Shown one piece after another: positions 1 to 64,000 of a stretch of 64,000 nucleotides of DNA (positions are counted from its first letter, which is position 1; each line of letters begins with the position of its first letter). The notes under the pieces are model-generated. The model did no database searches, was not told the origin of the DNA, and saw only the letters and a list, made by a program, of their open reading frames with translations. The DNA comes from Schmidtea polychroa (taxonomy: Eukaryota): the NCBI GenBank assembly GCA_044892525.1, contig CM097886.1:2914001-2978000 (forward strand). The letters run 5' to 3'. A program made the translations under genes and the position numbers.

Positions 1-2703
1 ATTTATATTCAAAGATTTATTTTTAAAACGACAATGTTTCAATCAGTTCAATATTTGAATGTGTTCAATTATTTTAGGGCCTTCAACTGTAAATTTATTT
101 TTCACTGGTCCAATCTTTACGGTTATTTTCTTAGGTGTACGTTCCACTAAACCTTTTTTTCTAAACTTTGAAATTATTTGATTAGTTCTCTTTTCGACTG
201 CTTTGGTGAGAAAATCATCTGGAAAAAACATTGGATATTTGGATAATTCATTTTCAGTTGTTGCATTAATAGGCCATTTCCACAGCTCAAAAAAAGGACA
301 CAAATTCATTTTGGATATATTAGAAGTAATCGTAATCCAAAGTTGAATTTTGTCATTGTCAGAAACCTTTTTTTTTCTTATTTCATAAAACTGTCGGAAT
401 GCTTGAGCAAATAACTCCCATCCAAAATGATGCCTTAGTTGTGCAAATATAGATAATGCTATAAAATGGTTATCTCTCCAGTTGGCATCAAATGTTCCAT
501 TAATCAAATAATCTTTTACGTCGTTAATTGTTAACCGTTCTTGAAACCAACCAGTAGTTGGATCCCAAGAACTTTGGTTAGTTATGTATTCAGTAGCTAT
601 TATAGAAAATATGTTGTTTGTTGTTTCTCCCGTTCCCTTGAAAGTAAATATTCCATATTGTAGGTTATGTCCCATCTCATGCATCAAACCCCATTGACCT
701 GTTTTAATATTTTTTATTGTAAAAAAAAATTCACTTCTTTTAGGATTTGCAACCCACCAAATCTGTGTACCGATAGGATATCCTGAATGCATATATCCAG
801 CTCCAATTTGTATATCAGTTGTCACTAATTCTCTGTAATTATCAGGAAATTTTCTTCCACCCAAATGAAATTCTTCTTTAAACATTGAATCGTACAGCTT
901 TAAAATCGCCTCCGGATCGGCTACATTTCGAATGGCACTTGATGCTACTAAAAATACAGTTGTGTCACCGGCTAGGATTGCCCAAGGAGACTCCAATTTT
1001 TGTTTTCGAATCCATTCCTTTGAATCCTCTCGATTTCTTCTATCAAAGTACGGTATTTGCATTACATTTTTAAATATTATTTCGACTTTATCATTATTTT
1101 CCTTACAACAAATTGCAATCAATCCGCCAAATGGGAAATTAATAGTATGCGTTTTGTATCTTTCAATTTTATACTTCATACGCGTCACGGGCCATTTCGT
1201 AAATTGATATTTATAACCTATATTAATATGATGATGATTTAAATATATCGTGCAAGTCTTTGATATGGATTTAACAATTCTGATTGAGGTATCTAGTCTA
1301 GGATAAAGATAAAGACCAAGATAGACATCTTCGTCATTATAAAGAAGATTGAGCTTCATCTTAACATCTACAAGTGGAGGATTATCTGATTGAAATTTAC
1401 CAGGATAAAGCGCCAATGCTGGAGGTAGCACATCTACTTCGAATGGAGAAACTAAAATATAGCTGAAAAATCTAATGAAACATTTATCAGGTTCTTTATC
1501 AATCGGTTTATCAATACAAGAAGTGAGACTTTTAATGAATGGCCAGTTATCTGAATATAAATCCTGAAAATATTTTCTTATCAAGTCAAAGTTTTTTTTG
1601 CCAAATGCCTTCTTAACTGGAATTTTGTCAGGTATTTCATAAAGCAATGTTGTTACTTCATCCATGATTTTGTTGTCCGTTTTGGCATATTCAAATAATT
1701 GATTAAATGCCATGGTATGTATAGAGTGCTTAGTAACGGTTTTCCAATCATCTTCGGTATGGTATAGTTGTGGCCAAACCCCAGCAGCATGGAGCAGAAC
1801 CTTCAATTCACTATCTTCAATCTTTACTTGATTTTCGTATGACCATGGTTTTATCGCAATCACAATCCTCAATCCGGACTCTATAGCTGTAAGTAAAATA
1901 CCAACTAAATCTGGACCTATTATTTTATGACTATTCCAGATGAAAGGTACAGATAATATAGATTTTAATTTGTTCGCTGAAATTATTTCTCTAAAATATG
2001 ATTTTTCCAACAACTTTGGTTTTTTTACAGGTTTCTCAAAGACATTTTGAAAAAAGTCTTGAAATTGTTTATACTGCGTTTCATCCGCTGCGTTATCGCT
2101 CGAGATAAATGCAATACGGCCTTTTCCGACAGTTGAAATGGTCATGGAAATTCTATTTTTACTATTGATTGCGTAACCGATTGCGTTATCATGCAACAAT
2201 AAAAAGTTACCTGGATATCTATCCAAAGAATATCTCAACTCCTTTTTATTTCTATAATATGCATTCATCTAAATTCATAATTAAATAAATTTTTCCATAA
2301 AATATAAATAATTTATTTAATATTATGCAAATATTTTTTAAATTAATTATAAATTAAAATTTTTAAAATAAATATAATGAATGCAAAAATTCATTTTCCT
2401 ATATCCCTTTGTTTTATACGATTCGTTCTGAAACTAAGAAATAACTTTAATCAACCTTAACATAAAATAAGAGAAGTAAATTCCACGATTCAAAAACGTT
2501 AGTTAATTCAACATAATTTGAAATTTACATTTCTTTAAACATTAAACCGAAACACAACAAAATTAAAAAAATATTTTCTAAATTTCAGTAGGATAGAAAA
2601 CTTAACCTACAAAAACATGACAACTCAAGCACACATCCTACCAACGTGATACGCAGACATTAATTAAAAAATATCCATCAAAGATTTGATTGGATGCACA
2701 CCT
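1..2703. repeat. Duplicated block A (M60 ORF plus about 430 bp upstream); partner at 15946-18651
   Basis: Bases 1-60 match 15946-16005 almost exactly. Similarity ends at ...gattggatgcacacc (2703 / 18651). Confidence 0.92.
43..2268 (-). CDS. TCAF/FAM115-like M60-family zinc metallopeptidase, copy 1 (741 aa, intronless; possibly the terminal exon of the kringle gene upstream)
   Basis: HEMGH zinc motif (WGLMHEMGHNLQ) followed by GETTNNIF (gluzincin third ligand), and DIQIGAGYMHSGYP typical of M60/enhancin-like peptidases. N-terminal TISTVGKGRIAFIS resembles vertebrate TCAF AASSYGRGRLVVVS. ATG directly preceded by TTTAG. Confidence 0.93.
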   Translation of the reverse strand: MNAYYRNKKELRYSLDRYPGNFLLLHDNAIGYAINSKNRISMTISTVGKGRIAFISSDNAADETQYKQFQDFFQNVFEKPVKKPKLLEKSYFREIISANKLKSILSVPFIWNSHKIIGPDLVGILLTAIESGLRIVIAIKPWSYENQVKIEDSELKVLLHAAGVWPQLYHTEDDWKTVTKHSIHTMAFNQLFEYAKTDNKIMDEVTTLLYEIPDKIPVKKAFGKKNFDLIRKYFQDLYSDNWPFIKSLTSCIDKPIDKEPDKCFIRFFSYILVSPFEVDVLPPALALYPGKFQSDNPPLVDVKMKLNLLYNDEDVYLGLYLYPRLDTSIRIVKSISKTCTIYLNHHHINIGYKYQFTKWPVTRMKYKIERYKTHTINFPFGGLIAICCKENNDKVEIIFKNVMQIPYFDRRNREDSKEWIRKQKLESPWAILAGDTTVFLVASSAIRNVADPEAILKLYDSMFKEEFHLGGRKFPDNYRELVTTDIQIGAGYMHSGYPIGTQIWWVANPKRSEFFFTIKNIKTGQWGLMHEMGHNLQYGIFTFKGTGETTNNIFSIIATEYITNQSSWDPTTGWFQERLTINDVKDYLINGTFDANWRDNHFIALSIFAQLRHHFGWELFAQAFRQFYEIRKKKVSDNDKIQLWITITSNISKMNLCPFFELWKWPINATTENELSKYPMFFPDDFLTKAVEKRTNQIISKFRKKGLVERTPKKITVKIGPVKNKFTVEGPKIIEHIQILN

Positions 2704-3549
2704 CAAAGGGGGATAGTCCAATTCATTTCACAACATCTAATATGAACACTATTTCAAATTGTCACTCAATGTAATTATTTTCTAATTATATAATATTAGT
2801 TATATAATATTATCTACTTTCTGTATAATTCACGACGAAATATACCTATGAATAGAACAAAATTATTATTATTAGTCAAAGGCAGGATTAAAATTAGTAA
2901 AAAGATTGGTAAGGATAAAAAATACTATTTCAAATGCCATTGATATCAAAACACATCGTGGATATCAGTTTATTCATACAAACAATCAACCCAGCAAATT
3001 CATGGTCATTCTCCAGAATCCAATTTGTTTAAAAAGTTGCACTCCAAGATTTCACATTTGTGTACAACTCATTCAAATTTTATAGTCAATGTAAGATTTA
3101 TTTCAAAAGGAATGTAGTAAAAATGTGTATTTGTTTGTTTTTGTTATCAGGAAATAAGATAAAACATATATTCTGAATCAAGGTAAGATCCGCATTATCA
3201 TATGTTTTACACCAATGGATTAAATATTGATTATGATTTTAAATCATTTACAATAGCATTCAAAAATATTGTAGATGCCAGACAAATGGGTTGTGATAAG
3301 GTGAAATGTGATATTACTGAAAAAGAATATTTATTGCGATTTAATCTATTTGAACAAACAGTTTGATGAAAGAAGAAATCAAAATATCAGTGTCTTATAG
3401 TAATGAAGTTGAAGAATCATTCATGTTTGGTGACGAATTTTATTTTGATAAACTTGATGCGCTCGTTAAATATATCAAGTTCAATTATTCACACATATTT
3501 AAAATTTTTGTGTGTGTGTATAATTTATATTAAAATAACATAATGTGTG

Positions 3550-3750
3550 CGTATTTGATCCGATGGTAACCTGCTTTTAAAGTTGATTTGATTTAGTTAA
3601 TTTTTTATTTGACCTACATTGATCCAGCAGTGGCCTGTTTTTAAATTCTATTTATTAACATTATAGTGTGTATGTATAAATTTGACCTAATTAATTTTGA
3701 TTTAACCTATATTGATATGGCAGCAACCTGTTTTTAAAGTTGATTTGGCC
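3550..3750. repeat. Degenerate minisatellite (about 3 units)
   Basis: Recurrent ttgacctacattgat...cagc...cctgtttttaaagttgattt units. Confidence 0.5.
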
Positions 3751-4017
3751 GACATAAAACTCTGAAAATTTACGTGACAATACTTTGAAAATGATGGACA
3801 ATCAGCGACTTTCATTCGGCCAACATAATAAGTCTCAAAAATGTCGTGAAAATTCAAAAAATTTAGTTGACTTATATAAAATATTTGTTGACCTACATAA
3901 ACATACTAGGAACATTAGGGGAGGCAATCCTTAATAGAGGGATTGATCAAGCGGTGTCCAATCCATCTATTGTCTGATTTTAAAATGTTATTAAAATATT
4001 TGGAAAATTAATGTGCA

Positions 4018-5483
4018 AAATGCAATGAAAACTTTTGTTTTAAATGTTTTTAAATAGCTTTTTTTCTAAATTATTTTTTTCTATATATATTAAAAAGCTT
4101 GACTATGATTGTTTGTTTTCTAAATAAGAGTGCAGTATAATAATAAAATATACCTTTTTTTGATATTCATTAAACTCTTTATTAGGAGGCTTTTTTGGAT
4201 AGAGTGTTCCCGACTGTTTGATTGTGAAATCTGAACTTTTTAGCAAGGATATCAACATCAAATATTTCAACGGTTCCAAACAAGAATAGGAAATTATGTA
4301 ATTTTCACTTGTTTTTGTCGACTTGGTAATTGAACAAAATTCATATTCATCTAAATCAGTTTGACATTCAGGATTATAAGCTGATGCCCACAATGATGTC
4401 TTTTTTAAAGTTCGAGATTTCAGTGACTCTTAGAAATTAATAATAAAACACAACAGAATGTGATTCTTGTTACCAAGTTTGATGGACAAAGTAACTGTCA
4501 CTGTATGATATATATTATCCAATGTAACTATTGTCATGCTCTTACGAATTCCTTTCAAGTAATCATATGCTCCAAAATATTCCGTCTGACCCATTTCTAA
4601 AAATTAATTATTGTAAATGTGACTGACAAAATTGTTATCACGTTTTTCACAATTAACTATGTGACAGTCTTCTCTTTTATAGTTATCCGAATAATAACAC
4701 CAAGGACTTTTAGACTGATCCGGATTGCGACATTTGTTACCAGCAAGATTTAGATTCCTTTCCGGAAATGAGTTTGCGGTATGTCTTTTGAAGTTTATCC
4801 ATGGCTTACATCTTTTACCAGATTTTGTTTGACTTATGTCGCCAAGATATTCTGTACCCTTTTCAGTATCTTTGCACCAATTTCGATCTAATAATTACAG
4901 AGTTCTCAGATGTAGTAGAATTGAAGTTGTTACCTTTATTGCACTTTTTAATATAACAGGATTCCCATTCCAATGTCATTTCATCGATAATACACCACGG
5001 ACCATTTGGAAAATTCGTTGGATTTCTACAGTAATTGTTACCAATAAGCGAGGTATTGTCAAAATAAAATGTATCATCCATAACTATTTGATTTACATAT
5101 TCACTTTTCCAAAAGATACATCGTTGCCCACTTTTTGCATAATTCTTCATCCCCAAATATTCTCTACCGTGAGTTGTCATTCTACATTTTTCTATTTCTG
5201 AATAATTTTTAAAATGAATTGAAACTTTTCAACTCTATGTTTACTTTTCAAATGATTGTTTATTGTGACTTTTCTTTTGAATTTAAATAGTGTATAAACC
5301 CAATATACTTTTTTTCCAAAAGAGTCCAACAAGCACAGAGTATTTGGGACCCAATGGATAATGGCTAGTAGTGTGAAAGAGATTGGAAAAATTTAGTTAT
5401 GTTAATTAATAAATTTAATTCATTGATGTATGAACCTGGTACAAATCCTTCTGATTGACTGATTAAAAACTTGAAAAAAAGCA
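4018..5483. repeat. Duplicated block B (kringle exons 2-5 with introns and flanks); partner at 20038-21533
   Basis: Near base-for-base identity at offset 16019-16020. Confidence 0.95.
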
Positions 5484-8400
5484 TTAATCACACAAAACAT
5501 TTTTAACAGAATATTAATTTAATTTTGTTTAAATAATTAAGAAATATGATAGAATAAATATTGAAATTTTGTTAAATCATTGTGTCAAATCATAACATTC
5601 GCGTCTACGCGGCAATTCACAACAATCAGAAAATGCTATTTTGTGAGTTTCAATCAAACCATGTCCATTCTATAGAAATAATCCAGCTCTATGGTTCAGC
5701 AGCTAGAATCCAAATTCAAATTGTCTCAAATATCAAATGATTCGACAAAATTTCATCACGTTATGGCTTATCTTCGAGAAGATGTCGTCGTCAATATTCC
5801 AGAGACAGTTAATGAATCTTACCAATGCATCAAAGGAATTATTAAGAGGAATTTTGCCAACCACTGACAAAATGTATTGAGTACGCACTTGGAAAATTTA
5901 ATCTAGACGATTTAAAGCCCACACAACTTCTTCAGAGGATTAGTACGGCGTTCACAGAAGCCCAAATAACAGACCAACGGTTATTGCGACACAACTTTAT
6001 TGAAGCTCTCCCAAAGGATATTAAGCTCATAATAACAAGTTTTCAAGAAAGGTTTACGGAAGAATTAGGTGCAATAGTGAATGGGATGATGGCAAGCTTT
6101 GAAAATGAGACACCATATACGAATGACAATTTTAAAATCCAGGCATTAATGGATGAAATCAAGGAATTAAAAGAAGAAATATTCTATTTAAAGGAAACTC
6201 CCAAGAAATCAAAAAGCTTTTTTTCTATCACATGAAATATGAAAAAAACGCCAGGAAATGTGACAAACTGAAAAATGGATCTCGATGTGCTTTATATATG
6301 CAGGAAAATGGAAAAACGCTTCGAAATTAACCACCGTCGAAGCGTGTATTCAAAAGCGGCGTAGAATAAATCAAATCTTTATTTTTAATAATAAAGACAA
6401 ATTTTTAGTGGATACAGGAGCATCTGTTTCATGTCTTTCACGAAAATATTTCAAGTCAGAAATTCTGTGCTCATCTAGACTTACAGCTGCTAATAGTACT
6501 CCAATAAAATTTTATGGGAATAGGAAGATTGATTTACGAATCGATGACAAAACAATTAGTTGGCTTTTCCATGTATGCGATGTATCACAGCCTATTCTTG
6601 ATGCAGATTTCTAGCTTTAATAGACTACAAGTTGAAAAGAGTTTCAATTAATTCGATAGTTGATAATAATCTGTTGAGTTACTTCAACAAACAAGAATGT
6701 AGTGCCAAGATCACAACACAACATGACATTGTTTAAAATGATATCGTCAGATCATTTTCAGCAAGACGATTATATGGCGACAAATTAAAAGCTGTCAAAG
6801 ATTGGTTTAATAAAATGGTAGACACTGATAAATGTCGATTATCAAACTTGCCAATTTCTTCTCCACTAGTCGTTGTAAATCAAAATGGAAAATAAAGATT
6901 TTGAGGTGATTACAGAAATCTGAATACAGCAACCATCCCTGATAGATATCCAATTCCAAGAATCGACGATATATTGCAGATTGTGAGAAATAAAAAATAC
7001 TTCTGTACTATCGACCTTGAAAAGGCGTATCTACAAATTTGGATGAACGAAAATGACATTCCAAAGACAACAATAACTACTCCTTTTGGTATGTACGAAT
7101 TTCTTTTTATGCCATTTGGATTACGAAATGCCCCATCGACCTATTAAAGAGAACAATTGATGATATACTGCGGAAATTTCCGTTCGTTAGAGCATACTTG
7201 GATGATGTAATTATTGCATCAGACACAGAAGAAGAACATGACAACCATTTAAAAATAATTGCAAAGGAATTAAATAAAGTTGGATTGTTAATGCAAAATT
7301 ATGCAATCTGAAGTAGATTTTTTGGGCCATCACATATCAAGAGCTGAAATGGTGCAATAACTTTCTTTATAATCGCAGCTGTTTTGGTTCTTCCTAATGT
7401 AAATTTTCCCTCGAAACATGCAATCATTAGAGGGAAAAGAAAAGTTGTGCCTTCCAGTATGATATGCAATTGCTGCTTCCTTAGCGCTAATATTTAATTC
7501 TTCCTTTGTTGCCGAAATCTTTTTAAAAAGAAGCCGCTTACTGTCTTAATTGAGGCTCCTACATTTATTGCATTTTTGTGACGAGTAGTTCCAACATATT
7601 GAACAATATCCTATCGACAACCGTGGCTAATTGAGAATGCTGATCAGCAAACTGTACAGAATACTTTGATGTCGTCTTGTGGATATCTTGATGAATCCAA
7701 AGTCTGTGGCATAACTATCGTTCCATGAAGTCCTTCTTTTCTTGCTTGTGCTCATCTGGATTAAAAGATTGATTTGCTGGAGACAATTTTGAACGAAATC
7801 AACAAAGGTATTATTTACAATAATAGTTTTGATGATTTCTTTATCCAATAATGCTTTTAAATCATAAATCCACAAATTTGCAGATAATTGTAAATTTTAA
7901 TTTGACAAAGTAGCAAAATATTGAGGTTATCAAAATGTTGTATAAGGGGTAGGAAATTATGATTCGAGGGAGGGAAATAGAGGAATTTTTTGAAAAATAA
8001 TATAATGAATTTACTGAGTAAAATTTTCATTTTTGCTTCAATTTTATAATTTTTTTTAAAAACTTAAAAAAAATCTTTTGAAATACGAGACAAATGCTGT
8101 ACCTTACGGGACATGGCACAAATTCTCAAAATAGGGGACTGTCACGAGTAAATACGAGCAAATGTTCACGACATCAAATAGTGAATGCTTTCATATGCAA
8201 AATATTGACTGAAAAGAGGAATGTTGGGTGTCGCATAGTTAAAGAAAATTGATCTCTATTAGAGAAATTTTCTAATTTATCATGTAATTTTAATTAGATT
8301 TCTACTGATTAAATAGCATCAAAATACTAAAATATGGTCATTTAAAAGATTATAGAGATTTCATCGGATAGATATTAAGAATTTATCATCTTTCAAGGGG

Positions 8401-9534
8401 ATCTAGTCGGTTAAAAGTGAATTTTATAGTAAAATGAAATTTTAAAGAGTCATTTTCATTATAGATTTAAGTGATTTAATATTTATGATTTAATTATTTT
8501 TAATTATAATTGGTTTTATTGAACTTAAGCGAGTTTCAGTAGATTTTATAAATTATTTAGGGTTAATAAGCAATTCAATTTACTTGATTTTAGATGTTTT
8601 ATAGTGAAATATTTATGATATTTAGATAAAAGGAATTAAGATCAAAGTTAAAGGGCGTTTAAAAATAGTCATTTAAAAGGATTTTAAGGAATCTTATTGG
8701 TTTGATATTAAGAGGGGAATAAATGATCTTTTGCATGTATTTATCGCTAAAATACCAATCTTTAAAAATCAATAGATATTTTAGGGAAGTTTCATACTTT
8801 TTAGATGATTTTAATAGGAACCAGTCATTCGCTTGGATACAGAAAACATGTATTTTCATTTAGAGCAAATTATTTAGAGAACTGGTTCATTCGATGTTAT
8901 CTTTAGTGAGTTTATATCAGTTTCCTTTGAAATTTAATGATAATTATTCAGATATTTCTAGCATTGATTGATGATTTTGATAATTTGTAAATGAATTTAT
9001 ACTGGATTTTCTGAATAATTTTAGCAATAAGTCCATCAGTCGAGTATACATTATTAATTACTTTTGAGACATCATCAAAATTAATTTATTTTAATTATTT
9101 ATTCAATCTAAATAAATTATTTACTAGATTTTGTTAGAAAATTCTTATTAACTAGAATGAAGATCTTGGATAATTCAAATTTAGTGACATATAATAATGT
9201 ATGTAATGAAAAAAGTTTCGACTATAAGATAGTCCTTGTCAATCTCCTTGACAGGATTGACAGGAGATTAACAAGGAATATCTTATAGTCGAAAATATTT
9301 TCATTAAATACATTATTTGCAGCAAAAGGTTTAAATTATCATTTTATTGTTTTAAATAATAAATGCTGCTACCAAGAAATCATCATTTTATATTACTTTA
9401 TAATTATTTTAATTTAAAATTAAGCTAAAATGAAATACGCAAAATTTCTCACCTTCGAAATAATCTGCAAAAATGATAAGTTGCAAAGACAATATTATGG
9501 ACAAGTGGACAATCAGCATGAATATAGGGATCAT
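4154..9534 (-). CDS. Signal peptide + 2 kringle + linker module, copy 1; exons 9534-9453, 5197-4934, 4887-4642, 4596-4474, 4428-4154 (330 aa, open at the 3' donor)
   Basis: Kringle 1: GREYLG...SGQRCIFW...NNYCRNPTNFPNGPWC. Kringle 2: GTEYLGDISQTKSGKRCKPW...NKCRNPDQSKSPWCY. All introns GT-AG and phase-compatible (1,1,1,1); small introns 45-46 nt. Exon 1 MIPIFMLIVHLSIILSLQLIIFADYFE is hydrophobic and is conserved in copy 2. Confidence 0.82.
5640..7345 (+). mobile_element. Decayed Ty3/gypsy LTR retrotransposon fragment (gag-protease-RT), antisense in kringle-1 intron 1
   Basis: Gag-like PFYRNNPALWF...SKFKLSQISNDSTKFHHV; protease FLVDTGASVSCL; RT PDRYPIPRIDD, TTPFGMYEFLFMPFGLRNAP, and YLDD at 7195-7206; many frameshifts and stops. 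Confidence 0.9.
7350..7760 (-). mobile_element. hAT transposase N-terminal fragment
   Basis: KKRRTSWNDSYATDFGFIK (BED-finger start), AKEAAIAYHTGRHNF and KFTLGRTKTAAIIKKVIAP in shifted frames. Confidence 0.7.
9210..9300. mobile_element. Short palindromic MITE-like element; relative at about 14315-14390
   Basis: ttcgactataagatagtccttgtcaatctcc...ggagattaacaaggaatatcttatagtcgaa forms an inverted repeat. Confidence 0.65.
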
Positions 9535-9850
9535 TTGGCCATACTGGCTCTGATTGTTCCTTTTAATATGTGTAGGTCACATTGACAATTTGCATTAATT
9601 TGCATGATTTTATGAGGAAATGTCTCGTATAAAAATAATTTTATGAATATAACAAGTGATCATTAATCATAATCAAGTCATAATCATAAACATTAATCAT
9701 AATCATTAATCATAATCAAGTAAAATATGTTATTTATTCAATCTAAAATTCTAATTATGTTATGAACTCTTTAAAATGTCTCTTGTGAATTAATCTCTAA
9801 CACTTAATATTTTGAATTTTTGTATCAAATTTGGGAATAGAAAATAGAAT
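9391..9850. repeat. Duplicated block C (kringle exon 1 and its upstream region); partner at 25411-25817
   Basis: Near-identical at offset 16020; copy 1 carries an extra taatcataatca expansion. Confidence 0.92.
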
Positions 9851-10185
9851 TAGCGATTCGAGTGAATACAGGAAAAAGAATGCATTGGAACTTTAATTTC
9901 AATCCAATCATTTACAAAAAGCTGTATTCTAATAACAGGATCTAGATCACTTGTCATCAAATGTTTTTCGATTAACCTTTTTTCATAAACATGTTCTGAT
10001 AATCTGTTAAGAACTGGAACTTCAGTAATTTCGTTGGAAACAGAACAATTTAATGACATTTTAAGGAAAATTAGAATTTCCGACTCCCAAATCTGGATAG
10101 ATGATCCAGTTGCAGCACATAGCCAATATATGCTTGGCAAGAAGATAAATTTGGATAAATCCCTCACCAAATTCCACAGTTTTTA
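9850..10185 (-). pseudogene. Chimeric fragment: RACK1 WD40 piece followed in frame by the PRP19 U-box N-terminus
   Basis: KLWNL...YWLCAATGSSIQIWE matches RACK1 MLWDL...YWLCAATGPSIKIWD. MSLNCSVSNEITEVPVLNRLSEHVYEKRLIEKHL...DPV matches PRP19 MSLICSISNEVPEHP...HVYERRLIEKYI...DPI. Both truncated. Confidence 0.8.
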
Positions 10186-10639
10186 ATTTAATAATTCTAT
10201 CCTGTTTGTTGAGTCCAAAGATTGCATATCACATTTTCTTTAATATTTTCTTCTTTGATTTGAAAATGTTTCCTTCATTATTAAAACACGATGTTAATAT
10301 GTTTAAATCTAAATTATGTTTATCCGGTAATGAATTCATGGCACCTATTATTTCAATGATATTATTTTTAAGAAGAATTTAATGACAAAATTGCCCTTAT
10401 AGCCGATAATACAATTGGAATTAATGTACCTAAAAAACCGCCAGGTTTTTTATATATTAATTTTCTCATCAGATTTCGATTTTTTGTGTTAAGATTTAGC
10501 CCTTAACTTTCAAATTTAGCCTTATTTTACTTAATATAAAATATAGCCCTTAATTTACTTAAGTTTAAAATATGGTCCTTATTTTACTTATTTAGCAAAT
10601 ATAGTTCTTACTTTACTTTAATTTAACATAACTCAGTAC

Positions 10640-10900
10640 CCTAAAATATCTTGGCTTTTTAATCGAGGACTGATATTTGTATTAAAAATATCCAGGATCA
10701 AGTAGACCCACCTCACTATAGTCTCAAATATAATGGCTTTGTAGTGATAGTTGGATTTTGTATTAAAAATATCCAGGACCTCACTATTGTCAGAAAAATC
10801 CTTGGTCTTTTAGTGTAGACTAATATTTGTATTGAAAATCCTATTGATTACAGACCCTTCACTATAGTCATAAAAATCCTTTGCTTTTTTATTGAAAATA
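10640..10900. repeat. Degenerate minisatellite (about 4 units)
   Basis: Repeated gactgatatttgtattaaaaatatccagga...cctcactatagtc...cttggcttttt. Confidence 0.6.
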
Positions 10901-13124
10901 TTCTATGGAAATTGAACCATTTTTCAGATTTCATTTATCATAGCAATTAACTATCCGCATCAATTACGTAATTATAAAAAAATTAAAGAGGGAGGGTAAA
11001 GTGATGCAGTAAACCACTAACTACCTACTCGAGTTCATCGACAATCTTAGAACAATCGTCAGATCATGTGTCGATGTTTTCGTGGCAACATTGAATGCTG
11101 GAACAAATATTTCTATAATCGCTTTAAATGTCGTTTTCAATAAAAACTTTATGGAAATTTGTTTCGTGTCTCTACAAATACTTATTTAAAATTAATACTA
11201 AAATTTACTTTTATTTACTTAAATTTACTTAATTCTAAATAATCATTTATTTCAAAATTATTACTTATTTACTTTTATTTTCCAGACAACATTGTTTCTT
11301 AAAAATATATTACATTACTTCACTTTTTAAAATTACATTACTTTAAAGTGACCAGATATTCTTTATAGGAATGTGGGACATGTTCAAATCAAAACCGCCT
11401 AATCCGGGATGTCTGGTTACTTTATATTAGAGTTTGGTTATATCATTCTGGTAAATCCTATCAAACTACACCAAACTCAGTTTCAATTCCTATCAGGGAC
11501 ACTCTCAATGATAGATATTAAAGCTATTGATGAAGTTTTCAAAATGGATTCAAATCTAAAATGCTATCAAAATGCTTTCTTCAAGAATCGATATACAAGA
11601 TATTATGATGCCTTTGCAGAAATAAGCTTTAAGGAACAAGAAAACTGGTATTTAACAATTACGATTCAAGGATATTGTTAGCGCTTAAGGGGGGTCATTT
11701 CAATGTTCTAAGGTTGCTCATGAATTTGACAACGACTCTTTGTACACAGTGACTGAAAATCAATAAGCAGGTGAGGTCTACTACTAAAACTACTCCTCAT
11801 TATATTCTCATTTTTGGGTCCTGGACTGCCGATAGAAAGTCATACGTCACCTTTTCATTTTCTATTCCCTTTTTAGATTATTGTCCTTCCTTATTCTATT
11901 AGTTATGGTCCTCATCACTGGGTGTTATTCAATTTACTTTTGAAAATTTTGCGCAAGGATCCGCCCTACATTCCCAGTTCATAAATGTTGTCCTAGATTT
12001 TCTATAATAATTGATATTATCGAGTGTACTCTTCGAAATATTTGAGTAGGGATCGGCTTATATTTCCAATGCTGACCGATTTTGACCTAATTGCTATCTA
12101 CCAGAAACAGATTTTCCTTATTTTAATTTCGAAAAATCGTATTACTGCGCGATTCTGATTCATTCACCACTCATTAGAACCAGGTTTTCTACCCGAACGG
12201 GTCAATCCATTTATAAACTTCAAGGCCGTTATTTTATCATCATTTCGCGATTTCATTCACCAGGAACTATCTCGTAGCATGGCACAAGGTGAATTGTTCG
12301 TCATTTGGCGACTTTATCGACTTATAGCAATCTCGTAGCATGGCACAAGGGGCGCATGCGTACGTCACTAGACTTCAAGTGGATGAATCTTCCAAATGAC
12401 TATTTATTATGCCACACTCGGCAGGTTTCGGAACCCGAACGAGGAACCATCAAGAGTCCCGCAGGGTTCTCTACACGCCAGTTGGTTGTTATATTTTGGA
12501 CTCTCTGAAATACATGGTTAATCATAAGAAAATAGAAATAGAAATAAAAATAAATAAATTACACATTAACATTTATTTATTTGAAAATTACATTACCCAA
12601 AAAACAAACATACCACGCATGCATCAATCTGAAAACTGAGAGCAATTTAACAAGTTAAGTTAAGTTCGGTTAAGTTAACTTAAATTGAAAAAATGAATTT
12701 TCAATAGGTATTTATACTGATTGTGAATGTCCGCCTACGCATTTGCTTCCCCTCTATCGAATTTATTTAATTGATTGTTTTAAACAATCGAATTATTTAA
12801 ATGATTTTATTTATTTATTTATTTATTTTTTATTAATTTTATTTCATTATCAATTATTATCGAAAAATTTTTAATTTATTTATTTATAAAAATTTTCTAT
12901 TCTTTTTTTTAAATTATGCACTCTTTGCCATAGCTCCTTCACATGTAAATACGAGTAATAACATCCTTAATTAATATTGTGAGTAGTTAATAATAAAATG
13001 TTAAATTAAAATTATTTCATGATTAAATTTTGTAAAATTAAAAGTGAAACTTAAATTATTTGAAATATATTAGAATTGAAATGGTTTAAAATTAAAATGA
13101 ATATTTATAAAGAAAATATTAAAA

Positions 13125-13778
13125 ATGGCCTCACACACTTGGAATGAGGATGAAATTCAGAAATGTTTACTAACACATTGCATAAAAGATAAAGAAATCA
13201 GAAAAGAAATCAAAATGAAAGATCTCAAAACGGCGAAACAGATTAAAGAAACTATAAAAAATATAGAAAACGTTAACAAGGTTATTGAACAACTAAACAC
13301 TGTGAGATCAATACGACCTACAACTGGAGAAAGAACTAATAGAGATTTGGTACAAGTTGGAGCCACAAAAAGAAAAATCAACGAATGGAAACCAGAGACA
13401 AGAGATAAAGTAGAGAATGTAATATGAAAAGGAGATTTCAATGTTATGCATGTGGTGTTAATGAGAATGCCCAACGATCAAATGTCAGGATACAAAGAAA
13501 GAATGTGCTAAACAAATATGGAAAGACGAAATCAACGAAGAGATCGAGACTAGAGAAAGATGTCAGGAGGAAGAATTCAAAGAAATACCTATCAACAAAG
13601 AAAAGATATGTATCAACCAAGGAACGTACATCAAAGACAATGGGGAAACCAACAATATAACAGAAGAGATATGCCAGCTATCCAGTCTGATGATGAGAAG
13701 ATAAATACAAAACATTCAAGTCAGCCAGACGAGTATTATGGTCCTTGGTATGTAAATACGACCAATAATCATTCTTAA
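13125..13778 (+). mobile_element. Decayed retroelement gag-like ORF with zinc-knuckle remnants
   Basis: Lys/Glu-rich ORF, then CYACG and RECPTIKC across frameshifts; long AT-rich leader upstream. Confidence 0.55.
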
Positions 13779-14387
13779 TCTTTTATATTATTAATTATTT
13801 ATTTTATTTATTATTCCTTTGTTTTCGAGTTTGCAAATTTTCAAACGCTTTATTTCTCTATTAACTACGTTAGTAATTGTATCTTCTTGCGTTTATCAAT
13901 TTTATTATACGTGTTTTATTTATTCTCAATGTGTTGTGTACTTTACTTTGTATTATTTAGTTTATAACCATAGATTTTAATTCAACTTGGTGCAGTTTTT
14001 ATGCTATATATTTTCGACTCATTAAAACAAGCTCTCGATTTTTTGGCTCTAGACCAACAAAATAAAGTCGATAATAATGATGTATTTTCTACTATTAGGA
14101 AATTTTCAAGCGCTAGAATTGCACAAATATTCTAATATATGTTGTTTAATGTTAATAAATGTATTTATTCATATTTGTGTTTGTTTTTTATTTCACATAG
14201 AAATAATAATAATATAATAATAATAATAATATAAAGTGATGATTTCTTGGTAGCAGCATTTATTATTTAAATCAATAAAATGATAATTTAAGCCTTTTGC
14301 AGCAAAAAATGTCTTTAATAAAAAGATTTTCGACTATAAGATTGTCCTTGATAGGCAAAAGGCTTAAATTATCATTTTGTTGTTTTA

Positions 14388-14444
<57 letters not shown>
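14388..14444. repeat. (AAT)n microsatellite
   Basis: Pure aat run. Confidence 0.97.
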
Positions 14445-14445
<1 letters not shown>

Positions 14446-14892
14446 TCACAGACTTTGCAACAATAATGCAAATTAATTTCAATAGAAATGCAAATTTTAA
14501 CAAAGACATACTATAAACAAAGTCATGTTAAAATTTAAAAATAATAATAATGTTGTCAGAGAAAGGTAAAATAGATGTATATAATATTCTGTTAATTTTT
14601 ATTTAGAATTTTTAATCAACTTTTTATTTGAAAAACTAGAGCAAATAACCGGTGTAAGAATTTAAAAAAAAAGACTGTTTCAGAAGCATTGAATGGAGAA
14701 TTGGAGAATTTGGAGAATTTGTTTAAATATCCAATACAATTCAGATCCGATTGTATGCTAAACACTCTGTATAAAAAGGCTAACTTCTAAGCAAAAATTT
14801 TCATTCTTGTAGTGACTGCCCTGCTGGTTGGTTGATAATTTTGATTAGCTACTATTGTGAAATTAGTGTATTTTTTAGGCAATTAAACGCTT

Positions 14893-15660
14893 ATGTCTGA
14901 TTTAATTTATAAACACAAATCTGGCGCTCAGAAGAGGAAACGAAAAACTGAGAAAGAATCAAATTCATCACATGGTCGTCAGTTCATAACAAATTTTTCA
15001 AAGAAAAGAACATAGTTCCCGATAAAGATCAAAGTGAAGGTGGTGATGATGATAGATATGACATTGAAGTCCAAGTAGAAAATCATTATCGAAGGAGAAG
15101 CAACTGTTACTTGTGAATTTCAGAATTCCCTTGGTTTACCCAGTATTGGATTATATTATCAATGATTTAAAGACAAGATTTGAAGCAGCAGACACCATAT
15201 GCGAATTATTCTCACCCATTTTGAACTTCCAGAACTTAGACGATAGTCAACTTACCTCAAAAGCATCAAAGCTTGTAAAAACATATAAGACAGATCTGTC
15301 AGAAGACTTACTGCACGAAATCATTCACCTTAAAAGTATTCACAAAACAGTTTTCGGAACTGAAAGAAGTCCAATTAAACTTCTGAATGCAATTTATGAC
15401 AAAAAACTACAAGGTATATTTGCTAATATCTGCCTCGCCATTAAACTGTTTTGTATCGTACCAGTTACGGTTTCTTCAGCTGAAAGATAATTCAGCAGGC
15501 TGGCAAATTCATTAAAAACATAGCACAACTGGTCAAGATCGACTCAATCATCTAGCAATTTTAAGTATCGAAAATGATTTAGCAAAGAAAGTTGATTTTA
15601 ATGATGTCATTGAAAAATTTGCATTAACAAAAGCTAGAAAATATAGTCTACTTTGAGATA
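14893..15660 (+). mobile_element. Internally deleted hAT (ZMYM1-like) transposase remnant
   Basis: N-terminal MSDLIYKHKSGAQKRKRK joined to the C-terminal dimerisation region PVTVSSAER*FSRL...RLNHLAILSIENDLAKKVDFNDVIEKFA; DDE core missing. Confidence 0.85.
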
Positions 15661-15987
15661 ATTTTTGATATTATTGTTTTTACCATAGTCTATGTTTTTT
15701 TTAAATGTAAAGCTAAAAACTGTAGTTAATTTTTAATAAATTTTTAATGTTATTTTCTTGCCATCATTTAATCCGCCCTATTTTATTCTAATTCCTGTAG
15801 AGCATCAGGCGGTATATAGTTTGGGGGCCCGCTTTAGGATGTGGGGGCCATGGTTAAATAACAAAACGTTAATTTGTTTAAATTGTATTTGTTTAAACTT
15901 TGTATTTGTTTTAGTCATCATTTCACACTCGCTTTTAAAATATAAATTTATAATCAAAGATTTATTTTTAAAACGACAATGTTTCAA

Positions 15988-18222
15988 TCAGTTCAATATT
16001 TGAATGTGCTCAATTAGTTTAGGGCCTTCAACTGTAAATTTATTTTTCAATGGTCCAATCTTTACGGTTATTTTCTTAGGTGTACGTTCCACTAAACCTT
16101 TTTTTCTAAACTTTGAAATTATTTGATTAGTTCTCTTTTCGACCGCTTTGGTGAGAAAATCATCTGGAAAAAACATTGGATATTTGGATAATTCATTTTC
16201 AGTTTTTCCATCAATAGGCCATTTCCACAGCTCAAAAAAAGGACACAAATTCATTTTGGATATATTAGAAGTAATCGTAATCCAAAGTTGAATTTTGTCA
16301 TTGTCAGAAACCTGTTTTAATTTCTTTTCCATTACATCAAACTGTCGGAATGTTTGAGCAAATAACTCCCATCCAAAATGATGCCTTAGTTGTGCAAATA
16401 TAGATAATGCTATAAAATGGTTATTTCTCCAGTTGGCATCAAATGTTCCATTAATCAAATAATCTTTTACGTCGTTAATTGTTAACCGTTCTTGAAACCA
16501 ACCAGTAGTTGGATCCCAAGAACTTTGTTTATGCATGGATTCAGTAGCTATTATAGAAAATATGTTGTTTGTTGTTTCTCCCGTTCCCTTGAAAGTAAAT
16601 ATTCCATATTGTAGGTTATGTCCCATCTCATGCATCAAACCCCATGGACCTGTTTTAAGATGTTTTATTGAAAATATAAAGTTATCTTTAGTAGGATTTC
16701 CAAGATGATATACCATTGTACCGATAGGATATCCTGAATGCATATATCCAACTCCAATTTGTATATCAGTTGTCACTAATTCTCTGCGTCTATCAGAAAC
16801 GTTTCTTCCTCTCAAATGAAATTCTTCTTTAAACATTGAATCGTACAGCTTTAAAGGCGTCTCCGGATCGGCTACATTTCGAATGGCACTTGATGCTACT
16901 AAAAATACAGTTGTGTCACTAGCAAGGATTGCCCAAGGAGACTCTAATTTTTGTTTTCGAATCCATTCCTTTGAATCCTCTCGATTTCTTCTATCAAAGT
17001 ACGGTATTTGCATTACATTTTTAAATATTATTTCGACTTTATCATTATTTTCCCTACAAGAAATTGCAATCAATCCGCCAAATGGGAAATTAATAGTATG
17101 CGTTTTGTATCTTTCAATTTTGTACTGCATACGCGTCACGGGCCATTTCGTAATTTCAGATTTATAAGCTATCATAATTTGATGATGATTTAAATATATC
17201 GTGCAAGTCTTTGATATGGATTTAACAATTCTGATTGAGGTATCTAGTCTAGGATAAAGATAAAGACCAAGATAGACATCTTCGTTCCTAAAAGGAAGGT
17301 TGAGGTTCATCTTAATATCTACAAGTGGAGGATTATCTGATTGAAATTTACCAGGATAAAGCGCCAATGCTGGAGGTAGCACATTTACTTCGAATGGAGA
17401 AACTAAAATATAGCTGAAAAATCTAATGAAACATTTATCAGGTTCTTTATCAATCGGTTTATCAATACAAGAAGTGAGACTTTTAATGAATGGCCAGTTA
17501 TCTGAATATAAATCCTGAAAATATGTTTTTATCAAGTCAAAGTTTTTTTTGCTAATTCCTTGCTTAATTGGAATTCTGTCAGGTATTTCATAAAGAAATA
17601 TTGTTACTTCATCCATGATTTTGTTGTCCGTTTTGGCATATTCAAATAATTGATTAAATGCCATAGTATGTATAGAGTGCTTAGTAACGGTTTTCCAATC
17701 ATCATCATGTAAGGATAATTCTGGCCAAACCCCCGCAGCATAAAGCAGAACTTTGATTTCAGAATCTAAAATATTTTGTACATAGGCTTCGTATACCCAT
17801 GGTTTTATCGCTATGACAATCCTCAATCCGGACTCTATATATGTAAGTAAAATACCAACTAAATCTGGACCTATTATTTTATGACTATTCCAGATGAAAG
17901 GTTCAGATAATATAGATTCTGATTTGTTCGCTGAAATTATTTCTTTTAGATATGATTTTACCAAAAACTTTGGTTTTTTTACAGGCTTGTCAAAGACATT
18001 TTGAAAAAAATCTTGGAATTGTTTATACTGCGTTTCATCCGCTGCATCATGGCTCGAGATAAATGCAATACGGCCTTTTCCGACAGTTGAAATGGTCATG
18101 GAAATTTTATTTTTACTATTGATTGCGTAAGCGATTGCGTTATCATGCAACAAGAAAAAGTTACCTGGATTTCTACCCAAAGAAATTTTCAACTCTTTTT
18201 TATTTCTATAATATGCATGCAT
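15988..18222 (-). CDS. TCAF/FAM115-like M60 metallopeptidase, copy 2 (744 aa, intronless)
   Basis: Same HEMGH...GETTNN motifs, colinear with copy 1, ATG preceded by TTTAG. Confidence 0.93.
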   Translation of the reverse strand: MHAYYRNKKELKISLGRNPGNFFLLHDNAIAYAINSKNKISMTISTVGKGRIAFISSHDAADETQYKQFQDFFQNVFDKPVKKPKFLVKSYLKEIISANKSESILSEPFIWNSHKIIGPDLVGILLTYIESGLRIVIAIKPWVYEAYVQNILDSEIKVLLYAAGVWPELSLHDDDWKTVTKHSIHTMAFNQLFEYAKTDNKIMDEVTIFLYEIPDRIPIKQGISKKNFDLIKTYFQDLYSDNWPFIKSLTSCIDKPIDKEPDKCFIRFFSYILVSPFEVNVLPPALALYPGKFQSDNPPLVDIKMNLNLPFRNEDVYLGLYLYPRLDTSIRIVKSISKTCTIYLNHHQIMIAYKSEITKWPVTRMQYKIERYKTHTINFPFGGLIAISCRENNDKVEIIFKNVMQIPYFDRRNREDSKEWIRKQKLESPWAILASDTTVFLVASSAIRNVADPETPLKLYDSMFKEEFHLRGRNVSDRRRELVTTDIQIGVGYMHSGYPIGTMVYHLGNPTKDNFIFSIKHLKTGPWGLMHEMGHNLQYGIFTFKGTGETTNNIFSIIATESMHKQSSWDPTTGWFQERLTINDVKDYLINGTFDANWRNNHFIALSIFAQLRHHFGWELFAQTFRQFDVMEKKLKQVSDNDKIQLWITITSNISKMNLCPFFELWKWPIDGKTENELSKYPMFFPDDFLTKAVEKRTNQIISKFRKKGLVERTPKKITVKIGPLKNKFTVEGPKLIEHIQILN

Positions 18223-18910
18223 CTAAATTCATAATTAAATAAATTTTTCCATAAAATATAAATAATTTATTTAATATTATGCAAATATTTTTTTAATTAA
18301 TTATAAATTAAAAATTTTATATATCCTTATTTTTTATACCATTCGTTCTGAAACTGAGAAATAGATGTAATCAACATTAACATAAAACCTTAACATAAAA
18401 TAAGAGAAGTAAATTCCACGATTCAAATACTTTAATTGATTCAACATTATTTGAAATTTAAATTCCTTTATACTTTTCTATTTTTTATTTTTTATTTTTT
18501 TTATAAACCTAAAGACAACAAAATAAAAAAAATATTTTCTAAATTTCAGTAGGATAGAAAACTTAACACACAAAAGCATAACAATTCCAGCACACACACA
18601 TCGTGGCACGAAGGCATTATATCCATCAAAGATTTGATTGGATGCACACCAAATACATCAATTCATTTTCTTTGATGTTTCAAGAATTTTTGAACAGGGA
18701 AAATTATTTAAATTTTATTTATGTTTTAAAATATCTTTTTTAGAACATATTGATCAAGCCTCAAATTATGCCCCAGAACTAAATGGGAGGATGCTGTTGC
18801 TAAAGATGTACCTGGATTTATATACATTGAGGAACAATGTTGTGATTCATTTGAAAAATGTTAGTGTTGTTTTACTTATATAATTTTCTATGATTTTTTA
18901 TTTGTTTATG

Positions 18911-18969
<59 letters not shown>

Positions 18970-18980
18970 AAGAAGAAGAA
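18911..18980. repeat. Compound (AAT)n(AAG)n microsatellite
   Basis: Direct reading. Confidence 0.97.
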
Positions 18981-18984
18981 CAAA

Positions 18985-19330
18985 GTTTAATTTGTAATAT
19001 AAACATTATAAAACAAATCTTAACTTTAAATTAATTAATGATAAGATATTTTCTTATTTTTCTTGAAGCATCTGTAAGGATCCATTTATATTTTGTCTGA
19101 GATAAAGTTGCATTATGATAAAAAAAGTATAATCCCATGAACCCTGCAGTAATTATTGACATATTTATCCAAATCAGAATCGTAATGATCAATAAGTATG
19201 TAGCACGATATATAAACTATTACATATCATTTTATAGAAACAAACAAACTGCAAACAACTAATATCATTACACCAAAGAAAAAGCTAGCTATATCAGCAA
19301 CATCTTTGACCCTCGCTTAAAATATGGTAA
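18985..19330 (-). mobile_element. Possible 3' remnant of a CR1/L2-type LINE ending in the microsatellite
   Basis: Decayed coding-like sequence running into a simple-repeat tail; no intact motif. Confidence 0.3.
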
Positions 19331-19656
19331 GTTGAGATATGAATGTTTCCGTCTAGTAATTTCGATAAATATTCGATAAAATTCCAAATGTGAAATGATC
19401 ATTTGCAAATTCAATAATTAGTTTACTAGTAAACGATGCCAATGATAATCAAATTAATTATTGAGTCTTAGAATTCATAGATCACAAATCGATTGTATAC
19501 ATTACAATGATTTTCATTGAATAATTAATTTGATTATCATTGCATTTTGGTTACCTGGAATTTAATAAATTAAAAAAGAAAAAGAATTCAAACATAAATA
19601 ACAATCAAATTAACACGAAACATAAAATTAATAACAAACACAAAAATGGATATAAA

Positions 19657-19704
<48 letters not shown>
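19657..19704. repeat. (AAT)n microsatellite
   Basis: Direct reading. Confidence 0.97.
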
Positions 19705-20173
19705 TCAAAGAGACCTGCTGTTAGTATTCAATCTTGCGTCCCCTTTAAAATGATTTAAAAAGATCAAATTATTAAAAGTGACGATAAAGATGAATTTCAT
19801 TCAAATAATATTCAAGTAGGTGATTCGCTCGATATTGCCGACGAACCTAAAATTGAAATAGATTTTAAGGGAGCCAGAAAAAGTCTCACATTTGATGTGC
19901 AGATAAAAGATTTAATTCAAATCACTGTAACAAATAACCCTAACCCTAAACGATGCCAATGATAATCAAGTTAATTAACAATTTCGACCTGTGTGTAAAT
20001 TTACATTCTGAATTTGTCACTTTCTCCTTAATATGAAAAATGCAATGAAAACTTTTGTTTTAAATGTTTTTAAATAGCTTTTTTTCTAAATTATTTTTTT
20101 CTATATATATTAAAAAGCTTGACTATGATTGTTTGTTTTCTAAATAAGAGTGCAGTATAATAATAAAATATAC

Positions 20174-22579
20174 CTTTTTTTGATATTCATTAAACTCTTT
20201 ATTAGGAGGCTTTTTTGGATAGAGTGTTCCCGACTGTTTGATTGTGAAATCTGAACTTTTTAGCAAGGATATCAACATCAAATATTTCAACGGTTCCAAA
20301 CAAGAATAGGAAATTATGTAATTTTCACTTGTTTTTGTCGACTTGGTAATTGAACAAAATTCATATTCATCTAAATCAGTTTGACATTCAGGATTATAAG
20401 CTGATGCCCACAATGATGTCTTTTTTAAAGTTCGAGATTTCAGTGACTCTTAGAAATTAATAATAAAACACAACAGAATGTGATTCTTGTTACCAAGTTT
20501 GATGGACAAGGTAACTGTCACTGTATGATAGATATTATCCAATGTAACTATTGTCATGCTCTTACGAATTCCTTTCAAGTAATCATATGCTCCAAAATAT
20601 TCCGTCTGACCCATTTCTAAAAATTAATTATTGTAATGTTACTGACAAAATTGTTATCACTTTTTTCACAATTAACTATGTGACAGTCTTCTCTTTTATA
20701 GTTATTCGAATAATAACACCAAGGACTTTTAGACTGATCCGGATTGCGACATTTGTTGCCAGCAAGATTTAGATTCCTTTCCGGAAATGAGTTTGCGGTA
20801 TGTCTTTTGAAGTTTATCCATGGCTTACATCTTTTACCAGATTTTGTTTGACTTATGTCGCCAAGATATTCTGTTCCCTTTTCAGTATCTTTGCACCAAT
20901 TTCGATCTAATAATTACAGAGTTCTCAGATGTAGTAGAATTGAAGTTGTTACCTTTATTGCACTTTTTAATATAACAGGATTCCCATTCCAATGTCATTT
21001 CATCGATAATACACCACGGACCATTTGGAAAATTCGTTGGATTTCTACAGTAATTGTTACCAATAAGCGAGGTATTGTCAAAATAAAATGTATCATCCAT
21101 AACTATTTGATTTACATATTCACTTTTCCAAAAGATACATCGTTGCCCACTTTTTGCATAATTCTTCATCCCCAAATATTCTCTACCGTGAGTTGTCATT
21201 TTACATTTTTCTATTTCTGAATAATTTTTAAAATGAATTGAAACTTTTCAACTATATGTTTACTTTTCAAATGATTGTTTATTGTGACTTTTCTTTTGAA
21301 TTTAAATAGTGTATAAACCCAATATACTTTTTTCCAAAAAAGTACAACAAGCATAGAGTATTTGGAACCCAATAGATAATGGCTAGTAATGAGAAAGAGA
21401 TTGTAACAATTTTGTTATGTTAATTAATAAATTTAATTCATTGATGATAGTTTGATATTAGGGAGATGTATGGACCTGGTACAAATCTTTCTGATTGGCT
21501 GATTAAAAACTTGAATCATTCTTATTATATTTCATTCAGGTGAGGTGGCAATCAGTTTTGTATTGTTTAAAGCAGTGGTAGGGGAGGCGCCAAAACCTTT
21601 AGGTAAAAAATGATTTTCATACTATAATATCTACAAATAAATGAAACTTCATATTGTAACGAAACTGTAAATATTCAGTAAATAAATACTTAATTTTATT
21701 TTTATTAAATTTCTATACATACATTTAATTCGTATATAAAAATTATCCGAAGAGGAAGATTTTAAAATTGGCGCCTTTGCAACGCTCTGTTTCGGTAATG
21801 CACAAAACGCCCTCTAGTTGCACGAAACAATAACCTCAAATTTATACGTCACTCGTCGCAAAAGTGTGAACTGTAGCGAATTGGCTGGATGTGTTATTGT
21901 TATTATCGTGATTTCTTTCTGAAAACAATCGTTAGTATATTTTCATATTTATATTTAATTATTATTTATTTTAAATTATATCAATAAAATATTTTTAGAA
22001 AAATGGATAAATTTTTGAGTGGGTACAAGAGAAAAGTTGTGCATATATTCATGTAAGGTTAAAAAATATTAATAATAATTATAATATTAATAATAATAAT
22101 AATGATAACAAAGCCATTGAAAATGATGCAGATGACGGAGAAATTGAAGACAGACGAAATAATGCAGAAATTGAAAACGATCTTATAGACATAGACGATG
22201 TTTTGATGACAGACTTGGGAGATTATGATTAAAAAACTTTATTTTTTATTTAATTGTTATTATTTTTATTTGTTGTCTCTTAATCACAACTAAATGAAAA
22301 TAATATTTAAACAAATTAACAACTAATAATTGTTATTATGTTTCATAAAGTAATTTTATAAAGAAATTTTTACATTTTGTAAATTTTTAATTTAAAATTT
22401 AGATTAATTTTTTATATTAATTTAAGATTTATTAGTTTAAGATTATTAGTTGTTAATTTGTTTAAATATTATTATTTTCATTTAGTTGTGATCTATACGA
22501 TTCCTAGCGTGAAGAATACTGTTAAACGGTCGAAATTTATAGCAATATTATATTTTAATATGCTTAGTTGACGATTTTC

Positions 22580-22610
<31 letters not shown>

Positions 22611-25554
22611 GTTGTCATTTTAAATATTATTAATATTCACAAAAATTTATTTCATAAAAATTTTGTATATACACACCATATTTCGTGGCCTACTTTAAAT
22701 TCTAAGTGAACTTAGATATTTTCCTGGGTGCTGGAGATGAAATGGTGTGGATTGGACACATATCTACTCTAGGTAAGCAACCACTTTATAATATTGATTT
22801 CTTAAGTCAAATCGAAGGGGTCTGCTTGAATTAATTATTAACCAAATAACTAGTTTCTAATATATTAACAAATAACTAGCTTTGCATTAAGTGGCTTGAC
22901 GTTACTAGTACTACACTAACAGAACTATTGATTTTAAGATTAATATATATTGATTTTTATTAATTTTATTATTAAGATTTAGAGTATTAAAGAAATGTTA
23001 GACAAAATCGAGCCGCAGGCATATACCAAACGTTAGTGTATGCTAGTATGTATGTGACGTTTCCTCTTTTAACTCCTTCACCTAATTTTCAACCAAAAAT
23101 GATACGATTCATAGTGTATAAGTTGTAAAATATTGGGTGCCATGCAGTGGCGGACTGGGCCGCCGGGACACTGGGACATTTCCCGGTGGGCCGGTCGAAT
23201 TAGAGGCCGTGAGGCCGGCGATATGTAAACTATTAAATTATTTCTTCTGATTAAAAAAAATAAATAAATGAAACAATATACAATACACACATACCTCGCT
23301 TTACGGCCTAGATACATTCTACGAAACTTGGCCGCAAAGCTATATTCCTCAGAGGGATTCTCATCATATTCACGCAAGTATTCAGGGAAATAAGCGATTG
23401 AGTGATGTGAGCACCATTATTGAGTTAAGAAAAATGTGTAAAAGTATAAATGACTTAAAATACTTGGATCATATAAAAAATGTCAACTCTTGAGTTTTTT
23501 TAACATGAAACCAAAGAAGAAATAAAATATAGATTGAAAAAATATTAAATCTTTTATTAAAAAGACCATGATTTTGAAAATCTATTGGAAGAACTAACAA
23601 TGCAGAGCAATGAACATACAGTTGGTTATTTTTAATGAAACTAATTAAGGATGTTCAACATTGTTGTTTATGTGGATCATTTTTGGTGTTAACCAAAAGC
23701 AAAGGTGCCGTATTAAATTTGGAATGGCGATGCCAAGTAAAATAATTATATACACGTAACAGCACTAGTTTAAGAGAAAATAGTGTTTTTAGAAACATGC
23801 TTTCTTTTTACGAAAATTTTAAAGATATATATATGGTGGTCACAAAATTTAAACAGCATGAAATATCTAAATTTGTAAAAGTGTCACGACCAACACTGTT
23901 GTATTGATGGTTTCGGCAGTTATCTCCGTTTTCGGATGAAATTGATTGACATTATTAGATAATGACTTTGATAAATCTTTAAGGCCTTAAGGATTACTGA
24001 ATTTGTCTTCAATTTCTTCTGTAACACAATTTGAAATTCCATAATTTGATGAACATTTCAAAGAATCGTGATAAATAGATTTATATTCAGCAGCAGTTAG
24101 GTTTGACAAGATCTTTCCAATGAAACGAAATGAGTTTAAGAATATTTATGTACCATTAATAAAACATCGAGATAATCGACAAGAAATGTAAAAGCTAAAT
24201 TATTTAATGAATTTGAATTAGAAATCCATTTAATTTTAAATAGTTCCCAAAGAAATATATCTTCAATAAAATGGATAACTGGTTGAATATTTGAAAACAT
24301 GGATAAACTGTTTAAAGCTGGTATAGAAGATAATTCCAAGTCGTTGAAATTTTAATGTAATAACTATAAAAAGGTTCAAAAAATAATAATTATCAATTTG
24401 AAAAATCTTTATTATCCAATTTAGCTGTATTCAAAATAACTAACTTAACAAATACTTAATATTCAAACAACATGTTTTTTCTTAAATAAATGTTTTTAAG
24501 AAACAAAAAATAACACAAATGTTTTTTAAACTGTTTTCATTATTACTTAAATAAACTTTTTTTGAAAATCTTAAACGCCTCTAAAATTACAACAAACACT
24601 TCAAAAAATAAGACAATTATTTATCGAAAGAAAAAAAAATTATTTTCAAAAAAATCCTATTCGACTTGGTGATTTTTATGTCATAGTTCAATATTATAAG
24701 ACAATGTTAAATAGCAAAGTAAAAAGCCATCGTGGTCCGAAAGAAAAAACATGTGCTTTCATGAACACTTAAACTATACCAGTTTTGGGTTATATTGAAA
24801 TTATTCTTAATCGGTCAAGGAATATATTATTGTCCATTATCAACCGTGTTGTTAGAACAGGTTCAATAATTCGCACTAATGATTGGGCATCATATTCAAA
24901 GTAAATTCGGTAAATTGTTTTGAACATGCCACAGTTGCACACAAATACCATTTCGTGTTCCAATTATGGGAGTGCATACTCAACACGTTGAAAACCTTAA
25001 CAATAGGTAATGTGGAAAATAAAGAAAATGAAAGGATTTAATTGAAAGAAAATATTTTGCATTTTGAACAAGTTCGAATTTCTGGCATACAATAAAATGC
25101 TTGATTATTGTTAAATATTTTATTCTTCCAATTAATGTAGCGTAAAATTGTTAATGTTTAATATATCATTTTTGACGTTATTTTACATTTTATTTAAGTT
25201 GACTTTTTTATATGATCATATTTTTTCGTTTTTTTAATGATACAAATCATTTAAGATTTTATAACAAAACTTTACTAATAAGCCAGTAAGAATTTTATGT
25301 GAGACATTGGTCATTGAATTATTACATCAAATTATTGTTTCCTTATCCACCATTTGATAGATTATGATGGCAGATATGCTGTGGATAATTTTCTTGGCAA
25401 TATATTTTATTATTACTTTATAATTATTTTAATTTAAAATTAAGCTAAAATGAAATACGCAAGATTTCTCACCTTCGAAATAATCTGCAAAAATGATAAG
25501 TTGCAAAGACAATATTATGGACAAGTGGACAATCAGCATGAATATAGGGATCAT
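20174..25554 (-). CDS. Signal peptide + 2 kringle + linker module, copy 2; exons 25554-25473, 21216-20953, 20906-20661, 20616-20494, 20448-20174
   Basis: Near-identical to copy 1 (about 7 coding substitutions by eye); all splice sites intact. Confidence 0.82.
22505..22544 (+). ncRNA. Degenerate minimal hammerhead motif (CUGAAGA family); relative at 43035-43074
   Basis: tagc-gtgaaga-atactg-ttaaa-cggtc-gaaa-tttata-gca; C3 mutated. Confidence 0.4.
23560..25100 (+). mobile_element. Merlin (IS1016/IS1595-like) transposase remnant, interrupted at about 23930-24660
   Basis: N-terminal CCLCGSFL...WRC...SLRENSVF...VSRPTL..WF; catalytic half GSIIRTNDWASY...HATVAHKYHFV...GVHTQHVENL. Confidence 0.8.
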
Positions 25555-25899
25555 TTGGCCATACTGGCTCTGATTGTTCCTTTTAATATGTGTAGGTCAC
25601 ACTGACAATTTGTATTAATTTGCATGATTTTACGAGGAAATGTCTAGTGTAAAAATAATTTTATGAATATAACAAGTGATCATTAGCAAAAAATATGTTA
25701 TTTATTCAATGTAAAATTCTAATTGCGTTATGAACTCTTTAAAATGTCTCTTGTGAATTAATTTCTAACGCTTAATATTTTGAATATTTGTATCAAATGT
25801 GGGAATAGAAAATAGAAATTAAATTATAAATTAAATTATATTAAATTATAAATAATATTTCATTAACTTTATTACAGGGCTTTATCAATTTTGTATTTT

Positions 25900-26140
25900 T
25901 TAAAAGAATTTGACTATAATTTATAGTCAAACATCGATATCTTTACTGATTTATAGTCTATAAATCAGTAAAGATATCGATGTTTGTTTTTATATTCAAC
26001 TTTTCGGCAGTCTTTTTCAAGTGATTCACTTGAAAAAGGCTGTGCTCAAAATTCTTGAATATCATTACTGATTTATAGTAAAAGTTTTTTAATAATTACA
26101 ATGTCAATTGAAAAGAAATCAGAGTTGAAAATTTAAAAAA
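25900..26140. mobile_element. Palindromic MITE family member; relatives at about 59400-59525, 60490-60630, and a stub at 4094/20114
   Basis: gactata...atcagtaaagatatcgatgttt hairpins and a shared caatgtcaa(t/g)gaaaagaaatcag tail. Confidence 0.6.
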
Positions 26141-26476
26141 GTTCTTATAATACTTATAAATTTATAAATTATAAACATGGAATAAAGAACATATCTTTCA
26201 CTAATGATCAATCTTTATATACGTAAAAGTAAATATATTCATATTAATTTTTTAATTTTTATTTTTTTATTAAAAACCTGCTTATAATATAAAAAAATAA
26301 TCAATAATTTATATTTACAGATACGCTTACATATATGCTTCGCTGTGTGCTGAAAATTCATTAGCAGTTACACCTGTCAATTTATTACCTTAAATACCTT
26401 GGAATGAACTATATTTTCATTATATGATATCATAAAAATTATTATTTAGGAAACCTTATTTTTATTCGAAAACCTA

Positions 26477-28172
26477 CCGGGTAGTCTCGAAAGTAAGACC
26501 AGGTCTTACTTTCGAATTTTTATAGATTTCAACGCAAAATAAAGAAATCGAAAGTAAGACCGGTCTTACTTTCGAGTGGAGAATGATACCCCAACCCTTG
26601 TTATGCCCTCGTTAAATCAATAAAATGTGAGGAAATTAAGACATAAAAAGAAAATTGTAAAACAAAATACACTTTAACAGAACATAAATAAAGGTAAAAC
26701 AGAATATGAATTCACAGTGTTTTTAATGAAACATGATTTCATTTTTATTCACCAAAATCAACATACTCCTTCTCTTCCGATAATTCTTCTTCCACAACAA
26801 AACCATCGTCTTTTTCCACACCTATCAATTTTTGTTTAAGATTGTTATTAAACAAATCCCCGTTATAGTCTTGATTAACCCCAAAAATGCCACAACAAAC
26901 AAATGCCTTTTGTATACTCTCGGTCTTTATTTGATCAACCGATTCAGATACCCATTTGAATATAATTTCCCAGTAGGATATCTGCCTGTATCCCATTTTA
27001 GTGAAATTTGCATCCCCATTTGCCATCCATTCCGACCATCTTTTTCTATATTCGTTTTTAAAAATAAAATTTTAATAACAACATCAAGAGGCTGTAAAAA
27101 TGCAGTTGTTTTTTCCGGAATTTCAATTGTTTTCACATTAAGTCGAGTGAAAAGATCTGTAACTTCATTTCTTGTATGTGCACTAAACTTATCAAAAATA
27201 ATTACAGCTTTCCTGTTTTGCCCAAAAATATTATCGCATGGAAAACAATTTTGGATCCACGTTTTCATTATTTCTGTTGTCATCGTTCCAGATTCAGATG
27301 TAATTACCATTAGATTTTTTGGAATAAAGCATTTGGGAACTTTACGCAATTTTTTAAGAATCACAAGAGTTCTATGAAGTTTTCCATTGGCTGAAATAAG
27401 TAGCACGACTGAAAAACGTGTTTTGCAGTGCCCAGTTCCCTTTGCTTCGACATTTTTTTCACCTTTGGTAGTTATAGTCTTTTATGGCATAGTATCTATA
27501 TAAATTGGTGTTTCATCCATATTATAAATATTACTTTCATCATACATTTGGCAAATTTTCACTTTTTCTAAATGGTTTGTAATTATTTCCTTTATCTCGG
27601 AATGACTTCTATTATCCTGTTGTCCAATGCTTGTTATTTTACGATAGGATAGATTGTTTCTTCTAAAGAAATTATGAACCCAACATTGACTTAATACAGG
27701 CGACAAATTGTTTGCAGTTATATATTCCATTGCTTTTTGTCTCAAAAGGTACAGGGAAACTGCTCGTTTGAAAACCATCCTTTCGAATTTAACATATTCA
27801 ACCAAAAGTTTTTCCAATTCTGGAAATTCGGCTTTTCTTCCACATCCCACTTTCTTTAGTACATTTTTCCTGATTACGCTCAAAAGAGTATCCTTCTGGT
27901 ATAACCAATCACGCAACATTTTGGATGTTATATTGTTTTCACGTGCCGTCTTACTGATGTTTCCCTTGTTCACAATCAAGTGTTCAAGTATATCCAGCTT
28001 AAACTTAACTGTATATGATCGTCTTGTATTTGTCATATGGATATAAAAATTTTGTATATATAATGGATATATTATATGGATATATAATTTTTTAATGGAA
28101 ATCAATTTTATTTGTCTCGAAAGTAAGACCATAGTCTTACTTTCGAGTGGTCTTACTTTCGAGACTATCCGG
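26477..28172 (-). mobile_element. pogo/Tigger-type DNA transposon, full length with frameshifted transposase (ATG at 28036)
   Basis: 24-bp TIRs ccgg(g/a)tagtctcgaaagtaagacc flanked by TA. RRSYTVKFKL (HTH), GRKAEFPELEKLL (CENP-B HTH), IYNMDET, IIFDKFSAH, LQPLDV (DDE_1) split over three frames. Confidence 0.93.
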
Positions 28173-30305
28173 TAATACCTACCTTGAAATATTATATTTT
28201 CATTAAATAGTATCATGAAAGTTAGTGTTAAAAAAACCTAATTTGTATTTGAAAATCTAGAACCCTTAAAAATACCACAGGGTAAATTATCTGTTTATTA
28301 GGTAGGATCATAGAATTAAGGTTTAGAAAAACTAATTTTTATTTAGGGTTTAATACCCCTAGAAATACCTTTGAAATAAATCATCCTTCTATCAACTAGT
28401 TAAAGATGGAAATCTAATTTTATTTAAAAGTCCAATCTCCCTAAAATATATCGGTGAATGGATTACATCTTCACTATGTAATACCCTAAAAATTAATATT
28501 TGGAGAACTTAAATTGTAATCAAAAGGCTAACATCCTTAAATTATGATTCAATACTAGTTATTTGAGTAGAATTTGAGTAGTTTCCCCGGCGGACGCTTG
28601 GCACCAATACGAAGCCCATGTTGTTTCTTATGATCAGCTAAATTATATTATCAACTTAAATTATTGAAGTTTGAAATCAAAGGGTTAGTATCATTAATTT
28701 AATCCAGTGAATGGGATGATCGGTTTTCATGTTTGTAAGAAAAATCAAATTTTCAATAATCACATGAATAATCTGATAGAGAGGGACGAGAGCACGAACG
28801 AATTTATTGACGAACATAAAATCCCACATAAAATCCCACATCTACCATTGGTGAATGATTATTAAATAAATCCCATAAATTTAATTTCTAAAAATAGGAT
28901 TACTGATTTTTTCTTAATTAATTCATATTATTAATATGGATACTAAAAATAGATTATCGATTTTTTTCTTGTAACTCCCTCAAACCGACTCCAACTAATG
29001 AGCGTAAGATGTCTACCCTTCGTAAAATGTTCCCTTGTTAGACCAGAATGAGCTGAACCAATCCTACAGACTAACTTGCCAACAAGCCAATCACCATCGG
29101 CTACGAGATGACTTCCATATACGGTCGTACCATACCGCACATAACCCTACTCATAGACACAAAATCTTCACTAGATCTTACAGAGAAGACCTTAGCATAT
29201 AACTCTGTACAGCACAGTTGATAGAATTTCGTATAGTTGTGAGATTAAATAAAAATAAACATTAACGCACCCAATTTCAATTCCTTTTCGTAAGATTAAA
29301 TGAACTAAGAATTAAACAATATATAGATGAGAGCTTGATACTTCATTATATACAGAATAACGTGGATTAACATTATAATGACTGAGCCACTTTCATCTTC
29401 ATTTGGTCAAATGATACCCCACCAACAGCGAGTTCAATTACCAAGAAACTAAATGAGAGCATCACCGTCGCCAACCCATCAGAAAAATCCAATGACTAAA
29501 AGTAAATGAATAGGGAAAAATATAAAAGTTACCTTCAGATGACTAGCGTCAATAAAATCACCTACTATCATTACATACGGAGGGTGGGTAAGAGGCTCGA
29601 GTAAAGACTCAAGTGTTACACTCTGTCGCCTTGTAACAGGGTTTGGTGGGAAAATTTCTGTGACCTTCCAAAAGAAAAAAAGAAATGTTTTCTTGTTTTT
29701 TAAAAATTAAAATGTAAATAAAATATTGTGAGGTAATGAGTAAATAAATTAGAGTGGTTAAACAACTAGTGCGAATTTAACCCAAGAATGAATAAGGAGT
29801 TAATCAAACATTTTACTAATCTTAATTTATTCAATATGTATTGCTTGTTGAATTATAGTTTAGTGGTTTAGAGTTATTATGCGTAGTTACTAGGCCTCAA
29901 TTTAGGATGTAGATTGCGGTTAGGAATTCCTGAAATAGTCACACATGTCAAAGGACTCCTCTCTAGGATTGATGAGGTAAGAGACAAGGGTCGTGTTTCC
30001 ATTTTGGTGGTCGTATTTATACTATAATGAAAAATTTTAACGCTGGTAAGGAAGGTCGGCCAATCAATAGCTCTAAACCCCAACCGCGAAATCAGAAAGG
30101 GGTTAGCAGATCAATCAATCAACTAGTCCTCAACCACAGAATAATTGTATCATATTAGTTCCAGTAGTCATATTCAAAATCAATGAACCTCAAGTGAATC
30201 AGAACCTCATTGACCGAATTCCGTCATGGAATGATTATCAGGGCTGCGTGTGATTGATCGACCAAATTGATAAGAAAGAGTATCATTAACTAGTTCATCA
30301 TTTCA

Positions 30306-31046
30306 GTGCTGAAATTCTTGGAAAATATGCGCCAGGATCGCGAACGGGCGCAGCAGCAAGTAGAGGAGTATCAGGCCAAATTGTCAAAATTCAAAGGGCG
30401 CTGCCGCGAGTTGGATAGTACGTGGTTCCCTCCTATCGAGAAGCAAAAGCACCTAAAGCTTATCCAACAATTGCAGTTTCAGAGCGCTCAGGACCAACTA
30501 GCGTTACAAGCCCTCCGTCTGAGAATCAGGGAGGTGAAGGCACAGGTGAATCGACAGGAGATCGACAAAGATGCAATAGCTCGGATCCGGCCTCTGTCAG
30601 AGCTGATCGACAGGCCCAACATTCCCACACCTTCTGCTCCACCCTGGAAAAATATTCGTCTCGATAAGGCAGCATGGGCCAGGCAACGACAGGCTAAACT
30701 AGCCCAAGTGCCAATAACTCCAGGACTTCAAGTAACTGCCCCAATGGAGTCGAATAATGTAGTTGAGAAACTCAAGTCAAGTTAAAAGCAACCAGATCAA
30801 TTTTGCGAATTGCCCATTACCGTCGTTGGTTAAGCGGTCGTGTTCGTAGAGGTTTGTTATTGTTGAGCTATTCATCCCAGAGGGTTGTAATAAGCATTTG
30901 AAACATTTGGGGTGTGTTGAAAATTGGTATCGTTGAATTCGTTGTAATCGATTGTGATAATCAACAAAGTTTTACGTCGTTGAGAATTGTCATTGTCGTT
31001 ATTAAATAAACACTGCAATATTCAAGCCATAGATCTTTCAGAAACA
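30306..31046 (+). mobile_element. Probable LTR-retroelement remnant: GC-richer coiled-coil ORF plus short TGTT...AACA segment (30915-31046)
   Basis: Coiled-coil ORF of 159 aa, G-run before tgttg, aataaa inside, ends cagaaaca. No diagnostic enzyme motif. Confidence 0.4.
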
Positions 31047-31293
31047 AGAGTAATTAATTCAAAGTATTTAAGCATTTAAGGTTTTTGGCAGATAACTTTT
31101 ATGTAAGGTTTTCAATATTTAAACTATTACAAAATACAGTCAAATTAAGTTTTTTGGTAAAATGAAATATTTAAATATTTTAGTTTAAATGCATTATCGG
31201 GATATTTTGAGAGAACATACGTCTTCTAATCTCTTGACAAAGTTATAGTATAATAAAAATAGTAGGATAAAAACTTAATACCAATTTTTATTG

Positions 31294-32214
31294 TTATGTA
31301 TCATCTTCGGTTGTACAATTGTCGATAGAAAAAAATGGATGTACTAAACAGGATGATAGACTAATTCTATCATCTGGCTTAACTTTTAAAAGAGAAGAAA
31401 TAAATCTTTTGCCAAATCTGCTCACATTATTCCAATGAGATTTATGAAAATAGTAGTTCCCATCCATAATTTGTTTCTTCACTTCTTGAACATCTCTACA
31501 CATTGAATAAAATGGAGGGTATCCACAAAGTAAAATATATGCAACGACTCCAATACTCCAGTGGTCAACCTTTTCATTATAACCTAATTTATTCAACTTA
31601 TTTTGTAGCAATTCTGGAGCAGAATAATCTACTGTTCCACAATTGGTCATCATTTTCTGGCTAATTTCTCTAGATAAACCAAAATCTATTATCATTAATT
31701 TTGAATCATCCATGATTGTTTCAAAAATCACATTTTCTGGTTTTATATCTCTGTGAACGAAACCTTGTTCATGCATATATTTCACGCCATAAATAATTTG
31801 TTTAAGCACTATTACTGCATCATTCTCCGCGTATTTTTTTCGTTTTGTTATTCGATCATATAAATCTTCTCCTTCCGCTAACTGCATAACTATAAATAAA
31901 TATTTATCATCGTCAACTAGTTCATAAAATTTTATTAAATTAGGATGATCAAGTGCTTGCATAATTGAAGCTTCTCTATACATAATTCTTTTTATTTTAT
32001 CTTCAATTTCAACATTTGTATACTTTTTGTATATTTGCTTTGATCTATCTATTCTTTTTATTGCAACGTTTTTATTTGTCATAAAGTCTCTGGCTCTTAA
32101 AATCTCACAAAATCCCCCTTCACCTATTTTGCACTCGATAAAATACCTTTCACTTTTTATTGTTTCGAAGTTATTTTGAATTGGTTGTGATTTAAGTTCA
32201 ATTGTATTACTCAT
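31294..32214 (-). CDS. CaMKI-like Ser/Thr kinase A (intronless, 306 aa, no regulatory tail)
   Basis: [51 protein letters not shown]. First ATG at 32214; the ORF track starts 5 codons earlier at a non-ATG codon. Confidence 0.92.
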   Translation of the reverse strand: MSNTIELKSQPIQNNFETIKSERYFIECKIGEGGFCEILRARDFMTNKNVAIKRIDRSKQIYKKYTNVEIEDKIKRIMYREASIMQALDHPNLIKFYELVDDDKYLFIVMQLAEGEDLYDRITKRKKYAENDAVIVLKQIIYGVKYMHEQGFVHRDIKPENVIFETIMDDSKLMIIDFGLSREISQKMMTNCGTVDYSAPELLQNKLNKLGYNEKVDHWSIGVVAYILLCGYPPFYSMCRDVQEVKKQIMDGNYYFHKSHWNNVSRFGKRFISSLLKVKPDDRISLSSCLVHPFFSIDNCTTEDDT

Positions 32215-32556
32215 TAAAAAATATTTCAATTGGATTGAATTTTTAATTGATTTTACTGTATAAAGAATTTATTATTAAATTACGATTTAAAAAAAGATTT
32301 AAAAATTGTTTTAAATTTTAATGATATTTGATTAATATGTTATATATAATCTTTAATTGATATTTTATTTCTACACTTTAATATTAATTCAGTTGTTTAA
32401 ATATTTAAAACAGTTTTAATTGTAAATTTAATAATTAATCTCAAATTCAAAAAATTAATTTTGTATAAAGTTATTTTAAATAGTTTTATATAATTTAATA
32501 ACCAAGTTAAAAACAGATAACTGTATTTTGTTGTGTATATAATATAATTTGTTGAA
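32215..32556. promoter_or_regulatory. Candidate bidirectional promoter between kinase A and RMDN
   Basis: Head-to-head ATGs 342 bp apart, extremely AT-rich, no transposon remnant seen. Inferred from geometry only. Confidence 0.5.
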
Positions 32557-35500
32557 ATGAATTTTTCCGATCTTTCGTCTTTTATAAATAGAAAGAAATT
32601 ATTAAATATTTCTTTTGGAATTTTCATTGGTTTTGGATTGGGTTATTTTTTCAAAGACATTTTCTTCTGGAAAAGAAGAAATGATGAATATATTATTGAA
32701 ATTTTTAAAGAAATAATAAATATCAAATCAGAAATTAAAAGCACAAAAAACAAAATTCAAAAACTAGATAAAGTGAATAAATCTGGAGACTTTATCAATA
32801 AAGATATGACATTAGACCAGGATGAATATGAGGATGCTCAAAGCTCGTATGTTGACAGTTAAATAGGATATTATTTTTGATAAAGTTTAGATGGAATCGA
32901 ATCGTTTTATTCAATAATGAGTGACAATGCCGTGGATGCTGAAAATTTTATTAAAGAAATTGATGAAATTTTAGTCGAGGAAAGTGTGGAAAATTATAAT
33001 GAATGCTATGAACTCTGTGAAAATGAATTATGGAAAGTGAGATTTTCGGTTGGAAAGATAAAATTTAATTTAATAAATTTTTTGAATGTTGTGCAATAAA
33101 TTTAAAATAAAAATAATGAAACTATTATTGAAATTCATTTAAATATTATTGATTATTAATTTGATTCATCAGAAAATTGATCAATAGGGTTGTTGCAAAA
33201 TGCGTTAGCAAATGAAATTTCTTTAAATTTTGAAGGATTGACTGTCAAACTTCTAATAAATTTAATAAAATTTGAAAAAAAATACAAGTGGGAAATTATT
33301 AGAGGTTTTTCCAAAACATGAAATAATCGGAACAATTTTGCCAATAAAATTGATTTATTTTCTCTTAAAATCTATGTAAAATAAATTAATCCAGAATTAT
33401 TATTATCAACATAATTATATTTTTGGTTTAATAATGAATGTAATCCAAAAGTCTGATATATTTTTTTTAATTTGATATTTTTTGAGTTTTTTATTTTCAA
33501 GTTAGAAATTATTTTTTAATTTTCATCTTTTTTAGGTAGTAGGGAATTAATAGAAGATGTGGAATTTTGTGAGGTTTTACAATATATTAATGTTTTTAAA
33601 GTTCGAAAATTGGTAAAAAAAATTAGAAACTCCGTAAAAAGTATATTCGAATTTTCAAAAACAAAAATTAGAATCTATAATAATATAAAAATATGTATTT
33701 CAAGCGATTCAAAAATACAGTTGTCATTTTTTATCAATAAAATAATTGACAAAAAATGATGGGAAAAAATTTTACAAAAATCTTACATCTAGGATTTGAT
33801 TGTGGTGTAGCTTAGCTTAACCCCTTCATTTAACCAGCGCCGTCTATTCCATTGTGCTAACTGTGCTAAGCACAGGGGGCGCCGTAAATTTTATATAAGC
33901 CATAAATTTGATAAAATTGAAAAAAAAATTGAAAAATTATAAACAAAACAAAATTAAAGAAAATCGAAAAAAAAATTAGTTTAATATATATAAATTAAAA
34001 TTTTAAATATATGCAAAAATAATTATTATTTTTTGACATTTTTGTTTATAAGTTTTAAAACTTTAAAAAATTGAGAAGAAAATTTTGTAATAATGTGTAA
34101 TATTTTTAATAAACATAATATGTTTTTGTCATCATCATCTTTACATAACCAATATTTCATAAGATACAGGGTGTTGCAATCGCTAGCCTAGGCTAAACAA
34201 ACATGGTTTCGTTATTTAGCAGTCGTCTTATACAACCGATATATGATAAATCATAAAAATTTGCTCTAATTTTGTACCTCGTCTTATCTGACGGTCACCT
34301 TATACGCCGAAATATACGTTAATTATTTTAGAATAAAACTATATATTTTTCATTATACATTGATTTTATTGATATTAGTATTGTAAAATAATATAAAGGG
34401 TGAGCATTTCATATAAATTTCTTAATGCCAATTACACATAAATTTATTTATATTACTTTTTCCTGTCTGTCCTTTATGTGGTAACCCATGTTTGTTAAAC
34501 CTTAATAACCTGAATTATGTTTTTTACTAAAATGAACTAACTATTATTTCTCACAAAACTTCATTAGAACATATCAATTGCTTGTTATAACTCAACACTT
34601 CCTGACACAATTTACTTATACAAATAACTACAAACTTGCAAATAACGAGCTGACACACTGTGGTACCAAATGGCAACACTCGGTTAATAAGGGTTAATAG
34701 GCAAATTATTATCACTATTTATCTTAGCTTAAATCATTTTGCCTTAGTTTCAAGATAATGGTGAGTTTCTCTGGCGATATGCAATGATAACGTACAATAC
34801 GACGATTTTGCAGGACTTGGATGATGATATTAGAAATCAAAGAATATTCGGAGCTTTTAATAATGCTTTATCCGCTGTTAAAAGGTCACCAAAATCTTCT
34901 GAAGCTCACAAATGGTTGGCTATACTGTATGGAGTTACCGGTTTGTTGAGTGACACCCAAAAACGAATTCTAAATGGTTTTAAGTTTAAGGTAATTAATC
35001 ATATTTATTTTATAACGGTGTAAAGGCTGAATTAATAATATACTAAATTATACTAAATTATATACTAAATTAATAATTTCAAATGGTAAATTTTTTCAAA
35101 TATAAAAAAATAACAATAAAATATTTCATCTCATTGAGCTTTTATTTCATTATATATATGTTACGGTAAATGTACAATCTTGGGAAATGTACACTTTTAC
35201 CGTAAAATGTGTACATTTCCCAAAAAGTTAGGTATAAGTGAACTGAATATAATGTATATGTACATTTCCAGGCAAATGTGTACACCTGCCTTTACGTTTT
35301 GGTAAATGTATACTCTTACCTTCGTATTTTAAAGCACCAGCACCAACTATTATCCCAATGTAATGTAATTTTAATTATATGTGTTGAAGTGTAATATTCT
35401 TTACTTACTATTTACATTTTACATTACACTCATATATATTTATAAAAGAAAAAAAAGACTTGAGCTTTTACACGAAGCGTACGTGTGGGGGTAGGCGGGG

Positions 35501-35759
35501 GTTGAATGTACGTGTACCCTTGTGAGCAGTACCCTTTCGGGGTCAAATTATAATTTCGGATAGTCCAGACTATATATATTAAATTTCGTATTTTGTATGC
35601 TCACATATACCAAAACGACATGGTCATTGTGAATTCAATGTACATTTCCCTTATTTGAAATTGTAAATGTTAGTTGAATGCACATTACCCAAATGAGGAG
35701 GCTAATGTGCACATTTACCGGAAAATGTGTACATTTGCCACAATATCTACTTTTACCGT

Positions 35760-35797
<38 letters not shown>

Positions 35798-38700
35798 TTC
35801 AAATTAATTAAGATTTTTTAATTAAATAAGTAATAAAAATATTTGATTTGCTTATTAATTCTCTGAAGAAATTTTATATATTTAGCAAGAGAATTTAATT
35901 TCGAATGCAGAGAGAGATTGTAAATGTGATATTGCAATTTTTAAAATATTTTTTAGATTTTATATGTTGGAAACCATGTTTACTCTATATTTTGTTAGGC
36001 CAAGGCATAAGCAACATGACGAAATGCATCGAAGCATAACACACAAACATAGCATTAAGTCGAGTTAAATTAGAAACACGTTAAAACACCAAATAAACAT
36101 AACTAATAGAATTCACACAACACCAAAGTAATAAACCCAAGTTTAAAGAAATATCAAACAAAATAATATAATAAGTTTAAATTAAAGGTAAGAAAACACC
36201 ATAATTTTAATTGGGTTTGAATAAGAACAAGGAGCAGAATACTAGAAAGTTAAATGAAATTGTTAACACCCATATATAATACCATTGTTAGATGGGTCCC
36301 TATGAATAACGCACGCTTTTAAATTCAACCTATTCTCTTTATTTAGTGATGCAATTAATGGAAAACCTGATAGCCGACAAAGAAACCGCGCTGAAATAAG
36401 TAGCACATTTACAACGACGAATAACTAAACTCAAAGTGTGGTGCAGAATTTGAAAGCACCTGGTTCAGTCCTACAGAAATGAAGAAACGGTTGCAATTAA
36501 TCGAATAATTTCAACTGCGGAGTACGCAAGACTAGGTGGAACTGAAAGCGCTCTGTCTCCAAATGCGTCGACTAGAGACCTAACTAAACCAGCACAATAT
36601 TAGACCTGTCGAATTGGAATTGGCAGAATCCGTCACACGGCAACAGATAGTTAAGAAGAAGAAACGCCCTGGAAAAGCGAAACGAGCACGGCTCAAGATA
36701 TATCGAAAGTCGATTACAACCAAAGACCGATTTAATAAATTTTTTTTGGTTGATTTATCGATTTCCTCGAAATAAATACATTAATGTGTTAGACGTTTAT
36801 TTTCGTTCATCAAGAAATGACAGAGTAAAAAGAGCCAAATTTTAGTTAACAGTTACTATTAAAGAAGGGACCTAAACGAAAGTCGGACGCAGGTCTTCTA
36901 ACAGCAGTCTGCGAACCCGTTTGAGTACTTGCTGATTATAGTTTACAAAGGTACGCTCACTTTTCGCTGGTACTCACCCACTTGATTCAGTTCCAACGTT
37001 GATCACTCAACGGGTATCGAGCGCTAGATCATTCTTGTATTCTGTGTTACGCTGGAAACAGCACGAAAGGGTAAAATGTGGATTACCTGTAACCCACAAA
37101 CTGCACAAAACAAATTTATGAGGCCAAATTTTGAAACTTACTTATTATATTTCAAAATAAAAATTTTTGTGCGTAGACTGCAATTCCTCTTTGATGCAAA
37201 TATCATAAATAAACACAAATATAACAAAAATAAATAACACAATTAAAGTAGATTCAAAGTCAAAGCGAAAATAGAAAATTGGAAAATAGAAATTTTAAAA
37301 CCAAAATTATAGAAATCGTAATTTATATATCGTTTAATAAAGAAAGTCATTATTTACAAAATGATACATTATTCATTGTAGTTTCATGTCCAATGATAAA
37401 AATATTCAAATATTTAAAGAAACCAGACTGATTTACTAAGTTTCATACAGAAAAAGGCATACCAGAATGGGTTCTACTTATAGGGTTCTGTTATTATTTA
37501 GAGCTTGGAGGAATAATCGGTTACATTCACAATTGGGCCGATTATTAGGACAATCAGGACAATCGGTTATCGGCCACCAATCCGGGACTATTGTTCAATA
37601 TCAGTATAAGTAATTCAGATTGCTTACATAATTCTGCATTATTCTGACTCAACAGCAAAATATTAAGCACAAAAATAACATTTATATTAATGTTATGTGA
37701 TTATGCGGCAGTGTATTATTATTGTGTATTATTACTGGGAATTTGGATGGCAATTATTTAAACAGTCGGATAGACGAGGGTAAACACAAGAAAGAGAATT
37801 ACTAAAAGAGTCAACAGAAATAATTCATTGTCAAACGATTACTAAGGAAGTCAAAACCAATTAGGTCAAAAATGAACCAATTACAACGATTATGGGAGTA
37901 TATAAGGAAACTCCAAATTCAGATAATCGGCAGTAGCCTCAGGTAGGGAAGAAGAAACTGACAATAGGAGTTTGAGGAACAAAGTCAAGAACTAAAAGGG
38001 AGTATTAAAAAGTTCGGATCAAAGAGCGGAATATCAAATGAAAAGGTGAAACTTATTTTTAAATCGCACAAGGTCGAGACTTTCAGGGCGGAGTTCGATT
38101 AGAAATTGCGAGCAAAATCGTGGTTAACTAAAAGTTGTAAGTATTTATTGAGAATTGTAAATTTGCTATAAAACATATATACGTTGGGAGTTTGTGTTTG
38201 TCAATTATGGGACACGTGGAGTAACCAACGGTCGACTTTTTAGTATCATTAAACCCAACAATTTCAATATAAAAACTTTTTAAATTGTATACATTTATAA
38301 CATGATTATAATTTATACCAGTGATGCCCACAATATTTTCAACAAGTGCCAATTTAAAAAATTCAGATTTTTTATTAAAATCATTCATTAATATTATTGG
38401 ATAATTTTTCAAAATCAATTGGATTATCATTCATCTCTATTTTAATTTGAATATTTAAATTTGAATTTAGTAATCGATTCCTGTGGTTATTTTTAATTAT
38501 TTTCAAAGCTATAATATATAACATCATTTTAGTATTAAAGGTAAAAATTCTATATTGATTTTTTTCACATTTAATCTTTTATGTTTTTAATTTCTTTCGA
38601 TTGTAGATTAATAATAAACAATAATTATTGATTTCAAGGTTAGGGTAATTGTTTCAAAAACTTTAACAAATATGGAAGTTTAAAGAGTGACAATAAAAAA

Positions 38701-41566
38701 GCTAACGCGTGCCACACTTTGGACACCGCTGATTTATACATATAAAATTAATAAATTTTAGTATAATATTATTTAGTATGATCAACGTAACAGCTGTAAA
38801 ATATATGAGAATTAAAATAATTTTTAGTTCATATAAATGTAGCGAATTCATTTAACATTCAGAAAAAATATTATTTAATGTCATAAGATGTTGTCAATAT
38901 TTTTGCTTTTATATATTTTTTACTACAGTTAAGTTTTTATCCTACCATTCTACGTCAATTTTCTGCTTTTCATCTGTAAAAATTTTTTATTTTCTCCAAA
39001 AATATGAATAAATTTATAATTTTAAATTTTAAAAAATATTTTAATTATCACAATTTTTTTATATTCACTAAAATTTTGAATTAGGAACACATTGACAAAT
39101 GCATCAAGCTGAACCCACAGGATGCCTATGCAAATCATTTGAAAGGCCGGTTTTGTTATCAGGTAAAATTATAAAACAAATTTTTTCCGTATTAATTACC
39201 TTTCAATTATATAATAACACATATATTTTGATCATAAGATAACGCCAATCAAGCATTCTTTTCACGATATATTTCGACAGTTTTCCTGTCATCATCAGGT
39301 GGGATATAATAACTCATTAAATTAAGGATTTGAAACAAATTTATTAGTTTAAAATCCTTAATTTAATGAGTTATTATATCCCACCGGATGATGACAGGAA
39401 AACTGTCGAAATATATCGCGAAAATAATGTTTGATTGGCGTGATCTTATAATTAAATCATTGCCATGTATGTTTAAATATTTTGATTAGTTTGTTAAATT
39501 TGCGTTGAATGTATCAGATTCCATGTGTTATTGAATATGAACATTTTTTTGACAATTTTGGAAACAGAATTTGATAGATAAAAATTTCATTTAAACTATG
39601 TACCGAAAATAAGTTTTGATTAGAAAGTAAAATATCTATCTATAATCTGAATGAAATGAAGATAGACGAAACTTTTTATTGATGGTTTAGGGGTCATTGC
39701 ATAATTACGTCACGCCAAAATGACCAAAAACATTAATCGTCTCTTCAATAACTTTCGGATACCGTGCATTCTCGTCTGGTCCTCCATCTGACCATGACAC
39801 CCAAAATGGTTTAACATTTTTGGATGGTGTTTTGACAACATTCTCAAACCGTTCATCATCAACTATGTGGCGTATGTCCGTGCCATGACTGTAGGCATTT
39901 GATGTATCATGCTTTCCTGAACGGATTGCTATATAAGTTGGGCCAGTGTTCGATATCCCGGTTGCCTTGTCGCCAACAATGTCATCGTTGATAGTTAGGA
40001 AGGCGTACACTGAAGGTATCAATTTATGTTTCTCGGCTACCACCCAATCGTGATCTGGTAATTTTACTCAGTACTCTGTACTCATCATAATTGGCTGCTC
40101 TTTACTTACTGTTGCAATTCCAAGAGCTATTCTAACTTTATCGTCTGGCGAAAATAGCATTGTGTTTTGTGGACCAATAAGTGTGAATAGTTCCATAACG
40201 AGCCTGATAGCAGCCAAACCAAACTGGGCATCTTCATTTTTCTTCCGAGCATTGAATTGGGATTTGACAAGTTTCACCGGAACCGTTTGTACATGTCTTT
40301 TGCCTTCATTTGTATTCCAGCGACGTGGTATCAGACGTCTGTATACAACAGTTCTTTCAATATTGTAACCTTTTTCATTGAGCATTAGTGTCAGATCATC
40401 TAAGTTTCAGGACATTGCAATAATTCAGATCGACGCCCAGGATCAGCTCCAGCTTCATTGGAACAAACGAGTTCCCAAATCACATTGAGAAGATCTGGAT
40501 ATTTCTGCTCCTTTATGGGACGCCCAGGTTTTTCAAGTAATGTTTCACCTGCAGCTGCGGATAAATTTTGGTATTTTTCTTTTTTTTTCAAACGAGATTT
40601 CTGTGCTCGAGAACTGTTAAGTCGAAGAGTTTGAATAGCTGTTGGATTTTCTTTTTGCTAGTCTCCAAGTTCTTCAATTCCTTTCCTACAGCTTCTGAAT
40701 CACCTAAACCTTTCTGTTGCTTTAATACAAGGAATGATATGTTGGCATTTACTTCATCCAAACGTTTTTGTTCTCGTATTTCTGCTGGTGTATGACGTTT
40801 TATATCTTCCAACACATTCTGATTTTCAACCTCATTTATACTCGATTCACTAGTGATGATTTTCGATTCGTCGACAACTGAAGTATGACTGATTGTTTTG
40901 TCCATAACTGTCGGCTATAACAGTTCACCAGCAGATGATTCAACAGACACAGATGAAACCTTCTGCAATAATCTTTTCTTTGCTGGAATGTTTGTCCAAT
41001 AACTCAGACTCTTTGATTTTCGTTTTTCTACAACCATTCTTAACTCGTTCAGTTTTGTTTGACATGTAGCTGCTCGTGCTTCGATATGTCCGGATGTGCA
41101 AGAGCATACGTATTCACTAGATCTTGGTATAGATCTGGCATTTTGTTAAATTTACTTTTCTTGAACATGTCTATAGTCATCCAATATTAAAAGGTTTTCT
41201 TTAATATTCTAATTTAATGATAAGTTGTTAATAAGTGAAATTAATATTAAATATGTAATTTAGGTCAGTAATCTTCATTTTTATGAAAGGAAAATAGCAG
41301 CTTGGCTTTTTGCTACACCCCCGGTAGCCACCCTCGATGAAGCGTTGATATTGTTTCAAAAGGTAATTCTTCATTAGTGATCTGAGGATTTATTTGTATT
41401 TCAGTGTGAAGAGTTGGCTCCTAATAAGTACGGCGAAAACCACTACTTTTTGTCACTGTGTTATCAGAATCTTGGTGACTATAATAAATCATCGAAGTTT
41501 CTTAACTCCGCAAAACAGCTTCCATGTTCTGATATTGATATTAAACAAAAAATCAACATGATCTAA
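32557..41566 (+). CDS. RMDN: Regulator of microtubule dynamics (RMDN2/3, FAM82/PTPIP51-like), about 340 aa; exons 32557-32846, 32886-33036, 34748-34990, 39085-39162, 41264-41362, 41405-41566
   Basis: N-terminal TM (ISFGIFIGFGLGYFF), coiled coil, then TPR region: EFLWRYAM...SEAHKWLAILYG...QKRILNGFKFK | EHIDKCIKLNPQDAYANHLKGRFCYQ | VSNLHFYERKIAAWLFATPPVATLDEAL | CEELAP...CYQNLG. All junctions GT-AG and in frame. Confidence 0.9.
33817..34697. mobile_element. Possible piggyBac-type non-autonomous element in RMDN intron 2
   Basis: TTAA-CCC...GGG-TTAA ends with imperfect short TIRs; a hAT-like cagcgccgtc end is nested just inside. Confidence 0.45.
35160..35762. mobile_element. MITE with TIR gttacggtaaa(t/a)gta in TA runs, RMDN intron 3
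   Basis: Inverted termini, repeated aatgtaca subterminal motifs, (TA)n on both sides. Confidence 0.75.
36300..37110 (+). mobile_element. Possible LTR-retroelement 3' remnant
   Basis: GC-richer decayed coding-like DNA (KKKKRPGKAKRARLK), then a tgttag...tgtaac segment. Confidence 0.3.
39234..39449. repeat. Long inverted repeat (arms of about 100 bp, 10-nt loop) carrying two hammerhead motifs, RMDN intron 4
   Basis: 39234-39336 is the near-perfect reverse complement of 39347-39449. Confidence 0.93.
39263..39301 (-). ncRNA. Minimal type I hammerhead ribozyme (intact core)
   Basis: CAC-CUGAUGA-U-GACAG-gaaaa-CUGUC-GAAA-UAUAU-C^GUG: full core, 5-bp stem II, palindromic AUAUAU stem III, 3-bp stem I. 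Confidence 0.72.
39690..41150 (-). mobile_element. Decayed DNA transposase, Zator/TP36-like, in RMDN intron 4
   Basis: RRLIPRRWNTNEGKRHVQTVPVKL, FSPDDKVRIALG, HKLIPSVYA, GPTYIAIRSGKH, SDGGPDENARYPKV over several frames. Superfamily assigned from recalled motifs. Confidence 0.6.
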
Positions 41567-41732
41567 ATTTTGCCTATTCATCAATTTACTCGATATTTTT
41601 ATAATTTATTAATAAATTATTTTATAACTTCTTTGCATATTATTCAATATTGAATTGTATTAACTAATAGATGAAGTGACTGGAATCCTCTTTGCACTAA
41701 CAATGGCATTAGTATTTTTGGCTAGCTTAGAT

Positions 41733-41976
41733 CAGTGGTGGCCAACCCAAATCAATCGAAGGGCCAAATTTTCGGAAAAATACTATCACGGGCCACAATA
41801 AATTCATTTAAATAAATATAACTCGTTTTTACGATTCAAGTAAACTTAGAATCAATTTTTTAAATTAAAAACATGCTTAATTCGAATATGAATTCTAAAA
41901 AAGACAATTATTGATTTGATGTTTAAAATTGTGTCCGGGCCACATCTTAAACGCGTCGCGGGCCACCGGTTGGCCA
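41733..41976. mobile_element. hAT (Charlie-type) MITE, right end eroded
   Basis: cagtggtggccaacc...gggcc...ggttggcca termini. Confidence 0.7.
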
Positions 41977-42149
41977 TAAAAGTGTTTTTTCCCAATTTAA
42001 GAAACCCGCTGTTTATGAAAAGAATGTATATCCTATTTTTCTTTTATTCTAAATTTAGAATCATGTAAAACCGTCTTTGCATTATATGAACAGTTTGCAC
42101 AAAAATTCCTGGAGAAAGTTAATTCAGTAAAAAGATAAATATTATGAGA

Positions 42150-42720
42150 TAGTGATTTAATGATCAACTGATATCGGTATTTCTACTTCTTCTGAATGTT
42201 GTGAATGTCACTATAAGAGAAATGTGACCAAAGATCGATTTCATGGTATTTATCTTCTACTTTTGCAAATTCAGTAAAATGTCTTGATAAATTTATTGAG
42301 TTATTGATGAAGAATAGATATTTAAAATAATTATTATTGCTGATTAAAGAAACTGTTGATAAATGTGTTAACACATTGACGGACAGATGGAAAATTATCT
42401 TTCAATATAAGTAGATTTCTGAGAGCCTTACCATAAGAACATTATCAATGGTAATTAAATGCAGCAAAGATTAGACAACGATCAAACAAAAATAAAGCCA
42501 TTAATTGCAGTCTTTCCAATGTATGTAGCATTCCATCCATTACATGAAAATTGATAAACGAGTTCTGAATACGAACCAACTGAAGTTGGAGACTTATTAG
42601 TAAACTTGTTACCAACCTTGCAAGACTTTGAAACAATCCTAATTATGGTCTTATCTACGTGTTTAAGGATCTTATGATTGAATTCTTTGAAATATTCAGA
42701 ATAAGGTAATACTAAAACTT
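42150..42720 (-). mobile_element. Penelope-like element remnant (GIY-YIG endonuclease)
   Basis: KVGNKFTNKSPTSVGSYSELVYQFSCNGWNATYIGKT resembles the PLE VYKFTCSGCNATYIGKT motif. Confidence 0.75.
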
Positions 42721-43034
42721 ATTTTTGATCAGTGTGCTTAATTCGAATTTTTTTCACCTTCCGAACTTGGTATAAAGATTTTTAATTTTTAAATTTAAAT
42801 TGAACTTTATTTTATAATTTAATTTTAAAAAATTTGTATAATGCTATCAATTTTGTGTGTTTTTTTTAATTAAAATAATAATTTTTATGATTCTTTTATA
42901 TGAAGGTTCTTTTTTCAAAAAGAAGGAAAATTTTATAAAAACACCTTTTAGTTTGATACAATTGGATTACGATTATTATCTGTTAATTTGTTTGAATATT
43001 CTTATTTTTATTTAGTTGTTATTAATACGATTCC

Positions 43035-43074
43035 TAGCCTGAAGAAGACTGTTATATGGTTAAAATATATAGCA
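43035..43074 (+). ncRNA. Degenerate minimal hammerhead motif (CUGAAGA family)
   Basis: tagc-ctgaaga-agactg-ttata-tggtt-aaaa-tatata-gca; G12 mutated; about 90 bp shared with 22495-22585. Confidence 0.4.
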
Positions 43075-43323
43075 ATGTTACATTTTAATATACTTATTTG
43101 GTGATTTTCAATTATTAAAACGTTACCTTCTTTCTTTATTTATTATTTTAATTGTTGATAAACGTCACTGCTAAAGATCGGATCAGTAAATTTGAGAACT
43201 TCTGTCATTACTAATAACTTTTTAACCTGAGTTTTAATTTTAATCATTTTAATTTTTAAAAAAAGAATTTCATTTAAAGTTTTTTATTGTTTATCACATA
43301 AAATGATTCAAAAAAGGTTTTAA

Positions 43324-45567
43324 TCAATTCAAAAGTTCAATTTCTTCTATAATTTGTTTTCCTTCAATTGCAAATTTATTTTTCAAAGGTCCGATTTTTT
43401 CTGGAATGGTAAAAGGCTTACGGAGAACTAAATCTATTCCTCCAAACTTTGAAATTATTTCATCAACTCTCTTCTCGACCATTTTTGTAAGAAAATCATC
43501 TGGAAGAAACATTGGAAGTTTAGATAATTCTTTTTCAGTTTTCTGACTAATTGGCCATCTCCACAACTCATATAAAGGACACAAATTCATTCCGGATATT
43601 TCAGATGTAACTTTAATCCAAAGTTGAATTTTGTCTTCATCAGAAATGCTGCCAATTTCTTTCAGCAATACATTATACCGACGAAATACTTGAGCATAAA
43701 ACTCCCATCCAAAATTTTTTCGTTGCTGCGCATAAATAGCTAATGCTAAGTAATTATTATTTTTCCATTGTTGAAATGTGCCATTATTTATATGGTTTAC
43801 TAGATCATTAATATAAAGTTTTTCTGGAAGCCATCCATTGGTTGGAGACCAAGAACTGTGATTGGTCATAGATTCAACAGCTACTAACGTAAATATGTTA
43901 TTGGTCACTTCCCCGACTCCACTGAAAGTGAATATAGTTTCTTGTAAATTGTGTCCAAGTTCATGCATCAAACCCCATTCACCATCAATTTTAATATTAT
44001 ACATGTGGAAAAAATAATCTTTTTCATTAGAGGGATTTGTGACCCAGAATATCGGTGTACCGATAGGGTATCCCGCATGCATATATCCTGCTTTTATTTG
44101 TATATCTGTTGACACCATTTCTCTACGACTTGCAGTAATTGTTCTTGCTATCAAATGAAACTCTTCTTTCACCATAACATCGTACAATTCTAAAAACGAA
44201 TTCGGATCGGCAAAATTACGAATAGCATTTGATGATAATACAAATACAAGAGTGTCACTAGCAACAACTGTCCATGGTGAAACTAGTCTTTGCTTGTGGA
44301 TCCAATTTTTTGAATCTTCTTTGTTTCTCCTATCGAATAGCGGTATTTGTACCACATGATTGAAAGTTATTTCAACTTTATCATTATCTTCATCACAGGA
44401 AATAGAAAGCAATCCGCCAAAAGAAAATGAAAATATTTGCAATTTATTTCTTTCAATAGAGAATTGAATGTTTGTTTTAGGCCATTTATAAAATTCTGAT
44501 TTATAGGAAACGTCAAAATGGTGATAATTGATGTATATAAAGCAAAATTGAGACTTTGATTGAGTAATTTGAACGGAAAAGTCCTCCCCAGGAGTAGCAT
44601 AAAGACCAAGCTGAGCAACTTCTTTGTTGTAAATAAGATTCAGTCTCATTTTAATGTCTTTTAGTGGAATGTCATTCGAATAAAATTTTCCAGGATAAAA
44701 TGATAATCCAGGAGCATTCATTTTTTGGCCGAAAGGAGAAACTAAAATACTGTTGAAAACCCTCAAAAGTGTTTTACTTGATTCCTCAGTAAGACCAACT
44801 TCCCAACAAGGGATGAAACTCTTAATATATGGTAAATAATTTGAGTAGAGATCGACAGTGAGATTTTTGATTAAGTTAAATGTTGTTTTACTTAAAACCT
44901 TTTCGATTGAAATTTCGGAAATTATGTTCGTAATAGATTCTGCGGCATTTTGTAGGTTGATAGCATTTAATTTTGCATATTCAAGCCTTTCATACATTGG
45001 CATGGTGTATACGGAGGGTTGAGTAACGGTTCTCCAATTATTGTCAGCATATATAAGTGATGGCCAAACACCAGCTGCTAAAAAAAGAATTTTCAATTCA
45101 CTGTCGAAAATCTTTTTAAGATAGTGATCATATGCCCATGGTTTCACTCCAATAATTACCCTTAATCCAGAATTTACTAAGTGAAGTAAAGTACCAACTA
45201 ATTCTTCCCCCAATTGCTTATGAGCACTCCATATGAAAGGTTCCAATATTGCAGATTTCGAATTATTGTTGGAAATTAGCTCTTTCAAACCTTCTTTTGT
45301 CAAATACTTTGGACTTTCTACTGGCTTTTCATAGACATCATTGAACAAGTCTTTTAATTGTGGAAAGTATGTAGCATCAACTATTCCGTCGGTTGCCAGA
45401 AATGCGATTCTGCCTTTTCCAACTGTTGAAATTGTTATGGGGATTTGATTATCTGAATTAATGGCATACGCAATTGCGTTATTACTCAATAAAAAGAAAT
45501 GTCCAGGGTTTTGGTCCGATGGAATCTTCAATTCATTTTTGTTTTTCTTTTGGAAATACTCATTCAT
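43324..45567 (-). CDS. TCAF/FAM115-like M60 metallopeptidase, copy 3 (747 aa, intronless, diverged paralog)
   Basis: WGLMHELGHNLQ...GEVTNNIF, colinear with copies 1 and 2, ATG preceded by TTTTAG. Confidence 0.93.
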   Translation of the reverse strand: MNEYFQKKNKNELKIPSDQNPGHFFLLSNNAIAYAINSDNQIPITISTVGKGRIAFLATDGIVDATYFPQLKDLFNDVYEKPVESPKYLTKEGLKELISNNNSKSAILEPFIWSAHKQLGEELVGTLLHLVNSGLRVIIGVKPWAYDHYLKKIFDSELKILFLAAGVWPSLIYADNNWRTVTQPSVYTMPMYERLEYAKLNAINLQNAAESITNIISEISIEKVLSKTTFNLIKNLTVDLYSNYLPYIKSFIPCWEVGLTEESSKTLLRVFNSILVSPFGQKMNAPGLSFYPGKFYSNDIPLKDIKMRLNLIYNKEVAQLGLYATPGEDFSVQITQSKSQFCFIYINYHHFDVSYKSEFYKWPKTNIQFSIERNKLQIFSFSFGGLLSISCDEDNDKVEITFNHVVQIPLFDRRNKEDSKNWIHKQRLVSPWTVVASDTLVFVLSSNAIRNFADPNSFLELYDVMVKEEFHLIARTITASRREMVSTDIQIKAGYMHAGYPIGTPIFWVTNPSNEKDYFFHMYNIKIDGEWGLMHELGHNLQETIFTFSGVGEVTNNIFTLVAVESMTNHSSWSPTNGWLPEKLYINDLVNHINNGTFQQWKNNNYLALAIYAQQRKNFGWEFYAQVFRRYNVLLKEIGSISDEDKIQLWIKVTSEISGMNLCPLYELWRWPISQKTEKELSKLPMFLPDDFLTKMVEKRVDEIISKFGGIDLVLRKPFTIPEKIGPLKNKFAIEGKQIIEEIELLN

Positions 45568-45693
45568 CTAAAATAAAAGTCAATATATAAAATAAAATTC
45601 TATTTCCTCAAAAAATTCTCCTAATCTCGCTATTGTTTGCCTAAGTTTTCTGTCAAATATATAACATATTATTCTAACTTTTATACTCTAAGG

Positions 45694-45919
45694 CAGTGGT
45701 TCTTAACCTGGGGTCCATGGACCCCCCAGGGGGGTCCGCGGCACTATTTACAAATAAAAATTATTTTTGTTTGAAGCTGAATAAACAGATTTATAAATAA
45801 TTATTAAAAAATCTATGTGTTTTACTATCAATTTATTATTTTTTTAATATTTCAGGGGTCCGTCGGTACCAATTATATTTTTTTGGGGTCCATAAGTTTG
45901 AAAAGGTTAAGAACCCCTG
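45694..45919. mobile_element. hAT MITE with 8-bp target-site duplication
   Basis: TIR cag(t/g)ggttcttaacc; CTCTAAGG at 45686-45693 and 45920-45927. Confidence 0.93.
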
Positions 45920-47100
45920 CTCTAAGGATATATCTAAGGACCTGGATTCCGGGATTCGTTTTGGGATTTCTGTCATTTTCCTGCCTTCGGAATTGTTTGT
46001 AATTTTTATAATTTTTTGTTCTATATGAATAATAATTTTATGCTTGAATCATTCGAGTTGATCGTACTTGATTCAAAGATATTGAACTGAAAATAGGTGG
46101 ACAGTAGCGTTTCTTTTTGATGTCGGTAAACTGGTGACATCATTTTAAGAAAGTTATTCAGAAAACAGCATCAGTCAATTATTAAATTTTGAATAACAAT
46201 ATGAGGCAGTAAATTATAAATGTTTATTTGTCATTTTTTTCAAAAATAAAATTTGTAAAATGAGATAATTCCATGCAACGAATACAAAAATAAGAAGTTA
46301 TTATGTATTTTTTGCTGTGTTGTGTATGTGTGTTAAATTTATCTTTTCTACTACTTTATCAATTTATATAAATGATGGTGAAATGGAAAATATCAGCACA
46401 AAGGTGTTTTCATAATATAAGCTATTTGGCATTTTTATATTATAGAATGACGTGAAACCAGATGAGTTACTTCAACCAAAAAAAACTGAAAGGTTTTTAT
46501 TATAATAATAGATGTTGTGTTACTTACTTAAATATTAATGTTTTCTACAAATTAATTTTAAATAATTAACCTGAATTTTAATGAAATAAAATAGGTAAAA
46601 GTCAGAATAGTCGAATATGGAAGTCAAAAAAAGAGTCGTGAAAAATTAGCCGACTGCAAACCCCTAAAAATAACCGACATCCAACAAATGCCAAAATATA
46701 CCAAAAAAATCGTCGACAAAAATCGTGAAAAATTAGCCGATTTATTTTGTTAATTTATTAAATATTTAGATAATTTTAAATGTTGTTAGTAAATAGCGTT
46801 GTATAAAAGTTGCAATATTTTTTTGCATAATTTTTTGTGTATTTTATTTGTAGTTTGTTGGTTTTATTTCAAATTTAGTAAGGTACCTTGTATAACTAAA
46901 GGGTTTGTAAATACATTATTATAACAAAAATTAAAATGTCTTTTGATACAAGTTTTGTATTTGTTACAAGTGTTTTGTTTCTGTTATTGGAAAATTATTG
47001 TTCGTGTGGCATTTAAACAACGGTCTGAGTTCTTAACACTAATTTTTGACCAAAAAAAAAGAATATTTATAAAATTTTTATAATTATAATTAAATTTCAC

Positions 47101-48650
47101 TTTATTTTCATATTTTCTAAATTGTTCGCTGGGACTCAAATTGATTGCATAAAGTTTCCCTGAATGTTTTATTGTGTATTCCATCTTCTTTAGAGGAGAA
47201 ATGAATATCAAATGTTTCAATGGCTGCAAACATGAATAGGAAATAATGTAATTTTCACCTGTCGTTTTCATTTCTACTATTGTACAATATTCATACTCGT
47301 TCAAATCAGTTTGACATATGGGGTTATAATCAGTTGCCCATAATGAGGTTTTATTAAGAATATCAGAATTCAGGGACTCTTAAAGCATAATTAATAATTT
47401 TTTATATAAAATTATATTTAAAAATTTTTAATTTTACCAAGTTTGATGGATACCGTAGCTGTCACAGCCTCGTAAATGTTATCCATTGAAATTATCGTCT
47501 TTTGATTAGGAATTAACTTCAAAAAATCATAACCTCCGAAATATTCCATTTGACTGAATTCTAAAAATAATTAAACATAAATGGCAACGATCTCATTATA
47601 CGAATCCTCAACTCGAACATTCGTTTTACGATATATTTTGACAATTTTCCTGTTTGTCCTACCTGATGATGACTGGAAAACTGTCGAAATATATCGTAAA
47701 ATATATCGAGTGGTGCTTTCTTATAACTAGTTAGATAAGTTTAATAAAATGAGGTTTACGTTTATCACATTTTGGTACATCACATTCTTCCTTTTTATTA
47801 TCCTCCGAGTAATAGCACCAAGGACTTTCTGACATATCTGGATTACGACATTTATTTCCTACAATATTGAGGTCCTTTTCCGGAAAAGAATCTTCAGAAT
47901 GTGTTTTTTGATTAATCCAAGGATGGCAACTTTTACCGGATTTCGTGTAATTTAAGTCACCAAGATATTCTGTCCCTTTGTCGGTATCCTTGCACCAATT
48001 TCGATCTAATAATTATGGAATACATAAATAAATTCAAATTCAAATTTATTTCACCTTTAATACAACTTTTAATATTGCAATATTCCCATTTTAATGTATT
48101 CTCGTCGATAAAGCACCACGGACCGTTTGGAAAGTTTGTTGGATTTCGACAGTAATTGTTACCAATAAGTGACTTACTGTGATAATTTATCGTTTTATCC
48201 GTTTGTAATTTATTTATAACTTCCTCTTTCCAAGCAATGCATTGTTGTCCATTTTTCGTTATGCTCGACGTTCCAATGTATTCTCTTCCGTGAGTCGTGA
48301 TTTTGCAGTTTTCAATATCTAAATGTAAAATTCATTATTTTAGAAATAAATTTTACTATTAAATTATCTTTTATAACTACATTTCTATTTCATATAATAT
48401 AAAATTTTGATCGATTGTCGGATATGAAAATAAAAAAAAATTAAAAATAAAAAATAAAAAAATAAATGAAAACTATGGAAAATTTTAAATAATTAAATAA
48501 AATTACTCACGAAATAAAATAATTAATTACTCACAGTTTATATTTAAATTTAAATCAAAATAAATTGAAAAGCAATTTCTAACTTGTAAAATAGCATGAA
48601 GCGAGTCTGCTCAGCAATGGTAAAGCAAGTAGGAAACAAGTATAAATCAT
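47101..48650 (-). CDS. Signal peptide + 2 kringle + linker module, copy 3; exons 48650-48584, 48318-48055, 48005-47760, 47560-47438, 47378-47101 (326 aa, open at the 3' donor)
   Basis: MIYTCFLLALPLLSRLASCYFT leader. Exons 2-4 have the same lengths as in copies 1 and 2 (264, 246, 123 nt) and the same phases. Kringle cysteines and YCRNP/PWC motifs intact. Confidence 0.85.
47660..47698 (+). ncRNA. Minimal type I hammerhead ribozyme in kringle-3 intron 3 (antisense to the gene)
   Basis: UAC-CUGAUGA-U-GACUG-gaaaa-CUGUC-GAAA-UAUAU-C^GUA; one stem II mismatch; stem I co-varies with the 39263 copy. Confidence 0.68.
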
Positions 48651-49401
48651 TGACTTTGTTGTTTAAATAATATCTGTATAATAATTCTTTTCAATATCGA
48701 AAGTTTGTGCTTATATACCTTTGTCAAAGGTCGAAAACAGGTGCATCCTGCCCAGTGAACCAATCAATCCTTCCGTGATGTGGTCATTTTGAAAGTTTCC
48801 GACTAGGAATTTTTTTTTCAATTTCACATGAATTTACGCTGTTTGCCAAAAATTGAGAAACGCTTTCTTTCTGTTGCTACATGAAAAGTAAAAATTAATT
48901 AAATTATCGCGTTTCGTCGAAATTTATTATTTGCGCAAATTTGCAAAAATAATAAATTATTCCGTGATTTGATTGGACAGATGTTTAATTTAATATGCAA
49001 GTTAATTTTTCAATAATTTCATGTTAATTTTTAAATATTTATTTTATTTTCAGTTAAAATATTTAATTTTTAAGCATTGGGTGTTTATGTTCGTAATGAC
49101 TCGAATAGTGCGATTTTGAATAATACTGATTCCTATTTAGTAGGAGTAATAAGTTTCAATACTAAAGTATTATTTGAAAAATTATTTAAGGATTTCTCGG
49201 AATTTAACATTAAAAAATTATCTAATAACAAAAATTCTTATCCAAAAATTGTATTTCAAATCATTCTTATTTAAACAATATTTTCATATTTTTATTTTTT
49301 AAATTTTTCATTCAAATGAAATCGGTAATGATATTTAACATAACTCTCTCTTCCACTTCTTTAACCAGTTAAGCGTTTTTGACGCATATATGCGTTGGGT
49401 A

Positions 49402-49991
49402 CGTATTCCGACAATCCGCCAACACGACAATCCAGCAAGTACGACAATTCGCCAAACGAAAATCCGCCAACATTAAAAAATTGGCCAACGCTGACATTTA
49501 TAAAAAATAATATTTGTAGGTCATCATATTAAAATTAATTCACATGTACTTGTACAACAAATTTGCTTAAATAATCATTCAAATAAAAGCATTAAAATCA
49601 AATGCCAGTACCTTTATGATCAGTATCATTGCGACATGTAGAATGTGAGTAGTACTCGTGTGAGCAATACCCATAGGGGGTCAAAACATCTTGTCGGATA
49701 AACTCAGAGTATATATATAATAAAACGAATTAACTCATTCAAATTTATCATTGAATCAGTCAAATTATCACAAATTTTAATAAAAAATCTTGCTTACCTC
49801 TCAGCCAGTTAAATTGTTTAAATATTTAATTAAAATTTTATATTAAACAATTACTAGTTGATTCTTATCTTTCAGCGGAGAATTTATTATTAAAATTTTA
49901 AAAATATAATAAATTTAAGATGTATGTATGTTAGAACAAAAATTTATCGACTTTTTGGCAGATTGTCGCTTTGGTGGATTGTCATACAACC
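49402..49991. mobile_element. Non-autonomous TIR element (about 580 bp); near-identical inverted copy at 61871-62441
   Basis: Termini built from cgacaat(c/t)cgccaa repeats; internal sequence matches the partner almost base for base. Confidence 0.9.
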
Positions 49992-50551
49992 ATCAGATCC
50001 TATGAAATATAACTCGTTTAATTTATTTATTTACATATAAAAATCTATTAGACCAGCGGTTCTTAAACTTTCTTCTTCGCGGACCAACAAAATAAAAAAT
50101 CTGAAATTTGCGGACCATTAAATAAAATTAGGCTTCGCAATTTATGCGTGTTTATGGATTAGTAAAAAATTTCATCGGCGACTAGGTATAAAATTTTGTG
50201 ATTTTTTAATTTTAGGTGTGAATTGCAGTTACAATTTAAACCAAAACGCATCCAACCAGTTTGTGAATTTCTGTCACAATTAAATCAACCCATTGTGATT
50301 TTTAGTTACGACATTGGACATTTATGGACATTTGAAATAGAAATTGGTAATTCTCAAAACGATATAGTAATTTATTATTTTTTACAGTGACCCCTGATGT
50401 ATGTCAAAACTGCCCCCAACTGCTGACCGTTGATATATTTAGCATGAATAAGTAAATTTAAAGAAAATCTATTTTTATTTTATTTAATGAAATCAATTTC
50501 TATATTTTAATAATAAAAATGATTATTTAATGAGGACTGTTATGTATTGTA

Positions 50552-51604
50552 ATGAGTAAAAAAAACAATTCATCTACACGGGAAGAGCGTAAAAAGGAAG
50601 CTTTTGAATCTTTAGAGAGTGATCGATACACTATTGAATGCAGACTGGGAGATGGGGGATTTTGTGAAGTATTTAAAGCCAAAGATCTTGTAGCGGATAA
50701 ATATGTTGCAATCAAAAGAACAGATAGATCAAAGAATGCCTACAAAAAATACACGGCGGAAGAAGTAGAAAAAAAGATCAAAAAAATTATGTATAGAGAG
50801 GCTTCAATCATGCAAGCTCTTGATCATCCTAATTTAGTGAAAATATACGAAATGGTTGATGATGGTAAAAATATTTATTTAGTAATTGAATTAGCGGAAG
50901 GCGGAGAATTATTTGATAGAATCATCAAAAGAAAAAAGTTTTCAGAGAGAGATGCGGCAATTGTTTTGAAACAAATGATTAATGGCATAAAATACATGCA
51001 TGAACATGGATATGTACATAGAGATATTAAACCGGAAAATGTCTTATTTAAGACCCCAGCTGAAAATTCCAAATTAATGATCACAGATTTCGGTTTGTCT
51101 AGAGAAATTAGTGATAAAATGATGACGAATTGTGGCACAGTTGATTATTCGGCTCCTGAACTGTTAAAAAGTAAGTTAACGAAATCGGGTTATGGTGAAA
51201 AAGTCGATAATTGGAGTATAGGAGTTGTTGCGTACATATTGCTTTGTGGATATCCTCCATTTTATTCATTAAACCGGGACGAAAATGAGGTAAAGCGTCA
51301 AATAATGGGTGGAAATTATCATTTTCATCGACCTCATTGGGACTTCATTACAAAAACCGGGAAAAAGTTCGTATCTTCTTTGTTGAAAGTTGAACCGTCC
51401 GAAAGAATGTCTTTAGGTACTGCTTTAGATGATCCATTTCTACAAATTGACAAAAGTGCTACGGCAAACATTTATCCTATGTTAGAAAACAGTCTGATGG
51501 AGACTATTGCAGCTCAAAGATGGAGATGTTTGGGTTTAGCTGCCAATGCCATACACAGTTTAACGCTTGCTAGTCCGACTATGAGAAAACGTCTGAATAA
51601 TTAA
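50552..51604 (+). CDS. CaMKI-like Ser/Thr kinase B (intronless, 350 aa, with regulatory-type tail)
   Basis: Complete kinase motifs; tail TANIYPML...[18 protein letters not shown] aligns with the CaMKI autoinhibitory/calmodulin-binding segment. Confidence 0.93.
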
Positions 51605-51954
51605 CGGAGTGGAAGTTAATACTTTTCTTAATTTCTTTCAAAGTTTTACATTATTTAATACGATTATTATTGCTATTATTTTCAAGCAGAATTCTTTTAT
51701 TTGAATATTAATCTTTTATCCAATGTCTTAATAGTCTTTGTTTATCTATTTTATTTTAACCTTATTGTTTCGAAATTTATTTTGTTCTAACTTCAAATTT
51801 AAAAATTTAATTTTTCATTAAATAAAGCTCTCTTAATAAATCTTTTAACTATTGGCTTTCAAAACTCAACAGAGGGAATTTAGAGATAAATGAAATTAGT
51901 ATAAAATATTTTTCCAATCCAGATTGTGACAAACTCGTTATAAATCATCTAGAT

Positions 51955-52601
51955 CAGGGCTGGGGAACCTTTTCATTTCAAAAGGCCACATTCACTTATC
52001 TGATTTAACATAAGGCCGCAGTAAATAAAACATTAACCCCCCCTATAAACCATTATTTTAATTCACATTATAAATTAGCCAAAACGCAATTTAAAATAAT
52101 CTTTTATGAAAAAAATATATATTTACAAATCTAATTTATTATATTGTATATTGTTTAAAAAATGTTATACATACATAAAACATAATGCATATATACATTG
52201 TACATCATTAAAAATATTTGTTAATGTTTCATTTTATCAACTTTTAATGGCTTATTTGCTTCTGCTTTTTGTTAGAAAGCATTTGAATATTCGGTTCAAG
52301 CATAGACGTTCGCAGTATCAGTTGCTCTTCTAAATGTTGATCAGTTATTTGAGTTCGTAATTTGGACTTTATTTGCGTTATAGCCCCAATTTTAAAAAAG
52401 TGGAAAAAGAAAGTTTTTTGAAAAAAGATTTTACTTAAAACAATAGGTAGTATGTTTTTTCCGTAATTTTTTCTAATCATAAGTCTTATCAAATACAAAA
52501 ATCGGTATTACTCAAAAGGCCGCACTAGAATAGCCAAAAGGCCGCACTAGAATAGCCAAAAGGCCGCATGCCGCCTTAAGGCCGCAGGTTCCCCACCTCT
52601 G
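51955..52601 (-). mobile_element. hAT (SPIN/Charlie-like) deletion derivative with 8-bp TSD
   Basis: cagggctggggaacc...ggttccccacctctg flanked by ATCTAGAT on both sides; retains transposase C-terminus KSKLRTQITDQHLEEQL...KQKQISH. Confidence 0.92.
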
Positions 52602-53199
52602 ATCTAGATTATTAGGCTATATAAAGAGGACCAAATGCACAGAAATTGGCTTTTAGCCTTAGCTAGGGAATAAAGAATAAGTAAAAATATAATTTGTAAA
52701 AAACGAAGTTTTGAAAATATTTCGAAACTTATCAATCAGATATGATCATCAAAAATGGTTTGGAAGATAATATTATGCAGTATATTATATTATGCAGTTA
52801 TGTTATTATGCAGTCCCAATAACTGGTAGCAAAAGCCCAACTCTCAGTTTTTAATTATTGCAGTTGGAACTATTCAATTTTAACATTTGTGATATTCAGT
52901 ATACTTTGCAAGTTGCTGGATGTTGACAAAAAACATTGAAAATCAGTAATTGACTGACTAATATTATTTTCTAACGCAAGTGTTTCAATGTAAATCAGGA
53001 CGGGGAAATTATAAAACTTTTTAAGTTAGGATTTTATACCTGACAATATAATATTCCAGTCATTCATCACATCATCTATTTAAACATCCATCATACCTCA
53101 GTCATTCATCTCACCATTCATTCCAGCCTTTCGTTAAGTTAAAGACTAATACAAGGTTTTATGAAAAATTACACCAAACCATGACTATTAAACCAGTTT

Positions 53200-54580
53200 A
53201 TTTTGGCAAAAATTGTTCTTTTCCAAATCTTGCGGGGACGATCGCGCTACTTTGGTGGCTCCTCGTATATCCAGGAGACTGAGCTTGGGGTAGCGATATT
53301 TCAGTGCTGGAGCTTCGCCAGTTCTCGTTTCCGTCCATCATCATGGCTGTTTAGGAACTTCCATAGGTATCTTCAATCAGGCCGTGTTCGATGTCCCGCT
53401 CGACCCGTCGTAGCCTTGTGATGGACTGGTGGATCTCGTTCATCTTCACTTGTCTTCATTATAATACTTTAATATTACTAATTATATGATATCATTAAAC
53501 TTCCAAGACCCAACATTTTCGAGATTTAACTTCAAAAATAGTCAGCTATTTTAATTAATTAATTCTCGGAGTAAATCATTTAAAAATTCTAAAACGGAAC
53601 TTAGAATCTGATCTTAATATTAAAGCCATAGTAAAGTTCCATTAATTTATCATAGTTAATGGCCATAAAATGATTATTCATTGCACTTTGTAGTATGATT
53701 AACCTAAAGAAACAGTTGATTAAGTTCGACATGTCTTAGGTATAATTTGGTAGCCCTTCACTCTCCTGATACCTTTAGAGTTTTCAATAAATTATCCATC
53801 TTCAAATTTGTCAGAATTCTATTGAATTTAAGGCGGCTTGTAGGGTTTGGTTAGCTTTGTCACTAACTCCTTCCGCTTTTAATGGGATGATATTTGAAAT
53901 CTTGTGCAGGGATCCCCACTTATCTTTTAAGTACCTAACTTATACTCATAACTTTACAATAATTTACAAATATAACGAACTTAATAAAATATTAAAGTGT
54001 CTGGTTATTATGACTTTATTTCCTGAAAGTAATTGGTACATAATTTGTTCTAACTTTATAATAAGTTATATGTAGTTAACTACAACTTTACAATAACCCT
54101 AGTGTAATGTGAATAAATTTAAGTCTATGGAGATGATTTGTTCATTTCTCTCGGTCCATCGGACGTCTGAGAAACGAACTCTTAATGTCTTATATATTGA
54201 TTGGCTTAATGATGATTTTATGTATGTGGTATCCTGCATGTACAATACGTGATAAATTAGTAAAATTGTTCGTCGCATCGGCCTACCAGATTTGGTACGG
54301 CAAACCCTTAGTGTTGTGTGAGACCCTCGGCTACATCTCAACCAAAACCACACTGTAGCGGTGATCGATTGTGTGTTTACTATAATTGAGCCAAACCCAG
54401 ACAATGCCCAGCAGAATCACTATCTACGTTGGCCACCATGAAGTGCTTGCTATACAGGTCGGTAGCACTACTTCGTATGCACAGCGCAATATAACCGGTA
54501 CTTCTGGTGAAAATAAATTTAATTTCTTGTGTTAGTAGTTGGCTGTGGGCCCGAAAAGAAGAACCGTAGGGCTATAATGA
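53200..54580 (-). mobile_element. Possible LTR-retroelement remnant with LTR-like segment at about 54355-54577
   Basis: tgtagc...ggcta(t)a termini, TGGT just inside on the minus strand, GC-richer decayed coding DNA. Confidence 0.35.
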
Positions 54581-57064
54581 ATCTCGTTAATCCAAACAAA
54601 ATGAAATGGAATATAAACGATGATTTTATGAAACCCTATATTTTTATCATAACATATAAGAATTCCTAATTAATATTTTGCTCAAAATATTGAAAAAATA
54701 TAGAAAGCTTTCTTAAAAATCCTACATTTTATTCAGAACATAGAACGTTACCATCACGAAAAAAGGTAAATTCGATAGATTGTCACTGTCTTACTCAACT
54801 TTAGCAAACAGACTGTAGTCAGTCAAATATTTTGCGAACAATTGGGAGACTATCAATAATGCTTTCAAGTGAAGAAGTTGATGATGCTGTTAGGCTTAGC
54901 TAAAAATTAAGAGCTTCTTTTAATAAGTGTTAATAATAATAATATAATATTAATAATAACATACAAACCACACCAAGTTGAATTAAAATCTATGATTATA
55001 CACCAATTAATACAAAGAAAATTACACAACACACTGAGAATAAATAAAACACGTATAATAAAATTGGTGAACTCAAGAAGATGCAATCACCAACATAGTT
55101 AAGAGAGAAATAACGCATTTGAAAATTTGCCAACTCGAAAATAAAAGAAAAATAAATAAAATAAATAATTAAAAATATAAAAAATTTAATAAAATTGGTC
55201 GTATTTACATAAGAAGGACCATAATCAAATTAATTAGGAATGTTACAGCTCGTATTTCTATACAAAAGAGCTATGACAAAGTGTGCAAAATTTAATAAAA
55301 AAACAAGAGAAAGTTATTTAAAGAAAATGAAAAAAGGAATAATTAAAAAAAATAAAAAAATTTCCATTAAAATTGATAAGGAAATAATGAAATGAAATAA
55401 AAAAATTATTAAATAAGTCGATTGTTTAAAATGTTGGGTGTTTGCTAATTCAAGTCGGTAACCTCTGACTCCTCGTGTCCTTTTAATCAAGTCAATAAAC
55501 TAACCAACGTATATTTGAATAACAAAAATGTATAACTCTCAACAATAACTAATCAATAACCAAAATTCAAGTTTGACCGATTTTCCGCTCGGTGTTGATG
55601 CTTTGACAAAAGACTTTTCACTTTTTACGTATCTCTTATTCTATATTTCCTTTTTCGCCTAATCTCCTTAATTCGCCATTTTGAATTTTGACTTTGCTTT
55701 TTTACTAGAATAATCACTTTGATTAATCGGTTTTTGACCTGATTGCTCATATCTGACAATGGTTTGACAACCGGCTCCTTGAACGTTGTTTGCACCATAT
55801 CGTGATTAATTGGCTCCCTTTGCTACTCCTTCGTAATAGCCCTAAACCTTTTTTGTCTCCATTAATCATGATGTCATGATAATGGCCTTCTGAGATTCTC
55901 ATTTTGTTTACTTTTCATGTCAATCGAGCTCGGGTTTCCTTCATCTCTCGGGTTTTACATTGGCTCGGATTTTCTATAAGCCAATTAAAGACACAAATAG
56001 AGACAAAGTTGGGAGACGAAATAGAAACAAAAATTTAGTCTATTTGTAACGATTTGTAAAGAATAATTGTGAAAAATAATTGTTGAAGAAGATTTGAAGA
56101 AAAGAATTAGTTGACAAATTAGACGAAAAAAAGTTGATAAACCAATCAGTAATTAGTGATCTTTAAATCCGGTGTTAAATACAAGTGTTATTAAGCATTG
56201 TATAGTCACCAAGCAGAGTGTTGAATTGATTGTCAGTCTAAAGTGAAAGTTATTTCTGCCGTCATGTGTTATTTGAGGATCAGTCAAAGACACGCTTGGA
56301 GTCAGAGTAAGAATTTTAATTTTATTACAAACCCAATAACCCAACAATGATAATTATGCATATTAAAATTGACGACTCATTTAAGATTTTTTAAAATAAT
56401 GGAGTTGATAACATGGTTATGGTAAGAGGTAGAAAGGAAATATCCATATACAAATACAGTCGCAAGAGAAAAAATCTTACCTTTCCCATCATCATATTTG
56501 GTTTTAGTACAGCTAGTAATCTATTGCTAAAGAAAAGGAATAATTTTCACATCACAAAAAGAAGGGATTTAAGGCTAAAATTGACTAAACTAGTTCCTCA
56601 TATAAAGCAACTCTGTAGCAATCTTAACACAAAAAATTCAAATAAATTTTAAAGTTATCTTTTCATTGTTTTCGTTCATATTAATGATATTAGATTTAAT
56701 AAGCAAAATTGAAATTTTTAACTGTTTGTAAAATAATTTGTTAATTAATTCAAAAACTGAGGCAATTTGACTTTAAAACTCTATTTTTTGGGACATAGAG
56801 CATAAGATGTTGAGAAGCACGGGTTTTAACTAAAGCGAAATAAAATTGAATACTAACCACAATTTGCTTTTGGTTATCAACTTTATAGCAGTTTTTATAA
56901 AATTTCCATCATTGATTATGGAAATGCAAATATTGGAAATCACCATTTCCAGATTTAGAAATGTCATTCGTTTAAAGTAGAACCAGTCTCAGCTACGAAA
57001 ATACATTTTTACAATGCAGAAATTCTAAAATTCAACAATGAAATAAAAAGAAGAGAACTAAATT

Positions 57065-57404
57065 GGGTACTTCCGTGTTATCTTATCCCCAAAAATTAAA
57101 TTATAAAATACAATTAAAATAACAATATAAAAAATGAGAGAATACATTATTGATGACGTTATAGTTATTGAACATTATTTATGTGATATTAGTTTATGTG
57201 GCGCAAACGTGTTCTAAGCAACAGTGCCGATGTGTTCGACACTATTCTCAGCGACATTGTGGTTTTCTGGCCACCTGGATGACCATTTACAAACTCTACA
57301 AACATTTGCTGAGTTTGTAACTGTGATTTAGAAAATAAATATAATAATTATATGTGTGTTCTTTTTTAATTTAATTTTGGGGGTAAGATAACACGGAAGT
57401 ACCC
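57065..57404. mobile_element. MITE with TIR gggtacttccgtgttatctta
   Basis: About 38-bp imperfect inverted termini; TAAATT on both flanks. Confidence 0.85.
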
Positions 57405-57566
57405 TAAATTGCCCAAATTACATTCAATAATAGAAAGAGCAACCAAACATCGTAATCAACGCGCATAGCATTCAAAATCCCAATGTTTCCCCAGCATTCA
57501 TTCACATTTCACTCTTTCAAATACTACAAAACAAGACTACATTGTATTAAAACAAAAATTGATTTA

Positions 57567-58922
57567 TTAACGCTTGTTGGATTTCCTTTTGTGTGATTTT
57601 CTACTGGATCTTGATCTACTACGTGATCTTCTTGACCGTTTACTCTGAGAATGGCTTGACTGTTGATCACTATCATGATGCCGCTTAGAATCCTATTTTT
57701 GTAAAAAATAAAATTTTAGTCAGATAAACAAAAAACTCATGAAAATAAAAAACCCTCAATCGATTTTTATCCGAATCATCTCTATGATCTAGTCTAATAA
57801 CTCGAGAACGAATTTCAACTGTTTCACCTTTATTAGACCTACTAAAGGACGAATCATAAACATGCCGTTTAGTTTTGGATCGTTTCGATGGAGATGATCG
57901 GTGAGTATTGTTATTATTCGGGCTCATATTTCCTCGACGTTCTGACTTGTTTTTGGTGGATTTATATTCTTTGTCTAAGGGAACATCGATTTTGGGCAAT
58001 AAATTGTCGTCGTCGTCGTCCTCCTCATCGTCGTATTCTTCGTTCTCTTCCCGCTCTTCTTCCGAAGATTCATTTCCATAAGAAACCAAACTTGTGATAT
58101 TTCTATTTTCATCATTTTTCTTATTCTTAGGACTGAAATCGTGAGATTTGATCAAAGACAAATTGAAATTCTCATCATTATCCGACAACGGATATCCATC
58201 GGGATCTTCATTGTCCGATGATTTCTTATCTTCCGATTGAGACTCCATTAACTGCCAACGGCTTTGAACGATTTCACTTTCTTCATCTGCGGGATCAACT
58301 GTTTCCCATTTACTGGGAACGAACAACGGTTCTTTGGTGACTCGTTTCGTCTGGGGCGATGAAGGATTGGCAAACATATCCCTGGAACCGTTATCAAAAT
58401 GAGAAAAGGGAATTATTATATTCGCATACAATATTTCCGTGCTACTGGTTGACTCAGTTACTTTATTGTCCAATGGGACACCGTCAACATCCAGGGGGTC
58501 ACCATCATAATCGACAAGGGGTTTAACACCCAGTAGATTTTCTTCCGAAACTTTTACATTGGATTTTTCATCTGATAAAACTGGAGGCTGAAATTTAATC
58601 ATAAAAATTTCAGAGAAACTTAAAAATATTCAAGTTAGAATCAAGAATATAAGATAGGAAGAGGTGGACTGATTTCCATCGCCAAATTTTACTCCATTAG
58701 ATTTATTTAAAAATAATTTTCATTCAACCAAACATCGATATTTAATAAGCTAAAGTTGTTAGTAATCTTTAAATTTATACCGTAAATTGTTCAGCACATC
58801 ACAAAAATAGTAACCTATTTGCAAATTTCCTTTATTTTGAATTTATTTCAGACTTTAATATATAATAATAATATACGAATATTTTTACTCAAAACAGCGT
58901 CTTCATTTCCCTATTGGATATG

Positions 58923-59011
<89 letters not shown>

Positions 59012-59832
59012 GAATTAATATTATTAAATATATAATTCAGGCAAATTGATTTTAATTGATTAAATACTAATTTACATTTTAATGTTATAAATGCAAGTAA
59101 TAAAACAAGTTTTGTCTTTTATTTTATTTTCGTTTCATACTTTACTAATATTGGTTTTTATATCCTTTATATTTTTTTATACATATTAGTATTTTCGTTA
59201 TATTTTCCGGAATGATGGAAATATAGTAGAAATGATATAGTAGTTAAATTATAATATGTAAGTACCCAATTTGATTATTTTCTAACTTCGTCGAAATAAA
59301 ATTATTAAAATGGATTTATTTCTCAATTTTTCTATTAATTTCATAAAAATACATTTCAAAAATATATGTATTCAAATATTTTTAAAACTTTTGGATTTTA
59401 TTTATTAAAAAGCTTGACTAAGAATCAGTAAATATATCAAAAGTATCGATATATTTACTGATTCATAGTCAAGCCTTTTAATAAATACAATGTCAATGGA
59501 AGAGAAATCAGTGGTGAAATTTGAAAAGGGATAGGAAGAGGTGGACTGATTTCCATCGCCAAATTTTACTCCATTAGATTTATTTAAAAATAAACACGTG
59601 AAAACTAATTTTCATTCAACAAAACATCGATATTTAAAAAGCTAAAGTTGTTAGTAATCTCCATATTTAATCCTTAACAGGTCATTTATTTTCATTTCAA
59701 CTAAACTTTTCGAATGTAATTTTCCATTTATTTTTATAAAATTCTAAATTTATACCGTAAATTGTTCAGCAGATCACAAAAATAGTAACCTATTTGCAAA
59801 TTTCCTTTATTTTGAATTTCTTTCAGACTTTA

Positions 59833-59872
<40 letters not shown>

Positions 59873-61173
59873 TACGAATGCAATTTTTACACTTCTTTGT
59901 CGGAACGGGTAACATTACGATTTCGGATAAGTTATCTTTAATTGTGGATATAATTATCTCAAAAATTTAAACTTTGTTGTCATCTATTGGTATAATTATT
60001 TCTACCACATTCGCATGTCTTTTATAGCAACTTTTTAGATGAGAACAAAAACCATATTTAATAAATGAATTTAATGAATTTTAAAGTCTTCATTTCCCTA
60101 TTGGATATGTGTTATTATTATCATTATTATTATATGAATTAATATTATTAAATATATAATTCAGGCAAATTGATTTTAATTGATTAAATACTAATTTACA
60201 TTTTAATGTTATAAATGCAAGTAATATAACAAGTTTTGTCTTTTATTTTATTTTCGTTTCATACTTTACTAATATTGGTGTTTTTATATCTGTTCAAAAT
60301 GCTTTACAAATTTACAAAATCTTTACTTATACATTAGACAAATACTTCCAAATTGTACCATTTTGATATTATTTAATTTTTTTATACATATTAGTATTTT
60401 CGTTATATTTTCCGGAATGATGGAAATATAGTAGAAATGATATGGTAGCTTCAAATATATATATATATATATATCAAATATTTTTAAAACTTTTGGATTT
60501 TATTTATTAAAAAGCTTGACTAAGAATAAGTAAATATATCAAAAGTATCGATATATTTACTGATTCATAGTCAATCCTTTTAATAAATACAATGTCAATG
60601 GAAAAGAAATCAGTGGTGAAATTTGAAAAAAAAGTTGTTATAATTTTGGATTTTACGTAATAAAATGTAAATTCCATCAAAATATAGGTAATATTTTAAA
60701 ATTTTTGGTATTTAATATTCAAATTATTAAAAATAAATCAATAATATTTTGAAAGAATGTAATTACAAGAATAAAATTCAAATTTTGATTTTCTTCTATG
60801 GATTTAAATTAAAAGATCTCAAATCGACGAGGCAATTAGTATAAGAAAAATGGATTTGCGATGTGTTATAGAAAATAGATTAAAATAGGTTAATTTGTAA
60901 TTATTTAGTTATTAGTCAATATAAAACAAAAAAATTACTTCAACGATACCAAGGAACTGGTTCTTTAATTTCTGTAAGAAGTCAAATGGATAAACGTACC
61001 AGTCACCCCAAGCGCGAAAGCAAGAGAGCACTTTATACTAAAATTCGCAAAAAAAATCAATAACAAATCATGATTTAAAAGTCACCTTTAGTTGCTCTGA
61101 CTTAATTTTACTGGTAATTGTTAAATAATATTGATTTAGGTGCACCATAACCTGAGGCAAACTGTTTTCTATG
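57567..61173 (-). CDS. U2SURP: U2 snRNP-associated SURP motif protein (SR140), 3' part; exons 61173-61086, 61037-60939, 58587-57754, 57692-57567; 5' exons not found in the window
   Basis: IENSLPQVMVHLNQYYLTITSKIKSEQLK | YKVLSCFRAWGDWYVYPFDFLQKLKNQFLGIVE (end of CID) | DVDGVPLD...VPSKWETVD...SRWQL | KRSRRSRSRSRSSRKSHKRK*. Introns 48, 2351 and 61 nt, all in frame. Confidence 0.92.
58654..60630. repeat. Local tandem duplication inside the large U2SURP intron (units of about 875 and 1100 bp)
   Basis: gataggaagaggtggactgatttccatcgcc at 58654 and 59529; 59172-59525 repeated at 60377-60630. Confidence 0.9.
58925..59008. repeat. (TTA)n microsatellite
   Basis: Direct reading. Confidence 0.97.
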
Positions 61174-61870
61174 CTGAATTTTTAAATAATTAAATCGATT
61201 CTTAACCATATACAATGAGAAATTCAATAATATATTGAATGAAGCAGGGAAAACTATCGAGCGTGTGTTGGACAGATTAATTATGGCCATCATTTAGAAT
61301 CAACACCAATACAGCTATTGCCATTTCTCAATATCAACGATTCCCACTCAATAACCGCAAAAATCGGTTGTTGTCTCATTCTTTTACTATTCATATTTTG
61401 ATGAAATATCGATTTTAGTCACTTTATTATTAAAGCATAAATTGATAGGATTCCAAAAACATAAAAGAAAATTTCAAATAATTTCTGTTGCTAAATATCT
61501 TCAACTAATCTATTTATTAAAAATAAAATTTAAGTCATTTCTGTAGTGTTTATTCATTAAATCAAGTATTCCTTCCAAAAAAAAATTTAACTAATCTCTA
61601 CTCTTTTCTATTTAAATAGGCTCTTTTTCCCTACTTGTTTTCACTCAAAATGTTTCGAAAAACAAAAATCCTAATCAATTTTAAATACCTTAATCAAATA
61701 TGTTATCATTTTGTCAAGTTTTGTTTTTGGATGAGTTTACACTTTTTTATCCTGATAAAGGATCAGAAATTAATTCTATGCAATACAAATTTTCGGTTGT
61801 ATTTATCAGGAGTTATGATCATTACTAATGAAATAAAAAAGCGTAACCGAACATTTCTGTTACAAATTAG

Positions 61871-62441
61871 GGTTGTACGACAATCCGCCAAACGACAATT
61901 CGCCAAATCATTAATAGGCTGGCGACAATCTGCCAAAAAGTCGATAAATTTTTGTTTTAACATACATACATTTTAAATTTATTATATTTTTAAAATTTTA
62001 ATAATAAATTCTCCGCTGAAAGATAAGAATCAACTAGTAATTGTTTAATATAAAATTTTAATTAAATATTTAAACAATTTAACTGGCTGAGAGGTAAACA
62101 AGATTTTTTATCAAAATTTGTGATAATTTGACTGATTCAATGATAAATTTGAATGAGTTAATTCGTTTTATTATATATATACTCTGAGTTTATCCGACAA
62201 GATGTTTTGACCCCCTATGGGTATTGCTCACACGAGTACTACTCACACTCTACATGTCGCAATGATACTGATCATAAAGGTACTGGCATTTGATTTTAAT
62301 GCTTTTATTTGAATGATTATTTAGGCAAATTTGTTGTACAAGTACATGTGAATTAATTTTAATATGATGACCTACAAATATTTCTTTTTATAAATGTCAG
62401 CGTTGGCCAATTTTTTAGTATTGGCGGATTGTCGGAATACG
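61871..62441. mobile_element. Inverted partner of the 49402-49991 element, within a U2SURP intron
   Basis: See 49402-49991. Confidence 0.9.
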
Positions 62442-63497
62442 ACAAATTAGTTAATTTATATCTTATGTAAGAATGAAAATCAATGAAATATTTATTCTTG
62501 ATTTAATTGCTTCAGTAAATCCTGGTAGCATACAGCGATCTTTTAGAATAAATTTATTCGGAAATAAGGAATTTTGTTGGATTGGATATGTATGGTTTTC
62601 TCATAATTTGCAAGTCCTTTTCCCTAAGTTCTTTTTGTAATTTAGTTTTTAAACACTACAAAAGTGTAGATCTAAAACATATCTATTACTAATATTAATT
62701 TAAGTGAAGTAAATCATCAAAAAACATTTCAACTGTGTTATTGTTGTTGGAATGTAAAAGAAGTAAAGTAAGTCTTTTTGATAGTCTGTACTGTCCAACT
62801 TTTATGTATTCTTTAAACTTCTCTTTAACCCCCAAAGTATTTGCAAAATGTTCATGTTCATTTGCGACTCGAGGACCGACTTGTTCGAACTTAATGTCAA
62901 GCGATCGTAAAAGTTACGTGGATTTTGTTTGTTCAGTGCATATTGTTCGGTATATTTTTTTGTGTCACTGCGGATCACACTTTCAACAGTGAAATATAAC
63001 ACGTTGACCGGGTTAAGTACAGCTTTTCTCGCGTAATCCTTTTACTGTTTTGAATAATATTGTGAAAATCAATTATTATAGCTTTGATTACACGTATTTT
63101 CAGAGAATAGCAAAATACAGATAAAATTAGATTGAGGATTTTGAAGAAAATCGCTAATTGTTATTGATAGAAAATTAAATTATATGAATGAAATAGAAAT
63201 AAAATATAAGTTAAATTTCGTTGAAATATCTGAAATAAACTGAATCCTAATTGATTTAAATAATTACATGATTGAACTAATGAAATGAATTTGTTTCGGT
63301 TTTTCATTCATTTCTACAATCAATATCTCGGACGAAACCAGTAATCAATATATTTATTAATACACAATATTTATTTATTGATAAAAGGATGAAATTTATT
63401 CAGCTTAACCCTCCTGGGATATTTTATATCCCAAATTATTTCTATGTCATCTTTATCCCAAATTCAATGTAATATGTGTGTTCCAGTAGTTTATGGC

Positions 63498-64000
63498 AGG
63501 GATGCTCAAACTGTTTTAAATAGGGACCCACTAGCCAGAAACCAGAAACTTGGCGACCCAATACAAAATTTTGTCCTTCTTTTGCAATCAACTTTATATT
63601 TACCAACTCCGACTAAAATATTTTCCCATTAAACGTATTTTAATTCTTTCAAAATTTTGCTAACAAAGTTTATTATTAAAGATAATTATTACAATTAATT
63701 ATTCGAAATAAAAGAATAAATTTAAAAAACACAGTTGCATTCTCGAATAAATCTAGCATATTAATGAGATGGGTGAGCTTGCATATTGCCGACTAGCTTA
63801 TCTATGCGTGGTTTTATTTTTGACAAACAGAGTCGCAAATCATTAGATACATTGAGACGGTTACTGTATTTTGTTTTTATAGCAGTCATAGCAGAAAATC
63901 CTGATTCGCATAGATATGCTGTCGTAAATGGCAACAACACGTTTACTGCTCTTTCACACAGCCCAGTATATTATTTTGAAGTATCCTCACGACCCACCTG
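63498..64000 (-). mobile_element. hAT Buster/ZBED5-type transposon 3' end
   Basis: RAVNVLLPFTTAYLCESGFSAMTAIKTKYSNRLNV...QAHPSH* and terminus cagggatgctcaaact at 63498. Confidence 0.9.

What the first reader, a model, noticed from the sequence alone, without database searches (positions are those of the whole stretch)
43..9534. Candidate novel secreted kringle-kringle-linker-M60 (TCAF-like) protease, present in three copies
Seen: every M60 ORF has a kringle module upstream on the same strand (units 43-9534, 15988-25554, 43324-48650). In all three the last module exon ends on a complete codon at a GT donor (EYQKK|gtatat; KYENK|gtgaaa), and the M60 ATG is directly preceded by an A/T-rich tract ending TTTAG. 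The module has no conserved stop-bearing exon of its own, and the M60 ORFs have no signal peptide. Splicing gives uninterrupted proteins of 1071, 1074 and 1073 aa. Established: kringles are extracellular binding modules normally paired with serine proteases or receptor kinases; M60 peptidases are mostly glycopeptidases/mucinases; vertebrate TCAFs are intracellular. Inference: exon shuffling converted a TCAF into a secreted, targeted protease. I do not know of this architecture, but could not search for it.
Basis: partly seen in the sequence, partly recalled or inferred. Interest (0 to 1): 0.92.

Follow-up and report, generated by a model that had tools for sequence, protein, structure and literature searches.

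The report
Secreted kringle-TCAF-like M60 peptidase genes
Three neighbouring genes in this AT-rich animal genome each appear to join a secretion signal and two kringle binding modules to a complete TCAF-like zinc peptidase, a domain combination that sits unremarked in two database predictions; direct RNA proof of the joining splice is still missing.

Summary
Three minus-strand units each give a six-exon GT-AG model with no internal stop, coding for 1071, 1074 and 1073 aa. The order is hydrophobic leader, kringle, kringle, a 133-aa beta-rich linker, then one 2.2-kb exon holding a whole TCAF-like M60 body with HEMGH/HELGH and the downstream Glu intact.

The join of exon 5 to the M60 exon is supported only indirectly:
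- A conserved phase-0 donor meets a conserved AG just before the ATG.
- There is no conserved stop-bearing exon and no nearby poly(A) signal after the donor.
- dS is about 1 and dN/dS 0.12-0.41 in every module.
- Two UniParc predictions from relatives (P0001, P0004) make the same join, with Val or Ile in place of the Met.
- RNA-run word shares show exon 5 transcribed but not the intron behind it.

No junction reads were obtained, because read laying failed.

The main rival is real in flatworm-like genomes. There, spliced-leader trans-splicing at that AG can yield chimeric gene models or a second, kringle-less isoform.

The peptidase part is a metazoan TCAF homologue, not a bacterial import. 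The architecture is lineage-restricted and I found no paper on it. I rate it a new variant of a known kind, of moderate interest.

The parts
9453..9534 (-). Unit 1 exon 1: ATG plus hydrophobic leader MIPIFMLIVHLSIILSLQLIIFA; phase-1 donor GAAG|gtgaga
   Evidence: maximum Kyte-Doolittle 2.79 over 10 residues; identical in unit 2
4934..5197 (-). Unit 1 exon 2: kringle 1 (six Cys), phase 1-1
   Evidence: Pfam Kringle 60.6 bits
4642..4887 (-). Unit 1 exon 3: kringle 2 (six Cys), phase 1-1
   Evidence: Pfam Kringle 57.4 bits
4474..4596 (-). Unit 1 exon 4: first linker exon (41 aa), phase 1-1, no family match
4154..4428 (-). Unit 1 exon 5: second linker exon; ends on a full codon at EYQKK|gtatat (phase-0 donor)
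   Evidence: read-through would add only 16 unconserved codons, and there is no AATAAA for 498 nt
43..2268 (-). Unit 1 exon 6: whole TCAF-like body (TCAF_N-like part, M60-like_N, Peptidase_M60 with HEMGH...E); acceptor gaatttag|ATG; AATAAA 22 nt after the stop
25473..25554 (-). Unit 2 exon 1 (leader)
20953..21216 (-). Unit 2 exon 2: kringle 1
20661..20906 (-). Unit 2 exon 3: kringle 2
20494..20616 (-). Unit 2 exon 4: linker
20174..20448 (-). Unit 2 exon 5: linker, phase-0 donor KK|gtatat
15988..18222 (-). Unit 2 exon 6: TCAF-like M60 body (744 aa, HEMGH)
48584..48650 (-). Unit 3 exon 1: ATG plus leader MIYTCFLLALPLLSRLASC; TATA-like ggtatataag about 65 nt upstream
48055..48318 (-). Unit 3 exon 2: kringle 1
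   Evidence: Pfam 73.6 bits
47760..48005 (-). Unit 3 exon 3: kringle 2
   Evidence: Pfam 59 bits
47438..47560 (-). Unit 3 exon 4: linker
47101..47378 (-). Unit 3 exon 5: linker, phase-0 donor KYENK|gtgaaa; transcribed in RNA runs X1-X4 with no sign of read-through
43324..45567 (-). Unit 3 exon 6: TCAF-like M60 body (747 aa, HELGH); acceptor ttattttag|ATG

Best explanation
Each of the three tandem units is one six-exon gene.

Shown from the sequence:
- Exon 1 encodes a hydrophobic leader.
- Exons 2 and 3 each encode one canonical six-cysteine kringle, in symmetric phase-1 exons separated by 44-49-nt introns.
- Exons 4 and 5 encode a 133-aa family-specific beta-rich module.
- Exon 5 ends on a full codon at a GT donor.
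- A single 2.2-kb exon starts right after an AG. It carries a complete TCAF-type body (N-terminal alpha/beta part, M60-like_N beta-sandwich, M60 catalytic domain) with the zinc motif HEXXH plus the downstream Glu.

Inferred:
- The exon-5 donor is spliced to that AG, so the ORF's ATG becomes an internal Met.
- The leader sends the protein into the secretory pathway, where the kringles form their disulfides.
- The kringle and linker part acts as a binding or targeting arm.
- The TCAF-like gluzincin cleaves extracellular, probably O-glycosylated or mucin-like, proteins.

Inferred origin: an intronless TCAF-like gene, whose old start codon is still visible, was captured as the last exon of a kringle-exon array. 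This happened before the paralogues represented by P0004 and units 1-3 diverged, and the gene then duplicated in tandem.
For: Gene structure and selection:
- The models are uninterrupted, with all borders and phases kept between paralogues at dS about 1.
- Every module is under purifying selection with equal dS (dN/dS 0.12-0.41), so the kringle part and the M60 part duplicated together and both are maintained.
- DNA similarity between units 1 and 3 stops at the proposed donor and acceptor.

No independent 3' end for the kringle part:
- Intron 5 has no conserved exon.
- Read-through tails are 16 and 38 unconserved codons, with no nearby poly(A) signal. The M60 stop, by contrast, is followed by AATAAA at 22-36 nt.

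Relatives:
- P0001 (77-88% identical to unit 3) and P0004 (42%) are database proteins that join kringles and linker to the TCAF body at the same place. They have V or I where the window has M.
- In P0001 the next Met lies about 190 residues downstream.
- A genomic contig of a 36% relative keeps ttttag|ATG.

RNA runs:
- The same four RNA runs hold words of unit 3. X1 holds 0.44 of 46800-47379, where exon 5 alone predicts 0.451. A read-through of 100 nt or more has P=0.002.
- Sibling runs hold neither part.

Peptidase body:
- AF2 model pLDDT 91.8.
- TM 0.67-0.74 to TCAF1/2/3 residues about 222-918.
- Matches IMPa, BT4244, ZmpB and AM0627.
- All family-invariant residues are present.
- The body is cysteine-poor (4-6 Cys against 7-20 in the other TCAF homologues counted), with two clade-specific Cys. 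This fits an extracellular life.
Against:
- No transcript-derived protein fragment spanning the junction is in the protein collection.
- P0001 and P0004 are probably automatic gene predictions and could be chimeric.
- Intron 5 (1.5-1.9 kb) is far longer than the 44-59-nt introns 2 and 4.
- The ATG is retained at the exon start in units 1-3 and in the 36% relative, as if it were still used as a start.
- Scan notes report spliced-leader trans-splicing with an AG just before ATGs elsewhere in this genome.
- Flatworm leaders end in AUG and share acceptors with cis-splicing (PMC12582326).
- The word-share test does not show which words are held.
- Signal-peptide cleavage, catalysis and substrate are untested. 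No proteolytic activity is known to me for any TCAF.
Confidence: 0.68

Rival explanations
1. Dual use of one acceptor. The AG before the ATG receives the kringle/linker exons by cis-splicing, giving the secreted 1071-1074-aa protein. It also receives a spliced leader by trans-splicing, giving a kringle-less, leaderless, presumably cytosolic TCAF-like protein. That second protein would start at the retained ATG, or at the leader's own AUG where the codon is Val or Ile.
For: - The ATG is kept at the first codon in units 1-3 and in L001.
- V and I in P0001 and P0004 would be tolerated if the leader supplies AUG (PMC12582326).
- Coexistence of cis- and trans-splicing at the same acceptor is common in flatworms.
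- Scan notes describe leader use in this genome.
Against: - No leader sequence or leader-bearing read was examined here.
- The cysteine-poor body argues that the extracellular form dominates selection.
- A Met as the first residue of an internal exon can persist by chance or by descent.
Confidence: 0.17
2. Two separate genes, in an operon or simply adjacent: a small secreted kringle-kringle-linker protein and an independent TCAF-like protein. The one-gene models, including P0001 and P0004, would then be chimeras of the kind common in flatworm annotations.
For: - Chimeric operon models with spacers of up to several kb are documented (PMC12582326).
- The two halves resemble unrelated gene families.
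- The M60 ORF is complete, with its own ATG and poly(A) signal.
- Most TCAF homologues stand alone.
Against: - The kringle part has no conserved stop, terminal exon or poly(A) signal. It ends exactly at a conserved GT.
- RNA word shares fit exon 5 ending at the donor.
- The spacer of 1533-1951 nt is well above usual operon spacers.
- Adjacency, orientation and phase are kept in paralogues down to 42% identity.
- P0001 has no Met for about 190 residues after the junction.
Confidence: 0.12
3. Decaying or non-functional duplicates: the open frames are leftovers.
For: - Units 1 and 2 show dN/dS of about 1 overall and 1.8 in the catalytic half.
- Transposon insertions lie in the introns.
Against: - Three intact reading frames of about 3.2 kb.
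- dN/dS of 0.3 between old paralogues.
- An intact zinc motif.
- Transcription in RNA runs.
Confidence: 0.03

Closest known systems
Vertebrate TCAF1/TCAF2/TCAF3 (FAM115; TRPM8 channel-associated factors)
   Same: The same three-part body and fold: TM 0.67-0.74 over about 700 residues. They share the WG-x-F/M-HE-x-GHN...GE-V/T-T motif.
   Different: - About 19% identity.
- Vertebrate proteins carry an extra N-terminal part of about 220 aa, which is not aligned here.
- They have no leader or kringles.
- They are described as partners that regulate TRPM8 trafficking and gating (PMC11300232).
- Here the body is cysteine-poor and preceded by secretory modules.
Invertebrate TCAF homologues (Lottia XP_009065661, Lingula XP_013390849, Limulus XP_022249607; 700-741 aa)
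   Same: They are the best hits outside the family, at about 29-32% identity. Their length equals that of the window's single exon. They fall in the same half of the tree, apart from the half that holds the bacterial-labelled and bacteria-like sequences.
   Different: They have no kringles and mostly no hydrophobic N-terminus. The window clade sits on a long stem of 1.58 substitutions per site.
Secreted bacterial M60 O-glycopeptidases with targeting modules (IMPa, BT4244, ZmpB/ZmpC, AM0627)
   Same: They share the catalytic fold and zinc motif (Foldseek E 1e-12 to 1e-21). The logic of a catalytic M60 domain plus accessory binding modules on a secreted protein is also the same.
   Different: Identity is 12-18%. 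By my recollection their accessory modules are carbohydrate-binding domains, not kringles. Glycopeptidase activity is not shown for any TCAF-type protein.
Kringle-serine protease mosaics (plasminogen, HGF, tPA/uPA)
   Same: A leader plus N-terminal kringles precedes a protease domain. By my recollection the vertebrate kringle exons are also phase 1-1, which is the classical exon-shuffling layout. Plasminogens are the best kringle hits.
   Different: The catalytic partner there is trypsin-like (S1), not M60. The kringles here lack the second acidic residue of the plasminogen-type lysine site. That judgement comes from my reading of the sequences against memory and was not tested.
Chimeric operon gene models in flatworms (PMC12582326)
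   Same: Two unrelated-looking halves are joined at an AG that could be a spliced-leader acceptor.
   Different: Here the upstream half has no terminator of its own, and its donor is conserved.

Membership tests
Peptidase M60 (Pfam PF13402 / MEROPS M60) | Profile match above the curated cut-off | tested here: met
   145.5, 142.8 and 137.5 bits against a cut-off of 25.8
Peptidase M60 (Pfam PF13402 / MEROPS M60) | HEXXH zinc motif plus a downstream Glu ligand | tested here: met
   HEMGH...GTGETT in units 1 and 2, HELGH...GVGEVT in unit 3
Peptidase M60 (Pfam PF13402 / MEROPS M60) | Fold like solved M60 enzymes, with the preceding M60-like_N beta-sandwich | tested here: met
   pLDDT 91.8; IMPa E 6e-21, BT4244/ZmpB/AM0627 E about 1e-13; M60-like_N 33-38 bits against a cut-off of 23
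Peptidase M60 (Pfam PF13402 / MEROPS M60) | Metallopeptidase (O-glycopeptidase) activity | not testable with these tools
   Needs recombinant protein and mucin or glycopeptide assays
TCAF / FAM115 | Homology over the whole body, including the part N-terminal to M60-like_N | tested here: met
   Query 18-702 aligns to Branchiostoma TCAF2-like 332-1014; TM 0.67-0.74 to TCAF1-3; clusters with labelled metazoan TCAF homologues
TCAF / FAM115 | Vertebrate-type extra N-terminal region of about 220 aa | tested here: not met
   Fold alignments start at TCAF residues 213-232; the linker profile finds nothing in TCAF homologues
TCAF / FAM115 | Leaderless protein that binds TRPM8 | not testable with these tools
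   The exon alone has no leader; as spliced, the protein has one; binding is untested
Kringle (PF00051) | Profile match and six cysteines in the canonical pattern | tested here: met
   57-74 bits against a cut-off of 34.3 for all four kringles tested; six Cys each
Kringle (PF00051) | Lysine-binding pocket | not tested
   Only read by eye against memory; no alignment to plasminogen kringles was analysed for pocket residues
Spliced-leader operon / two genes | Upstream gene has its own stop, 3' UTR and poly(A) signal before the downstream acceptor | tested here: not met
   No conserved terminal exon; no AATAAA for 498 nt (unit 1) or 1272 nt (unit 2), while unit 3 has AATAAA at 233 nt and unit 2 ATTAAA at 258 nt; the RNA word share fits an end at the donor
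Spliced-leader operon / two genes | Spliced leader on the downstream mRNA | not testable with these tools

The most novel reading that the evidence does not exclude
One terminal exon serves two compartments. Cis-splicing to the kringle exons yields a secreted, kringle-targeted M60 peptidase. Spliced-leader trans-splicing to the same AG yields a cytosolic TCAF-like protein that starts at the retained ATG or at the leader's AUG. In addition, the recently duplicated copies diversify the loop next to the catalytic helix.
Probability: 0.17. Interest if true: 0.65.

Novelty: new variant of a known kind. Interest (0 to 1): 0.45.

Why it matters
TCAF proteins keep an intact M60 zinc site, yet as far as I know they are known only as partners of the TRPM8 channel. 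A lineage in which the whole TCAF body has been placed behind a secretion leader and kringles, and has lost most of its cysteines, points to an ancestral or regained extracellular peptidase role. It also offers a natural candidate for testing whether TCAF-type M60 domains are active enzymes.

The locus is a clean example of domain shuffling in which a complete intronless gene is captured as a terminal exon. It is also a test case for telling true fusions from chimeric operon models in genomes that trans-splice.

Tried and rejected
The message said to lay beside that place, so I tried once more and met the cap. No junction reads were obtained.
2. A search for transcript-derived protein fragments spanning the junction (P0001:211-400) found nothing.
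3. A search with P0004 was swamped by plasminogens and added no family members.
4. An exact spliced-junction pattern in metagenome contigs gave no match.
5. Bacterial origin of the intronless M60 exon: rejected. The best outside hits are Lottia, Lingula, Limulus and Branchiostoma TCAF homologues. The clade sits in the half of the tree that holds them, apart from the half with the bacterial-labelled and bacteria-like sequences.
6. P0005 as a kringle-less relative: rejected as evidence. Its contig is genomic and ends 153 nt upstream, at the same ttttag|ATG.
7. The linker as the missing vertebrate TCAF N-terminus: no similarity.
8. The linker as a known fold: no Pfam hit and no Atlas lead. The AF2 model is weak (pLDDT 59) and the fold search returned only kringles.
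9. The linker as a decayed third kringle: co-linear motifs, but about 0 bits.
10. Literature searches for kringle with M60 or TCAF, and for planarian TCAF, found nothing on this architecture.
11. Rfam at gathering thresholds found nothing in the window.

Full report
**What is there**

The window is AT-rich, at 22-36% GC, and has no N. Self-comparison shows three minus-strand units. Units 1 and 2 are 90-97% identical over the M60 exon and the kringle block. Unit 3 is 68-73% identical to both. Similarity between units 1 and 3 stops within a few bases of the proposed exon ends (33-2273 and 4137-4610).

The three long ORFs are 43-2268, 15988-18222 and 43324-45567. They match Peptidase_M60 and M60-like_N far above the curated cut-offs. 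Two kringles per unit were found by tblastn and Pfam.

**Gene models**

Reading the minus strand and rebuilding the models in a script gives six exons per unit. All introns are GT-AG, introns 1-4 are phase 1 and intron 5 is phase 0.

- Exon 1 is a hydrophobic leader (maximum Kyte-Doolittle 2.4-2.8). The M60 ORF's own N-terminus is hydrophilic.
- Each kringle is one symmetric phase-1 exon with six cysteines.
- Introns 2-4 are 44-59 nt, except for a 199-nt intron 3 in unit 3.
- Intron 5 is 1885, 1951 and 1533 nt.
- Intron 1 of units 1 and 2 is 4.26 kb. In unit 1 it holds retrotransposon fragments.

**Is the kringle part joined to the M60 exon?**

Direct evidence failed. The case is therefore indirect.

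(a) Selection. Between units 1/2 and unit 3, every module has dS of about 1 and dN/dS of 0.12-0.41. Both halves are maintained and were duplicated together.

(b) No 3' end for the kringle part.
- Read-through of the donor gives 16 or 38 unconserved codons.
- The first AATAAA lies 498 nt (unit 1), 1272 nt (unit 2) or 233 nt (unit 3) downstream. The M60 stop, by contrast, is followed by AATAAA at 22-36 nt.
- tblastx and sensitive blastn find no conserved hidden exon in intron 5.

(c) A conserved acceptor. The AG directly before the ATG is kept in all three units and in a genomic contig of a 36%-identical relative (L001). The two intronless kinase ORFs of this window lack such an AG.

(d) Database proteins from relatives.
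- P0001 (UniParc UPI00060BF818) is 77-88% identical to unit 3. It reads ...FTEYENK|VNEYLQKKNKNELK...
- P0004 (UPI0005FFB7D8) is 42% identical. It reads ...EFEQYQNK|IKLILNKRNNKN... and continues into HEVGH.
- Both join the same modules at the same place, with Val or Ile where the window has Met. P0001 has no further Met for about 190 residues.
- Both look like automatic, partly broken predictions. P0001 skips the catalytic domain and P0004 lacks exon 4. They show conserved adjacency and splice compatibility, not transcripts.

(e) RNA runs.
- Four RNA-type runs of the same organism hold 0.33-0.38 of the sampled words of unit 3.
- For 46800-47379 (exon 5 plus 301 nt of intron 5), X1 holds 0.44. 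Exon 5 alone predicts 0.451.
- A 100-nt read-through predicts 0.63, with P=0.002 for the observed count.
- The unclassified 2024 runs (kind '?'), which I take to be DNA, hold 0.72-0.79.
- Runs that lack the M60 exon also lack exon 5.
- Exon 5 is therefore transcribed and apparently ends at the donor, so it must be spliced onward. The M60 exon is the only conserved acceptor downstream.

**The rival**

Scan notes for this genome report three things: spliced leaders, operon-like arrays with an AG just before each ATG, and giant retroelements. They also place findings more than 158 Mb beyond this window's end, so the chromosome is long. Together with the base composition, this suggests a planarian-like flatworm. 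That is an inference, not a check.

In flatworms the leaders end in AUG. Cis- and trans-splicing often share acceptors. Operon genes are frequently fused into chimeric models, sometimes across several kb (PMC12582326).

Val or Ile at the junction therefore does not exclude a trans-spliced, kringle-less mRNA, and the retained ATG could still serve one. I give 0.68 to the fused secreted protein as the main product, 0.17 to both products from one acceptor, and 0.12 to two genes.

**What the parts are**

Peptidase body:
- The AF2 model of the 741-aa exon is confident (pLDDT 91.8, pTM 0.88).
- It superposes on vertebrate TCAF1/2/3 residues about 222-918 (TM 0.67-0.74).
- It also matches IMPa, BT4244, ZmpB/C and AM0627 and the PDB sequence 4fca.
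- The best sequence hits outside the family are invertebrate TCAF homologues of the same length. Most of these have no hydrophobic N-terminus.

Phylogeny:
- In a 62-sequence tree, units 1-3, P0004 and P0005 form a fully supported clade on a long stem.
- The clade lies in the half of the tree with the labelled metazoan homologues. The other half holds a Planctomycetota-labelled sequence and two bacteria-like ones.
- Among the 150 best M60 relatives, only P0004 carries kringles; P0001, found by the other search, does too.

Cysteines: the family's TCAF body has 4-6 cysteines against 7-20 in the other homologues counted. Two cysteine positions (339 and 388) are unique to the clade.

Linker: it has no family match and a weak model with beta-strands at about residues 188-290.

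**Function**

Secretion, kringle-mediated targeting and cleavage of extracellular, probably glycosylated, proteins are inferred from four things: the leader, the disulfide-dependent kringles, the intact zinc site and the analogy with secreted bacterial M60 enzymes. None of this was tested. I know of no demonstrated protease activity for a TCAF.

**Novelty**

No paper found links kringles with M60 or TCAF. A preprint only notes FAM115C homologues in Dugesia expression data. The architecture already exists as two unannotated UniParc predictions. I class it as a new variant of a known kind, a TCAF-type M60 protein with a secretory kringle arm, restricted to one lineage and of moderate interest.

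Noticed in passing
window 15988-18222 vs 43-2268 (M60-ORF residues about 470-525): Units 1 and 2 are almost identical in the kringle/linker exons (3 aa differences) but differ at 101 residues in the M60 exon. A hot patch lies just before the catalytic helix, with 25.8 non-synonymous against 2.2 synonymous changes in 50 codons. dN/dS is 1.8 in the catalytic half (binomial P=0.04). This could be diversifying selection or patchy gene conversion.
   Followed up: partly
M60 exons of all three units (ORF positions 251, 339, 388, 657 in unit 1): The TCAF body of this clade has only 4-6 cysteines, against 7-20 in the other TCAF homologues counted. Four are conserved, and two of those (339 and 388, in the M60-like_N sandwich) are unique to the clade.
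   Followed up: partly
window 4474-4596 and 4320-4428 (-); 47438-47560 and 47270-47378 (-): The first 76 residues of the linker carry a TEYFG motif and a P-x-C...EYC-x-I motif at the spacing of a kringle's start and end, which suggests a decayed third kringle split by intron 4. Profile scores are about 0 bits, so this is only a lead.
   Followed up: partly
window 5984-7147 (+), inside intron 1 of unit 1: Fragments of an LTR-type retroelement lie antisense to the gene: an aspartyl-protease-like ORF and RVT_1 at 38.7 bits.
   Followed up: partly
window 50552-51604 (+) and 31294-32229 (-): Two intronless Ser/Thr protein kinase ORFs (Pkinase 230 and 220 bits), about 75% identical at the DNA level, lie on opposite strands. 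Neither has an AG before its ATG.
   Followed up: partly
window 27482-28216 (-): An ORF with Brinker/Tc5-type transposase DNA-binding domains, likely a pogo/Tc5-like transposon remnant.
   Followed up: no
window 9850-10170 (-): A 106-aa ORF with a U-box/MIZ-type zinc-finger match lies just upstream of exon 1 of unit 1. It may be a gene fragment or a pseudogene.
   Followed up: no
window about 45694-45920, inside intron 5 of unit 3: A short GC-richer element with terminal inverted repeats (gcaggggttcttaacc ... ggttaagaaccactgc), MITE-like. I saw it by eye; the repeat finder at minimum length 20 did not report it.
   Followed up: no
window 49457-49969 vs 61922-62434: A 513-nt inverted duplicate at 98% identity. 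There are also several 80-98% repeats at 58650-60650.
   Followed up: no
P0001 (UniParc UPI00060BF818): This database protein jumps from the equivalent of window 44443 to 43569. It therefore lacks the whole catalytic domain, probably because of an assembly gap or a prediction artefact in its source genome.
   Followed up: partly

What the first reader, a model, noticed from the sequence alone, without database searches (positions are those of the whole stretch)
16300..17800. Hypervariable patches in the peptidase between otherwise homogenised paralogs
Seen: copies 1 and 2 share long identical stretches but differ in dense amino-acid-changing clusters: SYENQVKIE/VYEAYVQNIL, QLYHTE/ELSLHD, LLYND/LPFRN, HINIGYKYQF/QIMIAYKSEI, GGRKFPDNY/RGRNVSDRR, QIWWVANPKRSEFFFTIKNI/MVYHLGNPTKDNFIFSIKHL just before HEMGH, and YEIRKK/DVMEKKLK. 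Catalytic residues are invariant, while the kringle modules differ at only about 7 of 990 coding nt. Inference: diversifying selection on substrate-contact surfaces, as in host-parasite or digestive arms races.
Basis: partly seen in the sequence, partly recalled or inferred. Interest (0 to 1): 0.72.

Follow-up and report, generated by a model that had tools for sequence, protein, structure and literature searches.

The report
Patchy divergence between twin M60 peptidase genes
Two neighbouring copies of a secreted zinc peptidase gene are kept nearly identical by copying from each other, except in a dozen short loop patches packed with amino-acid changes; the patches in the catalytic part look like adaptive divergence of substrate-binding loops, but this is not proven.

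Summary
Copies 1 (43-2268, minus strand) and 2 (15988-18222, minus strand) are intact last exons of tandem kringle-kringle-M60 peptidase genes and are 87% identical in protein. All seven listed patches exist, HEMGH plus the downstream Glu are unchanged, and the kringle exons differ at 6 of about 960 coding nt.

An objective scan finds 12 patches. These 107 codons (14%) hold 95 of 126 non-synonymous differences. The clustering exceeds every one of 20,000 shuffles and a null matched to family-wide site variability.

- **Exon structure.** The exon is a gene-conversion mosaic. Synonymous difference per site is 0.15 in the first ~190 codons and 0.03 after.
- **N-terminal patches.** dS is about equal to dN, so these look like older unconverted sequence.
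- **Catalytic-part patches.** dN is 0.51 against dS 0.14. A neutral old-island null is rejected at joint P of 0.003 or less in ascertainment-aware simulations.
- **Controls.** The same procedure on four other young pairs of this family gives patch omega 0.2-1.1.
- **Caveats.** Patch synonymous divergence is still 4-6 times the background, differences are spread almost evenly over codon positions, and whole-gene omega is 1.04.

The largest patch lies between the substrate-pairing strand and the catalytic helix. No 3-D distances, clean polymorphism data or RNA evidence could be obtained. This is a known kind of pattern in a new gene family.

The parts
15988..18222 (-). Copy 2: 744-codon last exon (N-terminal domain + M60-like_N + Peptidase_M60) of a kringle-M60 gene; the finding's object
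   Evidence: ORF; Pfam PF17291 + PF13402; AlphaFold model pLDDT 89 with fold hits to IMPa, 4FCA, AM0627, ZmpB and BT4244
43..2268 (-). Copy 1: paralogous 741-codon exon, 87% protein and 90% nt identity to copy 2
43324..45567 (-). Copy 3: older paralog (53% protein identity, dS ~1), used as outgroup
16618..16632 (-). HEMGH zinc-binding and catalytic motif (residues 531-535); the third ligand Glu549 is at 16576-16578; both identical in copies 1 and 2
   Evidence: aligns with H325/E326/H329 and E343 of AM0627
16657..16716 (-). Largest patch, residues 503-522: 14 amino-acid differences, 61% nt identity, 2.2 synonymous against 20.8 non-synonymous differences. It lies between the conserved strand GYMHSGYPIGT and the catalytic helix. 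Residue 526 (P in copy 2, Q in copy 1) aligns with AM0627 D318.
   Evidence: no other copy of either variant in the genome; pLDDT 66-78
16786..16812 (-). Patch at residues 471-479 (RGRNVSDRR vs GGRKFPDNY): helix end and loop before the strand leading to the substrate-pairing strand
16528..16539 (-). Patch at residues 562-565 (SMHK vs YITN): end of the Glu549 helix, aligned 3 residues before AM0627 R362
16312..16338 (-). Patch at residues 629-637 (DVMEKKLKQ vs YEIRKKK), with a 6-nt in-frame indel
16204..16212 (-). Patch at residues 671-673 (DGK vs NAT)
17284..17316 (-). Patch at residues 303-313 (IKMNLNLPFRN vs VKMKLNLLYND) in the M60-like_N beta domain
17152..17181 (-). Patch at residues 348-357 (QIMIAYKSEI vs HINIGYKYQF): loop of the M60-like_N domain
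17551..17577 (-). Patch at residues 216-224 (RIPIKQGIS vs KIPVKKAFG)
17704..18189 (-). Older layer of the exon (first ~190 codons), holding patches 12-18, 86-93, 143-156 and 168-173. Synonymous divergence here is 0.16, and patch dS is about equal to patch dN.
18223..18654 (-). About 430 nt of intron next to the exon that still aligns with copy 1 (~9% mismatches plus indels); homology ends abruptly at 18654
15860..15987 (-). About 130 nt downstream of the stop that still aligns with copy 1 (92%); this is the end of the homology island
20028..21515 (-). Kringle 1, kringle 2 and linker exons with short introns; 96.8% identical to copy 1 at 4008-5475, with 6 coding differences
25429..25554 (-). 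Probable first exon with a hydrophobic signal-like start, inside a third island that aligns with copy 1 (9385-9849, 85%)
   Evidence: inference only, no RNA support

Best explanation
Copies 1 and 2 are tandem paralogs, 15.9 kb apart, of a multi-exon gene for a probably secreted protein: two kringles, a linker and a TCAF-like M60 zinc peptidase. The duplication is old, because the intergenic and most intronic DNA no longer aligns. Interlocus gene conversion keeps three islands alike, and the 2.2-kb peptidase exon is one of them. Inside that exon conversion has left two age layers: the first ~190 codons are older and the rest was homogenised recently. Nearly all remaining protein differences sit in 12 short, loop-rich patches. 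In the M60-like_N and catalytic parts the patches carry several times more non-synonymous than synonymous divergence. Both copies are derived, and the zinc site and the family-invariant core are untouched. The largest patches flank the strand, the Trp before HEXXH and the loop that hold the glycopeptide in solved M60 enzymes. The most likely mechanism, which is inferred, is positive or diversifying selection driving specificity-determining loops of the two enzymes apart. The dense mismatches, or selection against converted alleles, then shield these loops from further homogenisation, which would also explain their somewhat higher synonymous divergence. The N-terminal-domain patches are more simply older sequence that conversion has not reached.
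For: Only three islands align between the two units, and homology ends sharply 430 nt upstream and 130 nt downstream of the exon. Synonymous divergence has a change point at column 189 (0.147 vs 0.034, 2dlnL 16; Fisher 7e-5). ML omega is 1.04 for the whole exon against 0.25 versus copy 3, and 3.0 for columns 441-748 (p=0.026). Patches after column 196 have dS 0.14 and dN 0.51, against dS 0.021 and dN 0.016 outside them. Neutral islands of any age from 0.15 to 0.70 give a joint P of 0.003 or less with patches re-ascertained in each simulation. Four control pairs of the same family give patch omega 0.81, 0.19, 0.39 and 1.09, with patch dS 0.38-2.3. Polarity is symmetric, with 25-30 changes derived in copy 2 and 30-40 in copy 1, and only 5 of 162 family-invariant sites differ. 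Both ORFs are intact and all indels are in frame. There is no donor for the largest patch elsewhere in the genome and no excess of tandem nucleotide changes (37 vs 33.5). Patches are enriched in loops (odds ratio 2.0, p=0.0009). The HMMER alignment to AM0627 places patch 503-522 between the Y287-D292 strand and D318/W321, and patch 562-565 three residues before R362; the contact residues come from PMC9325726. The region at the start of the catalytic helix shapes a glycan pocket in Bacteroides caccae M60s (10.1101/2025.10.14.682407).
Against: Synonymous divergence is also raised inside the patches (0.21 vs 0.045 overall, p=0.0004; 0.14 vs 0.021 after column 196, p=0.005), so they are islands at the nucleotide level, not only at the protein level. 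Differences fall 41/37/28 on codon positions in patches, which is not different from uniform. For all 12 patches pooled, a neutral island of age ~0.35-0.45 is only weakly rejected. Whole-exon omega does not differ from 1. The comparison is pairwise, with few synonymous sites (40 in the key patches; 0 of 8 four-fold sites differ). Gene conversion and multi-hit codons are known sources of false positive-selection signals (my own knowledge: Casola and Hahn 2009; Venkat et al. 2018). There is no expression, splice or activity evidence.
Confidence: 0.5

Rival explanations
1. Old unconverted islands at weakly constrained surface loops. The two genes diverged long ago, and conversion later erased the differences everywhere except in short stretches whose dense mismatches block heteroduplex formation. 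These stretches evolve neutrally, so there is no adaptive divergence.
For: Patch synonymous divergence is 4-6 times the background. The spread over codon positions is near uniform. N-terminal patches have dS 0.37 against dN 0.48, and columns 136-195 have omega 0.33. Patches lie in loops and at family-variable positions (entropy 1.54 vs 1.13). Other pairs in the family show exactly such tracts. The pooled neutral-island null is only weakly rejected.
Against: For patches after column 196, no island age reproduces both 66 non-synonymous and 5 synonymous differences (joint P of 0.003 or less). The unchanged codons interspersed in the largest patch are identical at silent sites, whereas copy 3 and p4 differ there. 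Control pairs have patch dS 0.38-2.3 against 0.14-0.20 here. Clustering exceeds what family-wide variability predicts.
Confidence: 0.3
2. Clustered mutation. The patches were made by a few complex mutational events, such as error-prone synthesis or patchy mismatch repair during conversion or double-strand-break repair, or short templated replacements, and were then fixed by drift.
For: Five consecutive changed nucleotides (TGGTGG vs TATCAT) and many two- and three-hit codons (27 and 5) occur in the patches. Third-position changes come with first- and second-position changes. The conserved intron island also has an uneven mismatch density.
Against: Adjacent changed nucleotides are no more frequent than random placement within patches predicts (37 vs 33.5, p=0.22), and they show no within-codon against between-codon bias. 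No template exists in the assembly. Twelve separate patches in two lineages, none creating a stop or a frameshift, would need many such events that were all tolerated.
Confidence: 0.12
3. One copy is decaying (relaxed constraint after duplication), or the difference is an assembly or haplotype artefact.
For: Whole-exon omega is about 1.
Against: Both ORFs are intact in a 29% GC genome where stop codons are frequent, and all indels are multiples of three. Changes are symmetric between the copies, and family-invariant sites are kept. Contigs from run X1 reproduce copy 2 exactly, and the flanks of the two copies are unrelated.
Confidence: 0.05

Closest known systems
Bacterial peptidase_M60 O-glycopeptidases (AM0627, BT4244, ZmpB/ZmpC, IMPa, BcM60s)
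   Same: Pfam M60-like_N + Peptidase_M60. HEXXH plus a downstream Glu. Fold matches with Foldseek probability 1.0. The Trp four residues before HEXXH and the Asn four residues after the Glu ligand are conserved. In these enzymes, variable elements around the catalytic helix set glycan specificity.
   Different: This is an animal gene with kringle modules in front and a ~290-residue N-terminal domain. Identity is 13-17%. The position aligned with the GalNAc-binding Asp318 of AM0627 is Pro or Gln here. Activity on glycoproteins is untested.
TCAF (TRPM8 channel-associated factor) / eukaryotic M60-like proteins
   Same: Same length class and same M60-like core; a TCAF homolog is among the hits (P0037).
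   Different: TCAFs are cytosolic channel partners without kringles. Here kringle exons and a signal-like first exon precede the peptidase. Pfam PF27016, carried by most hits, was not reported for these proteins at E of 0.001 or less.
Concerted evolution with islands of divergence in tandem secreted-protein families (serpin reactive-centre hypervariability, snake-venom PLA2 genes, MHC and plant R-gene clusters; from my own knowledge)
   Same: Paralogs are homogenised in flanks and framework. Dense replacement changes are confined to short specificity-determining segments, with dN above dS there.
   Different: Here synonymous divergence is also raised in the segments and the statistical support is moderate. 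Neither the target nor the ecological driver is known.
Ordinary interlocus gene-conversion mosaics, as in the sister M60 pairs L010/L011/L015 and L009/L014 of this genome
   Same: Long identical tracts alternate with divergent tracts, and boundaries in the flanking DNA are sharp.
   Different: In those pairs the divergent tracts are rich in synonymous changes (patch dS 0.38-2.3, omega 0.2-1.1). In copies 1 and 2 the tracts are short (3-20 codons) and poor in synonymous changes.

Membership tests
Peptidase M60 (Pfam PF13402 with PF17291) | Profile match above the curated cut-off | tested here: met
   PF13402 scores 142.8 bits (cut-off 25.8) and PF17291 scores 34.7 bits (cut-off 23) for copy 2; copies 1 and 3 are similar
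Peptidase M60 (Pfam PF13402 with PF17291) | Gluzincin site: HEXXH plus a Glu ligand 8-28 residues downstream | tested here: met
   HEMGH at 531-535 and Glu549 in GETTNN, identical in copies 1 and 2
Peptidase M60 (Pfam PF13402 with PF17291) | Fold like the solved M60 domains | tested here: met
   AlphaFold model with pLDDT 89; Foldseek E from 1e-21 to 1e-11 to IMPa, 4FCA, AM0627, ZmpB, ZmpC and BT4244
Peptidase M60 (Pfam PF13402 with PF17291) | O-GalNAc recognition residues (AM0627 D318, W321, N347, R362) | tested here: inconclusive
   W527 and N553 align with W321 and N347. The D318 position is Pro (copy 2) or Gln (copy 1). The R362 position is Ser. The alignment is at ~15% identity.
Peptidase M60 (Pfam PF13402 with PF17291) | Glycan-dependent peptidase activity | not testable with these tools
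   Needs recombinant enzyme
Positive (diversifying) selection between paralogs | dN significantly above dS at the sites concerned | tested here: inconclusive
   Whole exon omega 1.04 (not significant). Columns 441-748 omega 3.0, p=0.026. Patches after column 196 omega 3.5, neutral-island simulation P of 0.003 or less. All patches pooled are only weakly significant, and the codon-position spread is uniform.
Positive (diversifying) selection between paralogs | Excess of fixed over polymorphic replacement changes (McDonald-Kreitman) | tested here: inconclusive
   Contigs of other samples (X5, X6) laid on copy 2 turned out to be partly copy-1 contigs or chimeras, so no clean polymorphism table could be built
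Positive (diversifying) selection between paralogs | Selected sites lie on the functional (substrate-contact) surface | tested here: inconclusive
   Two or three catalytic-domain patches flank aligned contact residues, and patches are loop-enriched.
Interlocus gene conversion (concerted evolution) | Paralogous coding islands much more alike than the surrounding DNA, with sharp borders | tested here: met
Interlocus gene conversion (concerted evolution) | Heterogeneous synonymous divergence along one gene | tested here: met
   Change point at column 189, 0.147 vs 0.034; kringle coding divergence 0.6%
Interlocus gene conversion (concerted evolution) | Paralogs within a species closer than orthologs between species | not testable with these tools
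   No ortholog of copies 1 and 2 is in the databases; the best outside hit is 41% identical

The most novel reading that the evidence does not exclude
The patches are segregating cassettes. Ongoing conversion between copies 1 and 2 reshuffles alternative versions of the substrate-binding loops among individuals, so the population carries a combinatorial set of M60 specificities, an MHC-like system built on a secreted glycopeptidase. Three hints point this way. Two DNA samples from another study hold only 63-66% of copy 2's 31-mers, although 38% are shared with copy 1 anyway. They show no copy-2-type contig at patches 303-313 and 348-357. One of their contigs joins the copy-1 downstream flank and copy-1 residues 671-673 to copy-2-type patch 629-637. 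Chimeric de Bruijn contigs could explain the last point.
Probability: 0.15. Interest if true: 0.65.

Novelty: new member of a known kind. Interest (0 to 1): 0.4.

Why it matters
Kringle-M60 peptidases of animals are uncharacterised, and this genome holds at least 17 M60 loci, eight of them in one 200-kb cluster. If the catalytic-domain patches are adaptive, they point directly to the loops that set substrate choice in eukaryotic M60 and TCAF-like enzymes, and they give a natural pair of near-isogenic enzymes for swap experiments. The case also shows a common trap. A striking amino-acid patch pattern in converted paralogs gives dN/dS above 1 partly through the way patches are picked, and the synonymous signal has to be checked with ascertainment-aware nulls and internal control pairs.

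Tried and rejected
- **Donor search.** Windowed nt identity of both copies to six other paralogs and a whole-genome DNA search with each variant of the largest patch found no near-identical template. Micro-conversion from an extant paralog is rejected for that patch.
- **Tandem multi-nucleotide mutation.** Adjacent changed bases are not in excess, and there is no within-codon bias.
- **Naive patch dN/dS.** Simulations showed that patches defined by amino-acid differences give pN/pS at or above the observed value in about half of neutral runs at low island age. The raw ratio was therefore dropped in favour of joint counts and control pairs.
- **Polymorphism and RNA.** The one read-laying run used contigs only. 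No run on record is RNA, and no splice joint between the linker exon and the M60 exon was seen. The 'variants' in X5 and X6 are mostly copy-1 states: the loose end of one contig equals the copy-1 downstream flank. No McDonald-Kreitman table was built.
- **Structure mapping.** The model has good confidence, but its coordinates are not exposed to scripts. Distances to the zinc could not be measured, so only secondary structure, pLDDT and a sequence alignment to AM0627 were used.
- **Site and branch-site likelihood models.** Not run, because deeper paralogs are saturated (dS of 1 or more) and conversion mosaics violate those models.
- **Literature.** A search for kringle plus M60/TCAF found nothing relevant.
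- **Orthologs.** The p5 ortholog-like protein P0001 lacks exactly the strand-plus-patch segment, so it could not serve as a replicate.
Full report
**What is there.** The window is a 29% GC stretch of a 781-Mb eukaryotic genome. It holds three intronless ORFs of 741-747 codons on the minus strand: copy 1 at 43-2268, copy 2 at 15988-18222 (the finding) and copy 3 at 43324-45567. All three match Pfam M60-like_N and Peptidase_M60 far above the cut-offs. tblastn with the database protein P0002 shows that each ORF is the last exon of a larger gene whose upstream exons encode two kringles and a linker. Like that note, I found no RNA proof of the joining splice. The genome has at least 17 M60 loci, eight of them within about 200 kb around the window.

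**The observation.** Copies 1 and 2 are 87% identical in protein, and copy 3 is 53% identical to either. The kringle and linker coding segments differ at 6 of about 960 nt.
- An objective rule finds 12 patches. These 107 codons contain 95 of the 126 non-synonymous differences.
- No shuffle out of 20,000 reaches the observed 20-codon maximum.
- A null that gives each site the difference rate of its family-variability class still predicts only 13.6 adjacent difference pairs, against 38 observed.
- Contigs of run X1 reproduce copy 2 exactly, including the largest patch.

**Background: a conversion mosaic.** Between the two 15.9-kb units only three islands align:
- the M60 exon with 430 nt of intron and about 130 nt of downstream flank;
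- the kringle block, at 96.8% identity;
- a 465-nt piece that probably holds the first exon.

Everything else is unalignable, and the borders are abrupt. Synonymous divergence inside the exon is not uniform. A single change point at column 189 separates 0.147 from 0.034 differences per synonymous site. 'Homogenised' is therefore right for the 3' two-thirds, while the first third belongs to an older layer.

**Selection tests.**
- Pairwise GY94 maximum likelihood gives omega 1.04 for copy 1 against copy 2, compared with 0.25 for copy 1 against copy 3.
- Columns 136-195 give omega 0.33 with a long branch. Columns 441-748 give omega 3.0 (LRT p=0.026).
- By Nei-Gojobori counting, all patches have dS 0.21 and dN 0.50, and sequence outside them has dS 0.045 and dN 0.021.
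- After column 196, patches have dS 0.14 and dN 0.51, and the rest has dS 0.021. Before column 196, patch dS is 0.37 and patch dN is 0.48.

Because patches are chosen by their amino-acid differences, I simulated neutral islands and re-ascertained the patches in every run. The raw pN/pS ratio turned out to be a poor statistic. For the patches after column 196, however, no island age between 0.15 and 0.70 yields both at least 66 non-synonymous and at most 5 synonymous differences (joint P of 0.003 or less).

As an internal control, the same procedure was applied to four other young pairs of the family. These show textbook conversion mosaics. They give patch omega 0.81, 0.19, 0.39 and 1.09, with patch dS between 0.38 and 2.3. 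The copy 1/copy 2 pair is thus unusual within its own family.

**What weakens the adaptive reading.**
- Synonymous divergence is clearly higher inside patches than outside (p=0.0004 overall, p=0.005 after column 196).
- Differences fall 41/37/28 on the three codon positions in patches, and 27/25/19 in those after column 196. Neither is distinguishable from uniform.
- Only 8 clean four-fold sites lie in patches.

The patches are nucleotide-level islands, either older than their surroundings or hit by more mutation. Gene conversion and multi-hit codons are known to mimic positive selection; this point rests on my own knowledge of the literature.

**Other alternatives tested.**
- No paralog in the genome can have donated either version of the largest patch.
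- Tandem nucleotide changes are not in excess.
- Neither copy is decaying. Both frames are open, indels are in frame, derived states are split evenly between the copies, and only 5 of 162 family-invariant positions differ.

**Location in the protein.** The AlphaFold model is confident (pLDDT 89) and matches IMPa over its whole length and other M60 structures over the catalytic half. Patches are enriched in loops and helix ends (odds ratio 2.0). The HMMER alignment to AM0627, read with the contacts listed in PMC9325726, gives the following placements:
- The nearly invariant GYMHSGYPIGT aligns with the substrate-pairing strand (Y287-D292).
- W527 aligns with W321, and N553 aligns with N347.
- The largest patch fills the 20 residues between that strand and the catalytic helix.
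- Residue 526 (Pro or Gln) aligns with the GalNAc-binding D318.
- Patch 562-565 sits three residues before the R362 position.

A preprint on Bacteroides caccae M60s describes a glycan pocket at the start of the catalytic helix. Five patches lie in the N-terminal domain, whose relation to the cleft is unknown.

**Other samples.** DNA runs from a second study hold only 63-66% of copy 2's sampled 31-mers, although 38% of those words also occur in copy 1. Most 'variants' in their contigs are copy-1 states, and one contig carries the copy-1 downstream flank. Yet that contig lacks the copy-1 indel and the copy-1 states of patch 629-637. Either the contig is chimeric, or that strain carries a different mosaic of copies 1 and 2. 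This cannot be settled with contigs.

**Verdict.** The pattern is real and non-random. The best reading (about 50%) is a conversion mosaic in which specificity loops of the catalytic region have been driven apart by selection and are shielded from homogenisation. The N-terminal patches are older unconverted sequence. A neutral old-island reading (about 30%) and clustered mutation (about 12%) remain open. The phenomenon is of a known kind, but it occurs in an uncharacterised animal kringle-M60 family.

Noticed in passing
L005 and L006 (G000:C2:3076166-3078385 and 3105046-3107226): Two paralogs have Asp instead of the third zinc-ligand Glu (T/G-D-VTNN where the others have GE[TV]TNN), while HEXXH is kept.
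   Followed up: no
window 15988-18222 and the hits: The 744-codon last exon is intronless and collinear with ~740-residue bacterial M60 proteins (28-30% identity, the same three Pfam domains in the hits). This could reflect an old horizontal origin of the peptidase module, later joined to kringle exons.
   Followed up: no
P0001 and P0002: P0001 is 90% identical to paralog p5 where aligned, but it lacks exactly 35 residues: the substrate-pairing strand plus the hypervariable patch. P0002 is 77% identical to copy 3 and lacks the catalytic core. Both are probably mis-predicted gene models from a related organism.
   Followed up: partly
L010, L011, L015 (G000:C1 85.15-86.32 Mb); L009, L013, L014: Other young M60 pairs (84-98% identical) show long identical tracts next to tracts rich in synonymous changes, so gene conversion is common in this family. 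L013 has a shorter open frame (633 codons).
   Followed up: partly
window 15901-16645, contigs of runs X5 and X6: A contig from another study joins the copy-1 downstream flank and copy-1 states at residues 671-673 and 738 to copy-2-type sequence further up, and it has six further differences from both reference copies (four synonymous). It is either a chimeric contig or a strain with a different conversion mosaic.
   Followed up: partly
L018 (G000:C2:3072697-3072840): A short M60 fragment with an internal TAG, probably a pseudogene remnant inside the cluster.
   Followed up: no
window 18872-19006, 19540-19758 and 14180-14450: Low-complexity microsatellite-like runs (poly-Ser/Tyr or poly-Asn in translation) in the large intron and intergenic DNA account for the spurious short alignments between the units.
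   Followed up: no

What the first reader, a model, noticed from the sequence alone, without database searches (positions are those of the whole stretch)
39234..39449. Twin hammerhead ribozymes in a hairpin: intact antisense, broken sense
Seen: a 216-bp inverted repeat in RMDN intron 4 carries a complete minimal hammerhead on the minus strand. The mirror copy on the transcribed strand has CUGAUGA changed to CGGAUGA (39386) and a stem I mismatch. Established: minimal hammerheads with a palindromic stem III occur in Penelope-like element termini and cleave as dimers. Inference: selection removed self-cleavage from the pre-mRNA strand; the hairpin could also be an endo-siRNA or editing substrate.
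Basis: partly seen in the sequence, partly recalled or inferred. Interest (0 to 1): 0.75.

Follow-up and report, generated by a model that had tools for sequence, protein, structure and literature searches.

The report
Penelope-like retroelement stump in RMDN intron
A 244-base mirror-image insertion in an intron of the RMDN gene is likely the stump of a Penelope-like jumping gene; its two back-to-back hammerhead motifs are predicted to be locked inside one hairpin, and damage to just one of them is something chance would often give, so this is ordinary.

Summary
In detail: a 216-bp inverted repeat in RMDN intron 4, a full minimal-hammerhead core on the minus strand (stem I only 3 bp), and U4G plus a stem I mismatch on the transcribed strand. 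A second family copy with the same layout lies in a kringle-gene intron (47571-47726). Head-to-head arms, a one-sided tail, a duplication and a minimal hammerhead are the published signature of endonuclease-bearing Penelope-like insertions; the parent ORF was not found. Selection against sense-strand cleavage is unsupported: neutral decay gives this asymmetry about one time in four, and the sense motif is transcribed after its own complement, so it is predicted to be buried whatever its sequence. No genome-wide count or RNA evidence was obtained. This scan has reported the same kind of insertion in other genomes.

The parts
39223..39232 (+). Left copy of the 10-bp target-site duplication (ATATTTTGAT)
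   Evidence: a repeat of 10 bp or more at this spacing and slack in 9 of 9029 control positions, 3 of 755 AT-rich ones
39233..39340 (-). Inverted arm without tail, reading outward from the centre
39263..39301 (-). Minimal hammerhead motif with intact core; stem I 3 bp, stem II 5 bp, palindromic helix III; predicted cut after 39266
   Evidence: 30.2 bits with model R2
39332..39351 (.). Symmetric head-to-head junction (hairpin loop), 2 mismatches
39343..39449 (+). Direct arm, on the RMDN-transcribed strand
39382..39420 (+). Mirror hammerhead motif with U4G (39386) and a stem I mismatch (39419)
   Evidence: 15.8 bits, partial match
39388..39474 (+). Short open frame starting at the ATG inside the motif and running through the tail (29 codons); possibly the start of the parent ORF
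   Evidence: open in all 4 arms; synonymous excess P 0.014-0.037 with the frame fixed, 0.14-0.37 for best of six frames; suggestive only
39450..39476 (+). 27-bp tail present on this arm only and shared with the second family copy
39477..39486 (+). Right copy of the target-site duplication
39163..41263 (+). RMDN intron 4, the host intron (GT-AG; inferred from the reading frame and homology)
47571..47726 (.). Second family copy, head-to-head, in an intron (about 47561-47759) of a minus-strand kringle gene. Plus arm: core intact, one U.U mismatch in stem II. Minus arm: starts at stem II, G12A, carries the tail. No exact duplication left (best 4 bp).
   Evidence: 28.3 bits; two paralogues have a 30-44-nt intron here

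Best explanation
This is a 244-bp insertion with two head-to-head arms, a tail on one arm and a 10-bp target-site duplication, and it is likely the 5'-truncated end of an endonuclease-bearing Penelope-like retroelement whose two hammerhead motifs are predicted to be silent here and likely differ only by neutral decay. Shown by the sequence: arms, tail, duplication, motif anatomy and a second copy with the same layout. Inferred from published Penelope biology: a GIY-YIG endonuclease made staggered nicks 10 bp apart in AT-rich intron DNA; reverse transcription began at two neighbouring sites of the element RNA (their distance is the tail); both arms stopped about 42 nt upstream of the hammerhead core and were joined at their 5' ends. 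Predicted: a transcript crossing the insertion in either direction makes the complement of the motif first and zips the motif into a duplex of about 107 bp, so cleavage would not occur even with a perfect core. Such motifs also need a partner copy or the element's protein.
For: Duplication exactly at both ends. The tail is shared with a second copy whose short arm ends at the same place, and that copy sits where paralogues have a 30-44-nt intron. Published layout: inverted 5'-truncated copy, 30-40-bp one-sided tail (PMC8557442); 8-10-bp duplications, 31-bp tail, head-to-head as the usual form (PMC3846280); minimal hammerheads with an extra base before stem II and a palindromic helix III, and dual motifs on opposite strands 100-700 bp apart (PMC4209133); tail equals the gap between two RT start sites, and the ribozyme cleaves only with protein (PMC11167929). 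Comparators with the same core: 18 of 28 well-formed loci with enough upstream DNA have a head-to-head mirror, against 2 of 37 malformed controls; 6 of the 18 have a duplication of 8 bp or more, five of them 11-13 bp with tails of 23-32 nt. One comparator (L064) lies behind an ORF with RT and GIY-YIG matches. Neutral chance of the asymmetry 0.20-0.26. Predicted stem II probability about 1e-17 in context against 0.88-1.0 for an isolated arm.
Against: No RT or endonuclease ORF is tied to this family: no genome is held and the exact family pattern found nothing in the metagenome collection. The comparators come from other organisms and were fetched with a pattern taken from this window, so model R2's scores are partly circular. 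In 12 of 14 distinct comparator mirrors helix III reads ACAUGU, not AUAUAU. The Pfam hits of L064 are below the curated cut-offs. The tail (27 bp) is a little shorter than the published 30-40 bp. The second copy has no exact duplication. In both window copies the damaged motif is on the transcribed strand (2 of 2). Two hits in the sense motif with none in the antisense one has P about 0.12. Only 1 of 14 distinct comparator mirrors has a broken core, so a broken mirror is not the commonest state. Folding was computed at equilibrium, not kinetically.
Confidence: 0.85

Rival explanations
1. Same origin, but host selection removed self-cleavage from the transcribed strand: intronic insertions persist only if the sense-strand hammerhead is dead.
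For: Direction fits in 2 of 2 window copies. Two lesions in the sense motif here (P about 0.12). Xenopus retrozymes are under-represented in introns, without a strand analysis in the sections read (bioRxiv 10.64898/2026.07.22.740005).
Against: n = 2 (direction alone P 0.25). The motif is predicted to be buried. Monomers did not cleave and dimers cleaved weakly; an Anolis element's ribozyme needed protein and no reads ended at the cut site. Active hammerheads are conserved in amniote introns. The second copy's sense motif is lost by truncation at insertion. The sense arm also has changes outside the motif (39425, 39442).
Confidence: 0.08
2. The two arms were copied from two different element RNAs, so their differences predate insertion; the damaged motif goes with the tail-bearing arm, not with host-gene direction.
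For: In both window copies the damaged motif is on the tail arm. The two ribozyme-breaking changes in the second copy's tail arm are synonymous in the short frame. Arm differences crowd downstream of the motif: 1 of 68 against 4 of 32 sites, P 0.035; 3 of 30 against 9 of 26, P 0.047 (regions chosen after looking, two loop-side mismatches left out). The Anolis protein extends both target strands.
Against: Comparator pairs show no such contrast (upstream 68 of 927, first 35 nt downstream 36 of 449). All 5 codon differences between the RMDN arms are non-synonymous. Mismatch clustering P 0.065. The symmetric junction fits fold-back from one template.
Confidence: 0.1
3. The hairpin has been co-opted as a source of endo-siRNA or as an editing or splicing element for RMDN.
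For: A long, near-perfect duplex on the pre-mRNA strand 70 nt from the donor site. Penelope copies give small RNAs in a rotifer.
Against: Any head-to-head insertion gives such a duplex. No sign of conservation was obtained. All miRNA-family matches are below their gathering scores. Being processed would not show a function.
Confidence: 0.05
4. A palindromic non-autonomous DNA transposon (MITE or foldback type) that resembles a hammerhead by chance.
For: Short, palindromic, flanked by a duplication, no coding capacity shown.
Against: The ends are asymmetric (one-sided tail) and the two copies have different centres. The motif is rare by chance (2 in 200 simulated windows). Stem I shows a both-sided change between the copies, CAC/GUG to UAC/GUA (a single event).
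Confidence: 0.03

Closest known systems
Insertions of endonuclease-bearing Penelope-like elements (Penelope/Poseidon, Neptune): pLTR with inverted 5'-truncated partner, tail and target-site duplication (PMC3846280, PMC8557442, PMC11167929)
   Same: Head-to-head arms, one-sided tail, 10-bp duplication in AT-rich DNA, hammerhead in the repeat, possible ORF start inside the motif.
   Different: Only the stump is present; no parent ORF is linked; the tail is 27 bp rather than 30-40 bp.
Minimal hammerheads of metazoan Penelope-like elements (Cervera and de la Pena 2014, PMC4209133)
   Same: Full core, extra base before G10.1, G10.1-C11.1 pair, small palindromic helix III; dual motifs on opposite strands were already noted there.
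   Different: Stem I of 3 bp and stem II of 5 bp, against 4-5 and 7-8 bp in Schistosoma (2 and 6 bp in D. virilis); activity untested.
Animal non-LTR retrozymes (PMC7229834, search listing only; bioRxiv 10.64898/2026.07.22.740005)
   Same: Short non-coding hammerhead-bearing repeat related to Penelope-like termini.
   Different: Retrozymes are tandem head-to-tail units; this is a single head-to-head insert with tail and duplication.
Conserved intronic hammerheads of amniotes, e.g. RECK (PMC6155905)
   Same: Hammerhead motif in an intron.
   Different: Those are canonical and conserved; this one is minimal, predicted to be buried, and shows no sign of conservation.

Membership tests
EN+ Penelope-like insertion | Hammerhead motif in the terminal repeat | tested here: met
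EN+ Penelope-like insertion | Inverted 5'-truncated partner joined head-to-head | tested here: met
   2 of 2 family copies in the window
EN+ Penelope-like insertion | Tail of about 30-40 bp on one arm only | tested here: met
   27 bp, shared by both copies; slightly short of the published range, within the 23-32 nt of five comparators
EN+ Penelope-like insertion | Short target-site duplication | tested here: met
   10 bp at the RMDN copy; not found at the second copy
EN+ Penelope-like insertion | Parent element with RT plus GIY-YIG ORF ending in this repeat | tested here: inconclusive
   No genome held; family pattern absent from metagenomes; a GIY-YIG-like relic 3 kb away is unconfirmed and unlinked; only a comparator with the same core is ORF-linked
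Minimal PLE hammerhead | Core C3-A9, G12-A15.1, U16.1, H17; extra base before G10.1; palindromic helix III | tested here: met
   Minus arm. Plus arm fails at U4.
Minimal PLE hammerhead | Helix I of 4-5 bp | tested here: not met
   3 bp; a 2-bp helix I is published for D. virilis
Minimal PLE hammerhead | Self-cleavage as a dimer or with protein | not testable with these tools
   Only folding: the dimer model scores -17.0 against -20.4 kcal/mol for the best alternative
Canonical hammerhead (Rfam) | Match to an Rfam hammerhead model | tested here: not met
Non-LTR retrozyme | Tandem head-to-tail units | tested here: not met
   No direct repeat of the unit nearby or in the window
MITE / foldback DNA transposon | Symmetric terminal inverted repeats and a fixed internal structure | tested here: not met
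   One-sided tail and different centres in the two copies
Hairpin RNA / endo-siRNA locus | Small RNAs from the duplex | not tested
   No reads were laid; no RNA holder listed

The most novel reading that the evidence does not exclude
Minimal hammerheads of Penelope-like elements cut host pre-mRNA in vivo often enough that intronic insertions survive only when the sense-strand motif is broken or cut away. The two window copies would be the first sample of a genome-wide strand bias, which would be a population-genetic readout of a ribozyme whose activity in cells has not been shown in the papers read.
Probability: 0.08. Interest if true: 0.55.

Novelty: new member of a known kind. Interest (0 to 1): 0.15.

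Why it matters
As it stands it adds one more small family of Penelope-like stumps, and it explains why twin hammerheads appear in introns. One general point follows from the geometry: in any head-to-head insertion the transcribed motif comes after its own complement, so these inserts are predicted to silence their own ribozyme. That makes solo copies, not hairpins, the right test set for the open question of whether these motifs cut in cells. A real strand bias would answer that question from genomes alone.

Tried and rejected
Genome-wide count: no genome is held for this window. Rfam: no match at gathering level in the window; only sub-threshold hairpin and miRNA matches around the repeat, and no hammerhead for the isolated arm. 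Sequencing runs: 23 listed, 20 holding part of 39000-41600, best share 0.52; no RNA holder listed. No reads were laid, so these shares are not used, and polymorphism, copy number, expression and editing remain open. The exact family pattern found 0 metagenome stretches; the general pattern found 2 viral stretches, both malformed. Pfam on 35 ORFs near the well-formed comparators: 0 hits at 0.001; only split pieces of L064 gave RT and GIY-YIG hits; no PDB match. The first, cruder mirror count (10 of 28 against 3 of 40) was replaced. Model R1 had stem II off by one column and was discarded. Pair counts on alignment A2 are circular, because the rows were chosen for pairing, and are not used. The idea that this class generally starts an ORF at the motif's ATG failed in comparators (0 of 39 open for 28 codons). 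The GIY-YIG-like relic at 42485-42718 got no Pfam hit, no homologue among longer proteins and only a 20-residue match to L064 (E 0.004). Paper searches for a strand bias of intronic hammerheads or Penelope inserts gave 0 papers and 1 unrelated listing; the scan's own notes gave 0 and no look-alike stretches.

Full report
Observation. The repeat is real: arms 39227-39340 and 39343-39456 with 9 mismatches in 114 pairs. It folds at -149.9 kcal/mol, z -27.6. On the minus strand, from C3 at 39298, the sequence reads CUGAUGA, an extra U, a 5-bp stem II, GAAA, a palindromic AUAUAU and C17; stem I has three pairs. The plus-strand mirror has U4G at 39386 and a broken middle pair of stem I at 39419. A strict motif scan found 1 hit in the window and 2 in 200 simulated windows. 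Six exons on the plus strand join into a 340- or 342-aa frame, and exons 3 and 4 match consecutive parts of Pfam RMD1-3 below its cut-off. The repeat is therefore in intron 4 and the plus strand is the transcribed one, by inference from sequence; no RNA was seen. Rfam holds no matching hammerhead model.

A second family copy lies at about 47571-47726. It is also head-to-head. Its plus arm keeps the core, with a U.U mismatch in stem II and a both-sided change in stem I; its minus arm starts at stem II and has G12A. It sits in an intron of a minus-strand kringle gene that is about 199 nt long where two paralogues have 30-44 nt. The long arms of the two copies share about 27 bp beyond the point where the short arms end. 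At the RMDN copy the 10-mer ATATTTTGAT stands directly before the short arm (39223-39232) and directly after this tail (39477-39486). Such a repeat occurred at 9 of 9029 control positions and 3 of 755 AT-rich ones. The insertion is thus 39233-39476. No exact duplication survives at the second copy.

What it is. This layout is the published one for endonuclease-bearing Penelope-like elements: an inverted 5'-truncated copy at the 5' end and a 30-40-bp tail on one side (PMC8557442, passages); 8-10-bp duplications, a 31-bp tail and head-to-head as the usual arrangement (PMC3846280, passages). Minimal hammerheads with an extra base before stem II and a small palindromic helix III lie in their repeats, and pairs on opposite strands 100-700 bp apart were already reported (PMC4209133, parts 1-2 of 4 of the text). 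For an Anolis element, the tail equals the distance between two RT start sites, the ORF begins at stem II, the ribozyme cleaves only with protein, and no RNA-seq reads ended at the cut site (PMC11167929, passages and the second part of the main text). All four arms here are open from the ATG inside the motif, with a weak synonymous excess between the copies (P 0.014-0.037 with the frame fixed, 0.14-0.37 for the best of six). This is suggestive only, and 0 of 39 comparators were open in that frame for 28 codons.

Comparators. Of these 118, 55 had a stem II of 4 bp or more, and 39 of the 55 had a stem I of 4 bp or more; among 51 with a stem II under 3 bp, 5 did; 12 with a 3-bp stem II were in neither group. 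Of the 39 well-formed loci, 11 had too little upstream DNA. Of the other 28, 18 had a head-to-head mirror (14 intact, 3 truncated, 1 broken; two pairs of rows look like duplicates), against 2 of 37 controls. Six of the 18 had a duplication of 8 bp or more. One locus, L064, lies behind an ORF with RT (E 6e-6) and GIY-YIG (E 3e-4) matches, both below cut-off. A model built from 20 comparator motifs scored the intact arm 30.2 bits, the second copy 28.3 and the broken arm 15.8; the next best match in the parts of the window searched (1-38900 and 39080-64000) was 10.1. Caveats: these loci come from other organisms and were found with this window's pattern, and 12 of 14 distinct mirrors read ACAUGU in helix III. 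The parent ORF of this family was not found.

The selection claim. With 7-9 differences spread at random over the arms, the chance that the sense core is hit and the antisense core is not is 0.25-0.26; counting stems too, two sense hits and no antisense hit has P about 0.12. With the second copy as outgroup, four changes fall on the sense arm, two of them outside the ribozyme, and one on the other arm (read). In context, stem II has a predicted pairing probability near 1e-17 on either strand, against 0.88-1.0 for an isolated arm, because each motif is transcribed after its complement. The 'intact' copy is therefore predicted to be as silent as the broken one unless transcription starts at the centre. 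Monomers of such motifs did not cleave in vitro and dimers were weak. Core changes are generally taken to be disabling (PMC3088659, passages and section 8), but I found no measurement of U4G there. Conserved intronic hammerheads exist in amniotes (PMC6155905, passages). Two copies cannot decide it, and in both the transcribed arm is also the tail arm, so the two explanations are confounded.

Not in print, as far as searched. Searches found no paper on a strand bias of intronic hammerheads or Penelope inserts. The library lacks most subscription papers, and supplements of the papers read were not opened.

Earlier notes of this scan describe the same kind of insertion in other genomes. They are unchecked leads, and one pointed me to PMC3846280.

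Verdict. A real, well-delimited Penelope-type stump; a new member of a known kind; interest 0.15. The novel reading (a strand bias from cleavage in cells) keeps about 8%.

Noticed in passing
window 42961-43117 and 22431-22587 (+): A second, decayed hammerhead-like family, two copies 84% identical; the copy near 22300 has an inverted partner of its upstream part. Neither scored with model R2.
   Followed up: partly
window 42485-42718 (-): Broken frame with a GIY-YIG-like motif, head-to-head with the copy at 42961; possibly a decayed Penelope-like endonuclease, unconfirmed.
   Followed up: partly
window 39705-40914 (-): Three broken frames of a larger relic in the same RMDN intron 4, with no useful Pfam hit; a transposase-like origin is my recollection, not a result.
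   Followed up: no
window 47561-47570 and about 47727-47738: The second copy's tail ends 10 nt before the intron's acceptor, and a similar TAG-ending stretch flanks the other end; this may be a decayed duplication that included the acceptor site.
   Followed up: partly
window 43-5228, 15988-21247, 43324-48331 (-): Three paralogous blocks, each a long single-frame gene followed by a kringle gene; the first two are near-identical, a recent duplication or a haplotype copy. Several introns in the window are only 30-45 nt.
   Followed up: no
window 26745-28237 (-): Broken pogo/Tc5-type DDE transposase with Brinker and Tc5 DNA-binding domains.
   Followed up: no
L004, L017, L023 and other metagenome loci: In 12 of 14 distinct head-to-head pairs the arm found by the pattern reads AUAUAU and its mirror ACAUGU, two symmetric transitions; probably a result of picking rare double mutants from very large families.
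   Followed up: partly
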